Positions 1-64,000 of a stretch of 64,000 bases of DNA are shown here, piece by piece. The number at the start of each line of letters is the position of its first letter. Position 1 is the stretch's first letter. The stretch is from Chloroflexota bacterium (GTDB lineage Bacteria > Chloroflexota > Dehalococcoidia > E44-bin15): positions 58,022 through 122,021 of the forward strand of contig JAXHUE010000001.1 in the NCBI GenBank assembly GCA_034189655.1, written 5' to 3'. The translations under genes were made by a program, and so were the position numbers. The notes under the pieces were generated by a model. That model had not been told where the DNA came from. It ran no database searches and worked only from the letters and a program-made list of their open reading frames with translations.

Positions 1-72
1 GGCTCCCTCCTGGCCGTGCCGCGGCCGAGGTCTACGAACAGCACGGAGCCGGCGTACCCGGGCACCGCCATG

Positions 73-330
73 TTAGCCCTGCCTCTTCTCCTGGACCAGG
101 GCCCCGTAGGGGCAGTAGCGGGCGCATATGCCACAGTTGTCGCAGCGCTCGGTGAAGGAGATCTGGTACTCGTCCTCGGCCCCCACGAGGCGGCGCACCC
201 TTATGGCTGCCTTCGCCGGGATGAACGCCTTCTCGAACCTCAAAGAGCAGCGCAGCTCGCAGATCAGGCAGCCGGTGCACCTGGCGGCATCTACCCTTAT
301 GGGCGGCCCCTTTCGCTTCGTCTGGGTCAC
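73..330 (-). CDS. 4Fe-4S dicluster ferredoxin
   Basis: 85 aa with two CxxCxxCxxxCP motifs (CTGCLICELRC, CDNCGICARYCP). Last gene of the minus-strand corrinoid methyltransferase operon. Confidence 0.7.
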   Translation of the reverse strand: MTQTKRKGPPIRVDAARCTGCLICELRCSLRFEKAFIPAKAAIRVRRLVGAEDEYQISFTERCDNCGICARYCPYGALVQEKRQG

Positions 331-334
331 GCCT

Positions 335-1384
335 TTACCTCCTCTCGCTGTAGCTCCCGTACCTCCGTCCGCACTCCAGGAAGTGGATGACGTTCTCCAG
401 GGGGGCGTTATCGGGCACCTGGCACCCGGAGCACAGGATATACCTGTAGTCGCTGGGCGCGGCGGCGGTATCGATGCTCTCCCTGACCCTGCGCTCGATC
501 TCCTCCCTGGTGCCCTCGACGTAGGTCTCGCCGGCGAAGTTACCGATCACCGCCACCTTCCCCTGGGAGGCCTCCACCATCTTGGCCAGCGAGGCCGGGG
601 CGTCTATGCTGATGCCGTCGACCCCCATGGAGACCAGGTCCTCCATGATGGGGTCGGTGTAGCCGCAGATGTGGAGGCATATCGGCTTATCGGTGTACTG
701 CCTGACGTAGTCGATGGTCTCCTGGAGATAGGGCTGTACCCACTTCCGGAACATCTTGGGGGATATCACGCTGCAGCCGGCACTGGGGTCGGCAATGGTG
801 AGGCACCCGATGTTGGCCTCGACGAGCCCCCGGGCCACCAGCTTGGCGAACTCGGTGGTGAAGCGGAGCAGCTCGTGGACGCGCTCGGGGTCCTCCTTGG
901 TATCGTAGATGGTGTTCTCGATCCCGCGCATCATCATCGCCGTAGACCAGGGAGAGACGCTCATGGCATCAATGGTGGTCTCCGGCAGCTCTTTATCGGC
1001 CAGGTTGCATATCTCCTGGTAGTAGTGGAGGCGCTCGTAGCTCTTGATGTCGGGCATCGGGGGCAGTGTGAGCCTCTTCCCCTCCCCGAACGCCAGCCCA
1101 CCCATGCCGCGCTCTTTAAGCTCCTGAAACGATACCCCGAAGAGCTCGGCAAAGAGGCCGGGGTCGCCCACCAGCATGGTGATGCCGTCCTGGGGGACGA
1201 CATCGTACAGGGTGACCATGGCCTTCACGAACTTCTCTGGCTGGGTGCGCACCTCCTTGGGGGTGACGCCGGCACGGCCGAGGACGGGTATGAAGCTCTG
1301 CATGGTCCTCACCGGTATCCTGTCGGTGCGCGCGCCGCCGAACGCCGACGCGATGTGGTCTCTCCCGGTATAGTGCCCCGTCAT
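335..1384 (-). CDS. corrinoid methyltransferase, uroporphyrinogen-decarboxylase (URO-D) fold, MtaA/CmuA-like
   Basis: Length and sequence (TIM-barrel URO-D-like, IADPSAG, HICG motifs) are typical of MT2-type methylcobamide methyltransferases. Start moved to the ATG at 1384, preceded by GGAGGA. The track ORF begins at upstream GTG/alternative codons. Confidence 0.75.
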   Translation of the reverse strand: MTGHYTGRDHIASAFGGARTDRIPVRTMQSFIPVLGRAGVTPKEVRTQPEKFVKAMVTLYDVVPQDGITMLVGDPGLFAELFGVSFQELKERGMGGLAFGEGKRLTLPPMPDIKSYERLHYYQEICNLADKELPETTIDAMSVSPWSTAMMMRGIENTIYDTKEDPERVHELLRFTTEFAKLVARGLVEANIGCLTIADPSAGCSVISPKMFRKWVQPYLQETIDYVRQYTDKPICLHICGYTDPIMEDLVSMGVDGISIDAPASLAKMVEASQGKVAVIGNFAGETYVEGTREEIERRVRESIDTAAAPSDYRYILCSGCQVPDNAPLENVIHFLECGRRYGSYSERR

Positions 1385-1448
1385 GGTCTCTCCTCCAATC
1401 GAGATCGTCTCGCCCATCGGGATGGGCCCCCACACTACGGGGGTGAGG

Positions 1449-2087
1449 TCAGCCCATCCCCAGTATCTCCTTTGCCCTGGTCACCGCCGAGGCGGCATCG
1501 GAGGCATAGCCATCGGCCCCTATCTCGTCGGCATAGCTCTGGGTGACGATGGCCCCGCCGATCAGGATCTTCACCCTGCCCTTGAGCCCGGCCTGGGCCA
1601 GGGCCTCGACGGTCTCCTTCATGCAGGGGATGGTAGTGCCCAGGAGCGCCGACATGCCGATGAGAGGGGCATCGTGCTCCAGGGCCGCAGCGACGAAGCG
1701 CTCCGGCGACGTGTCCACCCCCAGGTCGATGACCTCGAAGCCGGCCCCCTTCATCATCACCCCCACCAGGTTCTTCCCGATGTCGTGGACGTCACCCCTC
1801 ACCGTGCCCAGTATCACCCTGCCCAGGGGCTTGACGCCGGCACCGACGAGCAGCGGCTCCAGTATCTCCATGCCCTGCTTCATCGCCTTGGCGGCGAAGA
1901 GCACCTCAGGGAGGTATATATCCCCCCTCTTGAACTGCTCCCCCACCTCGTTCATGCCGGCGATGAGGCCCTCGTTGAGCACCCTCTCAACAGATATACC
2001 CTGGTCGAGTGCTGTCCTCACAAGCTCCGTGACCGTATCGGCCTCACCCTCGATTAAATTCTCCACGATACCCTTAAGCTCGTCCAT
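1449..2087 (-). CDS. cobalamin-binding corrinoid protein (B12-binding domain)
   Basis: DxHxxG B12-binding signature GDVHDIGKN followed by a Rossmann-like B12-binding domain. N-terminal helical cap domain. 212 aa. Confidence 0.85.
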   Translation of the reverse strand: MDELKGIVENLIEGEADTVTELVRTALDQGISVERVLNEGLIAGMNEVGEQFKRGDIYLPEVLFAAKAMKQGMEILEPLLVGAGVKPLGRVILGTVRGDVHDIGKNLVGVMMKGAGFEVIDLGVDTSPERFVAAALEHDAPLIGMSALLGTTIPCMKETVEALAQAGLKGRVKILIGGAIVTQSYADEIGADGYASDAASAVTRAKEILGMG

Positions 2088-2106
2088 CGTTTACCCCCAA
2101 GGCACC

Positions 2107-2901
2107 CTATTTCCCGGTGAACCGGGGCCTTCTCTTCTCGGCAAAGGCCCGCATCCCCTCCATGAGGTCCTCGCCATAAGAGAGCCGCTCCACCAGCTCC
2201 GGCTCACAGACATATATATCCCCGATGTTGGCCGCCGTGGACGCGTTCACGATCTTCTTTGCCATCCTCACCGCGACGGGGGCCCTGGCCGATATCTTGT
2301 CTACCATCTCGTGTGCCGCCGTCATGAGCATATCGGGGGGAACCACCTTGCACACGAGCCCGATACGCAGCGCCTCCTCGGCGTCCACGTTCTCGCAGGT
2401 CATGATCATCTCCTTGGCCTTCGACGGTCCCACGATCCGGGCCAGGCGCGGCGTGCACCCCCAGGTATAGAAGAGCCCCACGTTGGCCTCCGGGATGCCG
2501 AATCGGGCGTTCTGTGATGCGATGATGAAGTCGCACCCGTGGGCAACCACAAACCCCGCCCCCAGGCAGACACCGTTCACCGCGGCGATGGTGACCTGCT
2601 CTAAGCTCTCCAGCTTGCGAATGAAGTCGTGCCCCGCCATCTGCTGCAGCCTCATGCTGTGATGCGGCGACACGTTGCCCTGCCCCGAGCCCAGGCCGAT
2701 CAAGTCCGCCCCCCCGGAGAAGGCAGTGCCGGCACCGGTGAATATGACGAACCTGGTATCGGGGTCCATCTTAAGCTCGGTGAAGAGGTGGTCGAACTCA
2801 TCGAGCATGCGCCCATTCATGGCATTCCTCTTCTCCGGCCGGTTCAGGGTCACCGTCACGGTGGAATCAGACCTCTCCACGATGAGTGCCTCGTACTCCA
2901 T
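2107..2901 (-). CDS. enoyl-CoA hydratase/isomerase (crotonase family)
   Basis: Crotonase-fold sequence with GAGTAFSGGADL oxyanion-hole region. RBS AAGGGGGTGA upstream of ATG. Confidence 0.85.
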   Translation of the reverse strand: MEYEALIVERSDSTVTVTLNRPEKRNAMNGRMLDEFDHLFTELKMDPDTRFVIFTGAGTAFSGGADLIGLGSGQGNVSPHHSMRLQQMAGHDFIRKLESLEQVTIAAVNGVCLGAGFVVAHGCDFIIASQNARFGIPEANVGLFYTWGCTPRLARIVGPSKAKEMIMTCENVDAEEALRIGLVCKVVPPDMLMTAAHEMVDKISARAPVAVRMAKKIVNASTAANIGDIYVCEPELVERLSYGEDLMEGMRAFAEKRRPRFTGK

Positions 2902-2922
2902 GCGTCACCCCCTTTTCGTCAA

Positions 2923-3603
2923 TTAGTGCACTGTCCTTCGGTATGCGCATCCCTTCATGTTGCAGTGGCGGCAGGGGTTGGTCCGCCCCACCCCCACAAT
3001 CCCCGCCCCCATGCCGACACAGAAGGATACCGACTTCCTCGGTATCATGCTGGAGTGCTCGTTCAGACAGACCCCGATGGCCTCGCCACTCAAGAGAGAG
3101 AAGAGCACCTGCTGCTCCGAGACGTCCCACCTTCCATATCCCGGGCTCGAGCGGGGGCCCACCGCGATGCCCATCTCCGCGGCCCGCTGGCAGACCAGGT
3201 AGTTGACATGGTCGGCCACGCTGTCCGCCGCCACCGAGCCCACGCAGTCCAGGGCCAGGGCCGCGGGATACTCCCCGGCCTCGAAGAGCTGAGACACCCG
3301 CTCCTCCAGCTCAAACCCGATGGTGCATATGGCGACCCCCAGGAGCTGCGCCCCCTGCCACGTGCTCAAGGCGCTCCCCGGCCGAATGGTGAGCCCGCCC
3401 TCCAGGGCCATCGCCCCTGCCCGCAGCTCCCCGACTGCCACCTGGGTATAGACCGCCCTGGGCTCGATGAGGCTGCGGCCCTCTTCAATGCCCCAGGCCA
3501 CCACCTGCCGTATGACAGGCCTGGGGCCCCGCGCCTTGTAGCCCTGCAGCCTCAGCACCTCCCTCTCCTCTATCCTCACCGCTATGCCCCTGATGATCTC
3601 CAT
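2923..3603 (-). CDS. hypothetical protein, first gene of corrinoid methyltransferase operon (possibly MetH activation-domain-like)
   Basis: 226-aa ORF in operon position immediately upstream of crotonase/corrinoid protein. C-terminal cysteine cluster CRHCNMKGC. Assignment to the methionine-synthase activation-domain family is from memory of similar small proteins in corrinoid methyltransferase operons and was not verified. Confidence 0.45.
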   Translation of the reverse strand: MEIIRGIAVRIEEREVLRLQGYKARGPRPVIRQVVAWGIEEGRSLIEPRAVYTQVAVGELRAGAMALEGGLTIRPGSALSTWQGAQLLGVAICTIGFELEERVSQLFEAGEYPAALALDCVGSVAADSVADHVNYLVCQRAAEMGIAVGPRSSPGYGRWDVSEQQVLFSLLSGEAIGVCLNEHSSMIPRKSVSFCVGMGAGIVGVGRTNPCRHCNMKGCAYRRTVH

Positions 3604-3629
3604 TCCATCTGCCCATCCGTCTCACGGCG

Positions 3630-3658
3630 ATTCTACCACCTGGGAGGCCCAGGGTCAA
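3630..3658 (-). promoter_or_regulatory. sigma70-like promoter TTGACC-N17-TAGAAT for corrinoid methyltransferase operon, with palindrome CCTGGGaggCCCAGG in the spacer
   Basis: Read on the minus strand: TTGACC ctgggcctcccaggtgg TAGAAT, about 20 nt upstream of the ATG at 3603. The spacer contains a 6-3-6 inverted repeat (3639..3653). Confidence 0.45.
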
Positions 3659-3721
3659 AGGGCATCCAGGGAGGGACTTGACGCCCCTCCCCCCATAGAG
3701 GGCCACAGGCCTCTGCTTTCG

Positions 3722-4972
3722 CTATATGCCACTCAGCACGGCGGGTAAGTCGGCCTCGGTGGTGATCACCCCCTCCGCGAGCATGTCTGCTAGCTCGTCA
3801 TCGGAGTAGCCCAGGAGCTCCTTGTAGACGTACTCGTTGTCCTCGCCCAGGCACGGCCCCGCCTTGGAGATATTGTTGGGGGTCCGGGACAGGATATAGG
3901 CAGGGGCATTGTAGGCGTGGCTGCCGATGACCTTGTGCTCCAGGAAGCGGTAGTGCTTGCGCTCTTTGAGCTGGGGGTCATTGAACAGGTCCTCGCAGTT
4001 CTGCACCACGCCGCAGGGCACGCCGGCGTCCTGGAGCATGGCCATGAGCTGGTGAGGGGCGAAGTCCCTGGTCCACTCCGCTATCCTGGCGTTGAGCTTC
4101 TCCTCGTTCTCCTTCCTCGCCATCATGGTGGCGAACGTGGGGTCGTCCAGCCACTCCACGTGCCCCATGACGCAGCAGAGGTTCTGCCACTCCTCCTCGC
4201 TGGTCACGGTGATGGCCACCCAGCGGTCGGCCCCCAGCACCGGGTAGAGGCCGTGGGGTGCCATGTAGGGGTCGCTGTTGCCCATGCGGTTGGCGATACG
4301 CCCGTTTATCATGTAGTCCATCACTGTGGGCGTCAGGAAGTTGACCCCGGCCTCCACCTGGGACTGGTCCAGGTACATCCCCTGCCCCGTCTTCTGCCGG
4401 TGGAGCAGCGCCCCGATGGTGGTCATCATCAGGTACCACGGGGCGATGAAATCGCTGTAGTTGTTGAACAGGGGCAGCGGGTCTCTGTCGGGCCAGCCCG
4501 TCAAGTGAGAGTAGCCGGCATAGGTGACCCCGAACATGCCGTACCCCCCGAAGGTGTTCAGCGGCCCCTTCTGTCCCATCTGGCAGGTGGAGTAGTAGAT
4601 GATGTCCGGCTTTATCTTGCGTGCCTCCTCGTAGTCCAGCCCCAGTGCCTTCATCGAGCCCGGGGTGAAGGACTCGGTGACGATATCGGCCCACTTGATG
4701 AGCCTCCTGGCCACCTCCTTGCCCTTGGGGTGGGTGAGGTCTAGGCTCATGCCGTACTTGCTGGTGTTGTATGCCGTGCCGAAGGCACTGCGGTCTATTC
4801 CGGGGATGCCGTCGCGGAAGGGAAAGGCCGTCCTCAAGGTATCGGGCCTCTTGTGGGACTCAACGCGAACCACGGTCGCCCCGTGCTGGGCAAACTCCCT
4901 CGCCGGCTGGACTCCCACCCCGACCCAGGCGAAATCGGCCACCTTTATCCCCTCGAACACCTGCTTAGCCAT
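3722..4972 (-). CDS. CoA transferase family III (CaiB/BaiF family)
   Basis: 416 aa. Typical N-terminal Rossmann-like region (KVADFAWVGVG), and family-III CoA-transferase length and domain order. Strong RBS GAAGGAGGA. Confidence 0.9.
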   Translation of the reverse strand: MAKQVFEGIKVADFAWVGVGVQPAREFAQHGATVVRVESHKRPDTLRTAFPFRDGIPGIDRSAFGTAYNTSKYGMSLDLTHPKGKEVARRLIKWADIVTESFTPGSMKALGLDYEEARKIKPDIIYYSTCQMGQKGPLNTFGGYGMFGVTYAGYSHLTGWPDRDPLPLFNNYSDFIAPWYLMMTTIGALLHRQKTGQGMYLDQSQVEAGVNFLTPTVMDYMINGRIANRMGNSDPYMAPHGLYPVLGADRWVAITVTSEEEWQNLCCVMGHVEWLDDPTFATMMARKENEEKLNARIAEWTRDFAPHQLMAMLQDAGVPCGVVQNCEDLFNDPQLKERKHYRFLEHKVIGSHAYNAPAYILSRTPNNISKAGPCLGEDNEYVYKELLGYSDDELADMLAEGVITTEADLPAVLSGI

Positions 4973-5004
4973 CTCTATCCTCCTTCTCGCCTATGCCTCG
5001 CATC

Positions 5005-6279
5005 CTAGATGACGCCCCTGGTCTTTAAGAGCACCATCTGCTCCCTGGAGAGCCCCAGCCCCTTCACATAGACCTCCTCGTTGTGCTCCCCGATGAGCGG
5101 CGCCCGGCGCTGCGGCTGGTAGGCCGGCAACTCCGTCCATTTCACCGGCCACCCCGGATAGGTGAGCGTATCCCCCAGTTCGGGGTGCTCTATGCTGGTC
5201 CAGAACTCCCTCGCCACAAGCTGCGGGCTCTCCACCACGTCCCTTGCATCGCTCGCGGGCACCACGAGTATCTCCCGCTTCAGCGCGGCCTCGAGCAGCT
5301 CGGCCTTGGTCTTGGTGAGGAGGTACTCGCTTATGGACCTGTCCAGCTCGTTCCTCTGCTCCTGCGTTATCTGCGAGGAATCGTAGCTGCTCCAGTCATA
5401 GTCCTTTAAGTCCTGGCAGTACCCCTCGGCGTTGGCCATCTTCACCAGCTCCGTCGAGGACTTGACCATGCCCGCCTGGGCGCCGCCGCCCGACATGTGC
5501 AGCACGTGGCCGTCCTTGCAGGGCCACATTATCCTGCCGTAGAGGGGGCCCGGTGGCGTGGGCCGCGGCGACATGAAGCCGGGGCCCATGCCGCGGTAGT
5601 TGACCTTTAAGATATCCCATATCTCGGAGGCGATCATGAGCGAGAGCACTACCCCCTGCTGGCAGGACACGTCCACGTGCTGCCCCTCGCCGCTCATCAC
5701 GCGGTGGTAGTGGGCCATCATGGAGCCCATGGCACCGTGGAGGGCCCCCAGGAAATAGAACTGGGGGGCGCTTATGCGGTTGGGCTGGCGGTCGAACTCG
5801 CCGTAGAGGCGCACCATCCCCGCCATGGATACCCCGACGAGGTCAGTGGTCTTATAGTGAGCATAGGGGCCGTTCTGGCCGAACGGCGTGATCGAGGTCA
5901 TGACCAGGTCGGGCCTGATCTTCTCCAGCTCCTCGTAGCACAGGCCCAGGCCGTGCAGGTAGCCCGGCTCGAAGGACTCGATGACGAAATCGGCCCCGGC
6001 CACCATACTCTTGAAGAGCTCCTGGCCGTCGGCGGTCTCGATGTCAAGGGTGATGCCCTTTTTGTTCATGTGAGCGAAGAACCAGTAGAGGCTCATCTCT
6101 GGATGGGGGATGTCCATGTAGAAGGGGCCGATGTTTCGCGAGGCGTCGCCACCAGGGGGCTCGATCTTGATGACCTCGGCACCGATATCGCCGAGGAGCT
6201 TGCCGCAGAGACTCCCTACCTCGTTTGTGAGGTCGAGCACCCGATAGCCACCCAGAAAAGAGGTCATCTCACCACTCAT
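5005..6279 (-). CDS. CoA transferase family III (CaiB/BaiF family)
   Basis: Paralog of the 3722..4972 gene (YRVLDLTNEVGSLCGKLLGDIGAEVIKIE). Start corrected to the ATG at 6279, preceded by GAGGAGGAAGG. The track ORF is extended upstream. Confidence 0.9.
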   Translation of the reverse strand: MSGEMTSFLGGYRVLDLTNEVGSLCGKLLGDIGAEVIKIEPPGGDASRNIGPFYMDIPHPEMSLYWFFAHMNKKGITLDIETADGQELFKSMVAGADFVIESFEPGYLHGLGLCYEELEKIRPDLVMTSITPFGQNGPYAHYKTTDLVGVSMAGMVRLYGEFDRQPNRISAPQFYFLGALHGAMGSMMAHYHRVMSGEGQHVDVSCQQGVVLSLMIASEIWDILKVNYRGMGPGFMSPRPTPPGPLYGRIMWPCKDGHVLHMSGGGAQAGMVKSSTELVKMANAEGYCQDLKDYDWSSYDSSQITQEQRNELDRSISEYLLTKTKAELLEAALKREILVVPASDARDVVESPQLVAREFWTSIEHPELGDTLTYPGWPVKWTELPAYQPQRRAPLIGEHNEEVYVKGLGLSREQMVLLKTRGVI

Positions 6280-6554
6280 GTACCTTCCTCCTCTAGTCTC
6301 GAATCCGGCAGTTTGCTCACGAGAGACCACGTGCGTCGACTATAAGTCTACATAGCATCCCCCCTCTACATGTCCTGGCTGAAGGTAGACGGATACACAG
6401 GCCATGTCACGTGGTCTACGTCTTTGGTCGAGAGAAAGGGTTGGCAGAACGTGAGGCCTTGGGCCTGGGAGGGATTTCCTCTGTCAGCAGAAATACGCTC
6501 TAATTGGCTTTTGGAAACCGCGATGTACCCCAGGGGGGGGTACAAACGCGCCGA

Positions 6555-6584
6555 TTATACCCAAGAAGGAGGGGTTCCGTCAAG
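6555..6584 (-). promoter_or_regulatory. candidate promoter TTGACG-N18-TATAAT far upstream (about 270 nt) of CaiB gene
   Basis: Minus-strand read: TTGACG gaacccctccttcttggg TATAAT. TATAAT is rare in this GC-rich sequence. It implies a long leader. Confidence 0.3.
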
Positions 6585-6667
6585 GGCATGGCCGCCCACG
6601 GTGTCCGCGGCCACATCCCGTGTGGCTGCACGCCGCGGCAGATAGGGCCAGGGCCAACGGAGACCGC

Positions 6668-7999
6668 CTACAGTACGGGCAGGTACCTCTTGAGCTCGAA
6701 CTCGGTCACCTGGGTGCGGTACTCGTCCCACTCTATCTTCTTGTTGGTGATAAAGGAGGTGAAGACGTGGTCGCCCAGGGCCTTGCGCATCACCTCGCTG
6801 GACTCGGCGAGCTGGATGGCCTCGAAGAGGCTCGAGGGCAGCGTCTCGATGCCCAGCCCGACCCGCTCATCCTCGCTCAGCCTATAGACATCGGCCTCCA
6901 CCGGAGGGGGGAGCTGGTACCCCTTTTCGATCCCCTCGATCCCGGCGGCGAGCATCACCGCGAAGGCCAGGTAGGGGTTGCACGCCGGGTCGGGGGAGCG
7001 GTACTCCACCCTGGTGGCATTCTCCTTGCCCGGCTTGTACTGGGGGACGCGGAGCAGCGTGGAGCGATTGCGGCGCGCCCAGGAGACGTATACCGGCGCC
7101 TCATAGCCGGGCACCAGGCGCTTGTAGGAGTTCACCCACTGGCTGGTGACCGCGGTTATCTCCGAGGCATGGCGCAGGAGCCCCGCCATGTAGCCCTTGG
7201 CGACAGCGGAGAGGTAGCACTCATCGTCACCGTCGAAGAAGGCGTTCCTCTCCCCTTTGAAGAGCGACTGGTGCACGTGCATGCCGCTGCCGTTTATGCC
7301 GAAGACGGGCTTGGGCATGAAGGTGGCGTACACACCGTACTTGAGCGCCACCTGCTTCACCACCAGGCGGTAGGTCATGATATTATCGGCCATCTTCATG
7401 GCATCGGTATACCTCATGTCGATCTCGTGCTGGCTGGGAGATACCTCGTGGTGGGAGTACTCCACGCCGATGCCCATCTCCTCCAGCGCGAGCACGGTCT
7501 CCCTCCGTAGGTCGGTGGCCCAATCGAGGGGTGTCATGTCGAAGTACCCCCCCTGGTCCAGCGGCTGGGTGCCCTCCGAGTCGCGGAAGTAGAAGTACTC
7601 CAGCTCTGGCCCCACGTAGAACGCGTAGCCCATGTCGGCGGCCCGCTTCAGGTTCCTCTTCAGCACGTACCTGGGGTCGCCCTCGAAGGGGGTGCCCTCT
7701 GGCCTCAAGATGTCGCAGAACATGCGGGCCTCGGCGTATTCCCTGGGCCGCCACGGCAGAAGCTGGAAGGTAGCGGGGTCGGGCAGGGCGATCATGTCGC
7801 TCTCGTCGATGCGGGCGAACCCCTGGATGGAGGAGCCATCGAACCCCATCCCATCCTCCAGTGCCGTCTCCAGCTCCTCCACAGTGATGGCAAAGCTCTT
7901 GAGGAAGCCCAGGATATCGGTAAACCACAGCCTTACGAACTTGACGCCGTGTTCCTTTGCCATCCTGAGGACGTCGCCCCTGGCCCCTTCCGCGCACAT
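6668..7999 (-). CDS. glnA: glutamine synthetase type I
   Basis: 443 aa with canonical GS-I motifs (FDGSSI, KPVFGINGSGMHVHQSLF, NRSTLLRVP). RBS GGAAGGAGGGG before the ATG at 7999. Confidence 0.95.
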   Translation of the reverse strand: MCAEGARGDVLRMAKEHGVKFVRLWFTDILGFLKSFAITVEELETALEDGMGFDGSSIQGFARIDESDMIALPDPATFQLLPWRPREYAEARMFCDILRPEGTPFEGDPRYVLKRNLKRAADMGYAFYVGPELEYFYFRDSEGTQPLDQGGYFDMTPLDWATDLRRETVLALEEMGIGVEYSHHEVSPSQHEIDMRYTDAMKMADNIMTYRLVVKQVALKYGVYATFMPKPVFGINGSGMHVHQSLFKGERNAFFDGDDECYLSAVAKGYMAGLLRHASEITAVTSQWVNSYKRLVPGYEAPVYVSWARRNRSTLLRVPQYKPGKENATRVEYRSPDPACNPYLAFAVMLAAGIEGIEKGYQLPPPVEADVYRLSEDERVGLGIETLPSSLFEAIQLAESSEVMRKALGDHVFTSFITNKKIEWDEYRTQVTEFELKRYLPVL

Positions 8000-8028
8000 G
8001 GCACCCCTCCTTCCCTGTTATTACCGCA

Positions 8029-8057
8029 TTATATATGACGGAGAGCCACCGTTACAA
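8029..8057 (-). promoter_or_regulatory. glnA promoter TTGTAA-N17-TATAAT
   Basis: Minus strand: cTTGTAAcggtggctctccgtcataTATAATg, about 25 nt upstream of the glnA ATG. Confidence 0.5.
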
Positions 8058-8305
8058 GCGCAGGGCACGCTTGACAGCGAAAAGATAAAGCACTAAAGTG
8101 TACTCGCCGAGTCCACTCTTTCCTTGCTCGGCCTGTGTAGAGAAAGGCGCACGCGAGCCACGTCCGGGCCCCTTGCCCGGGATCTGAACCGTTGCCGGCA
8201 CAGCGCAGAGGCCACCTCCCTTTCACGACGGCGACCTGGCGAGGCCGGCACCATGCCTGATACCCCCCATACCCCACCGAGCGCAACAACTACAGGAGGT
8301 ATAGA

Positions 8306-9091
8306 ATGGCGCTACCGAAGATATACGATACCCCCGCCGAAGCGGTGGCCGACATCCCCGACGGTGCCGTCATCATGTCGAGCGGTTTCGGCGGTGCCGG
8401 GGGCCGGCCGGTGCACCTCGCGGTCGCCCTCTCCGCGAGAGGGGTGAAGGACCTCACCATCATCGAGCAGACCATGGGTGTGCTCGGGCTCGACCTCTTA
8501 GGCACGCCGCTTGCCAACATGGCCGGCCTCAATGTCCCCCCAGACTACAAAGACCTGGTAGACCTGTATGTGAACAAGCAGGTGAAGAAGCTCATCACAC
8601 CCGTCATCCCCATAGCGGGGAACCCCACCATAGTGGAGGCCCTGAAAGAGATGATCGGGCTGGACGTAATGGAGATAGAGCTCCTCCCCCAGGGGACCTT
8701 CGCCGAGAGGATCAGGGCCGGGGGTGCGGGGATAAAGGGGTTCTTCACCGCGGTCAGTGCCGGCACCATCATCGGCGAGGGCAAGGAGACCAGGGTCATC
8801 GATGGCGAGCTGTGCGTCCTGGAGCCCCCGATGAGGGCGGACTACGCCCTGATACGTGCGTACAAGGCCGACAGGCTGGGCAACCTGATATACCGGGGGA
8901 CCTCTCGGAGCTACGGCCCCATCATGGCCACCGCTGCCGACGTGACCATCGTCGAGGTCGATGAGATCGTGGAGGTAGGGGAGCTCGACCCCGAGGTAGT
9001 GGTCACCCCCGGGATCTACGTCGACCGCATGGTAAAGGTGCCGCCACCTTTCTGGACCTACAACGAGCTGTGCATAAGGGGGGAGAGATGA
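8306..9091 (+). CDS. CoA transferase subunit A (3-oxoacid/glutaconate CoA-transferase, AtoD/ScoA-like)
   Basis: 261 aa with the SSGFGGAGGRP glycine-rich loop typical of the alpha subunit. Overlaps the next gene by ATGA. Confidence 0.85.
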   Translation: MALPKIYDTPAEAVADIPDGAVIMSSGFGGAGGRPVHLAVALSARGVKDLTIIEQTMGVLGLDLLGTPLANMAGLNVPPDYKDLVDLYVNKQVKKLITPVIPIAGNPTIVEALKEMIGLDVMEIELLPQGTFAERIRAGGAGIKGFFTAVSAGTIIGEGKETRVIDGELCVLEPPMRADYALIRAYKADRLGNLIYRGTSRSYGPIMATAADVTIVEVDEIVEVGELDPEVVVTPGIYVDRMVKVPPPFWTYNELCIRGER

Positions 9092-9801
9092 CCATCAGCG
9101 ATAAGCTGCGCGCCAAGTTCGAGGAGACCAGGCTGGACAACCTGGGGATCGGCATGAGGGTGGCCCAGGAGTTTCGAGACGGGGACTACGTGAACATAGG
9201 CTTCGGCATCCCCTCCTTCGCCCCCAGCTTCGTGCCCGAGGGCAGGACGGTGATACTGCAGGTAGAGAACGGGGTGCTCAACTGCGGGGGACTGGTCCCT
9301 GAAGAAAGCCCCCAGCTCATGGACCACGACCTCACCAATGCCGGCTTTCGCCCCATCCTCCCTCTCCCCGGCATGTCCTTCTTTGACAGTGCCCAGTCCT
9401 TCGCCATGATCCGCGGCGGCCACCTGGACGTGTCCGTGGTGGGGGCATTTCAGGTGACGGCAAAGGGCGACCTGGCAAGCTGGTCCAGGTACATGATAGG
9501 GGGCAAGTGGACCGGGATACTGGGGGGTGCAATGGAGGTGACCATTGCCAAGACGGTCGTCGTGGCCATGGAGCACATCAGCAGCGACGGGGAGTGCAAG
9601 ATCGTAAACAAGCTCACCCTGCCGCTCACCAGGAAGGCGTGCGTCGATATGATAATCACCGACGTAGCGGTGATGGAGGTAACCCCCAGCGGGCTTGTCC
9701 TCACAGAGGTCGCCCCCGGCTGGTCCGCCAAGCACGTGCAGGAGATCACCGAGCCCCAGCTCATCGTGAGCCCAGAGCTCAAGGAGATGCAGCTAGGCTA
9801 G
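9088..9801 (+). CDS. CoA transferase subunit B (AtoA/ScoB-like)
   Basis: Contains the catalytic-glutamate region and beta-subunit-like sequence (NIGFGIP, GGAMEV). Start at the ATG at 9088, coupled to the upstream stop. Confidence 0.85.
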   Translation: MTISDKLRAKFEETRLDNLGIGMRVAQEFRDGDYVNIGFGIPSFAPSFVPEGRTVILQVENGVLNCGGLVPEESPQLMDHDLTNAGFRPILPLPGMSFFDSAQSFAMIRGGHLDVSVVGAFQVTAKGDLASWSRYMIGGKWTGILGGAMEVTIAKTVVVAMEHISSDGECKIVNKLTLPLTRKACVDMIITDVAVMEVTPSGLVLTEVAPGWSAKHVQEITEPQLIVSPELKEMQLG

Positions 9802-9934
9802 AGAGAGCGCCCCCCTGTGTCGAGGATCGGGGGGCCGCACCCCTGCGGCCGCCACGCCAGACAGGCACCGTCCTTGACGCCTTGCCGCGGTATATGATAT
9901 TTTGTTATATTCGGCGGCAGAGAGCCCCAGGTGC

Positions 9935-9946
9935 ATGAGCGCTCAT
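9935..9946. promoter_or_regulatory. perfect 12-bp palindrome ATGAGCGCTCAT between candidate promoter and MaoC-like gene
   Basis: Seen directly. Lies about 30 nt upstream of the ATG at 9976 and downstream of TTGACG...ATATTT. Confidence 0.3.
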
Positions 9947-9975
9947 CGTGGCGATAGAAAGGGGATATACCACAA

Positions 9976-11241
9976 ATGGCAGAGAAGAAGGACTGGTCAC
10001 AGCACCCCAGAGTAACCGTCAGCGCGCGGGACAAGCTCCCGGAGCACACCCAGATAACCCCGGAGATGATAGAGCGGAGGAGGTCTCGCTCCAACAAGCC
10101 TTTCTACCCCGGCGGTGTCTACTACAACAAGCAGGCATCCCGGGACGCCGTCATCCACTTTACCAACGGCATAGGTGACACCAACCCCCTGTTCCGCAGC
10201 GAGGAGTACGCCAAGAAGAGCAAGTACCACGGCGTCATCGCACCAGGCAGCTTTCTCTACACCGTGATGTGGGTGGTCCCCGGCGGCGGCATGCCCGGGG
10301 TCCACGCCTGGTACAGCGGGGGCGACTGGGAGTGGTACCGCCCGGTGTACGCCGACGACCTGTTCACGCCCATCGGCGTGCTCAGGGACATCGATATAAA
10401 GAAAGGCCGCATGGCCGGCGGCGGCGACATCTACATCGACTACGACGAGGGCATCTACGTCAACCAGCGCGGGGAGATAGTGGGCAAGGAGCTCCACCAC
10501 ACCGTCTGGGCCGACAGGGGCTCTTCGGGCTCTGCCGGCAAGTACCGCGCCATCGAGCGGCCCAAATACTCAAGCGAGGAGTGGCTCAAGTTCCTCGAGA
10601 TGTACGACAACGAGGAGCTGCGGGGCGCGGAGCCCAGGTGGTGGGAGAACGTCCAGGAGGGCGACCAGGTGGGGCCCATGATCAAGGGGCCGCTCACCGT
10701 GCGCGACGAGATCGCCTGGCTCATGGGGGCGGGCTCGCCCTTCTTCCGCGCCCACAAGATCGAGTTCGAGTTCGAGCGGCGCCACCCCCGTGCCCTCGAG
10801 TACGTGGAAGAGATGGACGAGGCCGATGTCCCGGAGCTGGTGCACATCTTCGATGCCTACGCCCGCGCCATCGGCGTGGAGCGCGCCTACGACTACGGCT
10901 CGCAGCGGATGAGCTGGCTGTGCAACCTGTTCACCAACTGGATGGGCGACGACGCCTTCCTGTGGAAGATGAGCGGCGACGAGCGGGCCTTCAACCAGAT
11001 GGGCGACGTCACCACCTTCGAGGGGCGCGTGGTCAAGAAGTACATCGACGACGGCAAGTGCTGCGTCGATATCGAGGCCTGGGCCAAGAACCAGCGCGAC
11101 GAGTGGTCCATGCCGCCACGCACCTCGACGGTGATCCTGCCCTCCAAGGAGCACGGGCCGGTGGTCTACCCCAACCCGCCGCAGGCGCTGGTGGAGGAGG
11201 TGAGCCAGGCCCGGCCACTGGACGAGGTGAGGGACAGGTAG
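9976..11241 (+). CDS. MaoC-like double hotdog-fold (R)-specific enoyl-CoA hydratase/dehydratase
   Basis: 421 aa with two hotdog halves. The N-terminal half lacks the catalytic residues and the C-terminal half is MaoC-like, an arrangement like mesaconyl-CoA / 3-hydroxyacyl hydratases. Confidence 0.7.
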   Translation: MAEKKDWSQHPRVTVSARDKLPEHTQITPEMIERRRSRSNKPFYPGGVYYNKQASRDAVIHFTNGIGDTNPLFRSEEYAKKSKYHGVIAPGSFLYTVMWVVPGGGMPGVHAWYSGGDWEWYRPVYADDLFTPIGVLRDIDIKKGRMAGGGDIYIDYDEGIYVNQRGEIVGKELHHTVWADRGSSGSAGKYRAIERPKYSSEEWLKFLEMYDNEELRGAEPRWWENVQEGDQVGPMIKGPLTVRDEIAWLMGAGSPFFRAHKIEFEFERRHPRALEYVEEMDEADVPELVHIFDAYARAIGVERAYDYGSQRMSWLCNLFTNWMGDDAFLWKMSGDERAFNQMGDVTTFEGRVVKKYIDDGKCCVDIEAWAKNQRDEWSMPPRTSTVILPSKEHGPVVYPNPPQALVEEVSQARPLDEVRDR

Positions 11242-11302
11242 CCACCGTCACGGGCAGCGGCCTGTGCGCCGTGCCGGGCGAGAGTACACGAATCCCACGC
11301 AA

Positions 11303-11340
11303 GGCACCCCAGGAGAGACATCCTGGGGTGCCTCTCTCTG
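11303..11340. terminator. bidirectional stem-loop between convergent genes (11-bp perfect stem GGCACCCCAGG/CCTGGGGTGCC)
   Basis: Seen directly. Stem 11303..11313 / 11322..11332, loop agagacat, followed by tctctct on plus. Confidence 0.5.
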
Positions 11341-11347
11341 CGGCGGG

Positions 11348-12496
11348 CTACGGGAGCTCCCACTCGTACGTCGCGAGGGCGTCTGACTGCGCCTGTAGCT
11401 GGAGCTCGGCCTCCACGTCACCCTTCAGGTACCTCAAGAAGAAGGCCGAGCCGTAGTCCGCTATCGCCCCGACGCGCTTATCGGAGGCGGTGCACTGCGG
11501 TATGTAATCGTAGCCCAGGCACGGCGCGTTGCCGAAGGTGAGGTGGCCGCTCTGCGCCAGCACGAGGTAGAACTTGGGGGGGCATGCACCCTCGTAGACC
11601 ACCCCCCGCTGGATGTCGGGCCGTATCAGCGGCAGGTCGTGGTCGCCGTGCATCACCATGAGGGGGATATCGATGTCGCCCGCGCCGTCCTCAAAGGGGT
11701 AGACCGGCGATGACAGGAGCAGCGCCGCCTCGATGCGCTCGTCCCTCATCGCCTCATCGGGATGGCCCCCGATGAGGCCCAGCGTGGTGAGGCCGCCCAG
11801 GGAGTGCCCCGCCATGCCGATGGACTCCTCGTCTACTATGCCGTAGAGTGGTGACGCGCTGTCCTGGTCCAGCGCCACCACCTGGTCGAGCACGAAGCGG
11901 CACTTGCTCAGCCTCACCTCCTCCATGTAGGCGAGGAAGATGTCCCGGTGCTCCTCCATCATGTCTGCGAACTGTGCCACCGCCTCCAGGACGTCCCCGG
12001 CGTCGGTGACCCCCTCGCTCCCCCTCGTCCGGTTGAAGGCTACCTGCTCTATGAAATCGGGGGGGACGGTATCGATGTAGTCGGGGGCAGCGACGATGAA
12101 GCCCTCGCCCGCCAGGCGCTCGGCGAAGGGGAGGGCGCTTATCCCGCTCGCGTACGCCCCGTGGTTGAAGACCACCAGTGGATAGGGCCCGTCCTCCGTG
12201 CAGGGGAGGGCCTCCCAGGCCACGCTGCTGGTGTAGCCATTGTTGTAGGTATAGGTGGCTGGCTCCTCCTCCGTCGGGTACCATATGGCCGTGGTGAGCA
12301 CCACCTCCTCGGCACCGCCGTCGCTGTAGCTGAAGTCGCAGATGGTGAAGCCCACGTTGTAGGTAGAGGGGACCGCCCCCAACGGCGGGGGGCAGCAGGC
12401 GCAGCAGGCCATCGCAATGGAGCCCGCCATCGCCACACACCACCCCAGGTACCGCCGCAGCGGCCAGCGCACTATGCCCATCAGTGTCCCCGCCAT
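11348..12496 (-). CDS. alpha/beta-hydrolase (GHSLGG serine hydrolase), probable secreted/lipoprotein
   Basis: GHSLGG nucleophile elbow, downstream Asp/His region. The N-terminus has a signal-like segment with a possible lipobox (SIAMAC). Start chosen at an internal Met. The upstream part of the track ORF is probably not translated. Confidence 0.7.
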   Translation of the reverse strand: MAGTLMGIVRWPLRRYLGWCVAMAGSIAMACCACCPPPLGAVPSTYNVGFTICDFSYSDGGAEEVVLTTAIWYPTEEEPATYTYNNGYTSSVAWEALPCTEDGPYPLVVFNHGAYASGISALPFAERLAGEGFIVAAPDYIDTVPPDFIEQVAFNRTRGSEGVTDAGDVLEAVAQFADMMEEHRDIFLAYMEEVRLSKCRFVLDQVVALDQDSASPLYGIVDEESIGMAGHSLGGLTTLGLIGGHPDEAMRDERIEAALLLSSPVYPFEDGAGDIDIPLMVMHGDHDLPLIRPDIQRGVVYEGACPPKFYLVLAQSGHLTFGNAPCLGYDYIPQCTASDKRVGAIADYGSAFFLRYLKGDVEAELQLQAQSDALATYEWELP

Positions 12497-12675
12497 GGCA
12501 CCCCCCATCGATGCCGCGCACCCATACACTGCCATTGTATCACAGCACGAGGCACGGCGCCCTCTCCCGCTATGCGCTTGACAGCGTATCGGGCACAGGG
12601 TTACCATGGCCAGGGCCGGGGCACGGTCGCCAGAGAGTGACCGCCAGGGGAACGCCAGTGCGTGGAGGACCGGGA

Positions 12676-14307
12676 ATGACCGAAGACGAGACCCTGTGGG
12701 TGACAGACTCCGACATCGAGACCATAACCCTGCTCGGCACGACCATCGCCGACCGCTACAGGGTCGAGCACCTCCTGGGCGAAGGGGGCATGGGCTCCGT
12801 CTACCTGGCCACAGACCAGGTGCTGGAGAGGCAGGTCGCCATCAAGATAATGAAGGGCGGGCCCATGGCCGGCCAGAACACCACCCGCTTCTTCCGCGAG
12901 GCGCGCTCGCTGGCGCACCTAAACCACGCCAACATCGTCACCATCTACGACTACGGCTGGCACGGCGAGCAGGCCTACCTGGTGATGGAGTTCGCCACCG
13001 GCTCCACGCTGTCCGCCCTGCTGGAAGGGGGCGGCGGCCAGGCCCAGGGCCTCACCATGGGCCGGGCACTGGACATCGCCGTAGACGTGACCAGGGCGCT
13101 GGCCTACGCCCACGCCCAGGGGGTCATCCACCGCGATATCAAGCCCTCCAACATCATCATCGGCGCAGAGACCAAGCTCATGGACTTCGGCATCGCCAAG
13201 ATGCGCCAGGACCCCTCGATCACCATGTCGCCCGCCGGCATGGGCACCCCGGCCTACATGGCACCGGAGCAGGCACTGGGGAAGGAGGTGGACGAGCGCA
13301 CCGACCTCTACTCCCTGGGCATCGTCCTCTACGAGATGTTCACCGGCCGGCCCCCCTTCTCGGCGTGCGACGAGATGCCCCTGGTCTCACAGCACATCCA
13401 GGTAACCCCGGTCTCTCCGTGCCTGCGCAACCCCGATATCCCCAGGGACATCGAGCGCCTCATACTGAAGATGCTGGCCAAGACCCCCGACAGGCGCCCA
13501 GAGTCGGCCCAGGAGGTGCTCTCGGAGCTCGAGGCGTGCCGCCAGGGGCTGCCCACCGCCACGGTGCAGGAGGTGCCGGCGCGAAGGCGGGCCCGCCCCG
13601 TAGACGACCCAAGGACCGAGGCCCTGCGCGGCATACCGCTCTTCTCCTCCGTGCCCGGCGAAGACCTGGGCGAGCTCGCCCACCAGCTCACGGGGCGACG
13701 CTATCGCAAGGGCGACGTCATCTTCCACAAGGACGACTTCGGCTCCACGCTGCACATCGTGAAGAGCGGCAACGTCAAGATCAGCATCCCCTCCGAGGAG
13801 GGCGAAGACGTCATCCTGGCCTACCTGGGCGCCGGCGACTTCTTCGGGGAGCTGGCCCTGCTCGACGAGGAGCCGCGCTCGGCAACGGCGACCGCCGTCG
13901 AGGACACCGAGACCATGGCCCTGGAGCGGGGGGACTTCCTCCAGTTCCTCCGCTGGTACCCGGACACGGCCATCCGCATCCTCGCCGTGCTCTCGCAGCG
14001 GCTGCGAAACCTGAACTCCCAGCTTGAGAACCTCATCTTCTCCAACCCGCCGGCCCGCCTGGCAAAGACGCTGCTCAAGCTGATGGAGAGCCACGGCAGG
14101 GGGACACCTGAGGGGTGTGAGATATCGCTCCCGCTCACCGCGTCCGACCTCTCCGGGATGGTGGGGGCAAATGCGGCAACGGTGAGGCGCCTGCTGCGCG
14201 ACCTCCAGACGGCAGGGGTCATCAGCAGCAGCAAGGAGAGGCGCTACACCGTCCACAGGCCAGAGGAGCTGCGCGAGAGGGCACAGCGGGGCACCGGCCG
14301 CTGCTAG
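12676..14307 (+). CDS. Ser/Thr protein kinase fused to cyclic-nucleotide-binding domain and Crp-type HTH
   Basis: N-terminal Hanks kinase motifs (GEGGMGSVY, VAIK, HRDIKPSN, DFG, APE). These are followed by a cNMP-binding beta-roll (FGELALL) and a C-terminal Crp/Fnr HTH. RBS GGAGGA before the ATG at 12676. Confidence 0.8.
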   Translation: MTEDETLWVTDSDIETITLLGTTIADRYRVEHLLGEGGMGSVYLATDQVLERQVAIKIMKGGPMAGQNTTRFFREARSLAHLNHANIVTIYDYGWHGEQAYLVMEFATGSTLSALLEGGGGQAQGLTMGRALDIAVDVTRALAYAHAQGVIHRDIKPSNIIIGAETKLMDFGIAKMRQDPSITMSPAGMGTPAYMAPEQALGKEVDERTDLYSLGIVLYEMFTGRPPFSACDEMPLVSQHIQVTPVSPCLRNPDIPRDIERLILKMLAKTPDRRPESAQEVLSELEACRQGLPTATVQEVPARRRARPVDDPRTEALRGIPLFSSVPGEDLGELAHQLTGRRYRKGDVIFHKDDFGSTLHIVKSGNVKISIPSEEGEDVILAYLGAGDFFGELALLDEEPRSATATAVEDTETMALERGDFLQFLRWYPDTAIRILAVLSQRLRNLNSQLENLIFSNPPARLAKTLLKLMESHGRGTPEGCEISLPLTASDLSGMVGANAATVRRLLRDLQTAGVISSSKERRYTVHRPEELRERAQRGTGRC

Positions 14308-14317
14308 CAGCACGCCG

Positions 14318-15577
14318 CTACGGGGCCAGGGCCACCCGCTCCACCTGGGGCTCCACCACCACGCCGTAGGTGGCCCGTGCATAGGTGAAGGAGGCCATGC
14401 CCTCGTCGCCGCCGTAGAAGGTGGCCACCATGTTGGCGGGCTCACCGCTGCGAGCGCCCTCGCCGCGGTCGGCCTGGACCTGGGCATTGAACAGCTCGCG
14501 GGCCAGGTAGTCCACGGCAAAGGGGTTGCGTCCTACCAGGAAGCCGATGTCCGACACGATGGGCCTCTGGACGACATCGACACAGTCGCAGAGCTGGGTG
14601 ATGCGGTACAGATGGGCCACGTTGATGAGGCCGTTCCACCTGCCGTTCATCTCCGCCATCAGGAAGTCCACCAGGCGGTAGGGGATGGCGGCCTCGCCCC
14701 AGACCCAGTCATCGGTGTGTATGGTCACGATCTCGATGCAGTCGGCCTGGAGCTTGCATATGGAGGCGCACTCCCCGCAGCCGATGCACCGCTCCACGAT
14801 GAGCGTGGGGACATCACCCTTGGCCCAGACAAGGGCCTGCTCGGGGCAGCTCTTGGCGCACTTGCCACACCTGGTGCAGGCCTCCTCATCGATGCGGGGC
14901 TGGAGCAGCTTGTGCAGGAGCAGCTTCCCCCTCACGCTGCCGCCGCCCATGGTGAGCGTCTTCACCGCCATGGCGAAGTGGGTGAGCTGGTGCAAAGTGA
15001 GGTGGGAGTGACTCACGATGGTGGGGGCAGCAGCGATGCCGCCGGCCACGTATACCTCCCGGTACTTGCCCACCCTGCTCACCACCACCTCCTCTTCGTC
15101 GAACTCGAACACGCCGGGGACGGAGGTCGCCGGCCTGTCGAGGACGACGAACGGGAGGCCGAGCCCCTCGCCGTGGTGCCACCCGTGGGCCCGGGCCAGC
15201 TCCATGTACTTGCTGGCATCGGCCGGTGGGTTCTGGCGATGGCCCCTGGGCCCGGAGTAGACCGTGGTGGTGTCGCCGGCAACCACCCTGGTCACCCCTT
15301 TGTCTCTCAAGAAGTCAACGGTGGAGAGGGCGAACTCCGGGACCATCCTGGTATCGCACTTCGCCTCGCCGATGTGGCACTTCACCACCGCCGGCCCCTC
15401 GACTCGCCGTATATCCAGGGCGTGGAGCATCTCCTTTAAGCTGCGGTTTATCCTGTCCCTCACCGCGCCGTCGTCTAAGTCCAGGCCCTGTCCCCTGATG
15501 TCCAGGAAGTATACCGGAGACCTCTCGTTCTCTCCCTCGCGGTACTTGAGCCACCGCGGGACTTTCAATCGCGCCAC
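14318..15577 (-). CDS. DUF362-domain protein with inserted 2x[4Fe-4S] ferredoxin domain
   Basis: Ferredoxin motifs CTRCGKCAKSCP and CIGCGECASIC within a DUF362-like scaffold. GTG start at 15577 preceded by AAGGAGGG. The 230-aa Arg/Pro/Gly-rich N-terminal extension in the track ORF was rejected. Confidence 0.7.
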   Translation of the reverse strand: MARLKVPRWLKYREGENERSPVYFLDIRGQGLDLDDGAVRDRINRSLKEMLHALDIRRVEGPAVVKCHIGEAKCDTRMVPEFALSTVDFLRDKGVTRVVAGDTTTVYSGPRGHRQNPPADASKYMELARAHGWHHGEGLGLPFVVLDRPATSVPGVFEFDEEEVVVSRVGKYREVYVAGGIAAAPTIVSHSHLTLHQLTHFAMAVKTLTMGGGSVRGKLLLHKLLQPRIDEEACTRCGKCAKSCPEQALVWAKGDVPTLIVERCIGCGECASICKLQADCIEIVTIHTDDWVWGEAAIPYRLVDFLMAEMNGRWNGLINVAHLYRITQLCDCVDVVQRPIVSDIGFLVGRNPFAVDYLARELFNAQVQADRGEGARSGEPANMVATFYGGDEGMASFTYARATYGVVVEPQVERVALAP

Positions 15578-15699
15578 TTCTCCCTCCTTTTCGAGCTGCC
15601 GATGCCATGGCCCCAAACGCGACCACCCCCCACCCACCACGCAGAGATACGCGTGACACCGTGGTGGTACAGGTACAGTGGTGGCCCGCGGCGAGGACG

Positions 15700-17697
15700 C
15701 TACGGGACGATAGTGCGGCGCCGGCCCGCTATGTAGTCGTGCACCATGTAGCGCCCCAGCTCTTCCGCAGACGTATAGAATGCCCGCCCGCGGCAGCCCT
15801 TGACCAGGTCGTCGATGAACCTGGAGATGTAGGGGTCGCTGTCCAGCATGAAGACGTTGACCACGATGCCGTCGCTGGCACAGCGCTTTGCCTCGCGCAG
15901 GGTCTCGATGAGGGTGCGCGGGCTCGGCGGGTAATCGAAGTAGGCCCTCCCCCCCTCCAGGTGAGCGGTGGGCTCGCCGTCGGTCACCATTATTATCTGC
16001 TTGCTCCCCCCCTTGTGCCTGGAGAGCAGTTGCCGCGCCAGCATGAGCCCGTGGTGCATGTTGGTGCCGTAGACAAACTCGTTCCAGTTGACGTCGAACA
16101 GCATCTCCTTGGTGAGCTCGGTGGCGTAGTCGGAGAAGCCCACGATGTACAGGTTGTCGCGGGGGAACTGGGTGCGGATGAGGCTGTCTAAGGCCAGCGC
16201 CACCTTCTTGGCGGCGAAGAAGTTGCCCCGCATCGGCATCGACCAGCTCATGTCGAGCATCAGCACCGTGGAGCACTGGGTGAGGTGCTCCGTCTGGTAG
16301 ACCTCGAAGTCCTCCTCCTTGAGCCGCACCGGCCTGCCCGGGCCCTCCCGCTTGAGCGAGTTCATCAGCGTCCTCTCCACCTGGAGGTGGAACGGGTCGC
16401 CAAACTGGTATCTCTTGGTCTCATCGGCGCGGTCGCCGCCCAGGCCGCTGGCCCACACCTCGTGCCTGCCCAGCCGCCACTCCTTGAGGTGTTTGAAGAT
16501 ATCCTTGAGCGCCTTCTCCCCTACCCTTCGCACCGCCCTAGGGGTGAGCTCCCAGCGCCGGCCCCGCCTGCTGATGTAGCCCGCCTCCTCCAGCACGTCG
16601 GCGAGGCGCCTCATCTGCTCAAGCGAGCGGTGGGCCTCCTCGCCCAGCAGGCGGCGCACCAGCTCATCGTCTATCCCCTCCAGGTCGGGGCCGGAGCGGC
16701 TCCTGTCGAGCTGCCGCTCAAGCTCGCCCATCTGCTGGAGCTCCTCCATGAGCCCCAAGGCCTCCTCCAGCGAGAGCGACTCGACGCCGCGGAAGGGGTA
16801 CCGCGACCGTAAGTCCCCCGTGGGGAAGAGCAGGTCCAGGTAGGCGGCGAGCTCGGCCATCTGGTCCCTTAGTCCCTGGTCCTCCATCATGGCCTCCACC
16901 AGCTCGTCGAGCATCCCCTTCTGCTCCTGGGGAAGGCTCTCCAGGAGGGACTCCATCTGGGCCATCCTGCGGGTGAGCATCTCCATGAGCTCATCGAGGC
17001 TACGTGGCCGCTCCGGCCCGAACTGGTCGCCGAAGCGCTCCATGAAGCCCTCGAAGTCGGGCTCGCCGCCCTGGATGCGCTGGCGCAGCATCTCGTTCAA
17101 GGCCCCGACCATGTCCTTGAGGCCCTGTATGTCCTCGGCGCTCATTGCCTGGAGGCCGCGGTACATGTCCTGGAAGTACTGCCCCATCACCCGCTCTTTG
17201 AGCATCTCCATGAGCTCTGCGAACTGCTGGCGTGCCTGGGGGTCGATGAACTCGTAGCTCGCCAGCCCCTTTATCGCCGCCGCGACGTCCTCGGGCAGGC
17301 CATCGAGGAACTCCAGGTTCCGTGCCGCCACGCTCTCCAGGGCCTTCCGCAGGTCGGCATCCTGCTCCCCGGCCTCTTCGAGGCGGCGCTCGATGCCCTC
17401 TCGCTCCGTGCTCACGATGTCATCTAATCGCTCGCGGATATCGTCGAATATGGAGCTCAAGTCGTACCTGTCCAGGGTGCGCCGCTTCATGGCGCGCAGC
17501 TCCTGGAGCATGTCGCGTATGCCCATGAGCCTCTGCCCCTGCCAGTCCCCGAGGCCGAGCTGGAGCAGCCTCTGCAGCGCCTGGCGCACATCCCCGTTCA
17601 TGGTGAGGCTATCGGCGATGGCGTCCATGACGGCGTCGGCGTCCAAGTCGGGGACGTCCTGGCTTCCGTCCCAGCGTGAGTATCGGTAGACCGCCAT
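15700..17697 (-). CDS. von Willebrand factor A (VWA) domain protein with long acidic/coiled N-terminal region
   Basis: C-terminal VWA with MIDAS motif (LMLDMSWSM, VTDGEPT). The ~450-aa N-terminus is rich in E/R/L/M. Start ATG overlaps the stop of the upstream AAA+ gene (TAGCATG). Confidence 0.8.
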   Translation of the reverse strand: MAVYRYSRWDGSQDVPDLDADAVMDAIADSLTMNGDVRQALQRLLQLGLGDWQGQRLMGIRDMLQELRAMKRRTLDRYDLSSIFDDIRERLDDIVSTEREGIERRLEEAGEQDADLRKALESVAARNLEFLDGLPEDVAAAIKGLASYEFIDPQARQQFAELMEMLKERVMGQYFQDMYRGLQAMSAEDIQGLKDMVGALNEMLRQRIQGGEPDFEGFMERFGDQFGPERPRSLDELMEMLTRRMAQMESLLESLPQEQKGMLDELVEAMMEDQGLRDQMAELAAYLDLLFPTGDLRSRYPFRGVESLSLEEALGLMEELQQMGELERQLDRSRSGPDLEGIDDELVRRLLGEEAHRSLEQMRRLADVLEEAGYISRRGRRWELTPRAVRRVGEKALKDIFKHLKEWRLGRHEVWASGLGGDRADETKRYQFGDPFHLQVERTLMNSLKREGPGRPVRLKEEDFEVYQTEHLTQCSTVLMLDMSWSMPMRGNFFAAKKVALALDSLIRTQFPRDNLYIVGFSDYATELTKEMLFDVNWNEFVYGTNMHHGLMLARQLLSRHKGGSKQIIMVTDGEPTAHLEGGRAYFDYPPSPRTLIETLREAKRCASDGIVVNVFMLDSDPYISRFIDDLVKGCRGRAFYTSAEELGRYMVHDYIAGRRRTIVP

Positions 17698-17698
17698 G

Positions 17699-19099
17699 CT
17701 ACCCCCGGTACAGCGTCCTTCCCCCCACGGTGTCCTTGTTGAGCCTGCGGTTCAAGTGGAGCCCCTCGAAGACGAACTCCAGCGCCGCGGCGACGGCCGC
17801 CGGGCTATCGCCCCCACCCAGCCGCTCCACCACGTCGTCCATGCCCCCCACCTCCGCGGCCACGCTGACATACTCTCCAGAGCCCATGCCCTCCGACACC
17901 TCAACCTTCAAGCCATCGTTGAACCTCTGGACGAGGTGCTCAAGCTCCCTCACGTTGAAGTAGCGGTTGAAGGTGACCAGCACCGCGTGCCTGGTGAGCC
18001 TCTCGACGACGTCGCCCTCTCTCTCCTCCTCGATGCCATCGAGCTCGATCTTGCCCTTGGTGGAGGCGAAGAGGAACGGCAGGTCGCTCATACGGGGCAC
18101 CACCTGCCCCTCGCCGAGCCTGATGCCCCTCCTCACGGCGTTGGCCACCATGCTCTCGAAGTTCGATATCGAGACGCGGACGCTCACCCCGGAGCGCTGG
18201 CTTATGTCGTTGCTCTTCCGCGCCTGGTGCGTTATCTCGGCCACTATCTCCTTCATGTAGGGGGGGACCCAGGCCGTGACCCGGCCATCGTCGAACCTGG
18301 CGGTCTCCCGCTCCATGATCTCTATCTCGTCCTCTATGGTCTTCGGGTAGTGCGTCCTGATCTCAGCGCCGTAGCGGTCTTTCAACGGGGTGATGATGCG
18401 CCCGCGGCTGGTGTAGTCCTCCGGGTTGGCGCTGGCGACGATGTACACGTCGAGCGGCATCCTTACCTTGTAGCCCCTGATCTGGATGTCCCGCTCCTCC
18501 AGGATATTGAACAGGCCCACCTGTATCCGCTCCGCCAGGTCGGGGAGCTCGTTTATGCAGAAGATGCCGCGGTTGGTGCGCGGGATGAGGCCGTAGTGGA
18601 TGGTGAGCTCGTCGGAGAGGTACCTCCCCTCGGCCACGCGGATGGGGTCTACCTCACCGATCAAGTCGGCTATGGTGGTATCCGGCGTGGCCAGCTTCTC
18701 CCCGTACCTGCGGTCGCGGTGGAGCCACGCTATCTCCACCCGGTCCCCGTGCCGGGCGACCTTCTGGCGGCAGCTCTGGCATATCGGGCGATAGGGGTCA
18801 TCGTTGATCTCGCAGCCGGCGATGACCGGGACCTCCTCGTCGAGGAGGCCCACCAGCGCGCGTATCATCCTGGTCTTGGCCTGGCCCCTCTCCCCGAGCA
18901 GGATGATGTCCTGGCCGGCGAGGATGGCGTTCTCCACCTGGGGTATGACCGTCTGCCCGAACCCCACTATGCCCGGAAAGAGGTCATCGCCGCTCCTCAC
19001 CTTCTCGATGAGGTTCTTCCTCATCTCCTCACGCACCGGGAGCACCCTGTACCCCGAGGCGGTGAGCTCGCGGATGTTCCTCGGCCTCTCCGCTGTCAT
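17699..19099 (-). CDS. AAA+ ATPase, Mg-chelatase ChlI/MoxR-like
   Basis: Walker A GERGQAKT, Walker B, sensor regions and an Mg-chelatase-like C-terminal half. Partner of the downstream VWA gene. Confidence 0.8.
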   Translation of the reverse strand: MTAERPRNIRELTASGYRVLPVREEMRKNLIEKVRSGDDLFPGIVGFGQTVIPQVENAILAGQDIILLGERGQAKTRMIRALVGLLDEEVPVIAGCEINDDPYRPICQSCRQKVARHGDRVEIAWLHRDRRYGEKLATPDTTIADLIGEVDPIRVAEGRYLSDELTIHYGLIPRTNRGIFCINELPDLAERIQVGLFNILEERDIQIRGYKVRMPLDVYIVASANPEDYTSRGRIITPLKDRYGAEIRTHYPKTIEDEIEIMERETARFDDGRVTAWVPPYMKEIVAEITHQARKSNDISQRSGVSVRVSISNFESMVANAVRRGIRLGEGQVVPRMSDLPFLFASTKGKIELDGIEEEREGDVVERLTRHAVLVTFNRYFNVRELEHLVQRFNDGLKVEVSEGMGSGEYVSVAAEVGGMDDVVERLGGGDSPAAVAAALEFVFEGLHLNRRLNKDTVGGRTLYRG

Positions 19100-19335
19100 G
19101 GCCCCGCCTTCCGCGAGGCAGACCGGCGCTCGTGCCCCTGCCGCCTGCCCCCCTCGCCTCTCTTGGGGAGGCCGCCCTGATGACGCAGAGGCAGTCCCCG
19201 CCCTCGCTTCACGGCCTTGCTCGAGCGGAAGCGGTTTGCGTTGGTGAACCCGCTGCCTTTCGCCATCACCCTGGCCATCCCCACAGCACCTATTATAGTG
19301 ATTTACCGCACGCTATATCAAGTGCGCCGCCGCCT

Positions 19336-19364
19336 TTGACATCGCCCCCCTTTTCCCGTATAGT
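19336..19364 (+). promoter_or_regulatory. promoter TTGACA-N17-TATAGT upstream of NMO gene
   Basis: Seen directly. TTGACA tcgccccccttttcccg TATAGT, about 85 nt before the ATG at 19451. Confidence 0.5.
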
Positions 19365-19450
19365 GCGGGTGTGAGACCATCGGCACAAGACCCCTCTCTC
19401 TAAAGAGCCCAGCAACACCCCACGACCCAATGCAAAGCGAGGAGGACGCC

Positions 19451-20455
19451 ATGAAGTGGAAGACCAGGGTCACCGACATCCTGGGCAGTACCTACCCCAT
19501 AATCCAGGGGGCCTACGGCGGGTTCGGCACCTCGGCCATCGCGGCGCCGGTCTCGGCCGCGGGTGGGTTCGGCATCATCACCGCCGGGGCGCTCAGGACG
19601 CCGGAGCTGCTGCGCGAGGACATCAAGAGGGCGCGCTCCATGACTGACCAGCCCTTCGGGGTGAACCTGAGCATCGGGCTGTGCCCCCAGATAGACGAGA
19701 TGCGGGAGGTGGCCATCGAGGAGAGGGTGCCCGTCATCTTCACCGCGGCCTACCGCGCCGATGACCACGGCAAGAGGATACAGGAGGCCGGGCTCAAGTG
19801 GGTGCACAAGGTGGCAACGGTGCACCACGCCCTCGCCGCCGAGCGCCAGGGGGCCGACGCCGTGGTCATCGTGGGCCTGGAGGGGGCGGGCTTCAAGAAC
19901 ATAAGCCAGCTCCCCACGCTCATCGCCATCACCACTGCCACCAGGATGATGAAGGTGCCGCTCATCGCCGCCGGGGGCATCGGTGACGGCCACGGCTTCT
20001 TGAGCGCGCTCGCCATGGGGGCCGAGGGTGTCTACCTGGGCACCGCCTTCATGGCCACCAAGGAGTGCCCCATCTCCGACCGCTACAAGCAGACCCTGGT
20101 CGACGGCCAGCCGTGGGAGCCCGCCTTCCGCGACCGGGCGCTGGCCCCGCCCAAGCAAGAGGAGTACCAGAAGGTGATGAAGGAGAAGGACAACGTGCCT
20201 ACCAGCCAGTGGCTTCAGCGGCTGGAGCTGGTGCTGCTCAAGGAGTCGCCCGATACCGCCATCGACTGGGAGAACGCCCTCCAGGACTGGGACCCTGAAG
20301 TCGCGGTGAGGCTGAGCGGCGGCTCGCTCGCGGTGGGCGTCATCGACAGGGTGATGACGGTGAAGGAGCTCATCGACTGCATGGTAGCGGACGCCGAGGC
20401 GATCCTGCGCCGGGAGGGCACGCTGGGCCGCATATCGACCACCGACGCCCCGTGA
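19451..20455 (+). CDS. nitronate monooxygenase / FabK-like FMN-dependent enoyl reductase family
   Basis: NMO (2-nitropropane dioxygenase) TIM-barrel signature (GGFG...AAGGIGDG). Start at second Met, with the GAGGAGG RBS inside the track ORF N-terminus. Confidence 0.8.
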   Translation: MKWKTRVTDILGSTYPIIQGAYGGFGTSAIAAPVSAAGGFGIITAGALRTPELLREDIKRARSMTDQPFGVNLSIGLCPQIDEMREVAIEERVPVIFTAAYRADDHGKRIQEAGLKWVHKVATVHHALAAERQGADAVVIVGLEGAGFKNISQLPTLIAITTATRMMKVPLIAAGGIGDGHGFLSALAMGAEGVYLGTAFMATKECPISDRYKQTLVDGQPWEPAFRDRALAPPKQEEYQKVMKEKDNVPTSQWLQRLELVLLKESPDTAIDWENALQDWDPEVAVRLSGGSLAVGVIDRVMTVKELIDCMVADAEAILRREGTLGRISTTDAP

Positions 20456-20560
20456 GCCCTCGAGGCGACGAGGGGCGCGAGGTGCCGCCCATCCTTGCAC
20501 CACCCCACCCATTTCTGTATACTTGCCAGGCAGCATAATCTATCCATCGGGAGGACTTTA

Positions 20561-21403
20561 ATGACAAAGGCCATCGACTACTGGATCAACCCCTTCACGC
20601 CGGAGTTCATGAAGAGGTGCTGGGTCGACGAGCCCGAGTTCGCCACCATGACCGGCGGCAAGCTGCTGGGGCGCTTCGAGGGCTACTCCGTAGACGAGTT
20701 CGTCAAGGTGCTCGACGAGTGCGAGGTGGAGAAGTGCTTCATCCCCTCGTGGAAGATGTTCTCCTTCAAGCGCAAGGAGCCGATGTGGAGCTTCTCCGTG
20801 GAGGAGATCGCCGCCCTGGTCTCCCAGCGCCCCGACAGGCTCGCCGGCCTGTGCGGCATAAACCCCTACGCCCGCATGGACGGCGTGCGCGAGCTGGAGC
20901 GCGCGGTGAAGGAGTACGGCTTCGTCGGCGCCCACCTCCACCCCTTCGGCTACGAGCGGCCGGTGAACCACCGCGACTACTACCCCTTCTACACCAAGTG
21001 CGTCGAGCTCGACGTGCCGGTGGTGATGCAGATAGGGCACTCCCTGGAGATGATGCCCAACGAGATGGGTCGCCCCATCCACCTGGAGGACATCCTGCTC
21101 TACTTCCCCGACCTCCGCGTGGTGGCCGGCCACACCGGCTGGCCCTGGGTGGAGGAGCTCATCTCGCTCTCGCTCGTCTACCGCAACCTGTACATCGGCA
21201 CCACGGCCCACGCCCCCAAGTACTGGGACCCCGCCCTGGTCCAGTACCTGAATAGCAGGGGCATCGGCAGGGTGATGTGGGGCACCGACTGGCCCGTCGT
21301 CGACCACAAGACCAGCCGCGAGCAGGTGGAGGCGCTCAACCTGAAAGACCAGGCCAAGGAGCAGCTCTTCCGAGAGGTGGCGGTCAGTGTCTTCAAGCTA
21401 TAA
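20561..21403 (+). CDS. amidohydrolase-2 family metal-dependent hydrolase (ACMSD-like TIM barrel)
   Basis: Amidohydrolase_2-like conserved His/Asp positions (HLHPF, GHTGWPW, GTDWP). Start at the ATG at 20561 after GGGAGGA. Confidence 0.75.
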   Translation: MTKAIDYWINPFTPEFMKRCWVDEPEFATMTGGKLLGRFEGYSVDEFVKVLDECEVEKCFIPSWKMFSFKRKEPMWSFSVEEIAALVSQRPDRLAGLCGINPYARMDGVRELERAVKEYGFVGAHLHPFGYERPVNHRDYYPFYTKCVELDVPVVMQIGHSLEMMPNEMGRPIHLEDILLYFPDLRVVAGHTGWPWVEELISLSLVYRNLYIGTTAHAPKYWDPALVQYLNSRGIGRVMWGTDWPVVDHKTSREQVEALNLKDQAKEQLFREVAVSVFKL

Positions 21404-21442
21404 TTCAGGGCGGGCCCGCGGTCCGCTCACAGGGGGTTGGTC

Positions 21443-22171
21443 ATGAGCTATGAGAATATCATCGTGGAGAAGGCAGAAGGCTGTGCCCGGGTGACCCTCA
21501 ACCGTCCCCAGGTGAAGAACTGCCTGAACACCCAGACCCTCACCGAGCTTGAGCGCGCCTTCGACGACATCGAGAGGGACGGCGAGGTAAAGGTGGCGGT
21601 GCTCACCGGCTCGGGCGGCGCCTTCTGCTCCGGCGCCGACCTGAAGGAGCTACGGGGGCTCGACCCCGACCGCTTCGCCACCTTCATCCGCCTCTTCCAC
21701 CGCGTGTGCAACAAGATAGAGGGCCTGCAGAAGCCGGTCATCGCCGCCATAAACGCCGTCACGCTTGCCGGCGGCCTGGAGGTGGCCATGTCGTGCGACT
21801 TGAGGGTGGCCGCCGAGGACGCCCAGCTTGGGGACCACCACGCCAACTTCGGTGGCATACCCGGCGGCGGCGGCACGCAGCGCCTGCCCCGCCTGGTGGG
21901 CATGGGCCGGGCCAAGGATATTCTGCTCACCGGCAGGTGGCTCGACGCCAGGGAGGCGGAGCGCATCGGCCTGGTGAACCGGGTGGCCCCCGCGGGCAAG
22001 CTGGACGAGACCGTGGCAGAGCTGGTGCAGAGCCTGGTCTCCAAGAGCCCGGCCTCCATGAGCGCCATCAAGGGGCTGGTAAACCACGGCATGCAGACCG
22101 ATATCGCCACCGGGCTGGAGCTGGAGATACTGGCCATCACCCAGCGGCCCTTCGGCAGCCCCGGCGGCTGA
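21443..22171 (+). CDS. enoyl-CoA hydratase/isomerase (crotonase family)
   Basis: Crotonase fold (GSGGAFCSGADL, AAINAVTLAGG). Second crotonase paralog in the window. Confidence 0.85.
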   Translation: MSYENIIVEKAEGCARVTLNRPQVKNCLNTQTLTELERAFDDIERDGEVKVAVLTGSGGAFCSGADLKELRGLDPDRFATFIRLFHRVCNKIEGLQKPVIAAINAVTLAGGLEVAMSCDLRVAAEDAQLGDHHANFGGIPGGGGTQRLPRLVGMGRAKDILLTGRWLDAREAERIGLVNRVAPAGKLDETVAELVQSLVSKSPASMSAIKGLVNHGMQTDIATGLELEILAITQRPFGSPGG

Positions 22172-22210
22172 CCCACCCTGTGCCGTCCGCGGGCACCACA
22201 GGATATAAAG

Positions 22211-22245
22211 AAGGGCTGTCCACGAGGGACAGCCCTTTTATTCTT
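22211..22245. terminator. rho-independent terminator (bidirectional) AGGGCTGTCC-acgag-GGACAGCCCT + TTTTATTCTT
   Basis: Seen directly: 10-bp GC-rich stem, 5-nt loop, T-rich tail. A-rich on the other side, so likely serves both convergent genes. Confidence 0.65.
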
Positions 22246-22263
22246 GCCTGCGACCAGCGGAGA

Positions 22264-23145
22264 CTAGTGCCCTTCTTCCTTCCCCCCCCTGCCCCTCAAG
22301 TACTGCTCTATCTCCTTCAAGAGCTCCTCGGTCTTGTACTCGGCGTGTATCTCCTCCTCCTCGCTGCTCTTCTCTGCAAGCAGCTCGAAGTACTGGATGA
22401 GCTCCCGCGCCTCCTCCTGGTACGAGCTCTTAAGGATGTCGAGCTGGTGCTCTATCTCCTTGTCGGTCTCGCTGGCCCACTCATCGAGCTCGGTGAGCTC
22501 TACATCGAGCCCCGTCATCTGGCGCATCACGCTGAGCACCGCCCGGGAGGACCTGGGGTTGGCGATGTGCGTGGTGTAGATGGGTATCTCACCCAGGAGG
22601 CAGACACCATCCATGTCCCTCCTGCGGGCATAGCCCAGGAGCAGCCCATTCATGCCGCTTATGGTGCCCTCCCGCAGCAGTGTCACGTCATACTCCTTCA
22701 GCTCCGGGACTAGCCCCGGCCTCGTCGTGGCCGCGAGCACGCGCGGCGTCTTGGTATGGTAGATGTGATTGGGCGTGGCGGCAAAGGTGTATATCCGCTC
22801 CACGCCGAACCTCTGGGCAGTATCCAGTATCACGTTGGCCAGCTTGTGGTCGTTCATCGGTGGCTGGGCCTCGCCGATGAAGATGATGATGTCCCGCTCC
22901 CCCTTTCCCCGCAGCACGTAGAGGCTGTTGTCGGGGAGCTCAGGCTCCTGTATCACGCTGTCCTCGATGACGACAGCACTGGCATCGAAGAACTCCTCAG
23001 GATCGATCTGGCCCAGGTCCTGGCCCCCCAGCTTCTCCTTCAAGAACCTCGCCGCGATGATGGCCACCCCACCCATGCCGGGCCACGCCGCCACCATTAT
23101 GGGGTTGTTCAGCGTGGGCTCTATGTAGAGCCTCACCTGGTCCAT
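22264..23145 (-). CDS. PAC2-family (proteasome assembly chaperone-like) protein
   Basis: 293 aa. The N-terminal region (IMVAAWPGMGGVAIIA) is typical of PAC2/DUF75-family proteins, with an acidic C-terminal tail. Confidence 0.6.
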   Translation of the reverse strand: MDQVRLYIEPTLNNPIMVAAWPGMGGVAIIAARFLKEKLGGQDLGQIDPEEFFDASAVVIEDSVIQEPELPDNSLYVLRGKGERDIIIFIGEAQPPMNDHKLANVILDTAQRFGVERIYTFAATPNHIYHTKTPRVLAATTRPGLVPELKEYDVTLLREGTISGMNGLLLGYARRRDMDGVCLLGEIPIYTTHIANPRSSRAVLSVMRQMTGLDVELTELDEWASETDKEIEHQLDILKSSYQEEARELIQYFELLAEKSSEEEEIHAEYKTEELLKEIEQYLRGRGGKEEGH

Positions 23146-23232
23146 CGCACCCCCGATCTCGCCCCACGCACACCCGCGCAGGCTCGCCTGTATACTATAC
23201 AGGAAAGCCCCGCGCTTTTCCAGCGGGCACCG

Positions 23233-23970
23233 CTAGAGCAGTGGGAAGTAGTTCACCCTTATGAACGAGAAGTTCTGTTTTACCTTGTCGCCGCCCTTGA
23301 GGATGCCCCCGTACTCGGTGCTGTGACCGGGGAGCAGGTACTCGATGTCCAGCTCGGAGAGCCTCTCTATGCTCTGCCTCAGCAGCTTCCCGTCCCCGCC
23401 GGGGATATCGGTGCGGCCAATGCCCCCGTAGAATACCACGTCGCCCGATATCAGCACCTTGCCCTCGGGCCAGTAGATGCTTATCGACCCTGGGGAGTGC
23501 CCCGGTGTGTGCATGATGCGCAGGCTCAGCCTGCCCTCCTTGCCCAGGTTGAGCTCACCCTCCCGTAAGTAGAAGTCGGGCTCGAAGTCCACGTTGCGCC
23601 CCAGCACCCTGGCCATCATCTCCCCCAGCTTCTGCCGGTATGCCTCTTCCGCCTCGTGTATGGCAACGAGGGCACGGCCCGTCCCGCCATCCCCCGCTGT
23701 CCTCTCTACCACGGCGGTGCTGGCCTCGCAGTGGTCGGGGTGAGCGTGTGTGTTTATGACCAGCCCCACATCCTCCACCTTGAGGCCGTCCCGCGCCATG
23801 GCGGCAACGAGCCCCTCGAAGCAATGCTCGCCCACCTCGTTGTCCACGTGCCCGGGGTCTACGAGCACGTGTGGCTTCTCGCCACGGAGGACGCTGGCGA
23901 AGAGATAGCTGTGGGAGTTGTTCCCCTTCCCCTCCCACATGTAGCTGTAGAGGTCGTCCACCAGTCTCAT
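23233..23970 (-). CDS. MBL-fold metallo-hydrolase
   Basis: HxHxDH motif (THAHPDH) and downstream His/Asp ligands (HTPGHSPGS, GD, H). Start set at the Met with AGGAG RBS. Confidence 0.8.
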   Translation of the reverse strand: MRLVDDLYSYMWEGKGNNSHSYLFASVLRGEKPHVLVDPGHVDNEVGEHCFEGLVAAMARDGLKVEDVGLVINTHAHPDHCEASTAVVERTAGDGGTGRALVAIHEAEEAYRQKLGEMMARVLGRNVDFEPDFYLREGELNLGKEGRLSLRIMHTPGHSPGSISIYWPEGKVLISGDVVFYGGIGRTDIPGGDGKLLRQSIERLSELDIEYLLPGHSTEYGGILKGGDKVKQNFSFIRVNYFPLL

Positions 23971-24021
23971 ACCGCTCCTGTCTAAAACGCGCTCCCGCGG
24001 GCGCAAGGACGCCGGGCGACC

Positions 24022-24050
24022 TTTGCCCACGGCCCAATACATAGTATAAT
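24022..24050 (+). promoter_or_regulatory. candidate promoter TTTGCC-N17-TATAAT
   Basis: TATAAT at 24045..24050, about 50 nt before the ATG at 24101. Weak -35. Confidence 0.35.
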
Positions 24051-24100
24051 TTAACAAGAGAGAATTGGCCAGCGCACGAGCGATTCAACAAGGGAGGGCC

Positions 24101-24676
24101 ATGGGAGAGCTTAAGAGCGCCTTCGAGAGGGCACTGGAGAAGGCAGACGGCCTGGGCACACTGTCCCCCCAGGAGATGAGAGGGCTCAAAGAGGCAGAGT
24201 TCGTCCCCGTGGGGCGGGCGCTCGCCGAGCGCTACCTGGGGCACGGCCACACCAGGGTGCTCTCAGACGAGGCGTCCAGGTACCACGGAGAAGAGAGGGA
24301 CATCGTCTCCCGCGCCGCCCTGGAGAGGCTGGTGGAGGCCATCGACGTACGCGAAGGGGAGCGCAGCGAGAGGGCGCTCGCCGCCATCCCGGCCCTCGCC
24401 GGGGCCGGCCACGCCGCCGAGGCCATCGGGGCCATCAGGGGCCTCCTGGAGGAGCACAGGCAGGCAGTGGAGCAGAGGTTCAGCCAGCAGAGGGAGCAGC
24501 GCGAGAGGCAGATAAGGGAGCTGCTCCACCAGATGCGCATCGCGGGGAGCGCCGTGGGCGATGTCAACCCCAGCTCAAGCGATGCCTGGAGGCAGGACGC
24601 CCACGAGCTCGACGCCCGCTTCGACGAGAGGCTGGGCGAGCTCAAAGGGCAGCTGCGGGCATCCCTGCCCCGGTGA
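24101..24676 (+). CDS. hypothetical protein (charged, helical; no recognisable domain)
   Basis: ORF with good RBS (AAGGGAGGG-N3-ATG). E/R-rich sequence and no motif I recognise. Could be a spurious GC-frame ORF. Confidence 0.4.
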   Translation: MGELKSAFERALEKADGLGTLSPQEMRGLKEAEFVPVGRALAERYLGHGHTRVLSDEASRYHGEERDIVSRAALERLVEAIDVREGERSERALAAIPALAGAGHAAEAIGAIRGLLEEHRQAVEQRFSQQREQRERQIRELLHQMRIAGSAVGDVNPSSSDAWRQDAHELDARFDERLGELKGQLRASLPR

Positions 24677-24780
24677 GCGGCCACAGGCCCCCAGCACCGA
24701 CCCTCCTCTTATCTTGGGGCCCTCTCCCCCACCCCTTGACCGGGCCACCCACACCCGCGAGGTGAGCAGACGTCTGGCCC

Positions 24781-26085
24781 TCACCGTATGACATCGAAGC
24801 CGGTATAGGGGTGCAGCGCCTGGGGGATGGCGATGCTGCCGTCGCGCTGCTGGTAGTTCTCCAGCACCGAGATGAGCACGCGGGGGAGGCCCAGCCCAGA
24901 CCCGTTCAGCGTGTGGCAGAACTGGGGCTTGGCCCCGGCCTCGGGGCGGAAGCGGACGTTGGCACGGCGGGCCTGGAAGTCGGTGCAGTTGGAGCACGAG
25001 CTTACCTCCAGCCACTCGCCACAGCCGGGGGCCCACACCTCGATATCGTAGGACTTGGCAGAGGCGAAACCGAGGTCGCCGCTGCAGAGCTGGAGCACGC
25101 GATAGGGGAGTCCCAGGCGGCGGCACACCTCCTCGGCATCGGCCACCATCAGCTCCAGCTCATCGAAGGAGTGCTCCGGCTCGGTGAACTTGTAGAGCTC
25201 CACCTTGTCGAACTGGTGGCCCCGCTTTATCCCCCTGGTGTCCTTGCCCGCCGACATCTTCTCCCGGCGGAAGCACGGGGTGTAGGCCACGTAGCGGAGG
25301 GGGAGGACCCCCGGGGTGAGCACCTCGTCGCGGTGCAGGTTGGTGAGCGGCACCTCTGCCGTGGGCACGAGCCAGAAGTCGTCCTCCTCGTCGTGGTACA
25401 GGTTGTCGGCGAACTTGGGCAGGTTGCCCGAGCCCACCATGCACTCGCGCTTCACCATGAACGGGGGGTACACCTCGGTGTAGCCCCGCTCGCTCGCGTG
25501 GAGGTGCAGCATGAACGATATGAGCGCCCGCTGCAGGCGGGCCCCCGCCCCTTTGAGCACGTAGAAGCGCGTGCCCGAGAGCTTCACACCCCTCTCGAAG
25601 TCGATTATCCCCAGCGACTCGCCCAGCTCCCAGTGGGGCCTGGCGGTAATGTCGAGCTCCCCGGCCTGGCCCCAGGTGCGCACCACGACGTTGTCGCCCT
25701 CGCCGCGTCCCGGGGGCACACTGTCGTGGGGGATGTTGGGCACGCGGAGCAGGAGGTCGTTGAGCTCCTCCTCCACCGACCCCAGCAGCTCATCCAATGC
25801 CTTGGCCTTGCCGCCGACCTCGCGCACCTCGGCCATGAGCCGCTCCTCCTGGTCGGCAGGCGTCCCCTCTCCCCCCTCTGCCTCCTGGGCCTGGGCGGTC
25901 TTCATCCTCCCTATGGCCTTGCTCAGCTCGTTGCGCCGCGAGCGCAGCGCCTCCACCTCCACCAGGAGGCGACGGCGCCGCTCGTCGAGGTGGAGTATCT
26001 CGTCTATGGGCGCGGTGTCGCTGCGCCTGTCCAGCGCCTGGCGCACCGTGTCTGGGTTTTCCCTGATGAACTGAAGGCTGAGCAC
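24781..26085 (-). CDS. serS: seryl-tRNA synthetase
   Basis: Class II aaRS motifs and the SerS N-terminal coiled coil. GTG start at 26085 preceded by GGGAGGGGGA gives an N-terminus [12 protein letters not shown] typical of SerS. Confidence 0.95.
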
Positions 26086-26163
26086 TGCTACTCCCCCTCC
26101 CGTGGGCTCACCGCCAGAGGCGGTGTGGCCCCGGCCCGACTCTATGTCCAGCACCCTGACGCA

Positions 26164-27648
26164 CTACCTGGAGCGAAGCTGGGGAAAGAGGATGACCTCC
26201 CGTATCGACTGCTGGTCGGTGAGCAGCATGACCAGCCGGTCGATGCCCACCCCCAGCCCGCCGGTGGGCGGCATGCCGTGCTCCAGTGCCAGCAGGAAGT
26301 CCTCGTCCACACGCTCCGTCTCCTCGTCGCCGGCGAGCGCGCGCAGCCTCTCCTGCTCCTCGAACCGCTGCCGCTGCTCGATGGGGTCGTTGAGCTCGGT
26401 GAAGGCGTTGGCGATCTCCATCCCGCCGGCAAACGCCTCGAAGCGCTCCACCAGCCGCTCGCTCTCCGGCTTCCTCTTGGCGAGCGGTGAGAGCTCCACG
26501 GGGTAGTCCACCACGATGGTGGGCTGGACCAGCGCAGGCTCGACGAAGGAGGAGATGAGCTTATCGATGAGCTTGCCCACCCCCCGGATATCGCCGGTGA
26601 ACACCCCGATCTCCTCCATGCGGTGCTTGAGCGACGACTCGTCGCGGTACTCCTCGATGTCTATGCCGCAGCCCTCCACGATGGCCTCCCGCAGCGTGAC
26701 GCGCTGCCACGGCGGCGCCAGGTCCACCGCGGTGCCCGCGTAGGACACGACCGTCGAGCCCCGCACCTCGTTGGCAACCGACGCCACCATCTGCTCCAGC
26801 ATGGCCATGACGTCGGTGTAGTCGGCGTAGGCCTCGTAGCTCTCCAGCATGGTGAACTCAGGGTTGTGCCTGGTGGAGATGCCCTCGTTGCGAAAGATAC
26901 GCCCAATCTCGTACACCTTGTCGAAGCCGCCGATGACCAGCCGCTTCAAGTAGAGCTCGGTGGCGATGCGCAGGTAGAGGTCCTGGTCCAGCGCGTGGTG
27001 GTGGGTGACGAAGGGACGTGCGGCGGCGCCCCCGGGGCTCGCGTGGAACACCGGCGTCTCCACCTCGATGAAGCCGCGCTCGTCGAGGAAGCGCCTCACT
27101 GCGGAGACAGCCTTGCTGCGGGCCCTGAATATGGCGCCGATGCCCTCGTTGGAGATGGTGTCCAGGTAGCGCTGCCGGTAGCGCTTCTCCACGTCGGCCA
27201 GCCCGTGCCACTTCTCGGGCAGCGGCTGGAGCGACTTGGCCAGCACGGCGAAGTCAGATACCTCCAGCGTTATCTCGCCGCTGCGCGTCCTGAAGAGCCC
27301 TCCCTCGGCACCGACGATGTCGCCGATATCGAGGTCGCTGAGCAGCGCGAACTGGTCCCCCAGCCCGTCCTTCCTGAAATAGAGCTGGATGCGGCCGCTG
27401 CCATCCTTGATATCCGCGAAGGACGCCTTCCCCATGTCCCGCGAGGCCACGATGCGGCCGGCAAGCCTCACCGCGGGTCGCTGGCCCTGGTCGGCGCCGG
27501 CCTCCTCCCAGTGCTCGAAGAGGGCGGCCGCCTCTTTCGTGGTGTGGCTACGGCGGTAGCGGGGGGGGTAGGGGTCGATGCCCCGCTCCCTGATCCTCTC
27601 AAGCTTGTCGCGTCGCCACTGGAGGATATCGTCGGAGCGCGTGGGCAT
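26164..27648 (-). CDS. lysS: lysyl-tRNA synthetase (class II)
   Basis: 494 aa with an N-terminal OB anticodon-binding domain and class II motifs (FRNEG, GGGIGIDRL). Confidence 0.95.
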   Translation of the reverse strand: MPTRSDDILQWRRDKLERIRERGIDPYPPRYRRSHTTKEAAALFEHWEEAGADQGQRPAVRLAGRIVASRDMGKASFADIKDGSGRIQLYFRKDGLGDQFALLSDLDIGDIVGAEGGLFRTRSGEITLEVSDFAVLAKSLQPLPEKWHGLADVEKRYRQRYLDTISNEGIGAIFRARSKAVSAVRRFLDERGFIEVETPVFHASPGGAAARPFVTHHHALDQDLYLRIATELYLKRLVIGGFDKVYEIGRIFRNEGISTRHNPEFTMLESYEAYADYTDVMAMLEQMVASVANEVRGSTVVSYAGTAVDLAPPWQRVTLREAIVEGCGIDIEEYRDESSLKHRMEEIGVFTGDIRGVGKLIDKLISSFVEPALVQPTIVVDYPVELSPLAKRKPESERLVERFEAFAGGMEIANAFTELNDPIEQRQRFEEQERLRALAGDEETERVDEDFLLALEHGMPPTGGLGVGIDRLVMLLTDQQSIREVILFPQLRSR

Positions 27649-27651
27649 CTC

Positions 27652-28122
27652 TCACGCGATCTCCAGGATTTTGAGCTTGAGCACCCCTGCGGGGGCATCC
27701 ACATCCACCTCGTCGCCCACCCGCCGGCTGAGCAGCGCCCGGCCCACGGGGGACACGTGGGAGATCTTGCCCTCCTCCGGGCTGGCCTCGGCGCTGCCGA
27801 CGATGGTGTAGTGCTCCTCGCGGCCATCTGGGTCGCAGACGGTCACCGTGGAGCCTATCTCCACCCGGTCGGATGCCGCGTCCTCGTGGTGGACGATGAC
27901 GGCATTGCGGATTATCTTCTCCAGCACGAGTATCCTCCCCTCGACGAAGCCCTGCTCGTTCTTGGCCTCCTCGTACTCAGGGGTGTTGACCGTGCTGCGC
28001 AGCTCCTTGGCCCTCTGGATCTTCTCCGCCACCTCGTGACGGCGAACGGTGCGCAGGTATTCCAGCTCCTCCTCCAGCCTGGTCAGGCCCTCAGGGGTGA
28101 GAAACTCCTTCTCCTCGGACAT
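27652..28122 (-). CDS. greA: transcription elongation factor GreA
   Basis: N-terminal coiled coil and FKBP-like C-domain. Start at MSEEKE after GGAAGGAGG. Confidence 0.9.
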   Translation of the reverse strand: MSEEKEFLTPEGLTRLEEELEYLRTVRRHEVAEKIQRAKELRSTVNTPEYEEAKNEQGFVEGRILVLEKIIRNAVIVHHEDAASDRVEIGSTVTVCDPDGREEHYTIVGSAEASPEEGKISHVSPVGRALLSRRVGDEVDVDAPAGVLKLKILEIA

Positions 28123-28146
28123 CCCATCACCTCCTTCCACCCGTCT

Positions 28147-28177
28147 AAAAAAGACTGAAGGTCGCCGACCCTCAGTC
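28147..28177 (-). terminator. intrinsic terminator within greA 5' leader (GraL-like arrangement)
   Basis: Minus strand: GC-rich hairpin GACUGAGGGUCG...CGACCUUCAGUC followed by UUUUUU, ending about 25 nt upstream of the greA ATG and downstream of a TTTACA-N17-TATAAT promoter. Confidence 0.55.
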
Positions 28178-28210
28178 CCCGATACTAGTATTATGAATGA
28201 ACGATACCCT

Positions 28211-28239
28211 ATTATAACTGCAAACGCGCCAGTTGTAAA
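28211..28239 (-). promoter_or_regulatory. greA promoter TTTACA-N17-TATAAT
   Basis: Minus-strand read: TTTACA actggcgcgtttgcagt TATAAT. Confidence 0.5.
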
Positions 28240-28331
28240 GCCCCATTTGTGTCGAGTGCCCTTTCGTGGTACAATGGCACTGATGACGATGCCTTATCGA
28301 TTATGCATCCCTATATCGCACACGCAACCTC

Positions 28332-28359
28332 TTGACTCCATCACCATTCTCCGTATAAT
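28332..28359 (+). promoter_or_regulatory. promoter TTGACT-N16-TATAAT for rsmD-coaD
   Basis: Seen directly. Near-consensus hexamers 14 nt before the ATG at 28373 (very short leader). Confidence 0.55.
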
Positions 28360-28372
28360 GTAAAGTCAGTCC

Positions 28373-28960
28373 ATGGCACAAGGGTCGGTGCAGAAGCCCA
28401 TTTTGAGGATGCGCATCATTGCCGGTAAGGCCAGGGGAATGCCCATCAAGGCGGCCAAGGGCGTTTCCATCCGGCCTACCTCAGACCTGGTTCGAGGTGC
28501 GATCTTTTCCATCCTGGAATCGATGCCTGCCGGGTGGTCTTCAGTGCTCGACCTCTACGCCGGCACAGGCTCCATGGGCATTGAGGCACTCAGCCGGGGC
28601 GCCGAGTGGGTCGACTTCGTGGAGCAGAACCCCAGGTGCTGCTCCGCCATCAAGGAGAACCTGGCACAGTGCGGGCTTGCGGCGCAGGCCCACGTGTGCT
28701 GTTGCAGCGTAACGAAGGCCCTGGCCTCCCTCCATAAGAGGTACGACATAGTCATAATGGGCCCACCATATCGGGAACGTTCAGTGATCGATGCCTTAGC
28801 GCAGCTCGCCACCTCGACCCTGGTAGGGCCAGGGTCCATCGTCGTAGTGGAGCACTCCTACCGACTCCCCTTGAGCCCAGCCTACGGCGACCTCCACCTA
28901 GCCAAAGAGCGCCGCCACGGCGATACCTGCATCTCTATATATCAGCAGGAGGGAGACTAG
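28373..28960 (+). CDS. rsmD: 16S rRNA (guanine966-N2)-methyltransferase RsmD-like
   Basis: Small SAM-dependent methyltransferase with GPPY motif. Conserved linkage immediately upstream of coaD. Confidence 0.8.
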   Translation: MAQGSVQKPILRMRIIAGKARGMPIKAAKGVSIRPTSDLVRGAIFSILESMPAGWSSVLDLYAGTGSMGIEALSRGAEWVDFVEQNPRCCSAIKENLAQCGLAAQAHVCCCSVTKALASLHKRYDIVIMGPPYRERSVIDALAQLATSTLVGPGSIVVVEHSYRLPLSPAYGDLHLAKERRHGDTCISIYQQEGD

Positions 28961-28962
28961 CT

Positions 28963-29442
28963 TTGGTTATTGCCATCTACCCCGGCAGCTTCGACCCGGT
29001 TACCAATGGTCACGTGGACATCGCGGAGCGGGCGTCATTCCTCTTCGATGAGCTGGTGGTGGCCGTCTACGACGCCCCGCCCAAGCACCTCCTGTTCACC
29101 ACGGAGGAGCGGGTAGCGCTGATGAAGGAGGCCACGAGACACATCCCCAACGCCCGGGTGGTATCCTACACCGGCCTCACCGTCGAGATAGCCCGCAAGA
29201 TGCTGGCCAAGGTCATCGTCCGTGGCCTAAGGATGAGCTCCGACTTCGAGAGGGAGTTCGAGATGGCCTTGATGAACAAGAAGCTCGTCCCCGACCTGGA
29301 GCTGGTGTGCTTCATGACCAAGCTGGAGTTCGAGTTCATCAGCTCCAGCCTGCTCAAGGAGGTCGCCCGGCTCGGCGGCAACATAGATGACCTGGTACCC
29401 AGCAACGTCGCCCGGGCCCTAAAGGAGAAGTTTGGCTGCTGA
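28963..29442 (+). CDS. coaD: phosphopantetheine adenylyltransferase
   Basis: N-terminus IAIYPGSFDPVTNGH (HxGH nucleotidyltransferase motif). TTG start after AGGAGGGAG. Confidence 0.9.
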   Translation: MVIAIYPGSFDPVTNGHVDIAERASFLFDELVVAVYDAPPKHLLFTTEERVALMKEATRHIPNARVVSYTGLTVEIARKMLAKVIVRGLRMSSDFEREFEMALMNKKLVPDLELVCFMTKLEFEFISSSLLKEVARLGGNIDDLVPSNVARALKEKFGC

Positions 29443-29560
29443 AAGGACCCACCCTCCATCAGCGACACACGCCGCGGGCCAGACCTCACCATGCCCCTCA
29501 GCGCTGCACTGCCCTGCCTGTGGATACCGCTCGCACCGCGCCGCAGAGGAAGGAGTCTAG

Positions 29561-30751
29561 ATGGCACAGGCCCTGTCACATATCAAGGTGTTAGACCTGG
29601 GCCACCACATCGCCGGTCCCTACTGTAGCCGCCTCCTCGCCGACTACGGCGCAGAGGTGATAAAGGTAGAGATGCCCGGCGAGGGCGACGGGGCACGGAG
29701 GCAGGGGCCCTTCCTACACGATGTGCCCCACCCGGAGAAGAGCGGCCTGTTCCTCTACTTAAACTACAACAAGAGGGCCATCACCCTGAACTTGAAGACC
29801 GATAGCGGCAGGAAGCTCTTCAAGGAGCTGGTGAGGGATGCCGACGTCCTGGTAGAGAACTTCGAGCCCCGGGTGATGGCCGGGCTGGGACTGGACTACC
29901 GGGCACTGGAGGAGATAAACCCCAGGCTGGTCATGACGTCTATCTCCAACTTCGGCCAGAGCGGGCCCTACCGCGATTTCAAGGCGAGCGAGCTCGTGGT
30001 CTACGCCATGGGCGGCCTGATGTACATCATCGGCGCCTACGACCGCGAGCCCCTAAAGCACGGGCTCTCCCAGGGCCAGTACCTCGCGGCGGCCACCGCG
30101 GCCTCCGCCACCATGGCCGCCATCTACGCCCGCGGCGACGAGGGGGTGGGCCAGCACGTCGATGTTGCCATCGCCGAGTCCATCATGATGGGCATGTTCA
30201 TGCACGCCGGGCCCTACGGCTACCAGGGCGCGGTGATGAGGAGACAGCCCAAGGTGGGCGCCATCTTCGACGACGTGATGACGACCAAGGACGGCTACAT
30301 CGCCCCCGTCTTCTACGGCTACGTGGACTGGGATGCCTTCTCCCGCTTCATGGACTGCCCCGAGCTCGCCGACCCCAAGTTCGGAAGCCTCGCCGGCCGT
30401 CTCATGAACTCGGCGGAGTTCGAGGCACTGCTCCTGCCCAAGATCGCCCAGTGGTACAAGGACGACCTGTTCCACGCCGCCCAGGAGTGGCGTTTCGCCT
30501 TCGGCATAGTCAACACACCAGAGGACCTGGTTAAGTGTCCCCAGCTTCAGGAGAGGGGCTTCTTCGTCGATATCGACCACCCGCTGGCGGGCAGGCTCAC
30601 CTACCCGGGCCCACCCTTCAAGATGAGCCAGACGCCGGCCCAGGTGCACAGGGCGGCCCCCCTCATGGGACAGCACAACGAGGAGGTCTACGGCGCCCTG
30701 GGATACACCAGGGCAGACCTCGTCGCATTGAGGGAGAGGGGGGTCATCTGA
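29561..30751 (+). CDS. CoA transferase family III (CaiB/BaiF family)
   Basis: 396 aa. KVLDLGHHIAGPYCSRLLADYGAEVIKVE N-terminus. Paralog of the other CaiB genes. Confidence 0.9.
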   Translation: MAQALSHIKVLDLGHHIAGPYCSRLLADYGAEVIKVEMPGEGDGARRQGPFLHDVPHPEKSGLFLYLNYNKRAITLNLKTDSGRKLFKELVRDADVLVENFEPRVMAGLGLDYRALEEINPRLVMTSISNFGQSGPYRDFKASELVVYAMGGLMYIIGAYDREPLKHGLSQGQYLAAATAASATMAAIYARGDEGVGQHVDVAIAESIMMGMFMHAGPYGYQGAVMRRQPKVGAIFDDVMTTKDGYIAPVFYGYVDWDAFSRFMDCPELADPKFGSLAGRLMNSAEFEALLLPKIAQWYKDDLFHAAQEWRFAFGIVNTPEDLVKCPQLQERGFFVDIDHPLAGRLTYPGPPFKMSQTPAQVHRAAPLMGQHNEEVYGALGYTRADLVALRERGVI

Positions 30752-30753
30752 CC

Positions 30754-32124
30754 ATGAGCGGTAAGCCACTCTCTGGAGTCCGTATCCTCGACCTGGGGGC
30801 GGCGTGGGCCATCCCCATCGCCACCAGGCACCTGGCCATGCTGGGGGCAGAGGTGATCCACATCGAGTCCTGTGCCCGCCCCGATGTGAGCAGGTACGGG
30901 CAGCACGCCGAGAACACCACCGAGGGCCGCTTCTGGGAGACCGGCGGCCGCCACAACCACATCAACATGAACAAGAAGGCCATCACCCTGGACCTGACCA
31001 GGGACGAGGGCGTGCGCCTGTTCAAGGAGCTGGTGAAGATAAGCGACGTAGTGGCGGAGAACTTCTCGCCGCGGGTGATGAGGAACCTGGGCCTGCACTA
31101 CGAGGCGCTGCGGGAGATACGGCCCGACCTCATCATGATATCCTCCAGTGGCTTCGGCCACAGCGGCCCGTGGGCCCACTACGGCGCGTGGGGGATGGGC
31201 ATGGAGCCCACCGGCGGCATCAGCCACTTCACCGGCTACATCGAGGGGCGCCCCATCAAGTCGGGCATACCCTATACCGATATCCCCAGCGCCATGCACG
31301 GCACCCTGGCCATGCTCATCGCCCTCGACTACCGCCGCCGCAGCGGCGAGGGCCAGTTCATCGACCTCTCGCAGAACGAGGTATCGGTCCAGCAGATCGG
31401 CGAGGCCATCATGGACTACACCATGAACGGCAGGGCGCAGGCCCGCATGGGCAACCGCCACCCCTCGATGGCCCCCCACGGCTGCTATCGCAGCCAGGGC
31501 AACGATAAGTGGATAGCCATCGCGGTATCGAGCGACGAGGAGTGGCAGGCCCTGTGCCACGCCATGGGAGACCCTCCGTGGAGCAGCGAGGAGCGCTTCA
31601 AGGATGCCCTCTCCCGGTGGCACAACCAGGACGAGCTCGACAGGCTCATCGAGGAGTGGACCGAGGCCAGGGACCACCACGAGACGATGCACACCCTGCA
31701 GCGGGCGGGCGTCCCCTGCGGGGCGGTGCTCACCCCCAAGGAGCTCTTCCTCGACCCCCACTACAGAGAGCGGGGCTACATACAGATGGTGGCCCACCCC
31801 AGGGAGGAGGGCATGGAGCACCTGGGGACAAGGCCGTACATTGGCTTCCCCTGGAAGATGTCCCGGACGGAGACCACCCTCGAGCGCTCACCCATCCTCG
31901 GTGAGCACAACGAGTACGTCTTCGGCGAGCTCCTGGGGCTGCCCCGCGAGGAGATGGAGAAGCTCGAGCGCGAGGGCATCATCGGCAGAGAGCCCCTCTC
32001 CATGGAGCCCACGTCGGTGGGCTCGACCATAGTGCCCCTCTCCCTGATGAAGGAGATGGGCCGCATCGAGGAGTGGGACGAGGACTTCCACCAGATACTG
32101 GGCCTCGACACGGGGCCGCCGTGA
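30754..32124 (+). CDS. CoA transferase family III (CaiB/BaiF family)
   Basis: Start at the ATG at 30754, 3 nt after the upstream stop. The upstream 70-aa extension in the track ORF (overlapping the preceding gene in another frame) was rejected. Confidence 0.9.
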   Translation: MSGKPLSGVRILDLGAAWAIPIATRHLAMLGAEVIHIESCARPDVSRYGQHAENTTEGRFWETGGRHNHINMNKKAITLDLTRDEGVRLFKELVKISDVVAENFSPRVMRNLGLHYEALREIRPDLIMISSSGFGHSGPWAHYGAWGMGMEPTGGISHFTGYIEGRPIKSGIPYTDIPSAMHGTLAMLIALDYRRRSGEGQFIDLSQNEVSVQQIGEAIMDYTMNGRAQARMGNRHPSMAPHGCYRSQGNDKWIAIAVSSDEEWQALCHAMGDPPWSSEERFKDALSRWHNQDELDRLIEEWTEARDHHETMHTLQRAGVPCGAVLTPKELFLDPHYRERGYIQMVAHPREEGMEHLGTRPYIGFPWKMSRTETTLERSPILGEHNEYVFGELLGLPREEMEKLEREGIIGREPLSMEPTSVGSTIVPLSLMKEMGRIEEWDEDFHQILGLDTGPP

Positions 32125-32203
32125 GTCCGGTAAACGCCAGGAGGTGACGCGGTGTAGAGCGAGCGCGCTATCGAGACGGCAAACGATAAAGGAGGTACCA
32201 AAG

Positions 32204-32479
32204 GTGGCCTTTAAGATCACAGAGGAGTGCATCAGCTGCGGGGCGTGCGAGGCGGAGTGCAAGAACGAGGCTATATCCGAGGGCGACACCATCTACGTGA
32301 TCGACCCGGACAAGTGCACCGAGTGCGTCGGCTGGTTCGCCGAGCAGCGCTGCGCCGAGGTATGCCCCATCGATAACTGCTGCATACCGGACCCAGCGCA
32401 CGCAGAGACCAAAGAGCAGCTTCTGGCCAAGTGGCGGAAGCAGAACCCCGGTGAGGAGCCCGCTCCCGGCACGTTCTAG
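32204..32479 (+). CDS. 4Fe-4S ferredoxin (YfhL-like)
   Basis: CISCGACEAEC and CTECVGW...CAEVCP cluster motifs. GTG start at 32204 after AAAGGAGG. Confidence 0.7.
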   Translation: MAFKITEECISCGACEAECKNEAISEGDTIYVIDPDKCTECVGWFAEQRCAEVCPIDNCCIPDPAHAETKEQLLAKWRKQNPGEEPAPGTF

Positions 32480-32599
32480 CGAGCACGTAGCGGACAGGAG
32501 CGGCCTCTCCCCGGCCAGATACGTGGCACCTCGACCCACGGCGAAGGTGCACGGTGCCATTCATTGCTTCCTTGGAATGGCGCGGTGGGTGTAGTGTTG

Positions 32600-33352
32600 C
32601 TACTTTCGGCCGACGACCAGCGCCTGAAACCCGATGAGCGAGTTCAAGGCCGGGCTCTCGACATGGTAGAGCCCTGTCCTGCAGAAGAGGGTGAGCAGCC
32701 TCTGCGCCCACTTCTGCAGCGGCGGAGGGGCCGCCTGGTCAAGGAAGAAGGCCTTGAGCATGTAGAACTGGCAGCCGAAGGCAAAGCCATCGCTGGCCAC
32801 CGGGCGGAGGCCAGCGCGTGCCATGAGCCGCGATAGCTCAAAGGTGGAGAGGCTGGCCTCAGGGTAGAAGAGGAAGCGCTTCCCCAGAAGGAGCTTGGTG
32901 AGCGAGTGCACCACGGCGAACTTGTTGGGCGTGGAGATGAGCACGATGCCACCGCGGCGACAGACCCTGGCGTGCTCCCTCACCATCTCCTGCGACCTCT
33001 CGATGGGGAAGTGCTCGATCACACCCTCTGAGTAGACCACATCGAAGCTCTCGTCGCGGAAGGGCAGGGCAAAGCCAGTGCCGCGCACCGCCTCGACCTC
33101 GGCCCCGTTCAAGCGGGAGTAGTGAGGTATGGAGGCAAAGGCCCCGTCGTTCACGTCTACGCCCACGCCGCTGCAGTCCAGCTCCCCGCAGATGCGGGTC
33201 AGTATGCGGCCGGAGCCGAAGCCCACCTCCAGCACCCGCGACCGGGGAGGGATGTACTTCTTGAAGCCCCTGTAGGCGTAGGGGAAATGCCAGATATCGC
33301 CCTCAAGCCACTCCGGCACATAGAGCCAGCATGGCGTTTGCTCACGGGACAT
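32600..33352 (-). CDS. class I SAM-dependent methyltransferase
   Basis: Motif I VLEVGFGSGR and acidic post-motif residues. 250 aa. Confidence 0.75.
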   Translation of the reverse strand: MSREQTPCWLYVPEWLEGDIWHFPYAYRGFKKYIPPRSRVLEVGFGSGRILTRICGELDCSGVGVDVNDGAFASIPHYSRLNGAEVEAVRGTGFALPFRDESFDVVYSEGVIEHFPIERSQEMVREHARVCRRGGIVLISTPNKFAVVHSLTKLLLGKRFLFYPEASLSTFELSRLMARAGLRPVASDGFAFGCQFYMLKAFFLDQAAPPPLQKWAQRLLTLFCRTGLYHVESPALNSLIGFQALVVGRK

Positions 33353-33364
33353 CGCGCTCCTTGA

Positions 33365-33724
33365 CTAGCATGTGATGTGGATGATGGCGGCCACTTTCTT
33401 CCCCTCGCCGACGCCCTGGTTCCACCGCTCCACCGCCTGGTGAGAGGGGAGGACAGAGAGCTCCACGTTCATCTGCCGGGCGTGGCCCCTCACCTCGTCG
33501 GAGACGTTGGCCTTCGAGTCGGTGCCGATGCCCACTATGACCTGCTCCGCCCCCTCCCTGGCGAGGGCCTCGATCTCCTCCTTCTTGAAGGTGTGGTCGC
33601 CGAACATCCAGAAGCCGCCCTTCCTCACCGTCACCGTTCCGTCGGGGCCAAAGATGAGGTCGCGCCGGTACTTCTTGCCGTCGACCACGATAGAGCCGAA
33701 GCTGAAGCTGTCTATCCTGGCCAT
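33365..33724 (-). CDS. Mth938-like domain protein (DUF498)
   Basis: 119 aa, with the family-typical SFGSIVVDGKKY start and HITC end. Confidence 0.6.
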   Translation of the reverse strand: MARIDSFSFGSIVVDGKKYRRDLIFGPDGTVTVRKGGFWMFGDHTFKKEEIEALAREGAEQVIVGIGTDSKANVSDEVRGHARQMNVELSVLPSHQAVERWNQGVGEGKKVAAIIHITC

Positions 33725-33845
33725 TGCCGAAACCTCCTCTACCGGGCCAAAGGCCCGACTCCCACCTTCACAAAAAACCAGGCTGCCCCATCCTGGGGGT
33801 ACCCTGCCCCGTGCCGCACTGCCCGCCGCACCACCAGCCGGGTCA

Positions 33846-34331
33846 CTACTGGAAGAACTGGCTCACCACGTCGAACTCCGCGGGGAGCAGTGCCAGGATG
33901 GCGGGGAACCTGCCCAGGAGAAACGCGGCTATGCCCGACTGCTGCACCACCTCGACCCCGAGCTGGAACTTGACACAGGCGGCAAGGATGGCCGCCGTCA
34001 TGATGGCGCCCAGCAGCAGCCCCAGGATGCCCCCTCCGAGCATGTCCGCCCAGCCCAGGTACATCCTCCTCAGCAGTCTCTTTAAGAGCAGGGCCAGGAT
34101 GATGGCGACGATAAGGACCACGACAACGATGATGGCAAAGGCCGTCCACTTGGCATACTCCGGGTTGTCGATGGGCAGCCAGCCCCCGACCACGTTGTAG
34201 TATCTCCCCGCGAGCACGATGCCCCCGATGAGGCCGGCGAGGGGCAGTATCGTGCTTATCATCCCACGCCACACCCCCAGGAGCGTTGACAGCACCAGGA
34301 ACACTATGATCAGTATATCGAGCCAGTGCAC
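33846..34331 (-). CDS. CvpA-family membrane protein
   Basis: Four predicted TM helices. GTG start at 34331 after GGAAGGAGG gives the typical HWLDILII N-terminus. Confidence 0.7.
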   Translation of the reverse strand: MHWLDILIIVFLVLSTLLGVWRGMISTILPLAGLIGGIVLAGRYYNVVGGWLPIDNPEYAKWTAFAIIVVVVLIVAIILALLLKRLLRRMYLGWADMLGGGILGLLLGAIMTAAILAACVKFQLGVEVVQQSGIAAFLLGRFPAILALLPAEFDVVSQFFQ

Positions 34332-34458
34332 GAGCGCCTCCTTCCCCACTATTTAATTGGCATCTCCGGTGCCCCACGACGAAAAGAGTGCATGCGCAGT
34401 GCAACGCTGCGCCGGACACCAGTTTACCACATTAAGCCCTGCCGGGCAAAAACCCCCA

Positions 34459-34512
34459 TTGACAACGGGACGGGAATGGGTCATAATGTTATTGCAAATA
34501 GTTCTCATTATC
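34459..34512 (+). promoter_or_regulatory. fur-feoAB promoter TTGACA-N17-CATAAT with overlapping Fur-box-like AT-rich repeat
   Basis: TTGACA 34459..34464, CATAAT 34482..34487. TCATAATGTTATTGCAAATAGTTCTCATTATC resembles GATAAT/ATTATC Fur-box hexamers. Confidence 0.5.
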
Positions 34513-34540
34513 CATTAAACCCCGACGGGGGAGGGCGACC

Positions 34541-34945
34541 ATGGAGACAGCGCAGTTCGGGGGACAGAGGCTCACCAGCCAGAGGAGACTGCTCATAGAT
34601 ATACTGAGCAACGCGCAGGGACACCTGGATGCCGATGAGCTCTACCGCCAGGCCCGGGAGCGGGACCCGCGGATAAGCCTGTCCACGGTCTATCGCACAC
34701 TGCGCCTCTTCAAGGAGGCCGGGATGGTCGAGGAGCGCCGCCTCGGAGAGGGGCACCACCACTACGAGAGAAAGGGCGAGAGAGAGCACCACCACATCGT
34801 GTGCCTCGACTGCGGAAAGGTGCTGGAGTTCGAGTCACCCCTCACCGACAGGCTGAAGGAGGAGGTGAGCTCGATGAGCGGCTTCGAGGTGGTGAGCGCC
34901 GAGCTCTACATGGACGGCTACTGCCATCTGTGCCGTCGGGGATAG
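34541..34945 (+). CDS. fur: Fur-family metalloregulator
   Basis: N-terminal winged helix. The HHHxxxC and CxxC metal sites are characteristic of the Fur family. Located directly upstream of feoAB. Confidence 0.8.
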   Translation: METAQFGGQRLTSQRRLLIDILSNAQGHLDADELYRQARERDPRISLSTVYRTLRLFKEAGMVEERRLGEGHHHYERKGEREHHHIVCLDCGKVLEFESPLTDRLKEEVSSMSGFEVVSAELYMDGYCHLCRRG

Positions 34946-35036
34946 GGGTGCCGCGGTGGCTGGCAGTGCCACCTCGTAAGATGGGTGCAGCAACCATGAT
35001 AGGTATCACCAGCCAAGTTAAGGGAAAGGCCACTGG

Positions 35037-35291
35037 ATGAGCGAGAAGGTCTCAACTACACTGCGACAGATGCGAGCGGGGCAGAGCGGCACCGTGAGCC
35101 AGATAGCGGGCGGACACGGGCTTACAAACCGCTTGAACTCCCTGGGTATCAGGCCAGGGCGAAAGATAACCAAGCTGAGCGCCATGATGATGCGAGGGCC
35201 AGTGACGGTACAGGTAGGCCAGAGCCAGGTCGCCATTGGCTTCGGGATGGCAGGAAAGATAATCGTCTCCCTTGACGGGGACAAGCCGTGA
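35037..35291 (+). CDS. feoA: ferrous iron transport protein A
   Basis: 84-aa SH3-like FeoA (LRQMRAGQSGTV...). Confidence 0.85.
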   Translation: MSEKVSTTLRQMRAGQSGTVSQIAGGHGLTNRLNSLGIRPGRKITKLSAMMMRGPVTVQVGQSQVAIGFGMAGKIIVSLDGDKP

Positions 35292-35356
35292 GCCCCCCCC
35301 ACCCGGAAGGCGGGGAGGGAGACGTCCACCCTCCTCGGCCCAGGAGGGTCCTCCTC

Positions 35357-37048
35357 ATGGGGAACCCCAACGTGGGCAAGAGCGTCTTCTTCTCCCGCGT
35401 CACCGGGATAAAGGTCATCGCCTCCAACTACCCCGGCACCACCGTCGGCTTCACCAGGGGCTCCATGAAGCTGGGCGGGGATGAAGTCGAGGTCATCGAC
35501 GTCCCCGGCGCCTACACCCTGGAGCCCACGAACAAGGCCGAAGAGGTGGCAGCGGCCATGCTCGCCGACGGCGACCTGGTGATAGACGTCGTCGACGCCA
35601 CCAACCTCGAGCGCAACCTCTACCTCACGCTGGAGCTCCTGGAGCACGACATACCGCTCGTGGTGGCCTTAAACGTCTGGGACGACACCGAGCACCGGGG
35701 GATCAAGATCGACGTCGCCAGGCTGGAGGAGCTACTCGGCGTCCCCGTGGTTCCCACGGTGGCGGTGAGCGGCCAGGGGATAAAGGAGCTGGTAGAGCGC
35801 CTCCCAGAGGCGGCGTCCCCCGACGTGCCCGCCCGCACCCACGACGAGCGGTGGGTGGCCATCGGCACCATCGTCTCCGAGGTGCAGCAGATAACCCACC
35901 GCCACCACACCTGGCGGGAGCGATTGCAGGACGCATCGATAAAGCCCACGACCGGTCTCCCCCTCGCTGCGCTCATCATCGCGGCCTCATTCTTCATCAT
36001 CCGCATCATCGGCGAGGGCTTAATCGGCTACGTCATGGAGCCCCTCTTCGAGGGCCTGTGGGCCCCGCTCATGCTGAGGCTGAGCGCCCTCCTGGGGGGC
36101 TCGGGCTTCTGGCACGATATACTCATCGGCCAGCTCTTCAACGGGGAGATAGACTTCTTCCAGTCGCTCGGGGTGCTCACCACGGGGCTGTTCATCCCCT
36201 TTGGCGCCGTGCTCCCCTACATCCTCTCCTTCTACCTGGTGCTGGGCATCATGGAGGACGTGGGCTACCTGCCCCGCCTGGGGGTACTCCTGGACAACCT
36301 CATGCACCGCATCGGCCTGCACGGGTACGCCATCATCCCCACCATGCTGGGCCTGGGGTGCAGCGTGCCGGCTATCATGGCCACGAGGGTGCTGGAGAGC
36401 CGCCGCGAGCGGTTCATCGCCGCCACCCTGATCTCCATCGCCATACCCTGCGCCGCGTCCCAGGCCATGATCATCGGCCTGGTGGGGGCACAGGGGGGAC
36501 AGTACGTCGCCATGGTCTACGGCACCCTGTTCGCGGTGTGGCTGGTGCTGGGCTTCATCCTGAACCGCACGGTGCGGGGCTTCAGCCCAGAGCTCTTAAT
36601 CGAGATACCCAGCTACCGGCTGCCCCCGTGGCGGGCCGTCCTCTCCAAGCTGTGGATGAGGGTCTACGGCTTCATCCGCGAGGCCCTGCCTATAATCCTG
36701 CTCGCCATCTTCGTCATCGGCGTCCTCCACACCATCGGCGTCTTCGACTTCATCGCCGCCATCGCCGCCCCACTGGTGAGCGGGGTCTTCGGGCTGCCTC
36801 AGGAGGCCGTGGTGGCCATCGTGGTCGGCTTCTTCCGCAAGGATGTCGCCATCGGCCTCCTGGCACCGCTGAGCTTAAGCGCAGGGCAACTGGTGATAGG
36901 CTCCGTGGTGCTCACCATGTTCTTCCCCTGCATCGCCGCCTTCGTGGTGCTGGCCCGCGAGCTCGGCTTAAAGGGCCTGCTCGGCGCCATGGGTATCATG
37001 ATCGCCGCCACCGTGATCGTGGGCGGGCTCTTGAACCTCGCCCTGTAG
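35357..37048 (+). CDS. feoB: ferrous iron transport protein B
   Basis: N-terminal G-domain (GNPNVGKS, DVPG, NVWD), then a polytopic membrane domain. Start set to the ATG at 35357 after AGGAGG; the track extends it upstream. Confidence 0.9.
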   Translation: MGNPNVGKSVFFSRVTGIKVIASNYPGTTVGFTRGSMKLGGDEVEVIDVPGAYTLEPTNKAEEVAAAMLADGDLVIDVVDATNLERNLYLTLELLEHDIPLVVALNVWDDTEHRGIKIDVARLEELLGVPVVPTVAVSGQGIKELVERLPEAASPDVPARTHDERWVAIGTIVSEVQQITHRHHTWRERLQDASIKPTTGLPLAALIIAASFFIIRIIGEGLIGYVMEPLFEGLWAPLMLRLSALLGGSGFWHDILIGQLFNGEIDFFQSLGVLTTGLFIPFGAVLPYILSFYLVLGIMEDVGYLPRLGVLLDNLMHRIGLHGYAIIPTMLGLGCSVPAIMATRVLESRRERFIAATLISIAIPCAASQAMIIGLVGAQGGQYVAMVYGTLFAVWLVLGFILNRTVRGFSPELLIEIPSYRLPPWRAVLSKLWMRVYGFIREALPIILLAIFVIGVLHTIGVFDFIAAIAAPLVSGVFGLPQEAVVAIVVGFFRKDVAIGLLAPLSLSAGQLVIGSVVLTMFFPCIAAFVVLARELGLKGLLGAMGIMIAATVIVGGLLNLAL

Positions 37049-37143
37049 CCCGGCCGCGGCGAAACGCTTGACATTTCCCCCCCAGGCCTTACCATAGTAG
37101 CGGGCAGGGCCAGACCAGTTCACGGAGGGGGTACCTCTCAGAG

Positions 37144-38595
37144 ATGAGGGCACGCCACATAATGGCCCTTTTCATTTTCCTCGCGCTTTCTCTAGTGTTG
37201 GCCACCTCCCCGTCCTATGCCGCGCCTGGCGAGCTTCTGGCCAACGCCGGCTTCGAGCAGGACGGTGATGGCGACGGAATCCCGGACTCCTGGTCCAACT
37301 CCGCCGCCACCCTGGCCTGGGTCGAGCACCCGGTGCACAGCGGCGACCACGCCGCCAGCCTCACCACGACCAAGGACACAGGCCTCATATACCAGGCCGT
37401 CCTGGTACAACCCGGCGGCACCTACACCGTGCGTGGGTGGGCGGTGAAGGACGACGGCAACATCCATAGCGTGCACATCCGGATACGCTGGTACCAGAGC
37501 GACGACGGCTACGGCCCCGACATCCCCATCCATGCCTGCTCATCCCAGGCGCTGACCGACGACAGCCCCGACTATCGGGCCATGGACATAACGTGCAGCG
37601 CACCGCCCGATGCCCACTCTGCGCGCATCGAGTGCATCGTGGCCACGCTGATACCAGGCTCCGCGGGCACCGCCTACCTCGACGACATGAGCCTGGAGGG
37701 CCCCGCGCCCACACTCACACCTACAGCCACAGCCACACCCACAGCCACGCCCGCGCCGACATCGACGCCCACCCCCTCGCCGACACCGGCCCACACCCCC
37801 TCGCCGACGCAAGCGGCGACCCCGACACCGACAGCGACGCCGCCCGCGACGCCCACTCAAGGCGAGGCGAGCATGCCGTCACCATCGCCTGCGGGCACCA
37901 CGGCATCGAGGGGGCAGGTGCTCATCAACGAGGTGCTCTACGACCCCGTGCAGAGCCCCGAGGCCAGCTTCGAGTGGGTGGAGCTGTACAACCCCACGGA
38001 CAGCGCCGTGGAGCTCATAGGGTGGACCATACGCGACAACTACGAGAGTGACCCCATCCCCCCCATCTCCCTGCCACCGGGCGGCTTCGCCGTCGTCGCA
38101 GCTACGGAGGACTTTATCAGTGCCTTCCCCCACTTCGACGGCAGCATCGTATACCTCGACGGCACCATCGGCAACGGCCTAAACAACAGCGACGGGGACC
38201 AAGTAGTCCTGGCAGACAGCGCGGGAAACGTCGTCGATTCCCTCTCCTACGGCGGCGACGCCTCCCAGATGTCTACGCCCTGTCCCAGGGTGGCCCAGGG
38301 CCACTCGCTGGAGCGCTCGCCGCAGGGGGGCCAGTTCGCCGATAACCCCGTGCCCTCTCCAGGGGGGGGACTGTCACCACCCCCCAGCCCCACGCCCCAG
38401 CCAACGCCAACGCCGACGGTAGCGGAGACGGCACAGCCCGCGCCCACCGCCACACAGCCCACGGCCCCGCCCACAGGCAGCCCGCCGCCGGGGCGCCCCT
38501 CGCTGCCCCAGAACGCGCAGAGGGCCATCGTCGTGGTATCGGCCCTGGCCGTCTTCGTCGTCATCCTGCTGGTCGGGAGATGGCGTAGAAGATAA
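37144..38595 (+). CDS. secreted lamin-tail-domain (LTD) protein with N-terminal CBM-like beta-sandwich, Pro/Thr linkers and C-terminal TM anchor
   Basis: Signal peptide (MRARHIMALFIFLALSLVLA). The LTD signature is QVLINEVLYDP...EWVELYNPTDSAVELIGWTIRD. Two PT-rich linkers. The C-terminal hydrophobic helix is followed by RWRRR. Confidence 0.8.
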   Translation: MRARHIMALFIFLALSLVLATSPSYAAPGELLANAGFEQDGDGDGIPDSWSNSAATLAWVEHPVHSGDHAASLTTTKDTGLIYQAVLVQPGGTYTVRGWAVKDDGNIHSVHIRIRWYQSDDGYGPDIPIHACSSQALTDDSPDYRAMDITCSAPPDAHSARIECIVATLIPGSAGTAYLDDMSLEGPAPTLTPTATATPTATPAPTSTPTPSPTPAHTPSPTQAATPTPTATPPATPTQGEASMPSPSPAGTTASRGQVLINEVLYDPVQSPEASFEWVELYNPTDSAVELIGWTIRDNYESDPIPPISLPPGGFAVVAATEDFISAFPHFDGSIVYLDGTIGNGLNNSDGDQVVLADSAGNVVDSLSYGGDASQMSTPCPRVAQGHSLERSPQGGQFADNPVPSPGGGLSPPPSPTPQPTPTPTVAETAQPAPTATQPTAPPTGSPPPGRPSLPQNAQRAIVVVSALAVFVVILLVGRWRRR

Positions 38596-38641
38596 TTGCC
38601 TTCGGCCGCCCACTGGACTATAATGCTCTGTAGCAGAAGAC

Positions 38642-39304
38642 ATGTCCATCCCATCGACGATCGCCATTGACGGGCCGGTGGCATCAGGCAAGAGCACCGT
38701 GGGTGCGTGCCTGGCGCGTAGGCTCGGCTACCGCTACGTAGACACCGGCACCATGTACCGCGCCCTCGCGCTCGTAGCGGTGAGGCTGGGCATCGACCTC
38801 GAGGACGAGGGTGAGCTGGAGAGGCTTGCCCGCGAGACCAGCATCGATGTCACCGCAGACAGCAAGGTGCTGGTCAACGGTCGCGACGTGTCGGCAGGGC
38901 TCACGCGGCGGGAGGTAGAGGCCGCCGTCTCGCTGGTGGCCAGGGCGGCCGGCGTGAGGCAGGTGCTGGTGGCACAGCAGCGCCAGATGGCCCAGGGGGG
39001 CAGCGTGGTCATGGTGGGGAGGGACATCGGTACCACCGTTATGCCCGATGCCGAGCTCAAGGTATATTTAGGTGCCTCTCCCCAGGAGAGGGCACGGCGG
39101 CGCTACAGTGAGGTGGTCAAGCGCGGCGAGGCGGCGCACCTCCCAGACATACTCGCCGACCTCGAGAGAAGGGACCGGATCGACAGCGAGCGCCTCATAT
39201 CCCCGCTGCAGCCAGCAGCAGACGCCGTGGTCATAGACACCGACGGCCTCACCATAGAGCAGGTCATAGCCCAGATCATGGGCATCATGGGAGAAGGGCC
39301 TTGA
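38642..39304 (+). CDS. cmk: cytidylate kinase
   Basis: P-loop IAIDGPVASGKST and Cmk-specific insertion. Overlaps plsC start. Confidence 0.9.
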   Translation: MSIPSTIAIDGPVASGKSTVGACLARRLGYRYVDTGTMYRALALVAVRLGIDLEDEGELERLARETSIDVTADSKVLVNGRDVSAGLTRREVEAAVSLVARAAGVRQVLVAQQRQMAQGGSVVMVGRDIGTTVMPDAELKVYLGASPQERARRRYSEVVKRGEAAHLPDILADLERRDRIDSERLISPLQPAADAVVIDTDGLTIEQVIAQIMGIMGEGP

Positions 39305-39960
39305 GGCTATTCTACGTCCTATTCTACCACCTGGGCACGGCGCTTATCGCCAAGCCCTTCCTGGTCCTCTTTACCCGCTGGCGCATAACCGGCAAGGAGC
39401 ACTGCCCGCAGGAGGGCCCACTCATCGTGGTGGCCAACCACCTGCACCTCTTCGACCCCCCGCTGCTGGGGGCCAGCGTCTCCAGGCGGATCGTGTTCAT
39501 GGCCAAGGAGGAGGTCTTTCGCCACCCCTTGGAGGGCCCGCTGGTGCGCGGCTACGGGGCCTTTCCGGTGCGGCGCGCCATCCTCGACCGTGAGGCGCTG
39601 CGGCGCGCGGAGCAGGTGCTGGCGGAAGGGCTCGCCCTGGGCATGTTCCCCGAAGGCACCAGGAGCAAGGCGGCGCAGTTGCAGCCGGGCCTCTCCGGGG
39701 CGGCGCTCCTCGCCATCCGCAGCGGTGCCCCAATCCTCCCCGTGGGCATCTCAGGGACGGACAGGCTGAAGAGCATCTCCGGCCTCTTAAGCAGGCCCAC
39801 GGTGACGGTGAACATCGGGCCGCCGTTCCACGTGTCGCAGCGCGACGGCAGGGTGACCAAGGCCCAGCTCACCGCCGCCACCGACCTCATGATGAGGCGC
39901 ATCGCCGAGCTGCTCCCTGAGGGCTATCGCGGCGTCTACGGGGGGAACGGCATCTCATGA
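39301..39960 (+). CDS. plsC: 1-acyl-sn-glycerol-3-phosphate acyltransferase
   Basis: HxxxxD acyltransferase motif (NHLHLFD) and FPEGTRS motif. TTG start overlapping the cmk stop. Confidence 0.85.
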   Translation: MRLFYVLFYHLGTALIAKPFLVLFTRWRITGKEHCPQEGPLIVVANHLHLFDPPLLGASVSRRIVFMAKEEVFRHPLEGPLVRGYGAFPVRRAILDREALRRAEQVLAEGLALGMFPEGTRSKAAQLQPGLSGAALLAIRSGAPILPVGISGTDRLKSISGLLSRPTVTVNIGPPFHVSQRDGRVTKAQLTAATDLMMRRIAELLPEGYRGVYGGNGIS

Positions 39961-40814
39961 GCAAGGGCCCGGTCATAGAGAAGGCCGCCGAGCTGGGGTT
40001 CTGCCTCGGCGTGAGGCGGGCCATCGATACCATAGAGAGGACGGCCCAGGAGGTAGCGGCGGCAGAGACCCTGGGGCCTATCGTGCACAACCAGCAGGTC
40101 ACGGAGCGGCTGGCCGGCCTGGGGATCAGTATCGCGCCCGACGTGAGCGCCGTCCAGTGCGATACCGTGGTCGTCAGCAGCCACGGGGTCAGCCCCCAGG
40201 TGGTGGCGGAGATAGAGGCCCGCGGGCTGCGCATGGTCGATACCACGTGTCCCTTCGTCCGCCGCGTCCAGCTCGCCGCCCGCAGGCTCGCCGATGCCGG
40301 CTTCTCCATCGTCATCTACGGCGACGAGGCCCACCCCGAGATCAACGGCGTGCTGGGATGGGCCCAGGGGAAGGGCATCGCCGCCCTGGAGTTGCCCCAG
40401 TTCACCAGGCCGCCGCGACGGGTGGGCATACTGTCCCAGACCACGCAGAGCTTCCCCGGCTTTCTGCGCTTCGTGTCGGAGTTCAGCCACGCATACCTGG
40501 AAGACATCCTGGAGCTGCGGGTGCTGAACACCATATGCGATGCCACCCTGAAGAGGCAGCAGGCGGCCCTGGAGTTGGCGCGCCGGGCAGACCTGGTCAT
40601 CGTGGTGGGCTCGCGGCACAGCGCCAACACGCGGCGCCTCGCCGAGCTCTGCACCGCCACCGGGGTGGAGACCCACCACATCGAGAGGGCAGAGGAGATA
40701 GACCCCTCGTGGCTCATCGGCCGCCACCACATCGGGGTGACCGCCGGGGCCTCCACGCCCGACGAGGTCATCGACCAGGTGATAGCCACGCTTAAGGAGA
40801 CCTCCCCACAGTGA
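39957..40814 (+). CDS. ispH: 4-hydroxy-3-methylbut-2-enyl diphosphate reductase
   Basis: LytB family with three conserved Cys and VHNQQV, SSHG, SANT motifs. ATGA overlap with plsC. Confidence 0.95.
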   Translation: MSKGPVIEKAAELGFCLGVRRAIDTIERTAQEVAAAETLGPIVHNQQVTERLAGLGISIAPDVSAVQCDTVVVSSHGVSPQVVAEIEARGLRMVDTTCPFVRRVQLAARRLADAGFSIVIYGDEAHPEINGVLGWAQGKGIAALELPQFTRPPRRVGILSQTTQSFPGFLRFVSEFSHAYLEDILELRVLNTICDATLKRQQAALELARRADLVIVVGSRHSANTRRLAELCTATGVETHHIERAEEIDPSWLIGRHHIGVTAGASTPDEVIDQVIATLKETSPQ

Positions 40815-40883
40815 GGGCGTGGCCCCTCCGGGCCGTGGGGTGCGGGCGCGTGGCCCCGCTCGCTGTGTCCCACCCCCTCATGT

Positions 40884-40892
40884 GGTATAATG
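40884..40892 (+). promoter_or_regulatory. extended -10 element TGgTATAAT upstream of ppdK
   Basis: Seen directly. Implies a leader of about 165 nt before the ATG at 41065. Confidence 0.4.
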
Positions 40893-41064
40893 TACGATTG
40901 CCGCGTGAGCTGCCCCCACCAGGGCGGCCACGGGGAGATGCCATACCACCGCACTGAAAAAAGGAGGGCCCGACACTGCACGGGCCATGCCCCGGGAGGG
41001 GTGGGCGCCCATCGTGCCGGAGCGCACGCGAGAGCTTGCTTTTGTTGAAGGAGTGTGAGACCGC

Positions 41065-43866
<2,802 letters not shown>

Positions 43867-43907
43867 GAGCGTGGGGGGGGTGATGGGCCATCGGTCCCGG
43901 CTGTTCC

Positions 43908-44969
43908 ATGTTGTTGCGCCATGAGATAAGGCAGAGGATAGAGGAGGGGGAAGAGAGGCTCTCTCCCTATGCCGCGCGGAGCCGGCTCTCGCAGGGAAGG
44001 ACGAGGCCAGAAGAGCCCTGCCCGGTGCGCAGCGCCTTCCAGCGCGACCGCGACCGCATCATACACTGCAAGTCGTTTCGCCGCCTGATGCACAAGACCC
44101 AGGTATTCATCGCCCCCTTAGGCGATCACTATGTCACCCGGCTCACGCACACACACCAGGTCTCCCAGATCGCGCGCACCATCGCGCGGGCGCTCAACTT
44201 AAACGAGGACCTGGCCGAGGCCATCGCCCTGGGCCACGACCTGGGGCACCCCCCCTTCGGCCACGCCGGCGAGGAGGCCCTGGACCAGCTCTCTGCGGTG
44301 GGCTTCCGCCACAACGAGCAGAGCCTGCGGGTGGTGGAGGTGCTGGAGAACGAGGGGCAGGGGTTAAACCTCACCTGGGAGGTGCGGGACGGCATCGTGA
44401 AGCACTCCAAGCCTCGGGCGGGGATACTCTCCGGCGAGGGCATGGTGGCCGCCACTTTAGAGGGGCAGATATGCAAGGTGGCCGATGCCATCGCCTACAT
44501 CAATCACGACCTCGACGATGCCATAAGGGCGGGCATCATCGGCGACGACGACGTGCCCGCCGAGGTGAAGCGGCTCCTGGGAACCTCTCACCGGGAGCGC
44601 ATCAACACGCTGGTATGTGATATCATCGACAGCTCCTGGGCGGCGACGGGCTCGGCCGGCGAGGGGGGTATGCCCACGGTGGCGATGAGCCCGCCCATCG
44701 AGGGGGTGGCAGACGTGCTGCGCGACTTTCTCTTCCGCAGGGTCTACTGCCACCAGGCCCTGGAGGCGAGGAACGAGGCAGCCAGGAGGGCGCTGCGGGC
44801 GCTCTACCGGCACTACCGAGACAACCCTGACGCACCGGAGCTCAAGTATCGCCCCCCTGAGGCCGACGCCGAGCGCGCGGTGCTGGACTATATATCAGGG
44901 ATGACCGACCGCTATGCCTGGGACACCTACCGGCGCATCCACCCCGGGCTCGAGGTATCGCAGCTATGA
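43908..44969 (+). CDS. dgt: dGTP triphosphohydrolase-like HD-domain phosphohydrolase
   Basis: HD motif (HDLGHPPFGH), dGTPase-like length. First gene of the dgt-dnaG-rpoD string. Confidence 0.85.
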   Translation: MLLRHEIRQRIEEGEERLSPYAARSRLSQGRTRPEEPCPVRSAFQRDRDRIIHCKSFRRLMHKTQVFIAPLGDHYVTRLTHTHQVSQIARTIARALNLNEDLAEAIALGHDLGHPPFGHAGEEALDQLSAVGFRHNEQSLRVVEVLENEGQGLNLTWEVRDGIVKHSKPRAGILSGEGMVAATLEGQICKVADAIAYINHDLDDAIRAGIIGDDDVPAEVKRLLGTSHRERINTLVCDIIDSSWAATGSAGEGGMPTVAMSPPIEGVADVLRDFLFRRVYCHQALEARNEAARRALRALYRHYRDNPDAPELKYRPPEADAERAVLDYISGMTDRYAWDTYRRIHPGLEVSQL

Positions 44970-46807
44970 GCACCATCGACGAGATAAAGGAGAGGCTGGA
45001 CATCGCCGAAGTGGTCTCGCAGTACGTCCCGCTGCAGAAGTCGGGGCGCAACTTCAAGGCGCGGTGCCCCTTCCACACCGAGAAGACCCCCTCCTTCTTC
45101 GTCTTCCCGGAGAGGGGGACGTGGCACTGCTTCGGGAGCTGCGCCACCGGCGGCGACGTGTTCTCGTTCGTCATGAAGAAGGAGGGCATCGACTTCTCCG
45201 AGGCGCTCCGCCTCCTCGCCGAGAGGGCGGGGGTCGCCCTGCCCTCCAGGAAGCGGGAGAGGTCAGAGGAGGCGCGCGCCGAGCGGCTCTATGGGGCCAT
45301 GGAGGCGGCGGCCCTGTTCTACCACCGCACGCTGCGGGAGGCCGCGAGCGCCGAGGCGGCGCGCCGTCACCTCGCCCACCGCGGCATAAGTGCCGACACC
45401 ATCGAGCGCTTCCAGTTGGGCTACAGCCCCGATGCCCGCGACGCGCTGCGGGCACACCTCGCAGAGCGGGGGTACAGCCCCGACGAGCTCACCGCGGCCG
45501 GCCTCATCGTGGCGCGCGAGGACGGGGGGTGGCGCGACATGTTCCGCAACCGGCTCATGGTACCCATCGCCAGCGAGAAGGGGAGGGTGATCGGGTTCGG
45601 TGCCCGCGCCCTGGGCGATGGGACGCCCAAGTACATGAACTCGCCGCAGTCGGCGCTGTTCGATAAGAGCGGGAGCCTCTTCGGGCTGGACCGGGCCAGG
45701 GAGGCCATCAGGGAGCAGGGCCTGGTCATCATCGTCGAGGGGTACATGGACGCCCTCATCGCCCACCAGTACGGGTTCGCCAACGTGGTCGCCTCCATGG
45801 GGACATCGCTCACCCGGAGGCACGTAGACCTGGTGAAGCGGCTCACCAGGAACATCGCCCTCGCCCTGGATGCCGATGCCGCCGGCGACCAGGCCACGCT
45901 GCGCGGCCTCGAGGTGGCCCGCCACGCCTTGAGCGAGCCGGTCGCCGCCGCGGAGCGGGACTTCCTGGGCGATACCTCGAAGGTAAAGGGGAGCCTGAAG
46001 GTCATCTGCCTGCCCAGGGGGAAAGACCCCGACGAGGTGATCCGGGAGGACCCCCAGCAGTGGCAGGCCCTGGTCGGCGGGGCGGTACCGGTCATGGACT
46101 ACCTGTTCCAGGCGGCGATCGCCGCCGTCGACTTAAGCCACGAGGCGGGGAAATCGCAGGCAGTGGCAGAGCTCCTGCCGCTGATATCAAAGATAGACGA
46201 CTGGGTGGAGCGAGAGCTCTACCTAAAGCGCCTGTCCCACCTGGTGGGCGTGGACGAGAAGACCCTCGCCGGCGAGCTGGCCAGGCGTCGCGCCACGGCC
46301 AGGGAGCGGCCCACACCGAGAGCAAAGAGGGCAGAGGCCGCGGTCGCCGCCCGCGCCCTGCGCCACCCGGTGGAGGAGTACTGCCTCTCCCTCCTGCTCC
46401 AGAACCCAGAGCTCGGCGAGAGCGGGGAGGCCATCCCGCCGGAGCACTTCCTGGGCACGGAGAACCGCGAGCTCTACCTGGCGTGGAGGGGATGTCGCGA
46501 CATAGACGAGCTGCGCTCGACGGTCGACGAGGGCCTGCACGAGCACTTAGACCGACTGGCGAGCCGGGAGCTGCCCCCATCCGACGGAAAGGGGCTGAAG
46601 GCGGCCTTCGCCGAGTGCACCCGCCGCCTCGAGGAGCAGAGGCTGAGACGGCTCATGGCCATCGAGGAGGTGCTGATCACGGAGGCGGAGGCGGAGGGAA
46701 AGGCAGAGGAGGTCCAGGCGCTCCTGGAGCGGGCGCTGGGACCGACCACCAAGCTGAGAGACCTCTTCCACGAGGGGAGAAAGGGACAAAAAGGAGCAGA
46801 TAGATGA
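44966..46807 (+). CDS. dnaG: DNA primase
   Basis: Zinc-ribbon [11 protein letters not shown]...CFGC, TOPRIM domain (EGYMD, DADAAG). ATGA overlaps with both neighbours. Confidence 0.95.
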
Positions 46808-48360
46808 CGTCGGGAGAGGGCGAGAACAACAGAGACCTCTTCCCCAAGAAGAAGAGGAACGGCGATGACCTGGGGGAAACGCCCCACGTCCAATCAGGGA
46901 TGGGGCCCTTAAACGATATATATACTGCGCTCACCGACGAAGACGCCCTCGTCGAAGAGGTGAAGCGCCAGGCCCCCAAGTGGCTGGAGCCGGATCCCCC
47001 CGAGCCCGAGGAGGGGGATGAGCCCAAGCTCGATGCCGAGCCCGACGTCGAGCCGGAGGCGGCACCGGGGATCGAGGAGCAGGAGTTCATCGACGACCCG
47101 GTGCGCATGTACCTGCGCGAGATCGGCAGGGTATCCCTGTTAAGCGCCGAGGACGAGAAGCGCCTCGCCAGCAAGATGGAGCAGCACAGGTACATCAAGA
47201 ACCTGGAGCGCAACTGGGCGGAGAGCTACGGCGCGCCGCCCTCTGCGACCCACATAGTGACGACACTCCTGGAAAGGGTGTGCCAGTCCGCCCTCCTCCT
47301 CGACCTTCTAGAGGAGCAGCTCGAGCTGCCGCCCACCCCTACCCTCAAGGAGATGATCACCCACCCCCAGTTCCGCAGTGCCCTGGATGGAGAGATCGAC
47401 CAGCGGCTGGTCAAGGCCATCGCCGACAGGACATTGAATACCGCGGTGGCAATAGAGCACTCACTGGTAGACCTGTCCCTCGACACCCTCCTCCTGCCCC
47501 CGGAGATGCTGGAGGCCATCGAGGGCAGGGACATCTCCCAGGTGAGGGCCCTCTTAAAGGATGCCGACTTCCACGCCTCCATGCGCTCCCACGAGAAAGA
47601 GTTCAAGGCACACCTCGACACCGTCGAGCGCGAGGCAGAGAAGGCGGAGAGACACCTCACCGAGGCCAACCTGCGCCTGGTGGTGAGCGTGGCCAAGAAG
47701 TACATCGGGCGCGGCATGTCGCTGCTCGACCTGATACAGGAGGGCAACATCGGCCTTATCCGCGCGGTGGAGAAGTTCGACTACCGCAAGGGCTACAAGT
47801 TCAGCACCTACGCCACGTGGTGGATCAGGCAGGCCATCACCAGGGCCATCGCCGACCAGGCGCGCACCATCCGCATCCCGGTGCACATGGTGGAGACCAT
47901 AAACAAGCTGCTGCGCATAAGCCGCCGCCTGGTGCAGGAGTACGGGCGCGAGCCCACCAGCGAGGAGCTGAGCCGGGGCATGGAGGTCACGCCGGAGAAG
48001 GTGCGGGAGATAATCAAGGTATCCCAGGAGCCGGTGTCGCTGGAGACACCGGTGGGCGAGGAGGAGGACAGCCACCTGGGGGACTTCATCGAAGACCGCA
48101 CGGCACTGGCGCCGGTCGACGTCGCCTCTCACCAGCTCCTGAAGGAGCAGATCGACGACGTGCTCTCCTCGTTGAACGCCCGGGAGCGCCGGGTGCTCCA
48201 GCTCAGGTTTGGCCTGGAGGACGGCCGCAGCCGCACACTGGAGGAGGTGGGGCGGGAGTTCGGCGTCACCCGGGAGCGCATACGCCAGATCGAGGCCAAG
48301 GCACTGCGCAAGCTGCGCCACCCCAGCCGCTCCAAGAAACTCAAGGACTACCTGGAGTAG
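46804..48360 (+). CDS. rpoD: RNA polymerase primary sigma factor (sigma-70)
   Basis: Regions 1.2, 2 ([36 protein letters not shown]), 3 and 4 ([12 protein letters not shown]) are all present. Confidence 0.95.
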
Positions 48361-48366
48361 AGGACT

Positions 48367-48966
48367 ATGGGCAACCTTATCAGGACCTTCTTCCTTTTCC
48401 TGGGCGCCGTCTTCGCCCTTCTGCTCTTCGTCGGCGGCGTCTTCGGCTACCTCATCACCGGGCCGGCCCCGGTATACGAGGGCACCGTGGACGTCGCGGT
48501 GAGCCCGGCAGCGGCGGAGCGCTTCGATAGCAAGATAGAGGCGCTGAAAGAAGAGATAGCACTGGCCCAGTCAACGGGCTACCCGCGGGAAATCGCTATG
48601 ACCTTTACCGAAGAGGAGGCCAGCTCCTGGGTGGCCGCCCTCGCCGAGGACAACGAGCTCCCGGTGAGCATGAAGTTCATCCAGATACAGTTCCGCGACG
48701 GCGTGGTACAGGCCTCGGCCACGGCCGACATGGTGGTCGATGTGCATGTGGTGACGCAGGCCCAGATAGCGGTGAGCGAGGGCAAGCCCGATATAAGTGT
48801 GCAGAACCTCCACCTGGGGAGGCTGCCCATCCCCCAGACGCTCACCAACCAGGTGATGGTGGCCCTCATGACCGAGCTGGAACAGCGCTATGACGGGTTC
48901 CCCATCGAGCTCCAGGACGTAGCCGTCGAGGGGGGGGAGCTCACCATCACCGGCGTGACCAGGTAA
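48367..48966 (+). CDS. hypothetical membrane-anchored protein
   Basis: N-terminal TM helix (LIRTFFLFLGAVFALLLFVGGVF), no recognisable domain. Immediately follows rpoD. Confidence 0.5.
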   Translation: MGNLIRTFFLFLGAVFALLLFVGGVFGYLITGPAPVYEGTVDVAVSPAAAERFDSKIEALKEEIALAQSTGYPREIAMTFTEEEASSWVAALAEDNELPVSMKFIQIQFRDGVVQASATADMVVDVHVVTQAQIAVSEGKPDISVQNLHLGRLPIPQTLTNQVMVALMTELEQRYDGFPIELQDVAVEGGELTITGVTR

Positions 48967-50292
48967 TCAGCGCATGAGCTGGCCCAGGTTCCTCCCCTTC
49001 CCCTGTGCCATGTGTTTCATCAGCTTCTGGGCCTGGCGGAACTGGTTCAGGAGCTGGTTTATGTCCTGCGGCGTTGTCCCGCTGCCGCGGGCGATGCGGC
49101 GCTTCCTGCTGCCATCGATGATATCGGGGCGGCGCCGCTCCTCCGGGGTCATGGAGAGGATCATGGCCTCGATCTTCTTGAGCTGACCATCGTCCACCTC
49201 GGCGTTGGCGCGGCGGGCCAGGGGCGAGATGCCGGGTATCATGTCCACCAGTTGGTCCAGTGGCCCCATCTTCTTCATCTCGCGCAGCTGCCACAGGAAG
49301 TCCTCCAGGTCCATGGTGGCGTGGCGCGCCTTGCGCTCCACCTTCTTGGCCCGCTCCTGGTCGAAGGACTTCTCGGCACGCTCTATCAGGGTGAGCATGT
49401 CCCCCATGCCCAGGATGCGCGAGGCGAGGCGGTCGGGGTGGAAGGCCTCCAGTGCGTCGGGCTTCTCGCCGGTGCCGATGAACTTGACGGGCACCCCGGT
49501 GACCGACTTGATGGAGAGGGCGGCCCCGCCGCGGGCATCGCCGTCCATCTTGGTGAGTATCAGGCCGGTGAGGCCCACCCTGGCGTGGAACTCCTCGGCG
49601 GCGCGCACCGCGTCCTGCCCGGTCATGGCGTCGACCACCAGGAGCACCTCGTGAGGCTTTAGCTCCTTCTTGATATCGGCGGCCTCCCTCATCATCTCGT
49701 CATCGATGTGGAGGCGGCCGCCGGTATCGGCTATCACCCACGTCGCCGCCACCTCGCGGGCGCGCTTCAGCGCGTGGGCGCACACCGCGGTAGGCCGCGA
49801 GGAGGTTCCTTCGTCGTACACCGTTATATCTAGCTGGCGGCCCAGCGTCTGTAGCTGCTCGATGGCGGCGGGCCGCTTTAAGTCGGCGGCGACGAGGAGG
49901 GGGCGATGGCCCGACGACTTCAAGTGAAGCCCCAGCTTGGCCGCAGTGGAGGTCTTCCCCGAGCCCTGGAGCCCCACCAGCATCACGATGGTCGGCGGGT
50001 GGCTGGCCTGGGACAGGCGGCTGGGGCTCCCCCCCAGTATGCCGACGAGCTCCTCGCTCACCACCTTGACCACCTGCTGGCCGGGCGTCAAGCTCTCCAT
50101 CACCTCGGCGCCCAGGGAGCGCTCCCTCACCCTGGAGCAGAACTCCTTCACCACCTTGAAGTTGACGTCGGCCTCGAGGAGCGCCAGCCTCACCTCGCGC
50201 AGCGCCTCGTCGACGTCCTTCTCGCTGAGCCGGCCCTTGCCCCCCAGCCTCTTGAATATACCGCCAAGCCTCTCCGATAGCGCCTCGAACAT
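48967..50292 (-). CDS. ffh: signal recognition particle protein
   Basis: N-domain, SRP GTPase G-domain (GLQGSGKTT, DTGGR, TKMD) and Met-rich M-domain. Start at MFEALSERL. Confidence 0.95.
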   Translation of the reverse strand: MFEALSERLGGIFKRLGGKGRLSEKDVDEALREVRLALLEADVNFKVVKEFCSRVRERSLGAEVMESLTPGQQVVKVVSEELVGILGGSPSRLSQASHPPTIVMLVGLQGSGKTSTAAKLGLHLKSSGHRPLLVAADLKRPAAIEQLQTLGRQLDITVYDEGTSSRPTAVCAHALKRAREVAATWVIADTGGRLHIDDEMMREAADIKKELKPHEVLLVVDAMTGQDAVRAAEEFHARVGLTGLILTKMDGDARGGAALSIKSVTGVPVKFIGTGEKPDALEAFHPDRLASRILGMGDMLTLIERAEKSFDQERAKKVERKARHATMDLEDFLWQLREMKKMGPLDQLVDMIPGISPLARRANAEVDDGQLKKIEAMILSMTPEERRRPDIIDGSRKRRIARGSGTTPQDINQLLNQFRQAQKLMKHMAQGKGRNLGQLMR

Positions 50293-50311
50293 CTCTCCCC
50301 CTGTAGCCACC

Positions 50312-50341
50312 ATTGTACCGGGCCGGGGCAAGCGTGGTCAA
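50312..50341 (-). promoter_or_regulatory. ffh promoter TTGACC-N18-TACAAT
   Basis: Minus-strand read: TTGACC acgcttgccccggcccgg TACAAT, about 20 nt upstream of the ffh ATG. Confidence 0.5.
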
Positions 50342-50445
50342 GCGCGCTACCTGGAGGAGCCCTGGGAAGCGTGGGCGCAGTCAGTGGGGGGCTTGTTGGG
50401 GAAGGGCTGCACCCGCAGCGGCGTACGCGGCCTACTGATGCCTTT

Positions 50446-51705
50446 TTAGCGCGGGCCCCTGTGCACCCGTACCACCCCGTCTGCGGCCAGCCGCTCGATA
50501 TCGCCCTCGCTGTAGCCCAGCCCTTCGAGTATCTCCGCGGTGTGCTGTCCCAGGAGCGGTGGGGGCAGCACGGCACTCCCCGGCGTCCGCTTCAGCTTCA
50601 CCGGTATCCCCAGCATGTCGAGGTGGCCCCGGGTGGGGTGCTCCATGCCGACGAGCATCTCGTTGGCCTCCACCTGGGGGTGGTCGAACAGCTCCCGGTA
50701 GGTGAGGCAGGGGTCGCAGCGCAGCCGGTGCTCCTTGAAGAGCCGCTGCCACTCGGCCCTGGTCTTCTTGCTGAAGGCCTCGTCGAGTATGGCGTAGAGC
50801 TCCTCGGCGTGGGCAAAGCGCGCCCCATCGGTGGCGAAGCGGGGGTCTTTCTCGATGTGCTCCACGCCGAGCACGCGGCAGAAGACGGGCCACGAAGGGC
50901 CCACCCCCATCATGGCGAGCACATCGCCGTCCTGGGCAGGGAAGGGACAGAACACCGGGCTGCCTCGCCCCGCCCTGGTGCGCTGCACCCCATCTGCCAG
51001 GTACGTCGACATCTCCGTGGTCTGCAGTGTCATCACGGTATCGAGCTGGCTCACCGAGAGCTCCTGCCCCACCCCCGTCCTCTCGCGGGTGAACAGTGCC
51101 AGCATGATGCCGTAGGCGGTGAGGATGGCGCCGCCGTGGTCGATGAAGAGGAAGGGAACCATGGAGGGCGGGCCGTCGGGGGTCCCCATCTGGCTGATCA
51201 CCCCACCCATGGCCTGCGACCACATGTCCCCGCCGACGCGGTGGGCCAGCGGCCCCCGCTCTCCGAAGCCGTACACCGAGCAGTAGATGATAGCGGGGTT
51301 GAGCCCCGATATGACGTCGTAGCCCAGGCCCAGGCGCTCGATCACGCCGGGGCGGAAGTTCTGCAAGAAGACGTCGCTGCCCGCGGCCAGCTTCAGCACA
51401 ATCTCCCGGCCCTGCTCCGCCCTGATATCGATGGCCAGGCTGCGCTTGCTGCGGTTGTGCCCCAGCCACATGCCGGCATCCAGGGGCTCCTCCCGCTCCA
51501 CGTCTTCCCTGTACAGGTCGTCCATGGCCGCGGGCCGGCCTTGCCTGATGGCCTCTCCCTGCACCCGCTCCACCTTGATGACGTCGGCCCCCATGTCACC
51601 CAGCATCATGGCGGTGAGCGGGCCCATCATGGCCTGGGTGAGGTCTAATACCTTTATCCCCTCCAGCGGCAGGGCAGCCCGTTGCTCTCTCTCCATGCAG
51701 TTCAA
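50446..51705 (-). CDS. CoA transferase family III (CaiB/BaiF family)
   Basis: 419 aa. KVLDLTQAMMGPLTAMMLGDMGADVIKVE N-terminus. Fifth CaiB paralog in the window. Confidence 0.9.
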   Translation of the reverse strand: MNCMEREQRAALPLEGIKVLDLTQAMMGPLTAMMLGDMGADVIKVERVQGEAIRQGRPAAMDDLYREDVEREEPLDAGMWLGHNRSKRSLAIDIRAEQGREIVLKLAAGSDVFLQNFRPGVIERLGLGYDVISGLNPAIIYCSVYGFGERGPLAHRVGGDMWSQAMGGVISQMGTPDGPPSMVPFLFIDHGGAILTAYGIMLALFTRERTGVGQELSVSQLDTVMTLQTTEMSTYLADGVQRTRAGRGSPVFCPFPAQDGDVLAMMGVGPSWPVFCRVLGVEHIEKDPRFATDGARFAHAEELYAILDEAFSKKTRAEWQRLFKEHRLRCDPCLTYRELFDHPQVEANEMLVGMEHPTRGHLDMLGIPVKLKRTPGSAVLPPPLLGQHTAEILEGLGYSEGDIERLAADGVVRVHRGPR

Positions 51706-51808
51706 CCCCCTACGCTCTCACGAGTGGGGAGGTATGCCCCGGCATACCGGGCACGGCCCCGGGGTGGCACGGACGTTGAGACCGGCGCCGCCGGGCCTCC
51801 CCCAGCGG

Positions 51809-53122
51809 CTACGGCCAGTAGAGCTTCTGGGCCTCCCTCTTGAGGTCCGCGCGAAAGTCGGGGTGTGCCACGGCCATCATCTCGGCTGCCCGCTGTCGCT
51901 GGCTCTTGCCGCGGAGGCAGGCGATGCCGTGCTCGGTGATGATATAGTCGGCGAGGCTCCTGGGGACGGTGATCGCCGTTCCCTGCTCCAGCATGGCCAC
52001 GATGCGGGAGATGGTGCCCTCCTTCGCCGTGGAGGGGAGCAGCGTGACGGCGCGGCCGCCGCGGGAGAATGCGGCGCCTATGGCGAAGCTCAGCTGGCCG
52101 CCGGTGCCCCCCAGCATGCGCGGGCCGATGGACTCTGCGGTTATCTGCCCGGTGAGGTCTATGGTGAGGGCATTGTTGATGGCCACCATGTTGTCGTGAG
52201 AGGCAATGGTGCGGACATCGTTGACATAGTTCACGCTGTGCAGCTCGAACATGGGGTTCATCTGCACCCACTCCAGGTCCTGTCGGCTGCCGCCCACGGC
52301 GGTGGCGACGGCCTTGCCCCTGTTTATGGTCTTGTACCTCCCGGTGAACACCCCCTCGCGTATGAGCTCCACTATCTTGCCCGGGGTGTGCTCAGAGTGC
52401 CACCCCAGGTCGACCTTGCCATCGAATATGCCCAGTTGCGGGAGCGGCTCGGTGGTGGTGCCCACGCCTATCTCTATGGTATCGCCGTCCCGTAATAGCG
52501 TGGCCAGGTAGCCGGCTATGGCCTTCACCTCCTCGCGGGGCCCCGAGACCGCCTTCCCCCTTAAGTCGGCGCGGCCGGGCAGCTTCTCCGACGGGGTGTG
52601 CTCCACGAAGTAGTCTATCTCCGATACGTGCACATGGTTGGTACCGTAGGTCCTGATCAAGCGGCTGTTGACCTCGGCGAGCACCAGCGTGGCGGCGGTG
52701 ACCTGCTCCTTCTTGTTCCACACCGACTGGCCGAAGCTGCAGAACCCGTGCTCGTCCGGGGGCGACACCTCCACCAGCACCACGTCGATGTCGATGTCGG
52801 TGGCCTCGAGCCCGGTGAGGCCGCCGACGGCCATGTCGCACCTGCGCTCGGCCATCATCTCCCACACTATGGGCATGCCAAAGCCTATGGTTATCTCGAA
52901 GGACTCCTCCCATCCGCGGTCGTACCAGCCGAAGTCCCTGTCAGGGGTGGGCACCAGGACGCGTACCCCCTTGACTTCCCCCACCCTCGCCGCCAGGGCC
53001 AGCCCCAGGGCCTGCGTCTGCCTGCCGGCGGTGAAAAAGACACGGTCGCCAGACTTGACATGGCCCACCGCCTCTTCCGCCGATACCAGCTTCTTTTTAT
53101 AGTCGTCCTGCCAGTCGGTCAT
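51809..53122 (-). CDS. acetyl-CoA hydrolase/transferase family protein (4-hydroxybutyrate/succinyl-CoA:acetate CoA-transferase-like)
   Basis: 437 aa with typical two-domain AcetylCoA_hydro architecture (N-terminus SAEEAVGHVKSGDRVFF, conserved catalytic Glu region). Confidence 0.85.
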   Translation of the reverse strand: MTDWQDDYKKKLVSAEEAVGHVKSGDRVFFTAGRQTQALGLALAARVGEVKGVRVLVPTPDRDFGWYDRGWEESFEITIGFGMPIVWEMMAERRCDMAVGGLTGLEATDIDIDVVLVEVSPPDEHGFCSFGQSVWNKKEQVTAATLVLAEVNSRLIRTYGTNHVHVSEIDYFVEHTPSEKLPGRADLRGKAVSGPREEVKAIAGYLATLLRDGDTIEIGVGTTTEPLPQLGIFDGKVDLGWHSEHTPGKIVELIREGVFTGRYKTINRGKAVATAVGGSRQDLEWVQMNPMFELHSVNYVNDVRTIASHDNMVAINNALTIDLTGQITAESIGPRMLGGTGGQLSFAIGAAFSRGGRAVTLLPSTAKEGTISRIVAMLEQGTAITVPRSLADYIITEHGIACLRGKSQRQRAAEMMAVAHPDFRADLKREAQKLYWP

Positions 53123-53231
53123 GGTATGTTATCCCCTTTCATGATAACAATATGTCATCGCAGAGATTCTATCACCTGCCATTTCCTCGGTCAAGGCGAG
53201 CCCACCTGGCCGAGACGGCGGGCACCACCCC

Positions 53232-54809
53232 TCACCACTGCCTCCCCGCGGCGAGCACCCGCCTCCTCTCCTCCTCCTCCACCACGTCCCTTATCACCCT
53301 GGTGACCTCCCTGGCGCTCCGTATGGGCCTGGGCCTCACCCTGGTTCCGCTCCACCCGCCGGCGCCCCAGGCCGGGGCGATGACGTATACCGCTGTCCTC
53401 CCCCCTGCTATCTCGTCGAGCTTTGTGTGGGCCGCCTCTTCGAACTCCCCGTCGGAGACGAAGAGCAGGACGGGGTTGTAGCGGGCCTGGGCGCAGAACA
53501 CCTCTGCGGCCTCCAGCGCCGGGACGGGGTTGGTGGCCCCACCGCAGGCGTAGTCGCGGAAGGCCCTCTCGTGGGGCGCCTTCACCACGTGGCTCTCGCC
53601 GTCGAAGGCCACCGCCATGACCTCGTGTCCCGCCTTCTCCGCCGCCCAGGCCAGGGCGCTCCCCGCCCTCTTGCTTATCCCCGCCGGGTCCGAGGCGGAC
53701 ATAGACCCCGACTTGTCCAGGACGAGGGCGATGGAGAGCCTGGCCTCGTCGAGGCGGTCCTCCTCGAACCGTTTAAAGATGCGCGGGTCCCCGCTCCACG
53801 AGTACCTCATGGCCCCACGGGCATCCACCCTGCCGCCGGGGAGCCCCCTCTGGTAGCAGCTTCCGGTGGATGACCTCGCCCTGCTGAACACGTGGTAGAG
53901 CTGCCGCAGCAGGACGGGGTCGGGGCGCACCTCGCCCTCCGCGAGGCCGCACGCGCTGTAGCGGCCATACTGCCTCCCCTCCGCCGCGGCACCCACTGCC
54001 TCCTCCAGGTCCCTCTCCAGCCCCTCCGCGCCTATGGCCCCCTCCAGGTCGTCGTAGACCCTGGCGTCATCGCCCAGAGTGGACTCCTCGGCGAGCCCGG
54101 CCTCCCTCACCATGTCAGGGCTCCCGTACTCGGCGTCGCCCTGCCCGAAGCCGGCGATGGCCTCCCTGGCCCTGGCCCCCAGGGCGCTATCGGTGCCCGC
54201 CACCGGGTCGCGGTAGCGCCCCAGGCCCGTGATGTCGCCGGAGAGCTGGCGGGCCGTCGCGCCCAGCGCCACCAGGGAGGCGAACTCCCGTGCCAGCGCC
54301 TCCCGCTCGGCGAGGGCCCGGGACCGGATGAACTCGTCCCAGATATCGAGCGCCCGCCCCGGCACGCTGGGCCGCCGCAGCCTCACCGGGAGCAGGTGTC
54401 TCCTCCCCCACAGCAGCACCGGGTCGTTGAGACCCATCTTCACCAGGTTGTTGACGAAGTACTTGCGCGTGCCCGGGAAGACGGCGCTCATCAGCCACTC
54501 GATGCGGGCGTCCTCCAGGACGTCGAAGGCCTCTCGCTCGGCCCCGCGCAGGGAGAAGGTGTTATCGGTGAACATGATGTGGCCCAGGGCGTGGTAGTTC
54601 AACCCCTTCCAGACGGCACACCTCTCCCGCAGAGAGAGCCCCTCGCTGTTGGGGAAGGCGGCGCTCACGTGGATGTCCCTGCCATCGGTGGTGACAGGGG
54701 CGTCGGTGCCGAAGTGGCCGATGGCCACCTCGGTGCTCTGACCGGAGAGCGCCCGGTTGATGATGCGGCACACCGACTGAAGCCGCTCGATGGCCGCACT
54801 CTCGCTCAC
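53232..54809 (-). CDS. VWA-domain protein, CbbO/NorD-like partner of AAA ATPase
   Basis: C-terminal VWA with MIDAS motif (LVLDKSGSMSASD, VSDGE). GTG start at 54809 overlaps the stop of the upstream AAA gene (GTGA). The Arg/Gly/His-rich upstream extension in the track ORF was rejected. Confidence 0.75.
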   Translation of the reverse strand: MSESAAIERLQSVCRIINRALSGQSTEVAIGHFGTDAPVTTDGRDIHVSAAFPNSEGLSLRERCAVWKGLNYHALGHIMFTDNTFSLRGAEREAFDVLEDARIEWLMSAVFPGTRKYFVNNLVKMGLNDPVLLWGRRHLLPVRLRRPSVPGRALDIWDEFIRSRALAEREALAREFASLVALGATARQLSGDITGLGRYRDPVAGTDSALGARAREAIAGFGQGDAEYGSPDMVREAGLAEESTLGDDARVYDDLEGAIGAEGLERDLEEAVGAAAEGRQYGRYSACGLAEGEVRPDPVLLRQLYHVFSRARSSTGSCYQRGLPGGRVDARGAMRYSWSGDPRIFKRFEEDRLDEARLSIALVLDKSGSMSASDPAGISKRAGSALAWAAEKAGHEVMAVAFDGESHVVKAPHERAFRDYACGGATNPVPALEAAEVFCAQARYNPVLLFVSDGEFEEAAHTKLDEIAGGRTAVYVIAPAWGAGGWSGTRVRPRPIRSAREVTRVIRDVVEEEERRRVLAAGRQW

Positions 54810-55627
54810 AGGCCTATCGCCTCCATGATGTCGGCCACGGCCTCCCTGCCCAGGCCCTCGAACTTCTGGATGAGGATGCCCTTCGCCACCTCGCTGCCGA
54901 AGAGCTCGGCGTTTCTCATATACTGTATGAGGCTGCGGACCGAGCACACGCCCTCAAGCTCACCGGCCCCCATCGCCTGGTCGACCCTCTCCTTGAACTC
55001 GACGAGCTGGGGCGGGAACATCACCTTGACCGCGGGGTTCTCCTCGTCGTAGTCCAGCACCACGTTGAAACGGTCGAACAGCGCCCGGTTCAGGGGCCTG
55101 GTGCCCTCGTACTCCGGGTTCATGGTGGCACAGAAGACGAAGTCGGGGTGGGCGTATACCACCTCGCCGTCCTTCTGGGTGAGGGTCATCCTCCTCTCGT
55201 GGTCGGTGATGGAGTGGAACACGAAGTTCATCCCCGGCTTGGCCCCGTTCAGCTCATCGGCGACGAACACCCCGCCGTGCCTCATGAAGTGGGTGAGGAC
55301 GCCGTCCTGCCAGGAGAAGCCCCCCTCCACCGAGGGCACCCAGGAGCCGAAGAGATCCTCAGGGCTTATGGCATCATAGAGCTGTACCCTCACGTAGGGG
55401 AGGCCCAGCCGATAGGCGACCAGGCGCAGGACGTGGGACTTGCCGCTGCCGGTCTCGCCGATGAGCAGGATGTTCATGCGCTGGCACATCGCCTCCTCGA
55501 TGATGTCGATGTCCAGCCTGCCCCCGATCAGCCGCGGGTAGTACCTGGGAGGCTCCTCCCTCACCAGGTAGGGAGACCCACAGTGGTCGGTGAAGGACCG
55601 GCACCGCGCCGGTTCACTGTCGCCCAT
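54806..55627 (-). CDS. AAA+ ATPase, CbbQ/NorQ/MoxR (AAA_5) type
   Basis: Walker A GETGSGKSH, Walker B FVADELN, sensor 1 ATMNP. About 273 aa, typical of CbbQ/NorQ. ATG at 55627 after GGGGAGGGA. Confidence 0.8.
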   Translation of the reverse strand: MGDSEPARCRSFTDHCGSPYLVREEPPRYYPRLIGGRLDIDIIEEAMCQRMNILLIGETGSGKSHVLRLVAYRLGLPYVRVQLYDAISPEDLFGSWVPSVEGGFSWQDGVLTHFMRHGGVFVADELNGAKPGMNFVFHSITDHERRMTLTQKDGEVVYAHPDFVFCATMNPEYEGTRPLNRALFDRFNVVLDYDEENPAVKVMFPPQLVEFKERVDQAMGAGELEGVCSVRSLIQYMRNAELFGSEVAKGILIQKFEGLGREAVADIMEAIGL

Positions 55628-55689
55628 TCGCTCCCTCCCCAGTCCCGGCCACTCTAAAGAACGGCCGAGGTCGCCTTGCCCGCGGGGCC

Positions 55690-57156
55690 TCACCCCTCGA
55701 GCGGTATCTCAACGATTATTGCTGTCCCCCTGCCCGGCCCCGAGCGTATATCGAGTGTGCCACGGAGCAACTGGGCGCGCTCCTGCATGCCGACGAGCCC
55801 CAGCTTTCCCGCGTTGGACAGCTCGCCCAGGTGCGCCGGGATGTTGAAGCCCCTGCCGTCGTCGCTCACCGTCATGCGTACCTCTGCCGGGCCCGATTCC
55901 AGCCGTATCACCACCCGCGATGCCTCAGCGTGTTTCTTTATGTTAAACAGGGCCTCCTGTGCGATGCGGAACAGGGTGAGCTGGGCCTCACGGGAGAGCT
56001 CTTGCTCCGGCATATCGAGCTGGACGTCGGCCTTGATGCCGTCCTCCATGACCAGGTTATCGGCGAGCCACTCCAGCGCCGCCGCCAGCCCCATGTCGTC
56101 TAAGATGGCGGGGCGCAGCTCCTGGGCGTAGCGGCGCAGGCTGCCCAGCGTCTCAACGGCCAGGGCGTGGAGCTGTGAGAGCCTCTGCCGCACCTGCTCA
56201 GACAGCCTTATCTTGGGGTCGGAGACGATGGCGTCCAGCCGGTGCGTGAGCACGAGGAGCGACTGGCCGGCGTCATCGTGGAGGTCGCAGGCGATGCGCT
56301 TGCGCTCCTCTTCCTGTGCCACCAGGACTTTCTGCAGGTAGAAGCGCATGCTGTCCCGCATCTTTCGCTCCTCGGTGACGTCCCTGGCGATGTTGTGGAA
56401 GGCGACGGGCTCTTCGCCGTCCTCGATGAGGCGCGTCGTGAGCTCCACGATGGCCTCGGTGCCATCCCTGCGCAGCACCCGCTGGTCGTAGCGCTCCTCC
56501 ACCGGCTCGGACTTCATGAGCTTGCCCTTCACCCGCCGCGCCAGCTCGTGGGCGTCCTGGGAGAGGAGCTGGGTCACGTTCATGCCCAAGAGCTCCTCCT
56601 CGGAGTAGCCGGTCATGTGGGCGGCGGCCCTGTTGGCAGCGGTGATGGTGCCCCTCAAGTCGTGCACCCAGATGGCATCGCTCGCGTCCTGGAACAGCTT
56701 GCGGTAGTTCTCCTCCGAGCGGCGCATCTGCCCCAGCGCCGCCTCCTGCGTGGCCCGGTCCCGGAGCAGCCGGCGCCACATCCACAGCAGCGAGAGCAAG
56801 AGCACCCCTATGAGCAGGGCGGTGAAGGTCTCAACGAGGACATCGACAGGGGTCTCGGAGATGACGGCAGCCCGCACCACCATGGAGGTCGTGGCCAGTG
56901 CCAGGACGATGGCCCCGGCCCTCACCCCGAATATCCAGCCGGCGTAGGCCACGAGCAGGATGTAGAGCAGGCGGTCCTCGGTGTGGCGCTCCATCCCGAA
57001 GACCACGCTGGTGGATATGTGGCCCAGCACCGGCACGTGCTGCACGAGCTCATGGAAGTGGCTGATAGTGATGACGGCAAACAGCACCACGATGGCCCAG
57101 AAGTGGGGGCTCACCACTATGCGCCGTACTCTCGCTATGCCAGGTGATATATCCAT
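55690..57156 (-). CDS. sensor histidine kinase (membrane, PAS, HisKA_3/NarX-DegS type)
   Basis: N-terminal TM helices, PAS domain, H-box ACDLHDDAGQSL (HisKA_3), HATPase_c (GRGFNI, GLVGMQER). Confidence 0.85.
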   Translation of the reverse strand: MDISPGIARVRRIVVSPHFWAIVVLFAVITISHFHELVQHVPVLGHISTSVVFGMERHTEDRLLYILLVAYAGWIFGVRAGAIVLALATTSMVVRAAVISETPVDVLVETFTALLIGVLLLSLLWMWRRLLRDRATQEAALGQMRRSEENYRKLFQDASDAIWVHDLRGTITAANRAAAHMTGYSEEELLGMNVTQLLSQDAHELARRVKGKLMKSEPVEERYDQRVLRRDGTEAIVELTTRLIEDGEEPVAFHNIARDVTEERKMRDSMRFYLQKVLVAQEEERKRIACDLHDDAGQSLLVLTHRLDAIVSDPKIRLSEQVRQRLSQLHALAVETLGSLRRYAQELRPAILDDMGLAAALEWLADNLVMEDGIKADVQLDMPEQELSREAQLTLFRIAQEALFNIKKHAEASRVVIRLESGPAEVRMTVSDDGRGFNIPAHLGELSNAGKLGLVGMQERAQLLRGTLDIRSGPGRGTAIIVEIPLEG

Positions 57157-57213
57157 GTGACCTATACCGGCCCCCGCTGGCCCAGGCAGCCGCGTCGAAG
57201 GGCCTGGTCGTTA

Positions 57214-57900
57214 CTAATCAGTGCCGGACACGTCCTCCAGGGTGAGCCACCCCTCCCTCACCCCCTTGACAATGGCCTCCGTGCGCGAGGCTACGTCCAT
57301 GCGGTTGAAGATATTGGACAGGTGAGCCTTCACCGTGCGGACGCTGAGGCAGAGGTTCTCGGCTATCTCCTTGTTGCTCATGCCCTTGGCGGCGAGCTTT
57401 AAGACGTCCACCTCCCGCTCGCTCAAGGTATGCGCCGGCCGCAGCTCACCGTCTGGGTCCTGTCCCTGCACGCGGTACTTCAGTATCTTGGCGATTATGC
57501 TGGGGTGGAGCACCGACTCCCCGACGTACACCGTGCGTACCGCCTCCACCAAGTCCTGTCCCCGGGCGCTCTTGAGCATATAGCCGGCGGCCCCGGCCTC
57601 CAGCAGGCCGATGACGTAGCGGTCGTCGTCGTAGGCAGTGAGGATGAGCACGGCCGTCTGGGGGCTCACCTTCTTAATCTGGCTGATGGCGTCGATGCCG
57701 CTCAGCCTGGGCATCACGATATCCATGATCACGATGTCGGGCTTGAGCTCCGCGCTCAGCTTGACCGCCTCCTCCCCGTTCGCCGCCTCACCCAGCACCG
57801 TCATATCGCTGTGTTTCTCGAACGCAGTGCGCATCGCCTCCCGCAGCAGGGGGTGGTCATCTACGATCAAGATGCCTATCTTCTTGCTCGAAGACTTCAA
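57214..57900 (-). CDS. response regulator, NarL/LuxR family
   Basis: REC domain (ILIVDDH, DIVIMDIVMP, ILTAYD) and LuxR-type HTH (LSEREVDVLKLAAKGMSNKEIAENLCLSVRTVKAH). Confidence 0.9.
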   Translation of the reverse strand: MKSSSKKIGILIVDDHPLLREAMRTAFEKHSDMTVLGEAANGEEAVKLSAELKPDIVIMDIVMPRLSGIDAISQIKKVSPQTAVLILTAYDDDRYVIGLLEAGAAGYMLKSARGQDLVEAVRTVYVGESVLHPSIIAKILKYRVQGQDPDGELRPAHTLSEREVDVLKLAAKGMSNKEIAENLCLSVRTVKAHLSNIFNRMDVASRTEAIVKGVREGWLTLEDVSGTD

Positions 57901-58170
57901 ATGCTCTCCTCGCCGGGCACAGGCGCCCCTCCCAGTCTCCCCGTCGATTGTACCTCATTAGTGCCTGTGGCGGCAACCAAAGCCCCCGTCCACACCGTAA
58001 AACACCGGTACAGGCACCCGCCAAAGTATACCTCTCGCAGTGCGGAAGGACACACCGCCCACGCCCCCGCGGCCCAGCGCTGGCCGCCCACTAGTACCTA
58101 GGTACAATGGTGAAGTGCCCTATCGGCCATGGCAAAAATAGGGCCAAGGTTCAATGTATTATACATAACA

Positions 58171-58188
58171 TTGTGATACCATTCACAC
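58171..58188. promoter_or_regulatory. TTGTGAt-ACCA-TTCACAc palindrome (perfect TGTGA-N6-TCACA core), candidate Rex/CRP-family operator
   Basis: Seen directly in an unusually AT-rich stretch 30-45 nt upstream of the first ORF of the NuoE/NuoF/FdhA operon. 12/14 match to the Rex consensus TTGTGAA-N4-TTCACAA. Confidence 0.5.
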
Positions 58189-58201
58189 GGAGACACAGAA
58201 A

Positions 58202-58522
58202 ATGAGGGGGAAAAGGATGGGTTCGTTGACCAACACCAGCGCGAGAGACCCGGCACACACAACAGGGCCGGCCATTGTCCAGGCCCCCCAGGGAAAGGAG
58301 GCAGTGCTCGAGGTGCTGAAAAGGGCTGCAGAGGAGAACGAGTTCATGGCCCGGCTGGCCGATGACCCCAATGAGGCCCTCCACGAGTACTACACGCTCA
58401 CCATGGAGGAGAAGGCCGCCCTCGCCAGCGGCGACATCAAGAAGATCGAGAGCTGGGTGGGCAAGCTCGACAGGCAGCTCGCAACCTGGCTCTGGCACCG
58501 CTTAAGCCAGGAAAAGTGGTAA
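58202..58522 (+). CDS. small protein of unknown function sharing a conserved ~50-aa module with the FdhA C-terminal extension
   Basis: ORF with RBS (GGAGA, or GAGGGGG for the alternative ATG at 58217). Its C-terminal two thirds align at about 55% identity with FdhA residues encoded at 63830..64000 (shared ...EEKAALASGDI[KR][KR]IESW.G...). Confidence 0.6.
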   Translation: MRGKRMGSLTNTSARDPAHTTGPAIVQAPQGKEAVLEVLKRAAEENEFMARLADDPNEALHEYYTLTMEEKAALASGDIKKIESWVGKLDRQLATWLWHRLSQEKW

Positions 58523-58538
58523 AGAGGAGTATATCGAC

Positions 58539-59075
58539 ATGGCAGATACCCGTGTAGCGCCGGATTTACGTGTGCCTTCATCACCACACGATGCCGCGAT
58601 GGAGCAGCAGGTAGACCTTATCCTCTCCTCTTTCCACGGCAGCGAGAGCGAGCTCATCCCCATACTCCAGCACGTCCAGCAGGCCTTCGGCTACGTGCCT
58701 GAGCTGGCGATCAAGCGCATAGCCAGGTTCCTCCACATCCCAGAGGTCACCATCTTCGGGGTGGTGACGTTCTACGCCCAGTTCAAGCTCACCCCCTCGG
58801 GGAGGCGGACCGTCAAGGTGTGCCGCGGCACCGCCTGCCACGTGCGCGGCGGCAAGAGGATCCTGGAAGAGTTCGAGAAGTGCCTGGGCATCAAGCCCGG
58901 CGAGTCGACCCCCGACCTGGAATACGGCCTTGAGACCGTGGCCTGCATCGGGGCCTGCGCCCTGTCGCCGGCCATCGTGCTCGACGACAAGGTGCACGCC
59001 CGGATGACCCCGCAGAAGGTAAACGACATCCTGGGCACGGGCAACGGTTCCGACACCACATCGGCCAGATCATGA
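58539..59075 (+). CDS. NuoE-like [2Fe-2S] thioredoxin-fold subunit (NADH dehydrogenase 24 kDa / HoxE / FdhC-like)
   Basis: Conserved Cys ligands (CRGTAC...C...CIGAC) and the SILPILQHVQ-type motif (LIPILQHVQQAFGYVP). Confidence 0.85.
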   Translation: MADTRVAPDLRVPSSPHDAAMEQQVDLILSSFHGSESELIPILQHVQQAFGYVPELAIKRIARFLHIPEVTIFGVVTFYAQFKLTPSGRRTVKVCRGTACHVRGGKRILEEFEKCLGIKPGESTPDLEYGLETVACIGACALSPAIVLDDKVHARMTPQKVNDILGTGNGSDTTSARS

Positions 59076-61030
59076 GGCACCCTAAAGCAAACATGGAGAG
59101 AGAAATGGATTTCGACGAGATCAAGGACCAGGCACTGTCCAGGTGGGAGGCCATGCAGCACAGCGAGCGGCCGCGCATCATGCTGGGGATGGGGACCTGT
59201 GGCATCGCCGCGGGCGCCGACGACATCGTCCCAGCCCTCAAGGAGGGCCTGGAGAGGACGGGCACCGCCGCCGATATCATCGAGGTGGGCTGCATCGGCC
59301 TGTGCTACGCCGAGCCCCTCATCGAGGTGGCGAAGCCGGGCCGTCCCAGCATATTCTACGGCTACCTCACCCCCGCCCTAGCCTCCGAGATCGTGAGTGA
59401 CTACCTGGCGGGCGACGACCCGCGGCCCGACCTGGCACTGGGCACCCGCGGCGAGGGGACCATCGAGGGCATACCCAGGCTCTTCGACCTGCCGGTGCTG
59501 AAACCACAGGTCCGCATCTCCCTGCGCAACTGCGGGAACATCGACCCTGAGAATATCGACCACTACATCGCCAACGGCGGCTACCAGGGCCTGGCCAAGG
59601 CGCTGGCCATGACCCCGCAGGAGGTCATCGACGAGGTGAAGAAGTCGGGGCTGCGCGGTCGCGGCGGCGCCGGCTTCCCCGCCGGGAACAAGTGGCAGTT
59701 CTGCCACGACGCCCCGGGCGATATCAAGTACATCATCTGCAACGCCGACGAGGGCGACCCGGGGGCATTCATGGACCGCGCCCTCCTGGAGGGAGACCCC
59801 CACGCCGTGCTGGAGGGGATGCTCATCGGGGCCTATGCCATCGGGGCCACCGACGGCTATATCTACATCCGCGCCGAGTACCCCTTGGCCATCCAGAGGC
59901 TCAAGGTAGCCATCGCGCAGATGGAGGAGTACGGGCTCCTCGGCGACGATATCATGGGCTCTGGGTTCAGCTTCCACATAAAGCTGAAGGAGGGGGCCGG
60001 GGCCTTCGTCTGCGGCGAGGAGACGGCGCTCATGGCCTCCATCGAGGGCAGCCGGGGCATGCCCCGCTCACGGCCCCCCTTCCCCGCCCAGTCCGGACTG
60101 TGGGGGCGGCCCACCAACATCAACAACGTGGAGACCTGGGGCAACGTCTCCGCCATCCTGGAGCGGGGCGCCGACTGGTACGCCAGCTACGGCACGGAGA
60201 AGAGCAAGGGCACCAAGAACTTCTCCCTCGCCGGCAAGGTGAACCGCACCGGCTTAATCGAGGTGCCCATGGGCATCACGCTCAGGCAGATCGTGTACGA
60301 GATCGGCGGGGGCGTCCCCGACGATAAGAGGCTCAAGGCGGTGCAGACCGGGGGCCCGTCGGGAGGCTTCATCCCGGCAGACCTCATAGACCTCCCCGTC
60401 GACTACGAGTCCCTGGGGCAGGCGGGCTCCATCATGGGCTCCGGGGGCATGGTGGTGATCGACGAGGACACCTGCATGGTGGACATGTGCCGCTTCTTCC
60501 TCTCCTTCACCCAGGCCGAGTCCTGCGGCAAGTGCATCCCCTGTCGCTGGGGCACCAAGCAGATGCTGGACATACTGGAGGACATCACCAACGGCAGGGG
60601 CAGGCCCGGCGACATCGAGCTGCTCGCTGAGCTCGCCGAATCGGTGAAGGACAGCTCCCTGTGCGGCCTGGGGCAGACGGCGCCCAACCCCGTGCTCACC
60701 ACCATCCGCTACTTCCGCGACGAGCTGGAGGCCCATATCTACGAGCAGCGCTGCCCGGCGCTGTACTGCACCGAGCTCATCACCTACTACATCGTGCCCG
60801 AGCGGTGCCAGGGCTGCTGCATTTGCCTGAGGAAGTGCCCCGCCGAGGCCATCGTCGGGGGCAAGAGACAGGTGCACGTCATCGACCAGGCGCTGTGCAC
60901 CAAGTGCGGCACCTGCATGGACGTGTGCCCCACGCGCTTCGACGCCGTGGTCAAGCTCTCCGGCGCGGAGGCGGCCGCGCTCACCCAGCCGGTGCCCGCA
61001 GTGGCAACGGGGGCGGGGGTAACCGAGTGA
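59072..61030 (+). CDS. NuoF-like NAD(H)-binding FMN/[4Fe-4S] subunit with N-terminal [2Fe-2S] domain and C-terminal 2x[4Fe-4S] ferredoxin domain (HndC/HydB type)
   Basis: GRGGAGFPAG NADH site, FMN motif, SLCGLGQ 4Fe-4S site, the N-terminal thioredoxin-like CGIAAG...CIGLC, and C-terminal CQGCCICLRKCP / CTKCGTCMDVCP. ATGA overlap with the nuoE-like gene. Confidence 0.9.
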   Translation: MRHPKANMEREMDFDEIKDQALSRWEAMQHSERPRIMLGMGTCGIAAGADDIVPALKEGLERTGTAADIIEVGCIGLCYAEPLIEVAKPGRPSIFYGYLTPALASEIVSDYLAGDDPRPDLALGTRGEGTIEGIPRLFDLPVLKPQVRISLRNCGNIDPENIDHYIANGGYQGLAKALAMTPQEVIDEVKKSGLRGRGGAGFPAGNKWQFCHDAPGDIKYIICNADEGDPGAFMDRALLEGDPHAVLEGMLIGAYAIGATDGYIYIRAEYPLAIQRLKVAIAQMEEYGLLGDDIMGSGFSFHIKLKEGAGAFVCGEETALMASIEGSRGMPRSRPPFPAQSGLWGRPTNINNVETWGNVSAILERGADWYASYGTEKSKGTKNFSLAGKVNRTGLIEVPMGITLRQIVYEIGGGVPDDKRLKAVQTGGPSGGFIPADLIDLPVDYESLGQAGSIMGSGGMVVIDEDTCMVDMCRFFLSFTQAESCGKCIPCRWGTKQMLDILEDITNGRGRPGDIELLAELAESVKDSSLCGLGQTAPNPVLTTIRYFRDELEAHIYEQRCPALYCTELITYYIVPERCQGCCICLRKCPAEAIVGGKRQVHVIDQALCTKCGTCMDVCPTRFDAVVKLSGAEAAALTQPVPAVATGAGVTE

Positions 61031-61094
61031 GCACAGAGCTAAAGAACCGCAGAACGAGCACAACAGATAGTAGCGATATATATGGAGGGTCTCG

Positions 61095-64000
61095 ATGAGC
61101 CCTGTTACTGGGACGATCGATGAGAAGAAGGTGGACACCATCACCCTCACCATAAACGGAGAGAGGGTGGAGGTCACCAAGGGGGCAACCGTCCTCCAGG
61201 CCGCCCTGGGGGCCGGCATCTATATACCCACGCTGTGCTACCAGCCCGACTTGAAGCCCTACGGGGCGTGCCGGCTGTGCATCGTGGAGATCGAGGGGAT
61301 GCGCGGCCTGGTGAGCTCCTGCACCACGCCGGCAACGCAGGGCATGGTGGTGCACACCGAGACACCGCGGGTGAACCGCGCGCGCCGCACCACCATGGGA
61401 CTCATCATCGCCAACCACCACGGCGACTGCTTAACCTGCACCAAGAACCAGGACTGTGAGCTGCTCAAGATCGCACAGTACCTGGGCATGGAGCAGGACA
61501 GCATCGACCGCATGCGCAAGGACACCAGGGTGCTCCCCATCGACCGCAGCCACCCTGCGTTCGAGCGCGACTTGAACAAGTGCATCCTGTGCGGCAACTG
61601 CGTGCGCGCCTGCCACGAGATCGCGGGCGTGGGCGCCATCGGGCTCGCCTTCAGGGGGTACGAGGCCAAGGTGGCCACCGCCGGCGACAGGCCCATGCTC
61701 GAGTCCATCTGCCGCTCCTGCGGCGAGTGCGTCGCCCGCTGCCCCACCGGGGCCCTCGTGCCCAAGATGGAGCGGGTGCCCACCAGGGAGGTCACCACCA
61801 TCTGCCCCTACTGCGGCGTGGGCTGCTCCATCAGCCTGGGCATTAGGGACAACAAGATAGTCTCGGTGAAGGGCGACCCCCAGGGCCCCACCAACAAGGG
61901 CAGCCTGTGCGTCAAGGGGCGCTGGGGCTACGACTTCGTCTCCCACCCAGAGCGCCTGACCACCCCGCTCATCAGGGTGGAGGGCATCTCCAGGGGGGCG
62001 CCTCACAACGGCCGCGTGCACGATATCTTCCGCGAGGCCACGTGGGACGAGGCCCTGGACTATGTGTCCAACAGGCTCATGGAGATACGGCAGATCTACG
62101 GCCCGGACAGCCTGGCCGGCTTGAGCTCGGCCAAGTGCACCAACGAGGACAACTACGTCATGCAGCGCTTCGTCCGCGCCGTGCTGGGCACCAACAACGT
62201 CGACCACTGCGCCCGGCTGTGCCACGCCTCCACCGTGGCCGGGGCCATAGCCTCCTTCGGCCAGGGGGCGATGAGCAACTCCTACGACGACCTGGAGCGG
62301 ACGGGCCTCTTCTTCATCATCGGCTCCAACACCACGGAGTGCCACCCCATCATCGGGGCCATCGTCAAGAGGCGGGTGAAGTTCGATGGCGCCCGCCTCG
62401 TCGTCGCCGACCCCCGCTCTATCGAGCTCGCGGACTACGCCGACGTCCACCTGGCACAGAGGCCGGGCACCGACGTCGCCCTGCTGAACGGGCTCATGCA
62501 CGTCATCATCAGGGAAGGGCTGGAGGACAGGGAGTTCATCGAGCAGCGCACCGAGGGCTACGAGGAGATGCGCCAGCTCGTAGAGAAATATACACCGGAG
62601 GCGGTCTCCGAGATAACGGGCGTCCCCGCGGCCGACATCGAGGCCGCCGCCCGCCTGCTGGGCGAGGCCGGGAGCGCCTGCGTGCTCTACGGCATGGGCA
62701 TCACCCAGCACACCACGGGCACCGACAACGTGAAGAGCATCGCCAACCTGCTCATGCTCACCGGCAACATCGGCCGCGAGGGCACCGGGTTCAGCCCGCT
62801 CCGCGGGCAGAACAACGTGCAGGGGGCGTGCGATGTGGGGGCACTGCCCAACGTCTACCCCGGCTACCAGCGGGTCGACGACCCGGCGGTGAGGGAGAAG
62901 TTCGAGGCGGCATGGGGATGCACCTTGAGCGACCGCCCCGGGCTCACCGTCACCGAGATCGCCGATGCCGTGTACGGCGGGGGCATCAAGGGGCTCTACG
63001 TTCTGGGCGAGAACCCGCTCATGAGTGAGCCCAACCTCGAGCACACCAGGGCGGCATTCGAGCAGCTTGAGTTCCTGGTGGTGCAGGACATCTTCCTCTC
63101 CGAGACCGCCTGGCTCGCCGACGTCGTGCTCCCCGCGGCCGCCTTCGCCGAGAAGGACGGCACCTTCACCAACACCGAGAGGCGGGTGCAGCTCGTCCGG
63201 CAGGCGCTTGTGCCGCCGGGAGAGGCCAAGGCCGACTGGCAGATAATCGCCGACCTCGCGGCACACATGGGCGTGCCCTTCGGCTACCCCGACAGCGCCC
63301 AGGTCATGGAGGAGATCGCCGCTCTCGCCCCCATCTACGGCGGCATACGATACCAGCGCCTGGAGGGAGGGGGCCTGCAGTGGCCCTGCCCCGACACCTC
63401 CCACCCGGGGACGCCGTTCCTGCACAGAGACGGCTTCGCCAGGGGGCGGGGCAAGTTCCACGCCATCGAGTACATCCCACCGGCGGAGTCTATATCGACC
63501 AGCTACCCCCTCATCCTCACCACGGGGAGGATACTGGAGCACTGGCACACCGGCACCATGAGCCGGCGCGCCCGGGTGCTCTCCGAGCTCAAGCCCCACG
63601 GCTCCGTGGAGATGCACCCCACGGACGCATCACACCTGGGGCTCATGGAGAACGACGTGGTGGTGCTGGCCTCGGAGCGAGGGCGGCTGGAGACCATGGT
63701 CCACATCACCGAGAAGTCGCCGCCGGGGGTGGTATTCATGCCCTTCCACTGGCACGAGTCGCCAGTGAACCTGCTCACTAACAACGCCCTCGACCCGGTC
63801 GCCAAGATACCGGAGTTCAAGGTCTCGGCAGTGAGCGCCGTGCTCGCGGTGCTGGACCGGGCGGCACGGGACAACACCTTCCTCGCCCAGCTCGCGGAGA
63901 ACCCCGCCGAGGCACTCAAGGACTACCCGCTCACCGCCGAGGAGAAGGCGGCGCTGGCCAGCGGCGACATCCGCCGCATAGAGTCCTGGCTGGGCAGGCT
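61095..64000 (+). CDS. fdhA: formate dehydrogenase alpha subunit (molybdopterin, Cys-type), NuoG-like N-terminal Fe-S domains, C-terminal extension; 3' end beyond window
   Basis: N-terminal 2Fe-2S and 4Fe-4S motifs, molybdopterin oxidoreductase domains, active-site region RLCHASTVAG with Cys (codon 62220..62222) at the Sec/Cys position. The ORF is open to the window end and carries an extra C-terminal module after the usual KIPEFKV end. Confidence 0.9.
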   Translation, partial: MSPVTGTIDEKKVDTITLTINGERVEVTKGATVLQAALGAGIYIPTLCYQPDLKPYGACRLCIVEIEGMRGLVSSCTTPATQGMVVHTETPRVNRARRTTMGLIIANHHGDCLTCTKNQDCELLKIAQYLGMEQDSIDRMRKDTRVLPIDRSHPAFERDLNKCILCGNCVRACHEIAGVGAIGLAFRGYEAKVATAGDRPMLESICRSCGECVARCPTGALVPKMERVPTREVTTICPYCGVGCSISLGIRDNKIVSVKGDPQGPTNKGSLCVKGRWGYDFVSHPERLTTPLIRVEGISRGAPHNGRVHDIFREATWDEALDYVSNRLMEIRQIYGPDSLAGLSSAKCTNEDNYVMQRFVRAVLGTNNVDHCARLCHASTVAGAIASFGQGAMSNSYDDLERTGLFFIIGSNTTECHPIIGAIVKRRVKFDGARLVVADPRSIELADYADVHLAQRPGTDVALLNGLMHVIIREGLEDREFIEQRTEGYEEMRQLVEKYTPEAVSEITGVPAADIEAAARLLGEAGSACVLYGMGITQHTTGTDNVKSIANLLMLTGNIGREGTGFSPLRGQNNVQGACDVGALPNVYPGYQRVDDPAVREKFEAAWGCTLSDRPGLTVTEIADAVYGGGIKGLYVLGENPLMSEPNLEHTRAAFEQLEFLVVQDIFLSETAWLADVVLPAAAFAEKDGTFTNTERRVQLVRQALVPPGEAKADWQIIADLAAHMGVPFGYPDSAQVMEEIAALAPIYGGIRYQRLEGGGLQWPCPDTSHPGTPFLHRDGFARGRGKFHAIEYIPPAESISTSYPLILTTGRILEHWHTGTMSRRARVLSELKPHGSVEMHPTDASHLGLMENDVVVLASERGRLETMVHITEKSPPGVVFMPFHWHESPVNLLTNNALDPVAKIPEFKVSAVSAVLAVLDRAARDNTFLAQLAENPAEALKDYPLTAEEKAALASGDIRRIESWLGR

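Follow-up and report, generated by a model that had tools for sequence, protein, structure and literature searches.

A corrinoid methyl-transfer cassette with an embedded crotonase in a Dehalococcoidia bacterium, possibly a module for demethylation of a sulfur-bound methyl group

We propose that the minus-strand genes at the beginning of the window (the whole stretch of 64,000 nucleotides that was analysed) form a module that removes a sulfur-bound methyl group with the help of a corrinoid protein and that is linked to enzymes for the carbon skeleton as CoA thioester and aldehyde, and we give this reading a probability of about 45%. The gene identities, the motifs and the conserved synteny are observed, and the MT1 role, the sulfur specificity, the substrate and the roles of the crotonase and the AOR are inferred. 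The substrate is best read as a methylthio-carboxylate, for instance 3-methylthiopropionate, which would be handled as a CoA ester. If true, this would be an undescribed oxygen-free route for the breakdown of a methylated organic acid in an uncultured Dehalococcoidia bacterium. The features of the region are the following:

1..71, minus strand: 5' end of an AOR-family (tungsten-type aldehyde:ferredoxin oxidoreductase) gene (PF02730 E 6e-62, PF01314 E 1e-42)
73..330, minus strand: 2x[4Fe-4S] ferredoxin, 85 aa (Fer4 family matches, two CxxCxxCxxxC motifs)
335..1435, minus strand: URO-D superfamily corrinoid methyltransferase, MtaA-like (PF01208 E 1e-50)
1449..2087, minus strand: corrinoid (B12-binding) protein, MtbC/MtgC type (PF02607 and PF02310)
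2107..2901, minus strand: crotonase-fold protein of a distinct subfamily (PF00378 E 6e-59)
2923..3603, minus strand: stand-alone MetH reactivation (AdoMet-binding) domain protein, TM0269-like, 226 aa (PF02965)
3630..3658, minus strand: promoter-like element TTGACC-17-TAGAAT, with TG, sigma-70-like (consensus scan only)
3722..4972, minus strand: family III CoA-transferase, BbsF-like subunit (PF02515 E 2e-92)
5005..6330, minus strand: family III CoA-transferase, BbsE-like subunit (PF02515 E 5e-76)
6554..6583, minus strand: promoter-like element TTGACG-18-TATAAT, upstream of the CoA-transferase pair (consensus scan only)

All seven minus-strand genes of the first-pass annotation were recovered at the same positions. 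It had also claimed that the operon continues to the left of the window, and this is the case, as the AOR-family gene starts at position 71 and most of it lies outside (L003:16209-18071, equivalent to G000:C1:56230-58092; 620 aa, N-terminus MAVPG). The AOR gene closes the unit. The next genes, a phosphoribosyltransferase and a signal peptidase I, are housekeeping genes on the plus strand and convergent with it, and therefore the unit ends after the AOR. Neither the MT1 (MttB, MtgB or O-demethylase) nor the RACo activase that had been expected beyond the edge appeared in this left extension, which gave only the AOR and then the end of the operon.

Regarding the methyltransferase, its true start is likely at ~1384, which gives a protein of 349 aa instead of the 366 aa called. 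The enzyme has a zinc triad, His255-Cys257-Cys338 in the 366-aa numbering, which 26 homologues keep without change and which lines up with the HxC...C of MtaA (4ay7). Because it scores under all the NCBIfam curated cut-offs (for mtaA_cmuA, 112 bits against 235), it falls outside every characterised subfamily. The family profile matches MtaA at 8e-32 and CdmB, an enzyme of the O-demethylase/haloalkane clade (PMC13222342), at only 2e-6. A His-Cys-Cys zinc site marks the S/Se-methyltransferases of the URO-D superfamily, whereas the O-methyl enzymes have one or both Cys ligands replaced (PMC10418091). The enzyme thus looks specific for a sulfur-bound methyl group, as predicted from its zinc site, and the same site disfavours the quaternary-amine substrate suggested in the first-pass annotation. 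On another contig of the genome, C28, there is a separate URO-D/RACo cluster of non-Cys type, with two URO-D paralogues that do not have the triad.

The crotonase has lost its first catalytic Glu, which aligns to Val118, and keeps the second as Glu138 (as aligned with Crt 5z7r and 3-HP-CoA dehydratase 5zai). This loss runs across the subfamily, which is defined by the motifs PExNxGxFxTWG and CEPELVER and has a single copy in the genome, where 18 further homologues of the crotonase are <=40% identical. Since the relatives in the genomes of family f15 come in pairs with an acyl-CoA ligase, the substrate is likely a CoA ester.

These features also bring in an alternative that we consider unlikely, albeit one with a role for every gene class: an O-demethylation route for lignin-derived methoxylated acids or aldehydes (ferulate, vanillin, vanillate). 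The CoA-transferase would form the cinnamoyl-CoA, the single-Glu crotonase would be a hydratase-lyase releasing the aromatic aldehyde, the AOR would oxidise this aldehyde to the acid, and the URO-D enzyme with the corrinoid protein would take off the methoxy methyl. A crotonase without the first Glu is reminiscent of hydroxycinnamoyl-CoA hydratase-lyase. Furthermore, some subfamily members (L028, L139) have Ser at the position of the first Glu, the pairing of crotonase and acyl-CoA ligase in L175 and L176 looks like that of ech and fcs, and URO-D enzymes that act as MT1 on phenyl methyl ethers do exist (PMC10418091, PMC13222342). However, short-chain hydratases are the nearest relatives of the crotonase, none of its 44 PDB matches at E<1e-30 is a hydratase-lyase structure, and the subfamily alignment has no conserved Tyr in the C-terminal helix. 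The intact zinc site, the profile far nearer to MtaA than to CdmB and the separate non-Cys cluster on C28 argue against this route as well.

The partner proteins are those of a methyl-transfer system. In the corrinoid protein, the DxHxxG motif, on whose presence the first-pass annotation had made its reading depend, is read in the translation as the His-on motif D99-V-H101-D-I-G104. Its NCBIfam scores (MtbC 201 bits, MtgC 192, TIGR02370 186) are all under the cut-offs, and it is 64-69% identical to its counterparts in syntenic loci. The protein at 2923..3603, previously described as an unknown Cys-protein awaiting HMM assignment, matches PF02965 with 25.6 bits (cut-off 25) and the structure 1j6r at E 6.5e-5 by sequence, and its AlphaFold model (pLDDT 84.8) supports the fold, with 1j6r found by Foldseek at E 5e-13 (TM 0.70/0.80). 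Its AdoMet motif, R151-x-S-P-G-Y156, and the three Cys of the C-terminal tail (Cys211-x2-Cys214-x4-Cys219) are invariant. Therefore, a candidate activase is already inside the operon, and this MetH reactivation domain protein is likely the activase of the corrinoid protein; a paralogue stands in front of an MttB system on contig C57.

The first-pass annotation had taken the URO-D enzyme as an MT2 without its MT1. Nevertheless, among 163 loci with homologues of the methyltransferase, a pterin-binding MT2 is adjacent in 18 and MttB in none, and because of this the enzyme is more likely the substrate-specific MT1 than an MT2. The piece absent from the operon is the MT2, which is encoded elsewhere in the genome, where four pterin-binding genes are present. 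In two close relatives (L009, L101) a folate-type, pterin-binding MT2 lies within the cluster, which suggests a methyl flow towards folate. Both results weigh against a distinctly unlikely reading, namely that the URO-D enzyme is an MT2 passing methyl groups from MttB-loaded corrinoid proteins to a thiol, which could be sulfide, a mercapto-acyl-CoA or a precursor of methionine, with the crotonase making the thiol, H2S plus enoyl-CoA. In favour of such a methyl sink, the MtaA-like enzymes of methanogens act as MT2, the operon has no folate-type MT2, the corrinoid protein has MtbC/MtgC as its nearest types and shares 49% identity with the corrinoid proteins of the MttB systems in this genome, and thermodynamics favour the methylation of thiols (10.1101/548461).

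The gene order from crotonase through corrinoid protein, methyltransferase and ferredoxin to AOR recurs in L008, L088 and L104 and, with variations, in L009. As these are independent contigs, the clustering exceeds chance. The ferredoxin lies between the methyltransferase and the AOR in L008, L088, L089 and L104, with 76-83% identity, and an AOR is also found beside the methyltransferase in a Clostridia contig (L014) and an unassigned metagenome contig (L107). The crotonase within a corrinoid cassette, pointed out as unusual in the first-pass annotation, is indeed so and is conserved across loci: the subfamily recurs with the methyltransferase-corrinoid pair in at least 9 loci, Deltaproteobacteria contigs included, and adjoins distant methyltransferases in L028, L139 and L062. 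The core that is kept together consists of the reactivation protein, the crotonase without its first catalytic Glu, the corrinoid protein, the methyltransferase, the ferredoxin and the AOR.

We also considered, and find very doubtful, that the corrinoid pair and the reactivation protein are self-contained, the crotonase and the AOR being neighbours with no common pathway. Many homologous methyltransferase and corrinoid pairs occur without crotonase or AOR, crotonase relatives are also found without the methyltransferase, and both gene classes are common in these genomes (3 AOR and 19 crotonase copies). Against this, a single-copy crotonase subfamily that recurs with the pair is set between the reactivation and corrinoid genes with gaps of 19-21 bp, and the ferredoxin and AOR genes that follow are coupled as well, with 4 bp from methyltransferase to ferredoxin and 1 nt from the ferredoxin stop to the AOR start.

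The CoA-transferase pair is a different matter. The best solved relatives of the two subunits are the chains of benzylsuccinate CoA-transferase, 9fn0_B for 3722..4972 (E 2e-83) and 9fn0_A for 5005..6330 (E 3e-65; an alternative start at 6279 is plausible). Their identification as CaiB was rejected, since the CaiB equivalog model, with its cut-off of 413 bits, gives them 84 and 63 bits respectively; the pair resembles BbsEF instead. The genome, of 1.79 Mb, contains 49 family III CoA-transferase genes, with about 20 adjacent pairs among them, the paralogues of this pair within the genome are closer than the pairs beside methyltransferase orthologues elsewhere, and no pair accompanies the closest cassettes (L008, L009, L088, L104). 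Therefore, the link to the cassette drawn in the first-pass annotation is weak, because the pair is not conserved with it, and its membership in the pathway is uncertain. The element at 3630..3658 sits in the 118-bp gap between the pair and the cassette, and the leader at 6280-6667 has no Rfam match.

With this pair reassigned, the version of the first-pass annotation becomes highly unlikely. It saw the MT2 and corrinoid half of a quaternary-amine (carnitine/butyrobetaine-like) or methoxy system, with the MT1 elsewhere and the product fed into CoA metabolism by CaiB-like transferases together with a CaiD-like crotonase. The gene classes do recall caiB/caiD, the genome has four MttB genes and the corrinoid protein resembles MtgC/MtbC. 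However, no such MT1 gene lies beyond the window edge, MttB never adjoins the homologues in the 163 loci, and the MttB systems on C3 and C57 each have their own corrinoid protein and MT2. Finally, a genuine HemE (uroporphyrinogen decarboxylase) as the identity of the URO-D protein can be practically dismissed, as the first-pass annotation had anticipated: despite the PF01208 match, its score for TIGR01464 is 52 bits (cut-off 303) and the MtaA-type models score twice as high, its triad aligns to that of MtaA, and its gene adjoins that of a corrinoid protein.

In the S-methyl demethylation that we prefer, the thioether sulfur would be bound at the zinc site of the URO-D enzyme, which would pass the methyl to the Co(I) of the adjacent corrinoid protein, and a pterin-binding MT2 encoded elsewhere would then transfer it to tetrahydrofolate. 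Cofactor that has fallen to Co(II) would be reductively re-methylated by the TM0269-like protein, with the ferredoxin as the probable electron donor. The crotonase would take the substrate or product in its acyl-CoA form, most plausibly in a base-driven beta-elimination of a thiol, either methanethiol from 3-methylthiopropionyl-CoA or H2S from 3-mercaptopropionyl-CoA, and the CoA ester may be provided by the BbsEF-like pair. The AOR might oxidise a pathway aldehyde (methional or an aldehyde product, for example) to the acid and reduce ferredoxin. Its role is the least constrained part of the reading. Its best solved relatives are AORs (E 7e-55), matching mostly over the N-terminal domain, and it is atypical in having the cluster motif CxxCxxxD, conserved in its subfamily, instead of the usual CxxCxxxC. 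Genes for an acyl-CoA dehydrogenase, for sulfur metabolism or for a dedicated transporter are absent from the unit, which speaks against this reading. According to the record titles, relatives also come from freshwater and groundwater samples; DMSP is scarce in these waters, which counts against the reading too. The gene logic of CoA activation, hydratase/lyase, aldehyde oxidation and demethylation fits methoxylated cinnamates too.

Among the known systems, the methyltransferase shares its His-Cys-Cys triad with the S-methyltransferases of MtaA/MtsA/MtpA type, and the proposed MT1 role of the URO-D enzyme with its corrinoid protein resembles that of MtpA/MtpC on 3-methylthiopropionate. MtpA is an MMPA-specific MT1 that belongs to the MT2 (MtaA/MtbA) methyltransferase family and depends on an MT2 of its own kind apart from it; in the forward direction the reaction is endergonic, at about +20 kJ/mol (10.1101/548461). 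Here, the elimination of the thiol by the crotonase would also draw the unfavourable demethylation of the thioether forward.

The minus-strand unit at the left end of the window is best read as a corrinoid-dependent system for removing a methyl group from sulfur, with a coupling to acyl-CoA and aldehyde chemistry. The seven genes named in the first-pass annotation are all present:

73-330, minus strand: ferredoxin with two CxxCxxCxxxC motifs
335-1435, minus strand: URO-D family methyltransferase (TIM-barrel domain PF01208, E 1e-50, residues 25-359)
1449-2087, minus strand: corrinoid protein, cap plus Rossmann B12 domains, with D99-x-H101-x-x-G104
2107-2901, minus strand: crotonase
2923-3603, minus strand: 226-aa protein, previously an "unknown Cys-protein"
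3722-4972 and 5005-6330, minus strand: two family III CoA-transferases

The start of the methyltransferase is probably near 1384, because its relatives are 344-349 aa long. Between neighbouring genes of the block 73-3603 there are 4 to 64 bp; the CoA-transferase pair is set apart from it by 118 bp that contain a promoter-like element. Upstream of the pair there is a 388-bp leader (6280-6667) with a strong promoter-like site; window positions 1-9000, this leader included, match no riboswitch or other Rfam family. The host genome (G000) has 1.79 Mb in 57 contigs (97% complete, GC around 64%), and the window covers C1:58022-122021 of it. The close homologues of the window proteins come from Dehalococcoidia or Dehalococcoidales, and an ECF sigma/anti-sigma pair near the unit confirms that the host is a bacterium.

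The operon does continue leftwards past the window start, as had been suspected. In the 18 kb examined beyond the edge, a 620-aa gene of the tungsten-type aldehyde:ferredoxin oxidoreductase (AOR) family begins 1 nt after the ferredoxin stop. Beyond it, genes for a phosphoribosyltransferase and for signal peptidase I run convergently on the opposite strand, so the unit ends with the AOR. The MttB/MtgB-type substrate methyltransferase (MT1) and the activase RACo, for which the first pass had suggested looking to the left, are both absent from these 18 kb. A 314-aa ORF downstream of the AOR was discarded as a shadow ORF, since it has no Pfam match and a shadow-type composition, and real genes occupy the other strand. 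Greedy ORF calling put genes on the wrong strand in this DNA of 64% GC, and our neighbourhood tables therefore rest on tblastn. The ferredoxin-stop/AOR-start junction contains a 26-nt stretch (window 58-83) that is 96% identical to G000:C34:87663-87688, the junction after a pterin-binding methyltransferase gene on another contig of the host genome; both junctions read stop, one base, ATG GCG GTG CCC GG.

Regarding the methyltransferase, the possibility of a genuine uroporphyrinogen decarboxylase (HemE), raised in the first pass, can be dropped, as TIGR01464 gives 52 bits against a cut-off of 303. The best-scoring models are of the MtaA/CmuA type, though under their cut-offs: TIGR01463 gives 112 bits (cut-off 235), NF004889 118 (244), the MtaA equivalog 96 (400) and the MtbA equivalog 83 (600). 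Judged by these scores, the protein is a member of an uncharacterised subfamily. It is also rare: a search at E 1e-60 found it in 4 genomes of a 301-genome sample of the class. An alignment of 26 homologues shows H255, C257 and C338 in every sequence, and in a PDB profile search the three align with the LHICG and GC motifs of MtaA 4ay7 (E 8e-32). In the URO-D superfamily, His-Cys-Cys is the zinc sphere of S-methyltransferases, whereas O-methyl enzymes replace one or both Cys (Kountz and Balskus, PMC10418091), and CdmB is without zinc (PMC13222342).

The main rival to sulfur demethylation is O-demethylation of lignin-derived methoxylated acids, which would use the same gene logic. However, it is at odds with the His-Cys-Cys ligands and with the similarity pattern, because CdmB 9rui, from the O-demethylase/haloalkane clade, is matched only at E 2e-6. 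The protein falls outside that MT1 clade (OdmB, VdmB, MtvB, MtoB, CdmB), as both Cys are kept and MtaA is closer. The same genome offers an internal control: two URO-D paralogues on contig C28, beside RACo and TetR, do not have the His-Cys-Cys triad, so theirs is probably an O-demethylase-type system. This second URO-D system (G000:C28:8000-18372, L169) reads sensor kinase, CoA-transferase, corrinoid protein, TetR, RACo, URO-D, corrinoid protein, URO-D.

The URO-D enzyme had been taken for an MT2, that is, a corrinoid-to-folate methyltransferase, whose MT1 was missing; the partner genes point the other way. Among 163 loci holding methyltransferase homologues (32-72% identity), none has an adjacent MttB, 18 have a pterin-binding MT2 and 9 have RACo. 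In two close relatives the pterin-binding gene is inside the cluster (L009, 59% identity, and L101, 50%). There is also a precedent, MtpA of Methanosarcina, which belongs to the MT2 protein family and yet is an MT1 specific for 3-methylthiopropionate (MMPA) that needs a separate MT2 (10.1101/548461). For these reasons the URO-D enzyme is most likely the MT1, and the component missing from the operon is most likely the MT2; the host genome has four pterin-binding genes.

The corrinoid protein combines a B12-binding_2 cap with a Rossmann B12-binding domain (PF02607 and PF02310), and it carries the predicted His-ligand motif DxHxxG as D99-V-H-D-I-G104. It stays under the cut-offs of the named subfamilies (MtbC 201/350, MtgC 192/310, TIGR02370 186/215). 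For the 226-aa protein, HMM assignment, as the first-pass annotation had proposed, gave a marginal match to the Pfam MetH activation domain (25.6 bits, cut-off 25). Its sequence matches TM0269 (PDB 1j6r), and with its AlphaFold model (pLDDT 84.8) the top Foldseek match is again 1j6r (E 5e-13, TM 0.70/0.80), followed by MetH reactivation domains. Seven homologues share an invariant R151-S-S-P-G-Y156 (RxxxGY), which we take to be the AdoMet-binding motif of MetH, and an invariant C-terminal CxxCx4C. The protein accompanies the methyltransferase/corrinoid pair in nine loci. A paralogue lies directly before a cluster of MttB, MT2, MttB and corrinoid protein on contig C57, so this MetH-type protein evidently serves stand-alone corrinoid methyltransferase systems. 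Two non-pyrrolysine MttB-family systems occur in the genome (G000:C57:12620-17737 and G000:C3:25101-32110). Each contains a corrinoid protein, a pterin-binding MT2 and two MttB genes; the TM0269-like protein comes first in one of them, with a match that reads through one TAG, and the other has RACo.

The crotonase has the ECH_1 fold (PF00378, E 6e-59). Alignment to Crt 5z7r and to 3-hydroxypropionyl-CoA dehydratase 5zai showed that the first catalytic Glu (rat Glu144 equivalent) is replaced by Val118, and the second (Glu164 equivalent) is kept as Glu138. Relatives have Val, Ser, Ala or Cys at the first position; the subfamily shares this loss together with the motifs PExNxGxFxTWG and CEPELVER, and is single-copy among the 19 crotonase homologues of the genome. 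A hydratase-lyase identity is unsupported by the structure matches and the subfamily alignments, and an ESM Atlas search returned generic crotonase clusters only. In another family of the class, relatives with 45-49% identity have the motif too and form pairs with an AMP-forming acyl-CoA ligase, so the substrate of the crotonase is likely to be a CoA ester made from a free acid. These ligase pairs are in two genomes (L175:5961-8418 and L176:9319-11783), and no methyltransferase was found near either of them.

The AOR has the family domains (AFOR_N E 6e-62, AFOR_C E 1e-42); its N-terminal domain is typical, and domains 2 and 3 align poorly with solved AORs. Instead of the CxxCxxxC...C ligands of the [4Fe-4S] cluster it has C295-x2-C298-x3-D302, and Asp or Glu in place of the third Cys is conserved in 7 members of the subfamily. 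Besides the gene left of the window (L003:16209-18071), CxxCxxx(D/E) occurs in a paralogue of the same genome (G000:C21:12880-14805, 50% identity), which adjoins a Maf/tRNA-methyltransferase fusion gene with a CO-dehydrogenase/prismane-family gene just past it.

The order crotonase, corrinoid protein, methyltransferase, ferredoxin, AOR is repeated in three other loci (L008, L088, L104). In L009 we found MT2, flavoprotein, ferredoxin, AOR, reactivation protein, crotonase, corrinoid protein, methyltransferase and a second AOR. The AOR also adjoins the methyltransferase in a Clostridia contig (L014) and in an unassigned metagenome contig (L107), and the crotonase adjoins distant methyltransferases in two Deltaproteobacteria contigs (L028, L062) and a metagenome contig (L139). 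A Dethiobacter sp. MAG (L012:8328-15513) has a 43%-identical methyltransferase and a corrinoid protein, flanked by an EamA exporter on one side and an OpuAC-type (betaine/sulfonium) ABC transporter on the other; with this pair there is a conserved 166-aa protein of no known family, which follows the methyltransferase in L014 and L107 too. We found no literature on this gene combination.

The link to the CoA-transferases, proposed in the first pass, held only in part: the adjacent pair exists, but it is not kept with the cassette. No such pair lies beside the cassette in L008, L009, L088 or L104. Pairs do adjoin methyltransferase orthologues in L092, L093 and L101, but their identity is only 37-41%, against 57-69% for paralogues within the genome, and orthology was therefore rejected. 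Because of these closer paralogues and these absences, the linkage is suggestive at most, as judged from gene neighbourhoods. Each gene has its own best match (3722-4972 to 9fn0_B, E 2e-83; 5005-6330 to 9fn0_A, E 3e-65), with cross-matches to the opposite Bbs subunit of 1e-24 to 1e-25, which is the pattern of a heteromeric BbsEF-type enzyme with two different adjacent subunits; both stay far from the CaiB equivalog (84 and 63 bits against 413). The genome has 49 family III CoA-transferase genes in 1.79 Mb, around 20 of them in adjacent BbsF-like/BbsE-like pairs, an extreme paralogue expansion. Further members lie in the window at about 29570-31990 (C1:87582-90013) and about 50470-51720 (C1:108491-109738).

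As to the substrate of the proposed sulfur demethylation, a methylthio-carboxylate such as MMPA would fit the zinc site and the MtpA precedent. It would also suit an enzyme set that requires a CoA ester and includes a single-base crotonase, which could eliminate a thiol. MMPA demethylation is endergonic by about 20 kJ/mol (10.1101/548461). Elimination of the thiol from the CoA ester by the crotonase would pull this otherwise unfavourable step, the AOR would oxidise a pathway aldehyde and reduce ferredoxin, and the ferredoxin could also supply AdoMet-dependent reactivation. In full, the proposal is a new anaerobic pathway for methylthio-carboxylates (MMPA from DMSP or methionine) that Dehalococcoidia would share with some other anaerobes of sediments. 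In this pathway, an MtaA-lineage corrinoid MT1 would deliver methyl groups to the folate pool, the single-Glu crotonase would cleave the C-S bond, and a new AOR subfamily with an Asp-ligated cluster would feed, through ferredoxin, a MetH-type reactivation that replaces the ATP-dependent activase RACE. We give this complete scheme a chance of roughly one in four.

To our knowledge, the enzymes for anoxic bacterial breakdown of methylated sulfur compounds (DMSP, MMPA, methanethiol) are largely unknown. If the scheme is true, it provides a testable gene set for this breakdown in a lineage that is abundant in subsurface sediments. Independently of the substrate, three uncharacterised subfamilies travel together, namely a His-Cys-Cys URO-D methyltransferase, a single-Glu crotonase and a CxxCxxx(D/E) AOR, and a MetH-type reactivation domain is seen beside stand-alone corrinoid proteins, which it putatively serves.

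We compared the unit with the following known systems.

i) MtsA/MtsB methylthiol:CoM methyltransferase and the fused MtsD/F/H. These also have a zinc His-Cys-Cys URO-D enzyme with a corrinoid partner, and a fused corrinoid/URO-D homologue (P0096) is among our methyltransferase matches. MtsA-type substrates are dimethylsulfide, methanethiol or MMPA. However, MtsA performs both half-reactions with CoM as acceptor, whereas here a CoM pathway is not expected and folate MT2 genes are clustered in relatives.

ii) DmdB/DmdC/DmdD, the MMPA route of aerobic marine bacteria. It is likewise a CoA-ester route for a methylthio acid in which a crotonase-fold enzyme releases methanethiol and an aldehyde. DmdD retains both catalytic Glu. 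The Dmd route has no corrinoid step, and it needs an acyl-CoA dehydrogenase, which is absent from our unit.

iii) MtpA/MtpC, the MMPA:cob(I)alamin methyltransferase of Methanosarcina acetivorans (10.1101/548461). An MtaA-like methyltransferase of the MT2 family and a small corrinoid protein are common to both. MtpA, a substrate-specific MT1 for a thioether carboxylate, depends on an activase and a separate MT2. Nevertheless, MtpA comes from an archaeon and the methyl group it mobilises ends up on coenzyme M, whereas our host is a bacterium with folate-type MT2 enzymes; our methyltransferase is under all the curated family cut-offs; and our unit additionally has a crotonase, an AOR and a MetH-type reactivation protein.

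iv) Type 1 mlp clusters, which are bacterial, combine MtaA-like His-Cys-Cys methyltransferases with a corrinoid protein, often without a folate MT2, and were proposed for methyl-sulfur or methyl-selenium metabolism (PMC10418091). They need Mlp2, Mlp3 and a Ram/RACE activase, whereas our unit contains only one URO-D gene and lacks RACo, the three RACo genes of the genome being on other contigs, and it has the reactivation protein, crotonase and AOR in addition.

v) The three-component O-demethylase and chloromethane systems (OdmABD, VdmB, MtvABC, MtoABCD, CdmBCA). They share the logic of MT1, corrinoid protein, MT2 and activating enzyme, the MT1 being from the URO-D superfamily and the methyl groups going to folate, but their MT1 form a separate clade with the Cys ligands replaced or no zinc, and their activase is a RACE-type ATPase (PMC13222342).

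vi) BbsEF succinyl-CoA:(R)-benzylsuccinate CoA-transferase (9fn0). Two adjacent family III genes match the Bbs subunits one-to-one, although our pair has no visible fumarate-addition context and is one of around 20 paralogous pairs.

vii) TM0269 and the MetH reactivation domain (1j6r, 1msk). Fold and RxxxGY motif are the same, and TM0269 is a separate polypeptide, as is our 226-aa protein. The latter differs in its additional CxxCx4C tail and in the corrinoid proteins it would serve, which are not of MetH and include those of the C57 MttB system.

Follow-up and report, generated by a model that had tools for sequence, protein, structure and literature searches.

A PknB-type Ser/Thr kinase fused to a Crp-type cyclic-nucleotide-binding and DNA-binding module in Chloroflexota

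Bacterial Hanks-type kinases normally reach transcription through separate substrates, and cAMP normally acts through a stand-alone CRP. A precedent in trans is known from Myxococcus xanthus, where MrpC, a Crp/Fnr homologue, receives phosphates from the Hanks kinase Pkn14 on both its cNMP domain and its DNA-binding domain, and this phosphorylation has been proposed to modulate DNA binding (10.1101/737593). In that system, MrpC with the Pkn8/Pkn14 cascade, kinase and regulator are separate proteins, whereas in the fusion protein described here they are covalently joined. To our knowledge, the signal of MrpC is not known to be a cNMP.

Eukaryotic PKG has CNB and kinase on one polypeptide, as the fusion protein does. 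However, in our protein the kinase comes first and is PknB-like rather than AGC, there is a single CNB and no conserved pseudosubstrate, and a DNA-binding domain, absent from PKG and PKA, is present. Thus, the PKA/PKG arrangement of a CNB N-terminal to an AGC kinase with an autoinhibitory segment was not found. Mycobacterial Pat (Rv0998/MSMEG_5458) is another example of a bacterial CNB domain joined to a protein-modifying enzyme, and the CNB region of the fusion scored 49.8 bits against the Pat model NF058543. The Pat enzyme, however, is a GNAT acetyltransferase without a DNA-binding domain, while the fusion protein combines a kinase with an HTH.

The two halves have their nearest counterparts in different families. 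The catalytic domain has all catalytic motifs of the PknB/PknA/Stk1-type Hanks kinases (PknB PDB 1mru, 1o6y) and is 38% identical to M. tuberculosis PknB both by sequence and by fold (TM-score 0.78-0.88, normalised to PknB). Stk1/PknB receptors carry a transmembrane helix and an extracellular PASTA sensor, both absent from the fusion protein, and the model of this receptor architecture (NF033483) gave 316 bits against a cut-off of 450 and covered the kinase part only. Unlike PknB, the fusion has as its "sensor" an intracellular CNB domain, which is followed by a DNA-binding domain. The C-terminal half has the barrel, C-helix and wHTH in the same order as the CRPs (Mtb CRP Rv3676, C. glutamicum GlxR, T. 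thermophilus Crp, 7pza) and shares their conserved phosphate-binding cassette, with 29-33% identity to the solved structures (E = 1e-27 to 1e-31). It differs from them in the N-terminal extension of roughly 316 aa, made up of kinase plus linker, and in having Ala-Ala for Arg-Glu. The sequence-only reading knew of no characterised kinase-Crp fusion, and we too found no description of one in full-text literature searches or in term look-ups within surveys of prokaryotic kinase domain architectures. The architecture is uncharacterised; its component domains are individually well understood.

The gene lies in a 64-kb stretch of DNA that was analysed as a whole (the window). Its features, with coordinates in the window, are as follows.

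12578..12607, + strand: candidate sigma-70-like promoter TTGACA-18 nt-TACCAT (consensus scan, 10/12 matches; consensus match only)
12664..12669, + strand: Shine-Dalgarno GGAGGA, 6 nt 5' of the ATG (read from sequence)
12676..14307, + strand: complete CDS of the kinase-CNB-wHTH fusion protein, 543 aa plus stop
12676..12756, + strand: family-specific N-terminal extension, aa 1-27 (alignment, 51% mean pairwise identity)
12757..13521, + strand: Hanks/PknB-type Ser/Thr kinase domain, aa 28-282 (Pfam PF00069)
13183..13269, + strand: activation segment DFG...APE, aa 170-198 (phmmer alignment to PknB 1mru)
13522..13623, + strand: linker with Arg/Pro-rich patch PARRRARP, aa 283-316 (alignment)
13624..13959, + strand: cyclic-nucleotide-binding beta-barrel domain, aa 317-428 (Pfam PF00027)
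13840..13884, + strand: phosphate-binding cassette FFGELALLDEEPRSA, aa 389-403 (alignment, family and Mtb CRP)
13960..14046, + strand: long central C-helix, aa 429-457 (AF2 helix 429-455; aligns to Mtb CRP C-helix)
14047..14289, + strand: Crp-type winged helix-turn-helix, aa 458-538 (Pfam PF13545; AF2)
14173..14211, + strand: recognition helix AATVRRLLRDLQT, aa 500-512 (alignment to Mtb and T. thermophilus CRPs)

The open reading frame is continuous, with no frameshift and no internal stop. The likely true start is the ATG at 12676 rather than the upstream GTG at 12484, judging from the Shine-Dalgarno sequence, the promoter-like site and the length of the homologues, all of which have 532-548 aa. 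The family comprises 22 full-length homologues with 49-76% identity, and a profile search of 1.84 billion representatives yielded a single full-length 50%-identity cluster. The same three-domain order was found in 21 further 90%-clusters. Other assemblies (NCBI, ENA, Logan) contribute six more 543-aa sequences to the window protein's own 90% cluster, whose representative, P0001, differs from the window protein by a single residue, G319C. The kinase and Crp parts had been read from the sequence as one polypeptide, with a hidden frameshift or stop between them as the obvious danger. The single uninterrupted frame and the constant domain order in homologues bear this reading out, and the independent copies indicate that the fusion is not an assembly artefact. 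That neighbouring genes were joined by a sequencing or assembly error, or that the kinase is a degenerate pseudokinase, is thus highly improbable: nothing was found in favour of it, and the continuous frame, the 532-548-aa architecture in 22 clusters from independent samples and sources, and the invariance of every kinase catalytic residue rule it out.

The kinase-Crp family is small and its architecture is rare. All named homologues come from Chloroflexota/Dehalococcoidales MAGs and are annotated merely as "protein kinase". The JGI members, most of them on short contigs, were covered by the protein search. A scan of genome contigs with the full-length alignment and the generic peptides KLMDFGIA and GGMG[ST]VYLA gave ordinary kinases and one kinase-CNB protein (L014, see below) among the matches listed.

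Domain annotation placed three domains well over the Pfam thresholds: Pkinase (PF00069) at aa 28-282 (E=1.1e-53, 182.8 bits, cut-off 31.7), cNMP_binding (PF00027) at aa 341-426 (E=7.1e-26, 90.5 bits, cut-off 27.5) and HTH_Crp_2 (PF13545) at aa 460-534 (E=1.5e-15, 57.3 bits, cut-off 27). The motifs on which the first description of the protein relied were all found: GEGGMG at 35-40, VAIK at 54-57, HRDIKPSN at 152-159, DFG at 170-172, APE at 196-198, the Arg/Pro linker PARRRARP, and FGELALL at 390-396. The N-terminal extension has the consensus MxEDExxWxMDxELQxLxMxGxxIADRY, and its first 17 residues have low pLDDT. Mean pairwise identity is 63% for the kinase, 63% for the CNB domain and 46-58% for the HTH and C-helix, and purifying selection acts on both halves, kinase and Crp, at similar constraint. 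The linker of about 34 aa is variable in sequence (27%), while its length varies by only about 2 aa across the family. The AF2 model is confident within the domains, but the linker has pLDDT of about 56-63 and the pTM is 0.66, so the inter-domain geometry of the model is uninformative. A search for a hydrophobic segment (membrane helix) found no 19-mer above 1.35 on the Kyte-Doolittle scale, and on the best reading the protein would be soluble and cytoplasmic.

How well preserved is the kinase? The Hanks catalytic set is complete, with G-loop, VAIK Lys, alphaC Glu, HRD Asp, catalytic-loop Lys/Asn, DFG and APE, and the subdomain IX Asp (D210) and subdomain XI Arg (R274) are also present, in agreement with the PknB alignment. 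Invariant in the 22 homologues are G35/G37/G38, K57, E75, D154, K156, N159 and D170-F171-G172, as well as T191, P197-E198, D210 and R274. The loss of a catalytic residue on careful alignment, which would have spoken against a working kinase, was seen neither among the homologues nor against PknB, and the domain is apparently active. Residues conserved in the fusion also appear to occupy the N-lobe dimer-contact and activation-loop Thr positions of PknB. In the alignment, the Arg in PknB "DRY" falls opposite R27, the "RLHR" Leu opposite L50 and the "VYDTG" Asp opposite D92; we take these three PknB residues to be the back-to-back dimer contacts R10, L33 and D76. R27 and L50 are invariant across the kinase-Crp family. 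T185 and S187 align with the second and first Thr before PknB "AAVIG", the two Thr of "SVTQT", presumably the phospho-acceptors T171/T173, and most family members keep S/T in the stretch around them. However, P0014 and P0017 have HCD in place of HRD, so some members may lack control through the activation loop. The linker patch RRRAR was considered as a PKA-like pseudosubstrate, but this reading was dropped because the patch is not conserved. It also counted against it that a preference for basic substrates is not known for PknB-like kinases.

In the Crp half, the cassette residues F389, F390, G391, E392, R401, S402 and A403 (FFGE...PRSA) are invariant in the family and align with the Gly-Glu...Arg-Thr/Ser cassette of Mtb CRP. 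The complete CRP-like effector domain claimed from the sequence is thus present, with its PF00027 match and canonical cassette. The nearest solved relatives of this part are cAMP- or cAMP/cGMP-binding CRPs: 7pza (which we take to be S. meliloti Clr), 4ev0 (T. thermophilus Crp), Mtb CRP and GlxR. The C-helix is by analogy a putative dimerisation helix. At the Thr-Asn positions of the Mtb CRP C-helix, presumably the purine-contacting pair (T127/S128 in E. coli CRP), the alignment gives Leu-Asn in this family. The C-terminal winged HTH was recovered both as the PF13545 match and in the AF2 model, which has helices at 458-473, 489-496 and 500-512 plus a beta-wing.

The recognition helix is not that of classical CRPs. 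The CRP Arg180/Glu181 pair reads the TGTGA motif. Where Mtb CRP ("GASRETVNK") and T. thermophilus Crp ("GTSRETVSR") have Arg-Glu, the fusion has A500/A501, and these positions vary among family members; the R505 position, which we take to correspond to E. coli CRP Arg185, is R or K in 15/22. The R-E-x-x-x-R helix of the CRP subfamily is therefore missing, and the CRP equivalog NF008732 scored 91 bits, below its cut-off of 266. A TGTGA-N6-TCACA site at 58172 had been put forward as a possible target. The window contains one match with at most one mismatch where 1.09 are expected, and 66/100 shuffles do as well; with this chance-level count and without the Arg-Glu pair, the site is not a supported target. 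Perfect 5-N(2-10)-5 palindromes in 15 upstream regions from 11 loci gave no operator shared by more than one locus, as in shuffles, and no inverted repeat was found within 12440-12720. With a non-canonical, varying recognition helix and no common palindrome, DNA binding and autoregulation have no motif evidence in their favour.

The Crp module also occurs with another partner. In KaiC-like ATPase-Crp fusions, which are uncharacterised proteins of the same phylum (P0037, P0041, P0055), an N-terminal ATP-binding domain is likewise followed by CNB and HTH, and the Crp module is 58-69% identical to the kinase-fused one. They differ in having a KaiC/RecA-like ATPase and no Hanks kinase, in that their gene is the last of a three-gene KaiC-like operon, and in being far commoner among the matches listed. 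An NJ tree (without support values) places the KaiC-fused modules in a single clade inside the kinase-fused set, with a stand-alone Crp lying far off. Only one conserved column separates the two groups, I369 versus L. No Ser/Thr column is conserved specifically in the kinase-fused modules: the conserved S357, T358, S402, T411, T413 and T488 are all common to the KaiC-fused ones. No candidate intramolecular phosphosite came out of this comparison, and the Crp part shows no sequence sign of a dedicated phospho-acceptor. A further group, represented by P0112 (447 aa, 35% identical to the window protein) and the 423-aa ORF in locus L014 of a Proteobacteria MAG (32% identical over query residues 27-417), consists of a Hanks kinase with a cNMP-binding domain at the C-terminal end. 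In contrast to the kinase-Crp proteins they have no C-helix or HTH and belong to other lineages; they are likewise uncharacterised.

The genomic neighbourhood differs between the window and the relatives. No FHA or PP2C domain was called from about 5 kb upstream to 10 kb downstream of the fusion gene, and tblastn with the partner proteins of the relatives detected no PP2C-like or class III cyclase-like gene in the 64-kb window. The window also contains no second kinase or Crp module and no phosphodiesterase partner. The sequence-only reading, which saw no FHA or PP2C partner nearby, was thus right for this window but does not extend to the relatives, where a PP2C gene lies directly upstream on the same strand in 5/11 loci (P0021, P0008, P0019, P0020, P0018). 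Three relatives (P0011, P0008 and P0019) adjoin a class III cyclase-AAA16-TPR gene, a CNB-only protein and MBL genes, and the P0021 and P0018 loci have MBL genes alone, without cyclase or CNB-only gene. The MBL genes are Apyc1-like or class-II-PDE-like, so that cyclase, MBL/class-II phosphodiesterase-like and CNB-only genes lie near the fusion in 3-5 of the relatives' loci. The cyclase is predicted to be of the adenylate-cyclase type: at the K-F-x-G-D position the one in locus L087 carries Lys and the guanylate cyclase Cya2 carries Glu. Around P0017, P0016, P0006 and P0013, neither PP2C nor a cyclase or phosphodiesterase partner was detected. The family as a whole has a recurrent genomic association with PP2C and cNMP-turnover genes.

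Taken at about even odds (a probability near 0.5), our main reading is that of a soluble dimeric regulator which senses a cNMP and carries a kinase, i.e., a two-input one-component transcription factor. In it, a complete CRP-type module would carry a PknB-type kinase at its N-terminus, the two being connected by the near-fixed linker of about 34 aa. By homology with CRP, the C-helix would form a homodimer and hold the two kinase domains together. cAMP or another 3',5'-cNMP would bind the phosphate-binding cassette and cause a CRP-type rearrangement to a DNA-competent HTH, a step suggested by the invariant ligand residues and by the cyclase and phosphodiesterase genes beside relatives. The kinases would be activated as in PknB, by back-to-back dimerisation of the N-lobes and trans-autophosphorylation at T185/S187, and reset by PP2C, as the conserved residues and the PP2C genes directly upstream in relatives suggest. 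Phospho-state and cNMP-state would then jointly set promoter occupancy, and other proteins may also be phosphorylated. We infer the functional coupling of phosphorylation, cNMP and DNA binding and, likewise, its direction, that is, which of the two signals, cNMP or phosphorylation, controls the other.

Phosphorylation might itself be the main output, with the CNB gating a PKG-like cNMP-dependent kinase and the HTH mainly localising it near substrates at DNA such as RNA polymerase, nucleoid proteins or other regulators. This possibility seems somewhat unlikely to us. The kinase-CNB proteins P0112 and L014 are a precedent for it, since without an HTH their CNB can act on the kinase only; the CNB domains of apicomplexan PKGs match that of the fusion at about 95-100 bits, the linker joins the CNB at its N-terminal helix with near-constant length, which fits allosteric coupling, and the Crp module has no kinase-specific phospho-acceptor column. 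However, the domain order is reversed relative to PKG/PKA, the kinase is not of the AGC group, the basic patch RRRAR is not conserved, and selection has held the C-helix and HTH at 46-58% identity, which suggests that DNA binding is probably more than a tether. A stronger form, in which the cNMP places the protein on operators and switches on the kinase for promoter-local phosphorylation, is doubtful, as is its corollary that RNA polymerase, nucleoid proteins or neighbouring regulators are the targets at promoters. If true, such a DNA-tethered cNMP-gated Ser/Thr kinase would be a bacterial counterpart of eukaryotic promoter-bound signalling kinases and a prokaryotic cNMP-dependent kinase of origin independent of PKA/PKG, and the KaiC-like-Crp fusions would define a wider Chloroflexota class of enzymes delivered to DNA by a Crp module.

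The likeness to the KaiC-fused modules, with the same domain order, 58-69% identity, nested position in the tree and the single I369/L difference, raises the question of whether an ATP-dependent switch or oligomerisation module of interchangeable kind makes up the N-terminal part. Such a module would gate the specialised Crp module generically, by steric occlusion or assembly state and with no specific phosphosite, and kinase and KaiC-like ATPase would be alternative solutions. We consider this unlikely. The tree has no support values, and the domain swap may have gone either way. CRP is dimeric whereas KaiC-like domains are usually hexameric, which leaves room for quite different modes of action in the two fusions, and the fully conserved catalytic residues together with the PP2C linkage argue for true phosphotransfer in the kinase version. 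Haem, Fe-S clusters, 2-oxoglutarate or chlorophenols serve as signals for many Crp/Fnr members, and an effector other than a cyclic nucleotide, and/or an HTH that does not bind DNA, would agree with the variable recognition helix without the CRP Arg-Glu pair, with the Leu-Asn in the C-helix and with the absence of a cyclase-like gene from the window. But the G-E...R-S-A cassette, which has typically decayed in Crp/Fnr members lacking a nucleotide ligand, is invariant here, and cyclase, class-II-PDE-like and CNB-only genes cluster with several relatives, which makes this alternative very unlikely.

As a two-input transcription factor, the fusion could link cAMP and phosphorylation signals directly to gene control. 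It offers a compact system for asking how Ser/Thr phosphorylation addresses a transcription factor, whether a cyclic nucleotide can control a bacterial kinase, and how one protein combines two second-messenger logics. Linked at operon level in relatives to PP2C, adenylate-cyclase-type and phosphodiesterase-like genes, the fusion may belong to a self-contained signalling module of poorly studied, uncultured Chloroflexota/Dehalococcoidia. The sister fusion with a KaiC-like ATPase suggests that ATP-dependent switches can be mounted on this Crp module as a reusable DNA-binding chassis. With modular, individually well-understood parts, these hypotheses are directly testable with recombinant protein.

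Some neighbouring genes were considered as conserved partners and rejected. Fer4 proteins beside P0017 and P0021 are only 29% identical to each other, and all that the DUF362-Fer4 protein of the window has in common with them is the ferredoxin motif. Another gene set aside is the MBL gene at 23235-24044, 9 kb from the fusion gene, which shares only 30% identity with the MBL neighbour of P0011. An Rfam scan of the whole 64-kb window gave no RNA family. The convergence of the fusion gene with a DUF362 ferredoxin-domain gene, noticed from the sequence, was found again: the DUF362+4Fe-4S gene lies at 14318-15616 on the minus strand, with 10 nt between the two stop codons.

The sequence-only reading had taken positions 12676-14307 (+) for a Hanks-type kinase fused to a cNMP-binding domain and a Crp-type HTH in one polypeptide, and this was borne out. 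The ORF is uninterrupted (543 codons plus stop), every motif it had quoted is present, and each of the three Pfam domains scores far above its curated cut-off. In NCBIfam the kinase part is PknB/Stk1-like and the remainder CRP-like, both below equivalog cut-offs.

12578-12607, promoter-like site TTGACA-18-TACCAT, upstream of the kinase-Crp gene
6 nt 5′ of the ATG at 12676, GGAGGA
aa 28-282, Pkinase (Pfam, E = 1.1e-53)
aa 341-426, cNMP_binding (Pfam, E = 7.1e-26)
aa 460-534, HTH_Crp_2 (Pfam, E = 1.5e-15)

A longer version with a GTG start at 12484 is mechanically possible. The ATG at 12676 appears to be the better start because of the GGAGGA, the promoter-like site and the length of the homologues, all of 532-548 aa. 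A lone 5-7-5 palindrome, ATACA-CTGCCAT-TGTAT, lies 5′ of the promoter-like site (12523-12541); as an operator it was set aside, being absent from every relative's upstream region compared.

How widespread is this architecture? Kinase-Crp is a real gene family and no artefact. Among 5.8 billion protein clusters searched, the cluster representative P0001 differed from the window protein in a single residue (G319C). Its 90% cluster has six more 543-aa members from different assemblies, and MDY6906672.1 ("protein kinase [Chloroflexota bacterium]", NCBI, 122-kb contig) belongs to it. The same search gave 21 more clusters with the identical three-domain order at 49-76% identity. Those with names are labelled "protein kinase" and come from Chloroflexota or Dehalococcoidales, and one member is encoded in CP070842.1, a complete genome of 2.3 Mb. 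A profile built from the 22 family sequences was run against 1.84 billion 50%-identity representatives. Besides a fragment, a single one matched at full length (P0012, at 902 bits over profile positions 2-541), the remaining top matches being multi-kinase or multi-CNB giants. This argues for a narrow family, as judged from the listed scores; distant, independently arisen fusions could exist at lower scores.

The kinase domain shares 38% identity with PknB of M. tuberculosis, in the sequence as well as in the fold comparison. Residues K57, E75, D154, K156, N159, D170-F-G, T191, P197-E198, D210 and R274 are invariant in the alignment of 22 sequences, and that the protein is an artefact or a pseudokinase seems to us extremely improbable. 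In the alignment to PknB, R27 corresponds to the Arg of "DRY", L50 to the Leu of "RLHR" and D92 to the Asp of "VYDTG", which we take to be R10, L33 and D76, contacts of the back-to-back dimer; R27 and L50 are invariant across the family. T185 and S187 lie opposite both Thr of "SVTQT", presumably T171 and T173, which accept phosphate in the activation loop. Two of the 22 members (P0014 and P0017, one of them from the Dehalococcoidales genome CP070842.1) have HCD in place of HRD at the column of R153 in the catalytic loop, as in non-RD kinases, a hint that dependence on activation-loop phosphorylation may vary within the family. The kinase half conforms to the PknB-like Hanks kinases except in receptor architecture: no transmembrane segment was found in the protein, and the PASTA domain is absent. 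A conserved 27-aa extension precedes the kinase domain, and the linker (aa 283-316) is almost constant in length with a mean identity of only 27%. The mean identities of the kinase (63%), CNB (63%), C-helix (58%) and HTH (46%) place both halves under comparable purifying selection.

The C-terminal half conforms to the CRP/FNR family, apart from lacking the CRP-type recognition helix and the stand-alone size, without being an orthologue of E. coli CRP. Among solved structures it is closest to CRPs that bind cyclic nucleotides (7pza, T. thermophilus Crp, Mtb CRP and GlxR, E = 1e-27 to 1e-31), and the phosphate-binding cassette FFGE...PRSA is invariant among the 22 sequences; a ligand other than a nucleotide is unlikely. 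The AF2 model (pLDDT 78.9, pTM 0.66) predicts a barrel and a winged HTH with a C-helix of 27 residues between them; confidence in the linker is low. No PDB chain spanning both halves was found. The recognition helix, GAN-AATVRRLLRDL, has Ala-Ala where the "RETV" motif of the Mtb and T. thermophilus CRPs has Arg-Glu, and these positions vary among kinase-Crp members. In E. coli CRP, Arg180 and Glu181 read TGTGA.

Genomic context was compared for 11 distinct family members. The absence of a PP2C partner, as first read, holds for the window: tblastn with the relatives' partner proteins found no PP2C-like or class III cyclase-like gene in the 64 kb. It does not hold for the relatives, 5 of the 11 of which (P0021, P0008, P0019, P0020, P0018) have a PP2C gene immediately 5′ in the same orientation. 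Near some members there is also a compact cNMP gene set with CNB-only proteins of 128-149 aa, two MBL-fold genes and a STAND-type cyclase.

L087:5425-11872, compact cNMP gene set (P0011 locus)
L089:472-5531, compact cNMP gene set
L090:8274-10659, compact cNMP gene set

At P0011 the genes follow 3′ in the order CNB-only protein, ODP/Apyc1-like MBL-fold protein, class-II-PDE MBL-fold protein (which exceeds Pfam's class-II cAMP-phosphodiesterase threshold) and, last, a class III cyclase-AAA16-TPR protein of 1365 aa. P0008 has a cyclase of the same type and a stand-alone Crp nearby, and P0019 a cyclase fragment, two MBL-fold genes, a CNB-only protein and a GAF-HD protein. In alignments, the P0011-linked cyclase has Lys in its K-F-x-G-D motif, where Glu stands in the guanylate cyclase Cya2 and Lys in the form of Cya2 engineered into an adenylate cyclase; we take this Lys to be adenylate-type. 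No PP2C, cyclase, MBL-fold or CNB-only partner was found at the P0017, P0016, P0006 and P0013 loci.

The Crp half also shares 58-69% identity with the C-terminal half of a set of Chloroflexota proteins, about 477 aa long, that begin with a KaiC/RecA-like ATPase domain. This architecture (PF06745, cNMP_binding, HTH_Crp_2) matches kinase-Crp in order and is abundant in Chloroflexota.

L092:849-4820, KaiC-Crp locus
P0029, P0037, P0041 and P0046-P0096, KaiC-Crp protein hits
L014:7986-9257, kinase with C-terminal cNMP-binding domain and without HTH, 423 aa, Proteobacteria MAG
P0112, kinase with C-terminal cNMP-binding domain and without HTH, 447 aa

In L092 and a 33-kb JGI contig, KaiC-Crp (479 aa) ends a three-gene operon after a KaiC-like protein (~250 aa) and a KaiC-like protein with V4R (579 aa). 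When the Crp modules were placed in a neighbour-joining tree, drawn without support values, the KaiC-fused modules formed a single clade nested among the kinase-fused ones, and both lay far from a stand-alone Crp. Only one conserved column separates the two groups, and none with Ser/Thr sets the kinase-fused modules apart. One specialised Crp module has thus been paired with two different domains, each of which uses ATP and autophosphorylates. No description of KaiC-Crp was found in the literature searched. The two proteins without HTH belong to other lineages and are candidate bacterial cNMP-regulated kinases, apparently uncharacterised.

We propose, with a probability of about 0.5, that kinase-Crp is a soluble CRP-type dimeric sensor of a 3′,5′-cyclic nucleotide, most likely cAMP, with an active PknB-type kinase. 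With the C-helix as dimer interface, two kinase domains would meet and trans-autophosphorylate as in PknB, PP2C would reset them, and cNMP state and phospho-state would jointly control DNA binding. Architecture, conserved residues and gene associations are observed; dimerization, ligand, activity, DNA target and the direction of coupling we infer. Phosphorylation of other proteins may be a second output. The main rival, possible though considerably less probable, makes phosphorylation the chief output of a PKG-like, cNMP-gated kinase brought to DNA. Kinase-Crp lies outside the PKA/PKG family because its domain order is reversed, its kinase is non-AGC and a pseudosubstrate is not conserved, though it may work like them. 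A third view, drawn from the exchange between kinase and KaiC-like domains on the same Crp module, takes the N-terminal domain for a generic ATP-dependent switch that gates Crp without a dedicated phosphosite; we consider this rather doubtful.

The nearest functional precedent is in Myxococcus, where the Hanks kinase Pkn14 phosphorylates the Crp/Fnr regulator MrpC in its cNMP and DNA-binding domains (10.1101/737593); there the two are separate proteins, whereas kinase-Crp is one chain. Two surveys of prokaryotic kinase domain architectures mention no cNMP, Crp or HTH partners; a 2024 survey lists CNB among the partner domains of kinases, with no mention of HTH or DNA-binding ones. Full-text searches with the three Pfam names together or related terms found no kinase-Crp fusion. 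The modules are each well known and their combination is undescribed; public databases carry the protein as "protein kinase", a name that says little about it. Domain shuffling is common in bacterial signalling, yet a catalytically intact kinase in one chain with an intact cNMP-sensing transcription factor, together with the operon-linked PP2C, cyclase and phosphodiesterase genes of relatives and the parallel KaiC fusion, makes an attractive, readily testable system.

In the window itself, convergence with a DUF362 ferredoxin-domain gene was confirmed. No second kinase or Crp module was found in the 64 kb, and an Rfam scan of 1-64000 gave no family at gathering score (no tRNA, rRNA or riboswitch).

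8306-11241 and 19452-22172, CoA-transferases, MaoC-like dehydratase, nitronate monooxygenase-like, amidohydrolase_2 and enoyl-CoA hydratase genes, with CoA-transferase and MaoC-like genes upstream of kinase-Crp
11348-12496 (-), alpha/beta-hydrolase, divergent from kinase-Crp
14318-15616 (-), convergent DUF362 + 4Fe-4S (ferredoxin) gene, 3′ neighbour of kinase-Crp
15700-17697 (-), VWA/Mb0984-helical/Rv0959-like protein, 665 aa
17699-19099 (-), AAA_5 (MoxR-like) ATPase, 466 aa
58155-58167, ATGTAT-T-ATACAT palindrome in the AT-rich intergenic region 58102-58538
58172-58187, exact CRP-like box TGTGATACCATTCACA in the same region

Acyl-CoA metabolism genes are abundant around kinase-Crp, with no regulatory link shown, and two relatives' loci (L003, L005) also have many CoA-transferase and acyl-CoA dehydrogenase genes. 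The hydrolase and kinase-Crp genes have a 179-bp intergenic region in common. The hydrolase has faint Pfam matches, to PAF-AH/PETase only. The longer mechanical ORF 11348-12607 has a Cys-rich, hydrophobic N-terminus (…AMACCACCPPPLGA…), and the called start may omit part of this N-terminus; the product may be a secreted protein or a lipoprotein esterase. The VWA and AAA_5 genes, just past the DUF362-ferredoxin gene, are a typical MoxR-VWA chaperone-like pair, which is not kept beside other family members.

The TGTGA-N6-TCACA site had been suggested as a kinase-Crp target. This is unsupported, as such boxes occur in the window at chance level and the recognition helix is mismatched. Both palindromes lie upstream of ORFs starting at about 58218 and about 58539 (+), and the CRP-like box may be a site of another Crp/Fnr regulator in the same genome.

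Follow-up and report, generated by a model that had tools for sequence, protein, structure and literature searches.

A formate dehydrogenase operon and its divergent two-component system

The stretch of DNA analysed here (the window, 64,000 nucleotides from a Chloroflexota bacterium) ends within an operon encoding a NAD-linked, NuoEF-type metal-dependent formate dehydrogenase. Pfam searches and the identical genes of a near-identical ENA contig, L001, demonstrated that NuoE-like, NuoF-like and FdhA subunits are all present (Table 1). L001, whose FdhA differs by one amino acid, also supplies the sequence past 64000, where the sequence-only reading had seen FdhA break off. The full protein has 986 amino acids and ends at the window-equivalent position 64055; the last 18 residues of its tail, LDDRLRAWLALRLSQEKW, lie beyond the window. 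The active-site motif of FdhA is HCARLCHAST, with Cys at the Sec/Cys position, where relatives carry Sec.

The operon opens with a small ORF. Its longest form spans 58202..58522, and the public gene call starts from the ATG at 58217, behind GAGGGGGAAAAGG, with GAGGGGG as ribosome binding site. We denote the product m; an identical protein is found in an NCBI Chloroflexota MAG (SV910_00565). A gap of 16 nt separates m from nuoE, which has its own ribosome binding site.

Table 1. Features at the m-nuoE-nuoF-fdhA locus, in window coordinates
Feature	Position	Strand	Basis
PAS / HisKA_3 / HATPase histidine kinase, membrane-anchored, divergent from the formate operon	55690..57156	-	ORF; Pfam domains (identical gene, L001)
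NarL/GerE-type response regulator, divergent from the small ORF	57214..57900	-	ORF; L001 annotation
Divergent regulatory region between response regulator and m	57901..58216	.	sequence
Free module protein m, 101 aa: variable 26-aa N-terminal tail and 75-aa module	58217..58522	+	ORF, public gene call
Module within m, free-type (Y32 and W67 present)	58295..58519	+	
NuoE-like 2Fe-2S subunit	58539..59075	+	PF01257
NuoF-like NAD(H)/FMN subunit, C-terminal ferredoxin domains	59072..61030	+	PF01512, PF10589, Fer4 families
FdhA, NuoG-like N-terminus and molybdopterin catalytic part, cut by the window	61095..64000	+	ORF; L001
Fused module, FdhA C-terminus, fused-type (Y32 deleted, W67 replaced)	63837..64000 (start about)	+	NF038399; L001 tail

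The region between the response regulator gene and m contains a palindrome, GTACCTAGGTAC (58094..58105), an inverted repeat, CCCTAT/ATAGGG (58118..58143), and an AT-rich palindrome, ATGTATTATACAT (58154..58166). A sigma-70 pattern scan detected no plus-strand promoter before the small ORF, and an Rfam search of 57000..64000 detected no RNA family. Among 61 related intergenic regions between response regulator and m, GTAC-N4-GTAC occurs in 9 (0.2 in shuffles) and the box G[GA][ACT]CGATG in 50 (1.7 in shuffles); the window carries GGTTCAATG, a variant of the CGATG box. Of the 90 free m genes that were classified, 75 have a divergent response regulator at most 5 kb away, in 60 cases at most 1 kb away; six others are at a locus edge and nine show none. 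In the majority of related loci, a homologous kinase is encoded upstream of free m. Membrane helices are present in the window kinase, together with only a cytoplasmic PAS domain. Presumably, the m-headed operons are controlled by this divergent PAS-HisKA_3/NarL system.

Two paralogue classes of one helical module

The sequence-only reading held that the small ORF and the FdhA tail share a conserved block, and BLASTP confirms it (E 8e-23). Its count of 26 of 48 identical residues was too low: the last 73 residues of m match the FdhA tail at 48 positions (36 of 55 in the part visible in the window), with one 1-residue gap (EYY vs -Y). Both copies reach the stop codon, ending RLSQEKW. In FdhA the module begins 5-6 residues past IPEFKV, the last FdhA strand, and is indeed an addition to the canonical enzyme, as had been proposed.

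At the nucleotide level the two copies are 68% identical, the longest identical run being 15 nt, and 19 of the 48 identical residues are encoded by different codons. Comparison of 66 operons showed that a free copy is as close to the fused copy of its own operon (0.633 identity) as to the fused copies of other genomes (0.632); the likeness of m and tail therefore does not stem from recent duplication. On the strength of these three observations we rejected recent duplication or gene conversion, and the earlier view that conservation is at the protein level is borne out. The dN/dS values of free copies (0.07) and FdhA tails (0.12) indicate strongly purifying selection; the value of 0.49 for the tails of FNT formate channels (see below) is unreliable because indels disrupt the fixed 40-codon frame used. 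Judged by sequence, the module of m and the FdhA tail are true paralogues, conserved as proteins.

Free and fused copies differ at defined positions of the module. All free copies (100%) have Y32 and all tails of both kinds, FdhA and FNT, lack it through a deletion (100%), and W67, found in 94% of free copies, is replaced in the tails. The class-specific positions lie in the loops that join helices 1 and 2 (E14 to D) and helices 3 and 4 (Y32) and in helix 6 (W67), and FNT tails have further ones in helices 1, 4 and 5, indicating that free and fused copies are separate, old paralogue classes. Several polar residues are invariant or nearly so, namely R10 (in free and FdhA copies), Y33, D47, R69, Q72, E73 and K74. 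The C-terminal heptapeptide (RLSQEKW in the window) is extremely conserved and stands exactly at the stop codon in 151 of 162 copies.

The module had been described as vaguely NHLP/Nif11-like and as belonging to no recognised family; the former agrees with our searches and the latter is superseded. The window-truncated FdhA tail scores 45.3 bits with NCBIfam NF038399, above the cutoff of 40, and the small ORF scores 39.7 bits (E 3.9e-10), 0.3 under it. A homologue search with the small ORF returned 982 homologues, and the close ones are named 'Os1348 family NHLP clan protein' by NCBI. Scores with Pfam LigA PF07746 (12.4 bits vs a cutoff of 25.3, FdhA tail only) and TIGR04509 (16.6 vs 34 bits) stay below the thresholds. 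The best PDB sequence match of the module profile, a weak one, is Os1348 (6LK7); a single-sequence search of PDB sequences with the module gave nothing relevant. An AF2 model predicts six helices in a LigA-like fold, in agreement with the published ECOD classification of PF14407 (PMC12353581). The module is thus assigned, from profile and model, to the known LigA-like/NHLP superfamily as a 75-residue helical domain of the Os1348 family.

This family, together with the conserved heptapeptide at the stop codon, could suggest a RiPP precursor, in which the helical part is the leader and RLSQEKW the core peptide, as proposed for Os1348 and NHLP/Nif11. We consider this highly improbable and rejected it on anatomy and neighbours. 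The genes around the module encode the kinase, the regulator, NuoE, NuoF, FdhA or FNT, and housekeeping functions, and neither the window operon nor the annotated related loci contain YcaO, radical SAM, LanM, SagB, GNAT, peptidase or exporter genes. The module is without a Gly-Gly cleavage motif and without a Cys/Ser/Thr-rich core, and the same 'core' is carried by an enzyme of 986 aa and a membrane channel of 416 aa. None of the outcomes that would have refuted the sequence-only reading was encountered; one of them was a known domain with an established, unrelated role, and the RiPP-precursor role of this family is itself only putative, with its defining neighbours absent here.

Free-plus-fused pairs beside formate genes in relatives

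The sequences compared all derive from metagenomes. In 81 loci, almost all of them in Dehalococcoidia MAGs, the free copy heads operons divergent from a PAS-HisKA_3/NarL two-component system. The pair recurs in orthologous formate dehydrogenase operons, which the sequence-only reading had named as a check: all 22 complete FdhA proteins of m-nuoE-nuoF-fdhA operons carry the C-terminal module, and in the same loci the tail is absent from all eight paralogous nuoEF-fdhA operons that have no m. In addition, 47 FNT formate channel genes located directly after m carry the module at the C-terminus.

Rarer architectures, REC~m, m~NuoE and FeS~m~m, are also found beside formate genes. Natural m~NuoE fusions, in which the conserved C-terminal end of the module becomes internal, occur on five contigs (P0208 on four, and P0220). 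REC~m and REC-REC~m proteins are encoded next to FNT or FDH and to additional kinases. A single 915-bp contig supports the HTH~m~m architecture (P0121, L087), since a search for homologues of P0121 yielded nothing beyond P0121 and one FNT~m. Two contigs, L086 (REC~m) and L087, are too short for their surroundings to be read; where these are readable, the module is beside formate genes in every architecture but one. Other arrangements include a free m that stands alone by the two-component system and is not directly followed by a fused partner (L022, L029), operons with two free copies (L021-type) and REC~m beside an FNT without a tail (L093). The FNT pairs, the recurrent link to a divergent two-component system and the REC, NuoE and Fe-S fusions all extend beyond what the sequence-only reading could see. 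A literature search found no paper connecting this domain with FDH or FNT. The free-plus-fused pair, which in related uncultured Chloroflexota also marks formate channels, suggests that formate metabolism has an accessory or regulatory component not yet described.

The neighbouring two-component system raises the possibility that the module ties formate enzymes and channels to that system, with m or REC~m binding the tails or the kinase and thereby reporting or controlling flux. DctA/DcuS, in which a transporter serves as co-sensor for a sensor kinase, would provide an analogy, and partner-switch or titration feedback would be alternatives. We regard this scheme as tentative and rather unlikely. 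It would account for the NarL-type regulator, usually accompanied by a kinase, near most free m genes, for the solitary m of L022 and L029, for receiver-domain fusions adjoining FNT or FDH genes and further kinases, for the existence of HTH~m~m and for a membrane-anchored kinase with only a cytoplasmic PAS domain. However, the first place in an operon behind a regulated promoter requires no special reason, the fusions of m to NuoE and the shortness of the FdhA linker appear structural rather than regulatory, and HTH~m~m is known from that lone contig. The scheme is compatible with, and not exclusive of, the reading we prefer below.

The same neighbourhood of formate genes, together with the many nearly invariant polar residues, would also fit a small-ligand sensor: the module would bind formate or a similar anion and thereby tune, by allostery, the protein to which it is attached, free m being a buffer or carrier. 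This appears distinctly improbable: LigA-like members are not described as ligand sensors in PMC12353581, PMC7726476 and PMC3962378, REC~m would have two inputs and no output, and in a 75-residue helical bundle in which nearly every position is conserved, conservation gives no usable pocket signal.

A candidate accessory of formate-handling proteins

The explanation we prefer, at roughly even probability, is that a compact interaction module with six predicted helices has been recruited in uncultured Dehalococcoidia as a dedicated accessory of formate-handling proteins and that free m pairs with the fused copy. The sequences show paralogy, family and fold, the C-terminal position of the fused copy, strict co-occurrence, and association with formate genes and the two-component system; the physical pairing and its functional consequence we infer. 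Free m, as the first product of operons beside the divergent PAS-HisKA_3/NarL system, and the second, distinct paralogue class at the C-terminus of a key formate protein (FdhA here, FNT elsewhere) would form an asymmetric heterodimer, comparable to the Os1348 homodimer, and m would thereby serve both FDH and the formate channel as an extra subunit, accessory or regulatory. In FdhA it would be placed on the C-terminal cap domain, the site that the unrelated FdsD takes in NAD-dependent FDH, and in FNT on the side of the pentamer that faces the cytoplasm; there it may stabilise or gate these proteins; the receiver-domain versions would obtain a regulatory handle on them.

The linker between IPEFKV and the module, only 5-6 residues long, forces the module onto the cap domain of FdhA; in the FDH of R. 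capsulatus, the FdsD subunit binds the cap-domain region (PMC7171172). The natural m~NuoE fusions suggest that m is in the same complex. The co-occurrence of free and fused copies, their separation into old classes, the purifying selection and the 16-nt gap between m and nuoE are in favour as well. Os1348 is a stable crystallographic homodimer formed via helices 1, 4, 5 and 6 (PMC7726476); of these, helix 6, and in FNT tails also helices 1, 4 and 5, contain class-specific positions of the present module. LigA and its counterpart in DesB, described below, are further precedents for protein binding. The docking or dimerisation role suggested by the sequence-only reading is thus the best supported one, although we reach it by inference only. 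We counted against pairing the AF2 model of the natural tandem m~m segment (P0121), in which the domains are well folded (pLDDT about 88) with no confident pairing (pTM 0.46; the alignment spanned only one repeat), as well as the loci where free m has no immediate fused partner (L022, L029) or is present in two free copies (L021-type).

The REC~m beside a tail-less FNT in L093 indicates that the module may bind something other than another module. Each copy may instead dock on the catalytic or channel body, free and fused copies occupying different sites. LigA caps LigB as a free subunit, and the corresponding part of DesB is a C-terminal domain that works in trans within a swapped dimer and caps the neighbouring subunit (PMC3962378), the same logic of a free subunit turned into a fused one; L093 and the m~NuoE fusions, where the conserved C-terminal end is internal, would also agree with such a lid. 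Yet FdhA and FNT have unrelated folds and their tails share the deletion of Y32 and the loss of W67, derived features for which one common partner is easier than two docking surfaces, and the strict pairing of free and fused copies in the same operon likewise favours a common partner. We therefore consider docking on the bodies quite unlikely. A bolder reading would make the module a homotypic 'formate tag' that docks FNT, NuoEF-FdhA, free adaptors and receiver regulators into a membrane-associated, phosphorylation-controlled formate metabolon, in which tail-to-tail or m-bridged contacts would channel formate between pore and enzyme; this we hold to be doubtful.

LigA-like/NHLP domains have been viewed for the most part as handles of RiPP leaders or as subunits of dioxygenases. 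The present clade is linked instead to primary metabolism, being found on an enzyme that makes or consumes formate, on a channel that moves it and on response-regulator receiver domains, in abundant, uncultured Dehalococcoidia of subsurface and sediment, in which formate and Wood-Ljungdahl metabolism are central. If the copies pair, NuoEF-type formate dehydrogenases would have in m a new accessory subunit, analogous to FdsD in position, and FNT would have a dedicated cytoplasmic partner domain, for which we know of no example outside PflB-FocA. For annotation, an 'Os1348 family NHLP clan protein' beside FDH or FNT genes should not be taken as a natural-product precursor. The free-plus-fused pair is small, well defined and testable.

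Among known systems, the NHLP, Nif11 and borosin (SonA) RiPP leaders belong to the same clan, share the LigA-like core and are handles that bind a partner enzyme. In these the domain is N-terminal to a cleavable core, with maturation enzymes alongside, whereas here it stands at the extreme C-terminus, without maturation genes. Os1348 of Pseudomonas sp. Os17 (PDB 6LK7), the founder of NF038399, is a small protein of six helices, the number that is also predicted for the module, and its stable homodimer is a precedent for pairing. It is a Gac-regulated, antibiotic-related putative precursor beside GNAT, peptidase and SagB-type genes (PMC7726476), which the window operon lacks; no enzyme or channel fusions are reported for it, whereas the present module is fused to FdhA and FNT, and an invariant C-terminus, RLxQEKW, is peculiar to the Dehalococcoidia clade.

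FdsD, the delta subunit of the NAD-dependent FdsABGD, is a helical accessory, as the module would be, with a length of about 70 aa, and belongs to a cytoplasmic FDH of the NuoEF type. Its binding site is near the C-terminus of FdsA and the cap domain, by the entry of the hydrophilic substrate tunnel (PMC7171172), the region that the FdhA-fused module must occupy. Homology of the two, in sequence or in fold, was rejected on the Pfam search, the fold classification and PMC7171172. The LigA subunit of protocatechuate 4,5-dioxygenase and the C-terminal domain of DesB share the LigA-like helical fold; their partner is a LigB-type extradiol dioxygenase, of which there is none in the window operon or the related loci. 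In LigA and DesB the free and fused forms replace one another, whereas here both are encoded in one operon.

Two copies of an Os1348-family module in the formate dehydrogenase operon

A search of public assemblies for a protein identical to the window's NuoF-like one supplied the missing end of FdhA from a near-identical ENA contig (L001). The full protein has 986 aa, and its tail continues for 18 residues past position 64000 to a stop codon. FdhA of L001 and of the window differ by one residue (V/M at GACD[V/M]GALP), and NuoF is identical. In a comparison of window positions 49072..64000 with L001, the operon is nearly identical; upstream of it a fixed-offset alignment falls out of register, indicating that the assemblies differ there by at least one indel.

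The sequence-only reading had noticed a block of about 50 aa common to the small ORF that heads the operon and the FdhA tail. The alignment of the complete proteins confirms the similarity up to both stop codons (...AALASGDIKKIESWVGKLDRQLATWLWHRLSQEKW in the small ORF, ...AALASGDIRRIESWLGRLDDRLRAWLALRLSQEKW in the tail; BLASTP E 8e-23), with 48 identical residues and a single one-residue gap in a 73-residue core. Conservation at the protein level, also proposed there, is borne out: the DNA is 68% identical with a longest identical run of 15 nt, and 19 of the 48 identical residues use different codons.

Features of the window operon and its upstream region
Feature	Position	Detail
Divergent two-component system	55690..57900	Same arrangement as in relatives
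Palindrome GTAC-N4-GTAC, lineage-specific	58094..58105	9/61 regulator-module intergenic regions
Palindrome GCCC-N3-5-GGGC, lineage-specific (related loci)		11/61 regulator-module intergenic regions
AT-rich palindrome ATGTATTATACAT	58154..58166	Stands out in GC-rich window
Small ORF, longest frame	58202..58522	ORF scan
Small ORF, public gene call (near-identical contig)	ATG 58217	101 aa, behind GAGGGGG ribosome-binding site
FdhA	61095, runs off window end	ORF scan
FdhA Cys codon, active-site Sec/Cys position	62220..62222	HCARLCHAST

The sequence-only reading could not assign the module to a family; a profile-HMM search of both segments places it in NCBIfam NF038399, the 'Os1348 family NHLP clan protein' family. 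Against a cutoff of 40 bits, the FdhA tail as cut by the window scores 45.3 bits and the small ORF 39.7 bits; close homologues of the small ORF already bear this family name at NCBI. Pfam PF14407 (Frankia_peptide) matches weakly and PF07746 (LigA) faintly. A reading as RiPP precursor fails on module anatomy and neighbour genes. Os1348 of Pseudomonas sp. Os17, the family founder, has 85 aa in six helices and crystallizes as a stable homodimer with an interface from helices 1, 4, 5 and 6 (PMC7726476). Its structure, 6LK7, is the best PDB sequence match of the module profile (weak, E 0.04) and the best Foldseek match. The values listed for known folds were 9.1 for the C-terminal LigA-like domain of DesB (gallate dioxygenase), 8.5 for LigA, 6.1 for the leader domain of SonA (borosin precursor) and 4.3 for Os1348. 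A reclassification in ECOD places LigA, PF14407 and Nif11, together with the alpha chain of nitrile hydratase, in a single 'LigA-like domain' group (PMC12353581). The Foldseek result agrees with this grouping, and the module is shown to be a LigA-like/Os1348-family domain. Whereas LigA occurs as a free subunit, DesB carries the equivalent part at its C-terminus, from where it completes the adjacent subunit's active site in a swapped dimer (PMC3962378). The fold is thus already known in both forms, each binding a protein partner. On a rival reading, the module may be a LigA-style lid on its host protein.

Free and fused copies in related operons

Homologue detection for the small protein gave 982 sequences. 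The best 120 are all of 90-160 aa and from Chloroflexota/Dehalococcoidia metagenomes, with a near-invariant 75-residue C-terminal module after a variable 20-60-residue tail. Two homologues of the free type carry JGI names, 'EutS microcompartment shell protein' (P0041) and 'PrlF antitoxin' (P0061), that look like spurious automatic annotations. A locus scan limited to a single genome for each species gave 79 loci, nearly all from Dehalococcoidia MAGs, onto which the window proteins were mapped. Among the 162 module-bearing ORFs, 91 are free and 2 more are free copies with over-extended ORFs; in 47 the module closes an FNT-family formate/nitrite transporter (PF01226, about 410 aa), and in 22 it closes FdhA. 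It runs up to the stop codon in 151 of these ORFs, with the motif R-L-x-Q-E-K-W; its place at the extreme C-terminus is shown. One typical kinase-regulator-m-FNT~m locus (L039, JABXJW010000153.1) is binned as Desulfobacterales, either by binning error or through transfer; the others are essentially all Chloroflexota/Dehalococcoidia.

Writing m for the free module gene and ~ for a fusion, two operon types recur: type A, that of the window (m - nuoE - nuoF - fdhA~m), and type B (m - FNT~m). The standalone-plus-fusion pair is therefore present in related operons: all 22 complete FdhA of type-A operons carry the tail, which is found on 0/8 paralogous nuoE-nuoF-fdhA operons without a leading m in the same loci, and large FdhA-GltD-type fusions nearby are likewise without it. 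The FdhA tail tracks the presence of the free copy, and free and fused classes were shown to co-occur strictly in formate operons adjoining a two-component system. Some loci (L022, L029 and L021-type operons) have m without a fused partner directly downstream.

Many loci hold one of two further kinds of formate dehydrogenase gene just past the two-component system (about 2300..7600 in L011, L019, L037, L044, L052, L061 and L078; about 3400..7600 in L015, L028, L030, L036, L041 and L083). These are either a second nuoE-nuoF-fdhA operon without free m or tail, or a protein of about 1366 aa in which FdhA is fused with a GltD-like pyridine-nucleotide oxidoreductase, indicating that the genomes hold several formate dehydrogenase types with the module on one type only. 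A long operon in L021 (5610..11482), also seen in L007, L017, L033, L038, L008 and L055, reads m - cNMP-binding protein - acetyl-CoA synthetase - 191-aa membrane protein - m - FNT~m. The membrane protein, assigned by eye, is a putative SatP/GPR1-type acetate channel, and the cluster combines two free copies with acetate and formate uptake genes. The NuoF-like gene, of 652 aa in the window, reaches about 1000 aa in type-A loci L006, L023, L029, L036, L058, L063, L076 and L080; since tblastn matches end at query residue 570, the longer proteins appear to carry an additional domain in place of, or beyond, the C-terminal ferredoxin part. The FdhA ORF is split at the Sec/Cys position in L057, L065, L073, L076 and L071 (in the last beside its frameshifts), the in-frame stop being verified in L057 alone (13903..13905, HCARL*HSPTVAG), and these FdhA are probably selenocysteine enzymes.

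Mean identity is 72-75% among free copies, 83% among FdhA tails and 63% among FNT tails, and about 64% and 51% between free copies and FdhA or FNT tails, respectively. A free copy is no closer to the tail of its own operon (0.633) than to those of other genomes (0.632), and identity comparison did not separate type-A from type-B free copies. Every free copy (100%) has Y32, in the helix 3-4 loop, and every tail of either type (100%) has it deleted; W67, in helix 6, occurs in 94% of free copies and is I/L/T in tails. Further class-specific positions lie in the helix 1-2 loop (E14 to D) and, where FNT tails are concerned, also in helices 1, 4 and 5. By these comparisons, the free and the fused copies form separate classes of old origin. 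The dN/dS values (0.07 for free copies, 0.12 for FdhA tails) point to strong purifying selection on both.

The two-component system and other architectures

A divergent NarL-type response regulator lies less than 1 kb from 60 of the 90 classified free m genes, in most cases accompanied by a PAS-HisKA_3 kinase; for a further 15 the distance is up to 5 kb, 6 are at the locus edge and for 9 none was seen. The regulatory region between regulator and module (window 57901..58216; 61 loci) is conserved in sequence. The box G[GA][ACT]CGATG occurs in 50 of the 61 intergenic regions (1.7 in shuffles), 110-180 nt before the module, and the box and the palindromes GTAC-N4-GTAC and GCCC-N3-5-GGGC are likely operators of the NarL-type regulator. 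On a rival reading, the module may connect formate enzymes and channels to this two-component system.

Searched with a module profile, 1.84 billion cluster representatives gave only 331 matches, indicating a narrow family. Apart from free copies and partial FdhA~m and FNT~m sequences, these include other fusions, among them receiver-domain proteins (REC~m, REC-REC~m). On a JGI 3300042731 contig, REC~m lies directly upstream of a 456-aa REC-FNT fusion, which also follows REC-REC and Pyr_redox-REC proteins; this formate channel appears wired directly into a phosphorelay. Another REC-module protein directly follows a tail-less FNT, ahead of genes for a GAF-PAS kinase and a sigma-54 regulator; a third is beside a hybrid kinase and an FdnGHI-type formate dehydrogenase, and the 1.3-kb contig of P0167 (L086) is too short for neighbours to be seen. 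Fusions m~NuoE were found on 4 contigs from different samples (P0208) and with NuoF next (P0220), which suggest that m belongs to the formate dehydrogenase complex. An Fe-S protein~m~m adjoins an FdhA gene, and HTH~m~m is on a single short contig. Where surroundings are readable, formate genes stand beside every architecture except HTH~m~m.

Proposed role and comparison with known systems

The domain superfamily, HMM family and family name are already known; a link of the module to formate metabolism was in no paper within reach of our literature searches. This link comprises the C-terminal fusions to FdhA and FNT, the free paralogue heading the operons, the association with a two-component system and the REC, NuoE and Fe-S fusions. 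All module sequences come from uncultured organisms. The module pair is conserved, specific and experimentally tractable, and we infer its mechanism as follows. The free m would pair with the fused copy as an accessory subunit. FNT channels are pentamers, and the linker of about 50 residues between FNT and module would give each pentamer five cytoplasmic modules. The REC versions suggest that the module handle is reused for phosphorylation-dependent control.

AF2 prediction of a natural tandem module pair gave well-folded domains whose mutual orientation was without confidence (pTM 0.46). Because of this result, the loci with partnerless m and the REC~m beside a tail-less FNT, we retain three alternatives to pairing: the connector and the lid, both compatible with pairing, and a module that may itself be a formate sensor.

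For pairing of free and fused copies, the Os1348 dimer offers a comparison, as its interface helices 1, 4, 5 and 6 include helix 6, which carries W67, and the class-specific helices 1, 4 and 5 of FNT tails. In FdhA, only 5-6 residues link the last canonical strand (...IPEFKV) to the module, so that the C-terminal cap domain must be its seat. FdsD (71 aa) of R. capsulatus FdsABGD binds at the cap domain, which it locks over bis-MGD, and lies close to where the hydrophilic substrate tunnel opens (PMC7171172). Although FdsD is unrelated to the module, its binding place is the same cap domain on which the FdhA-fused module must sit.
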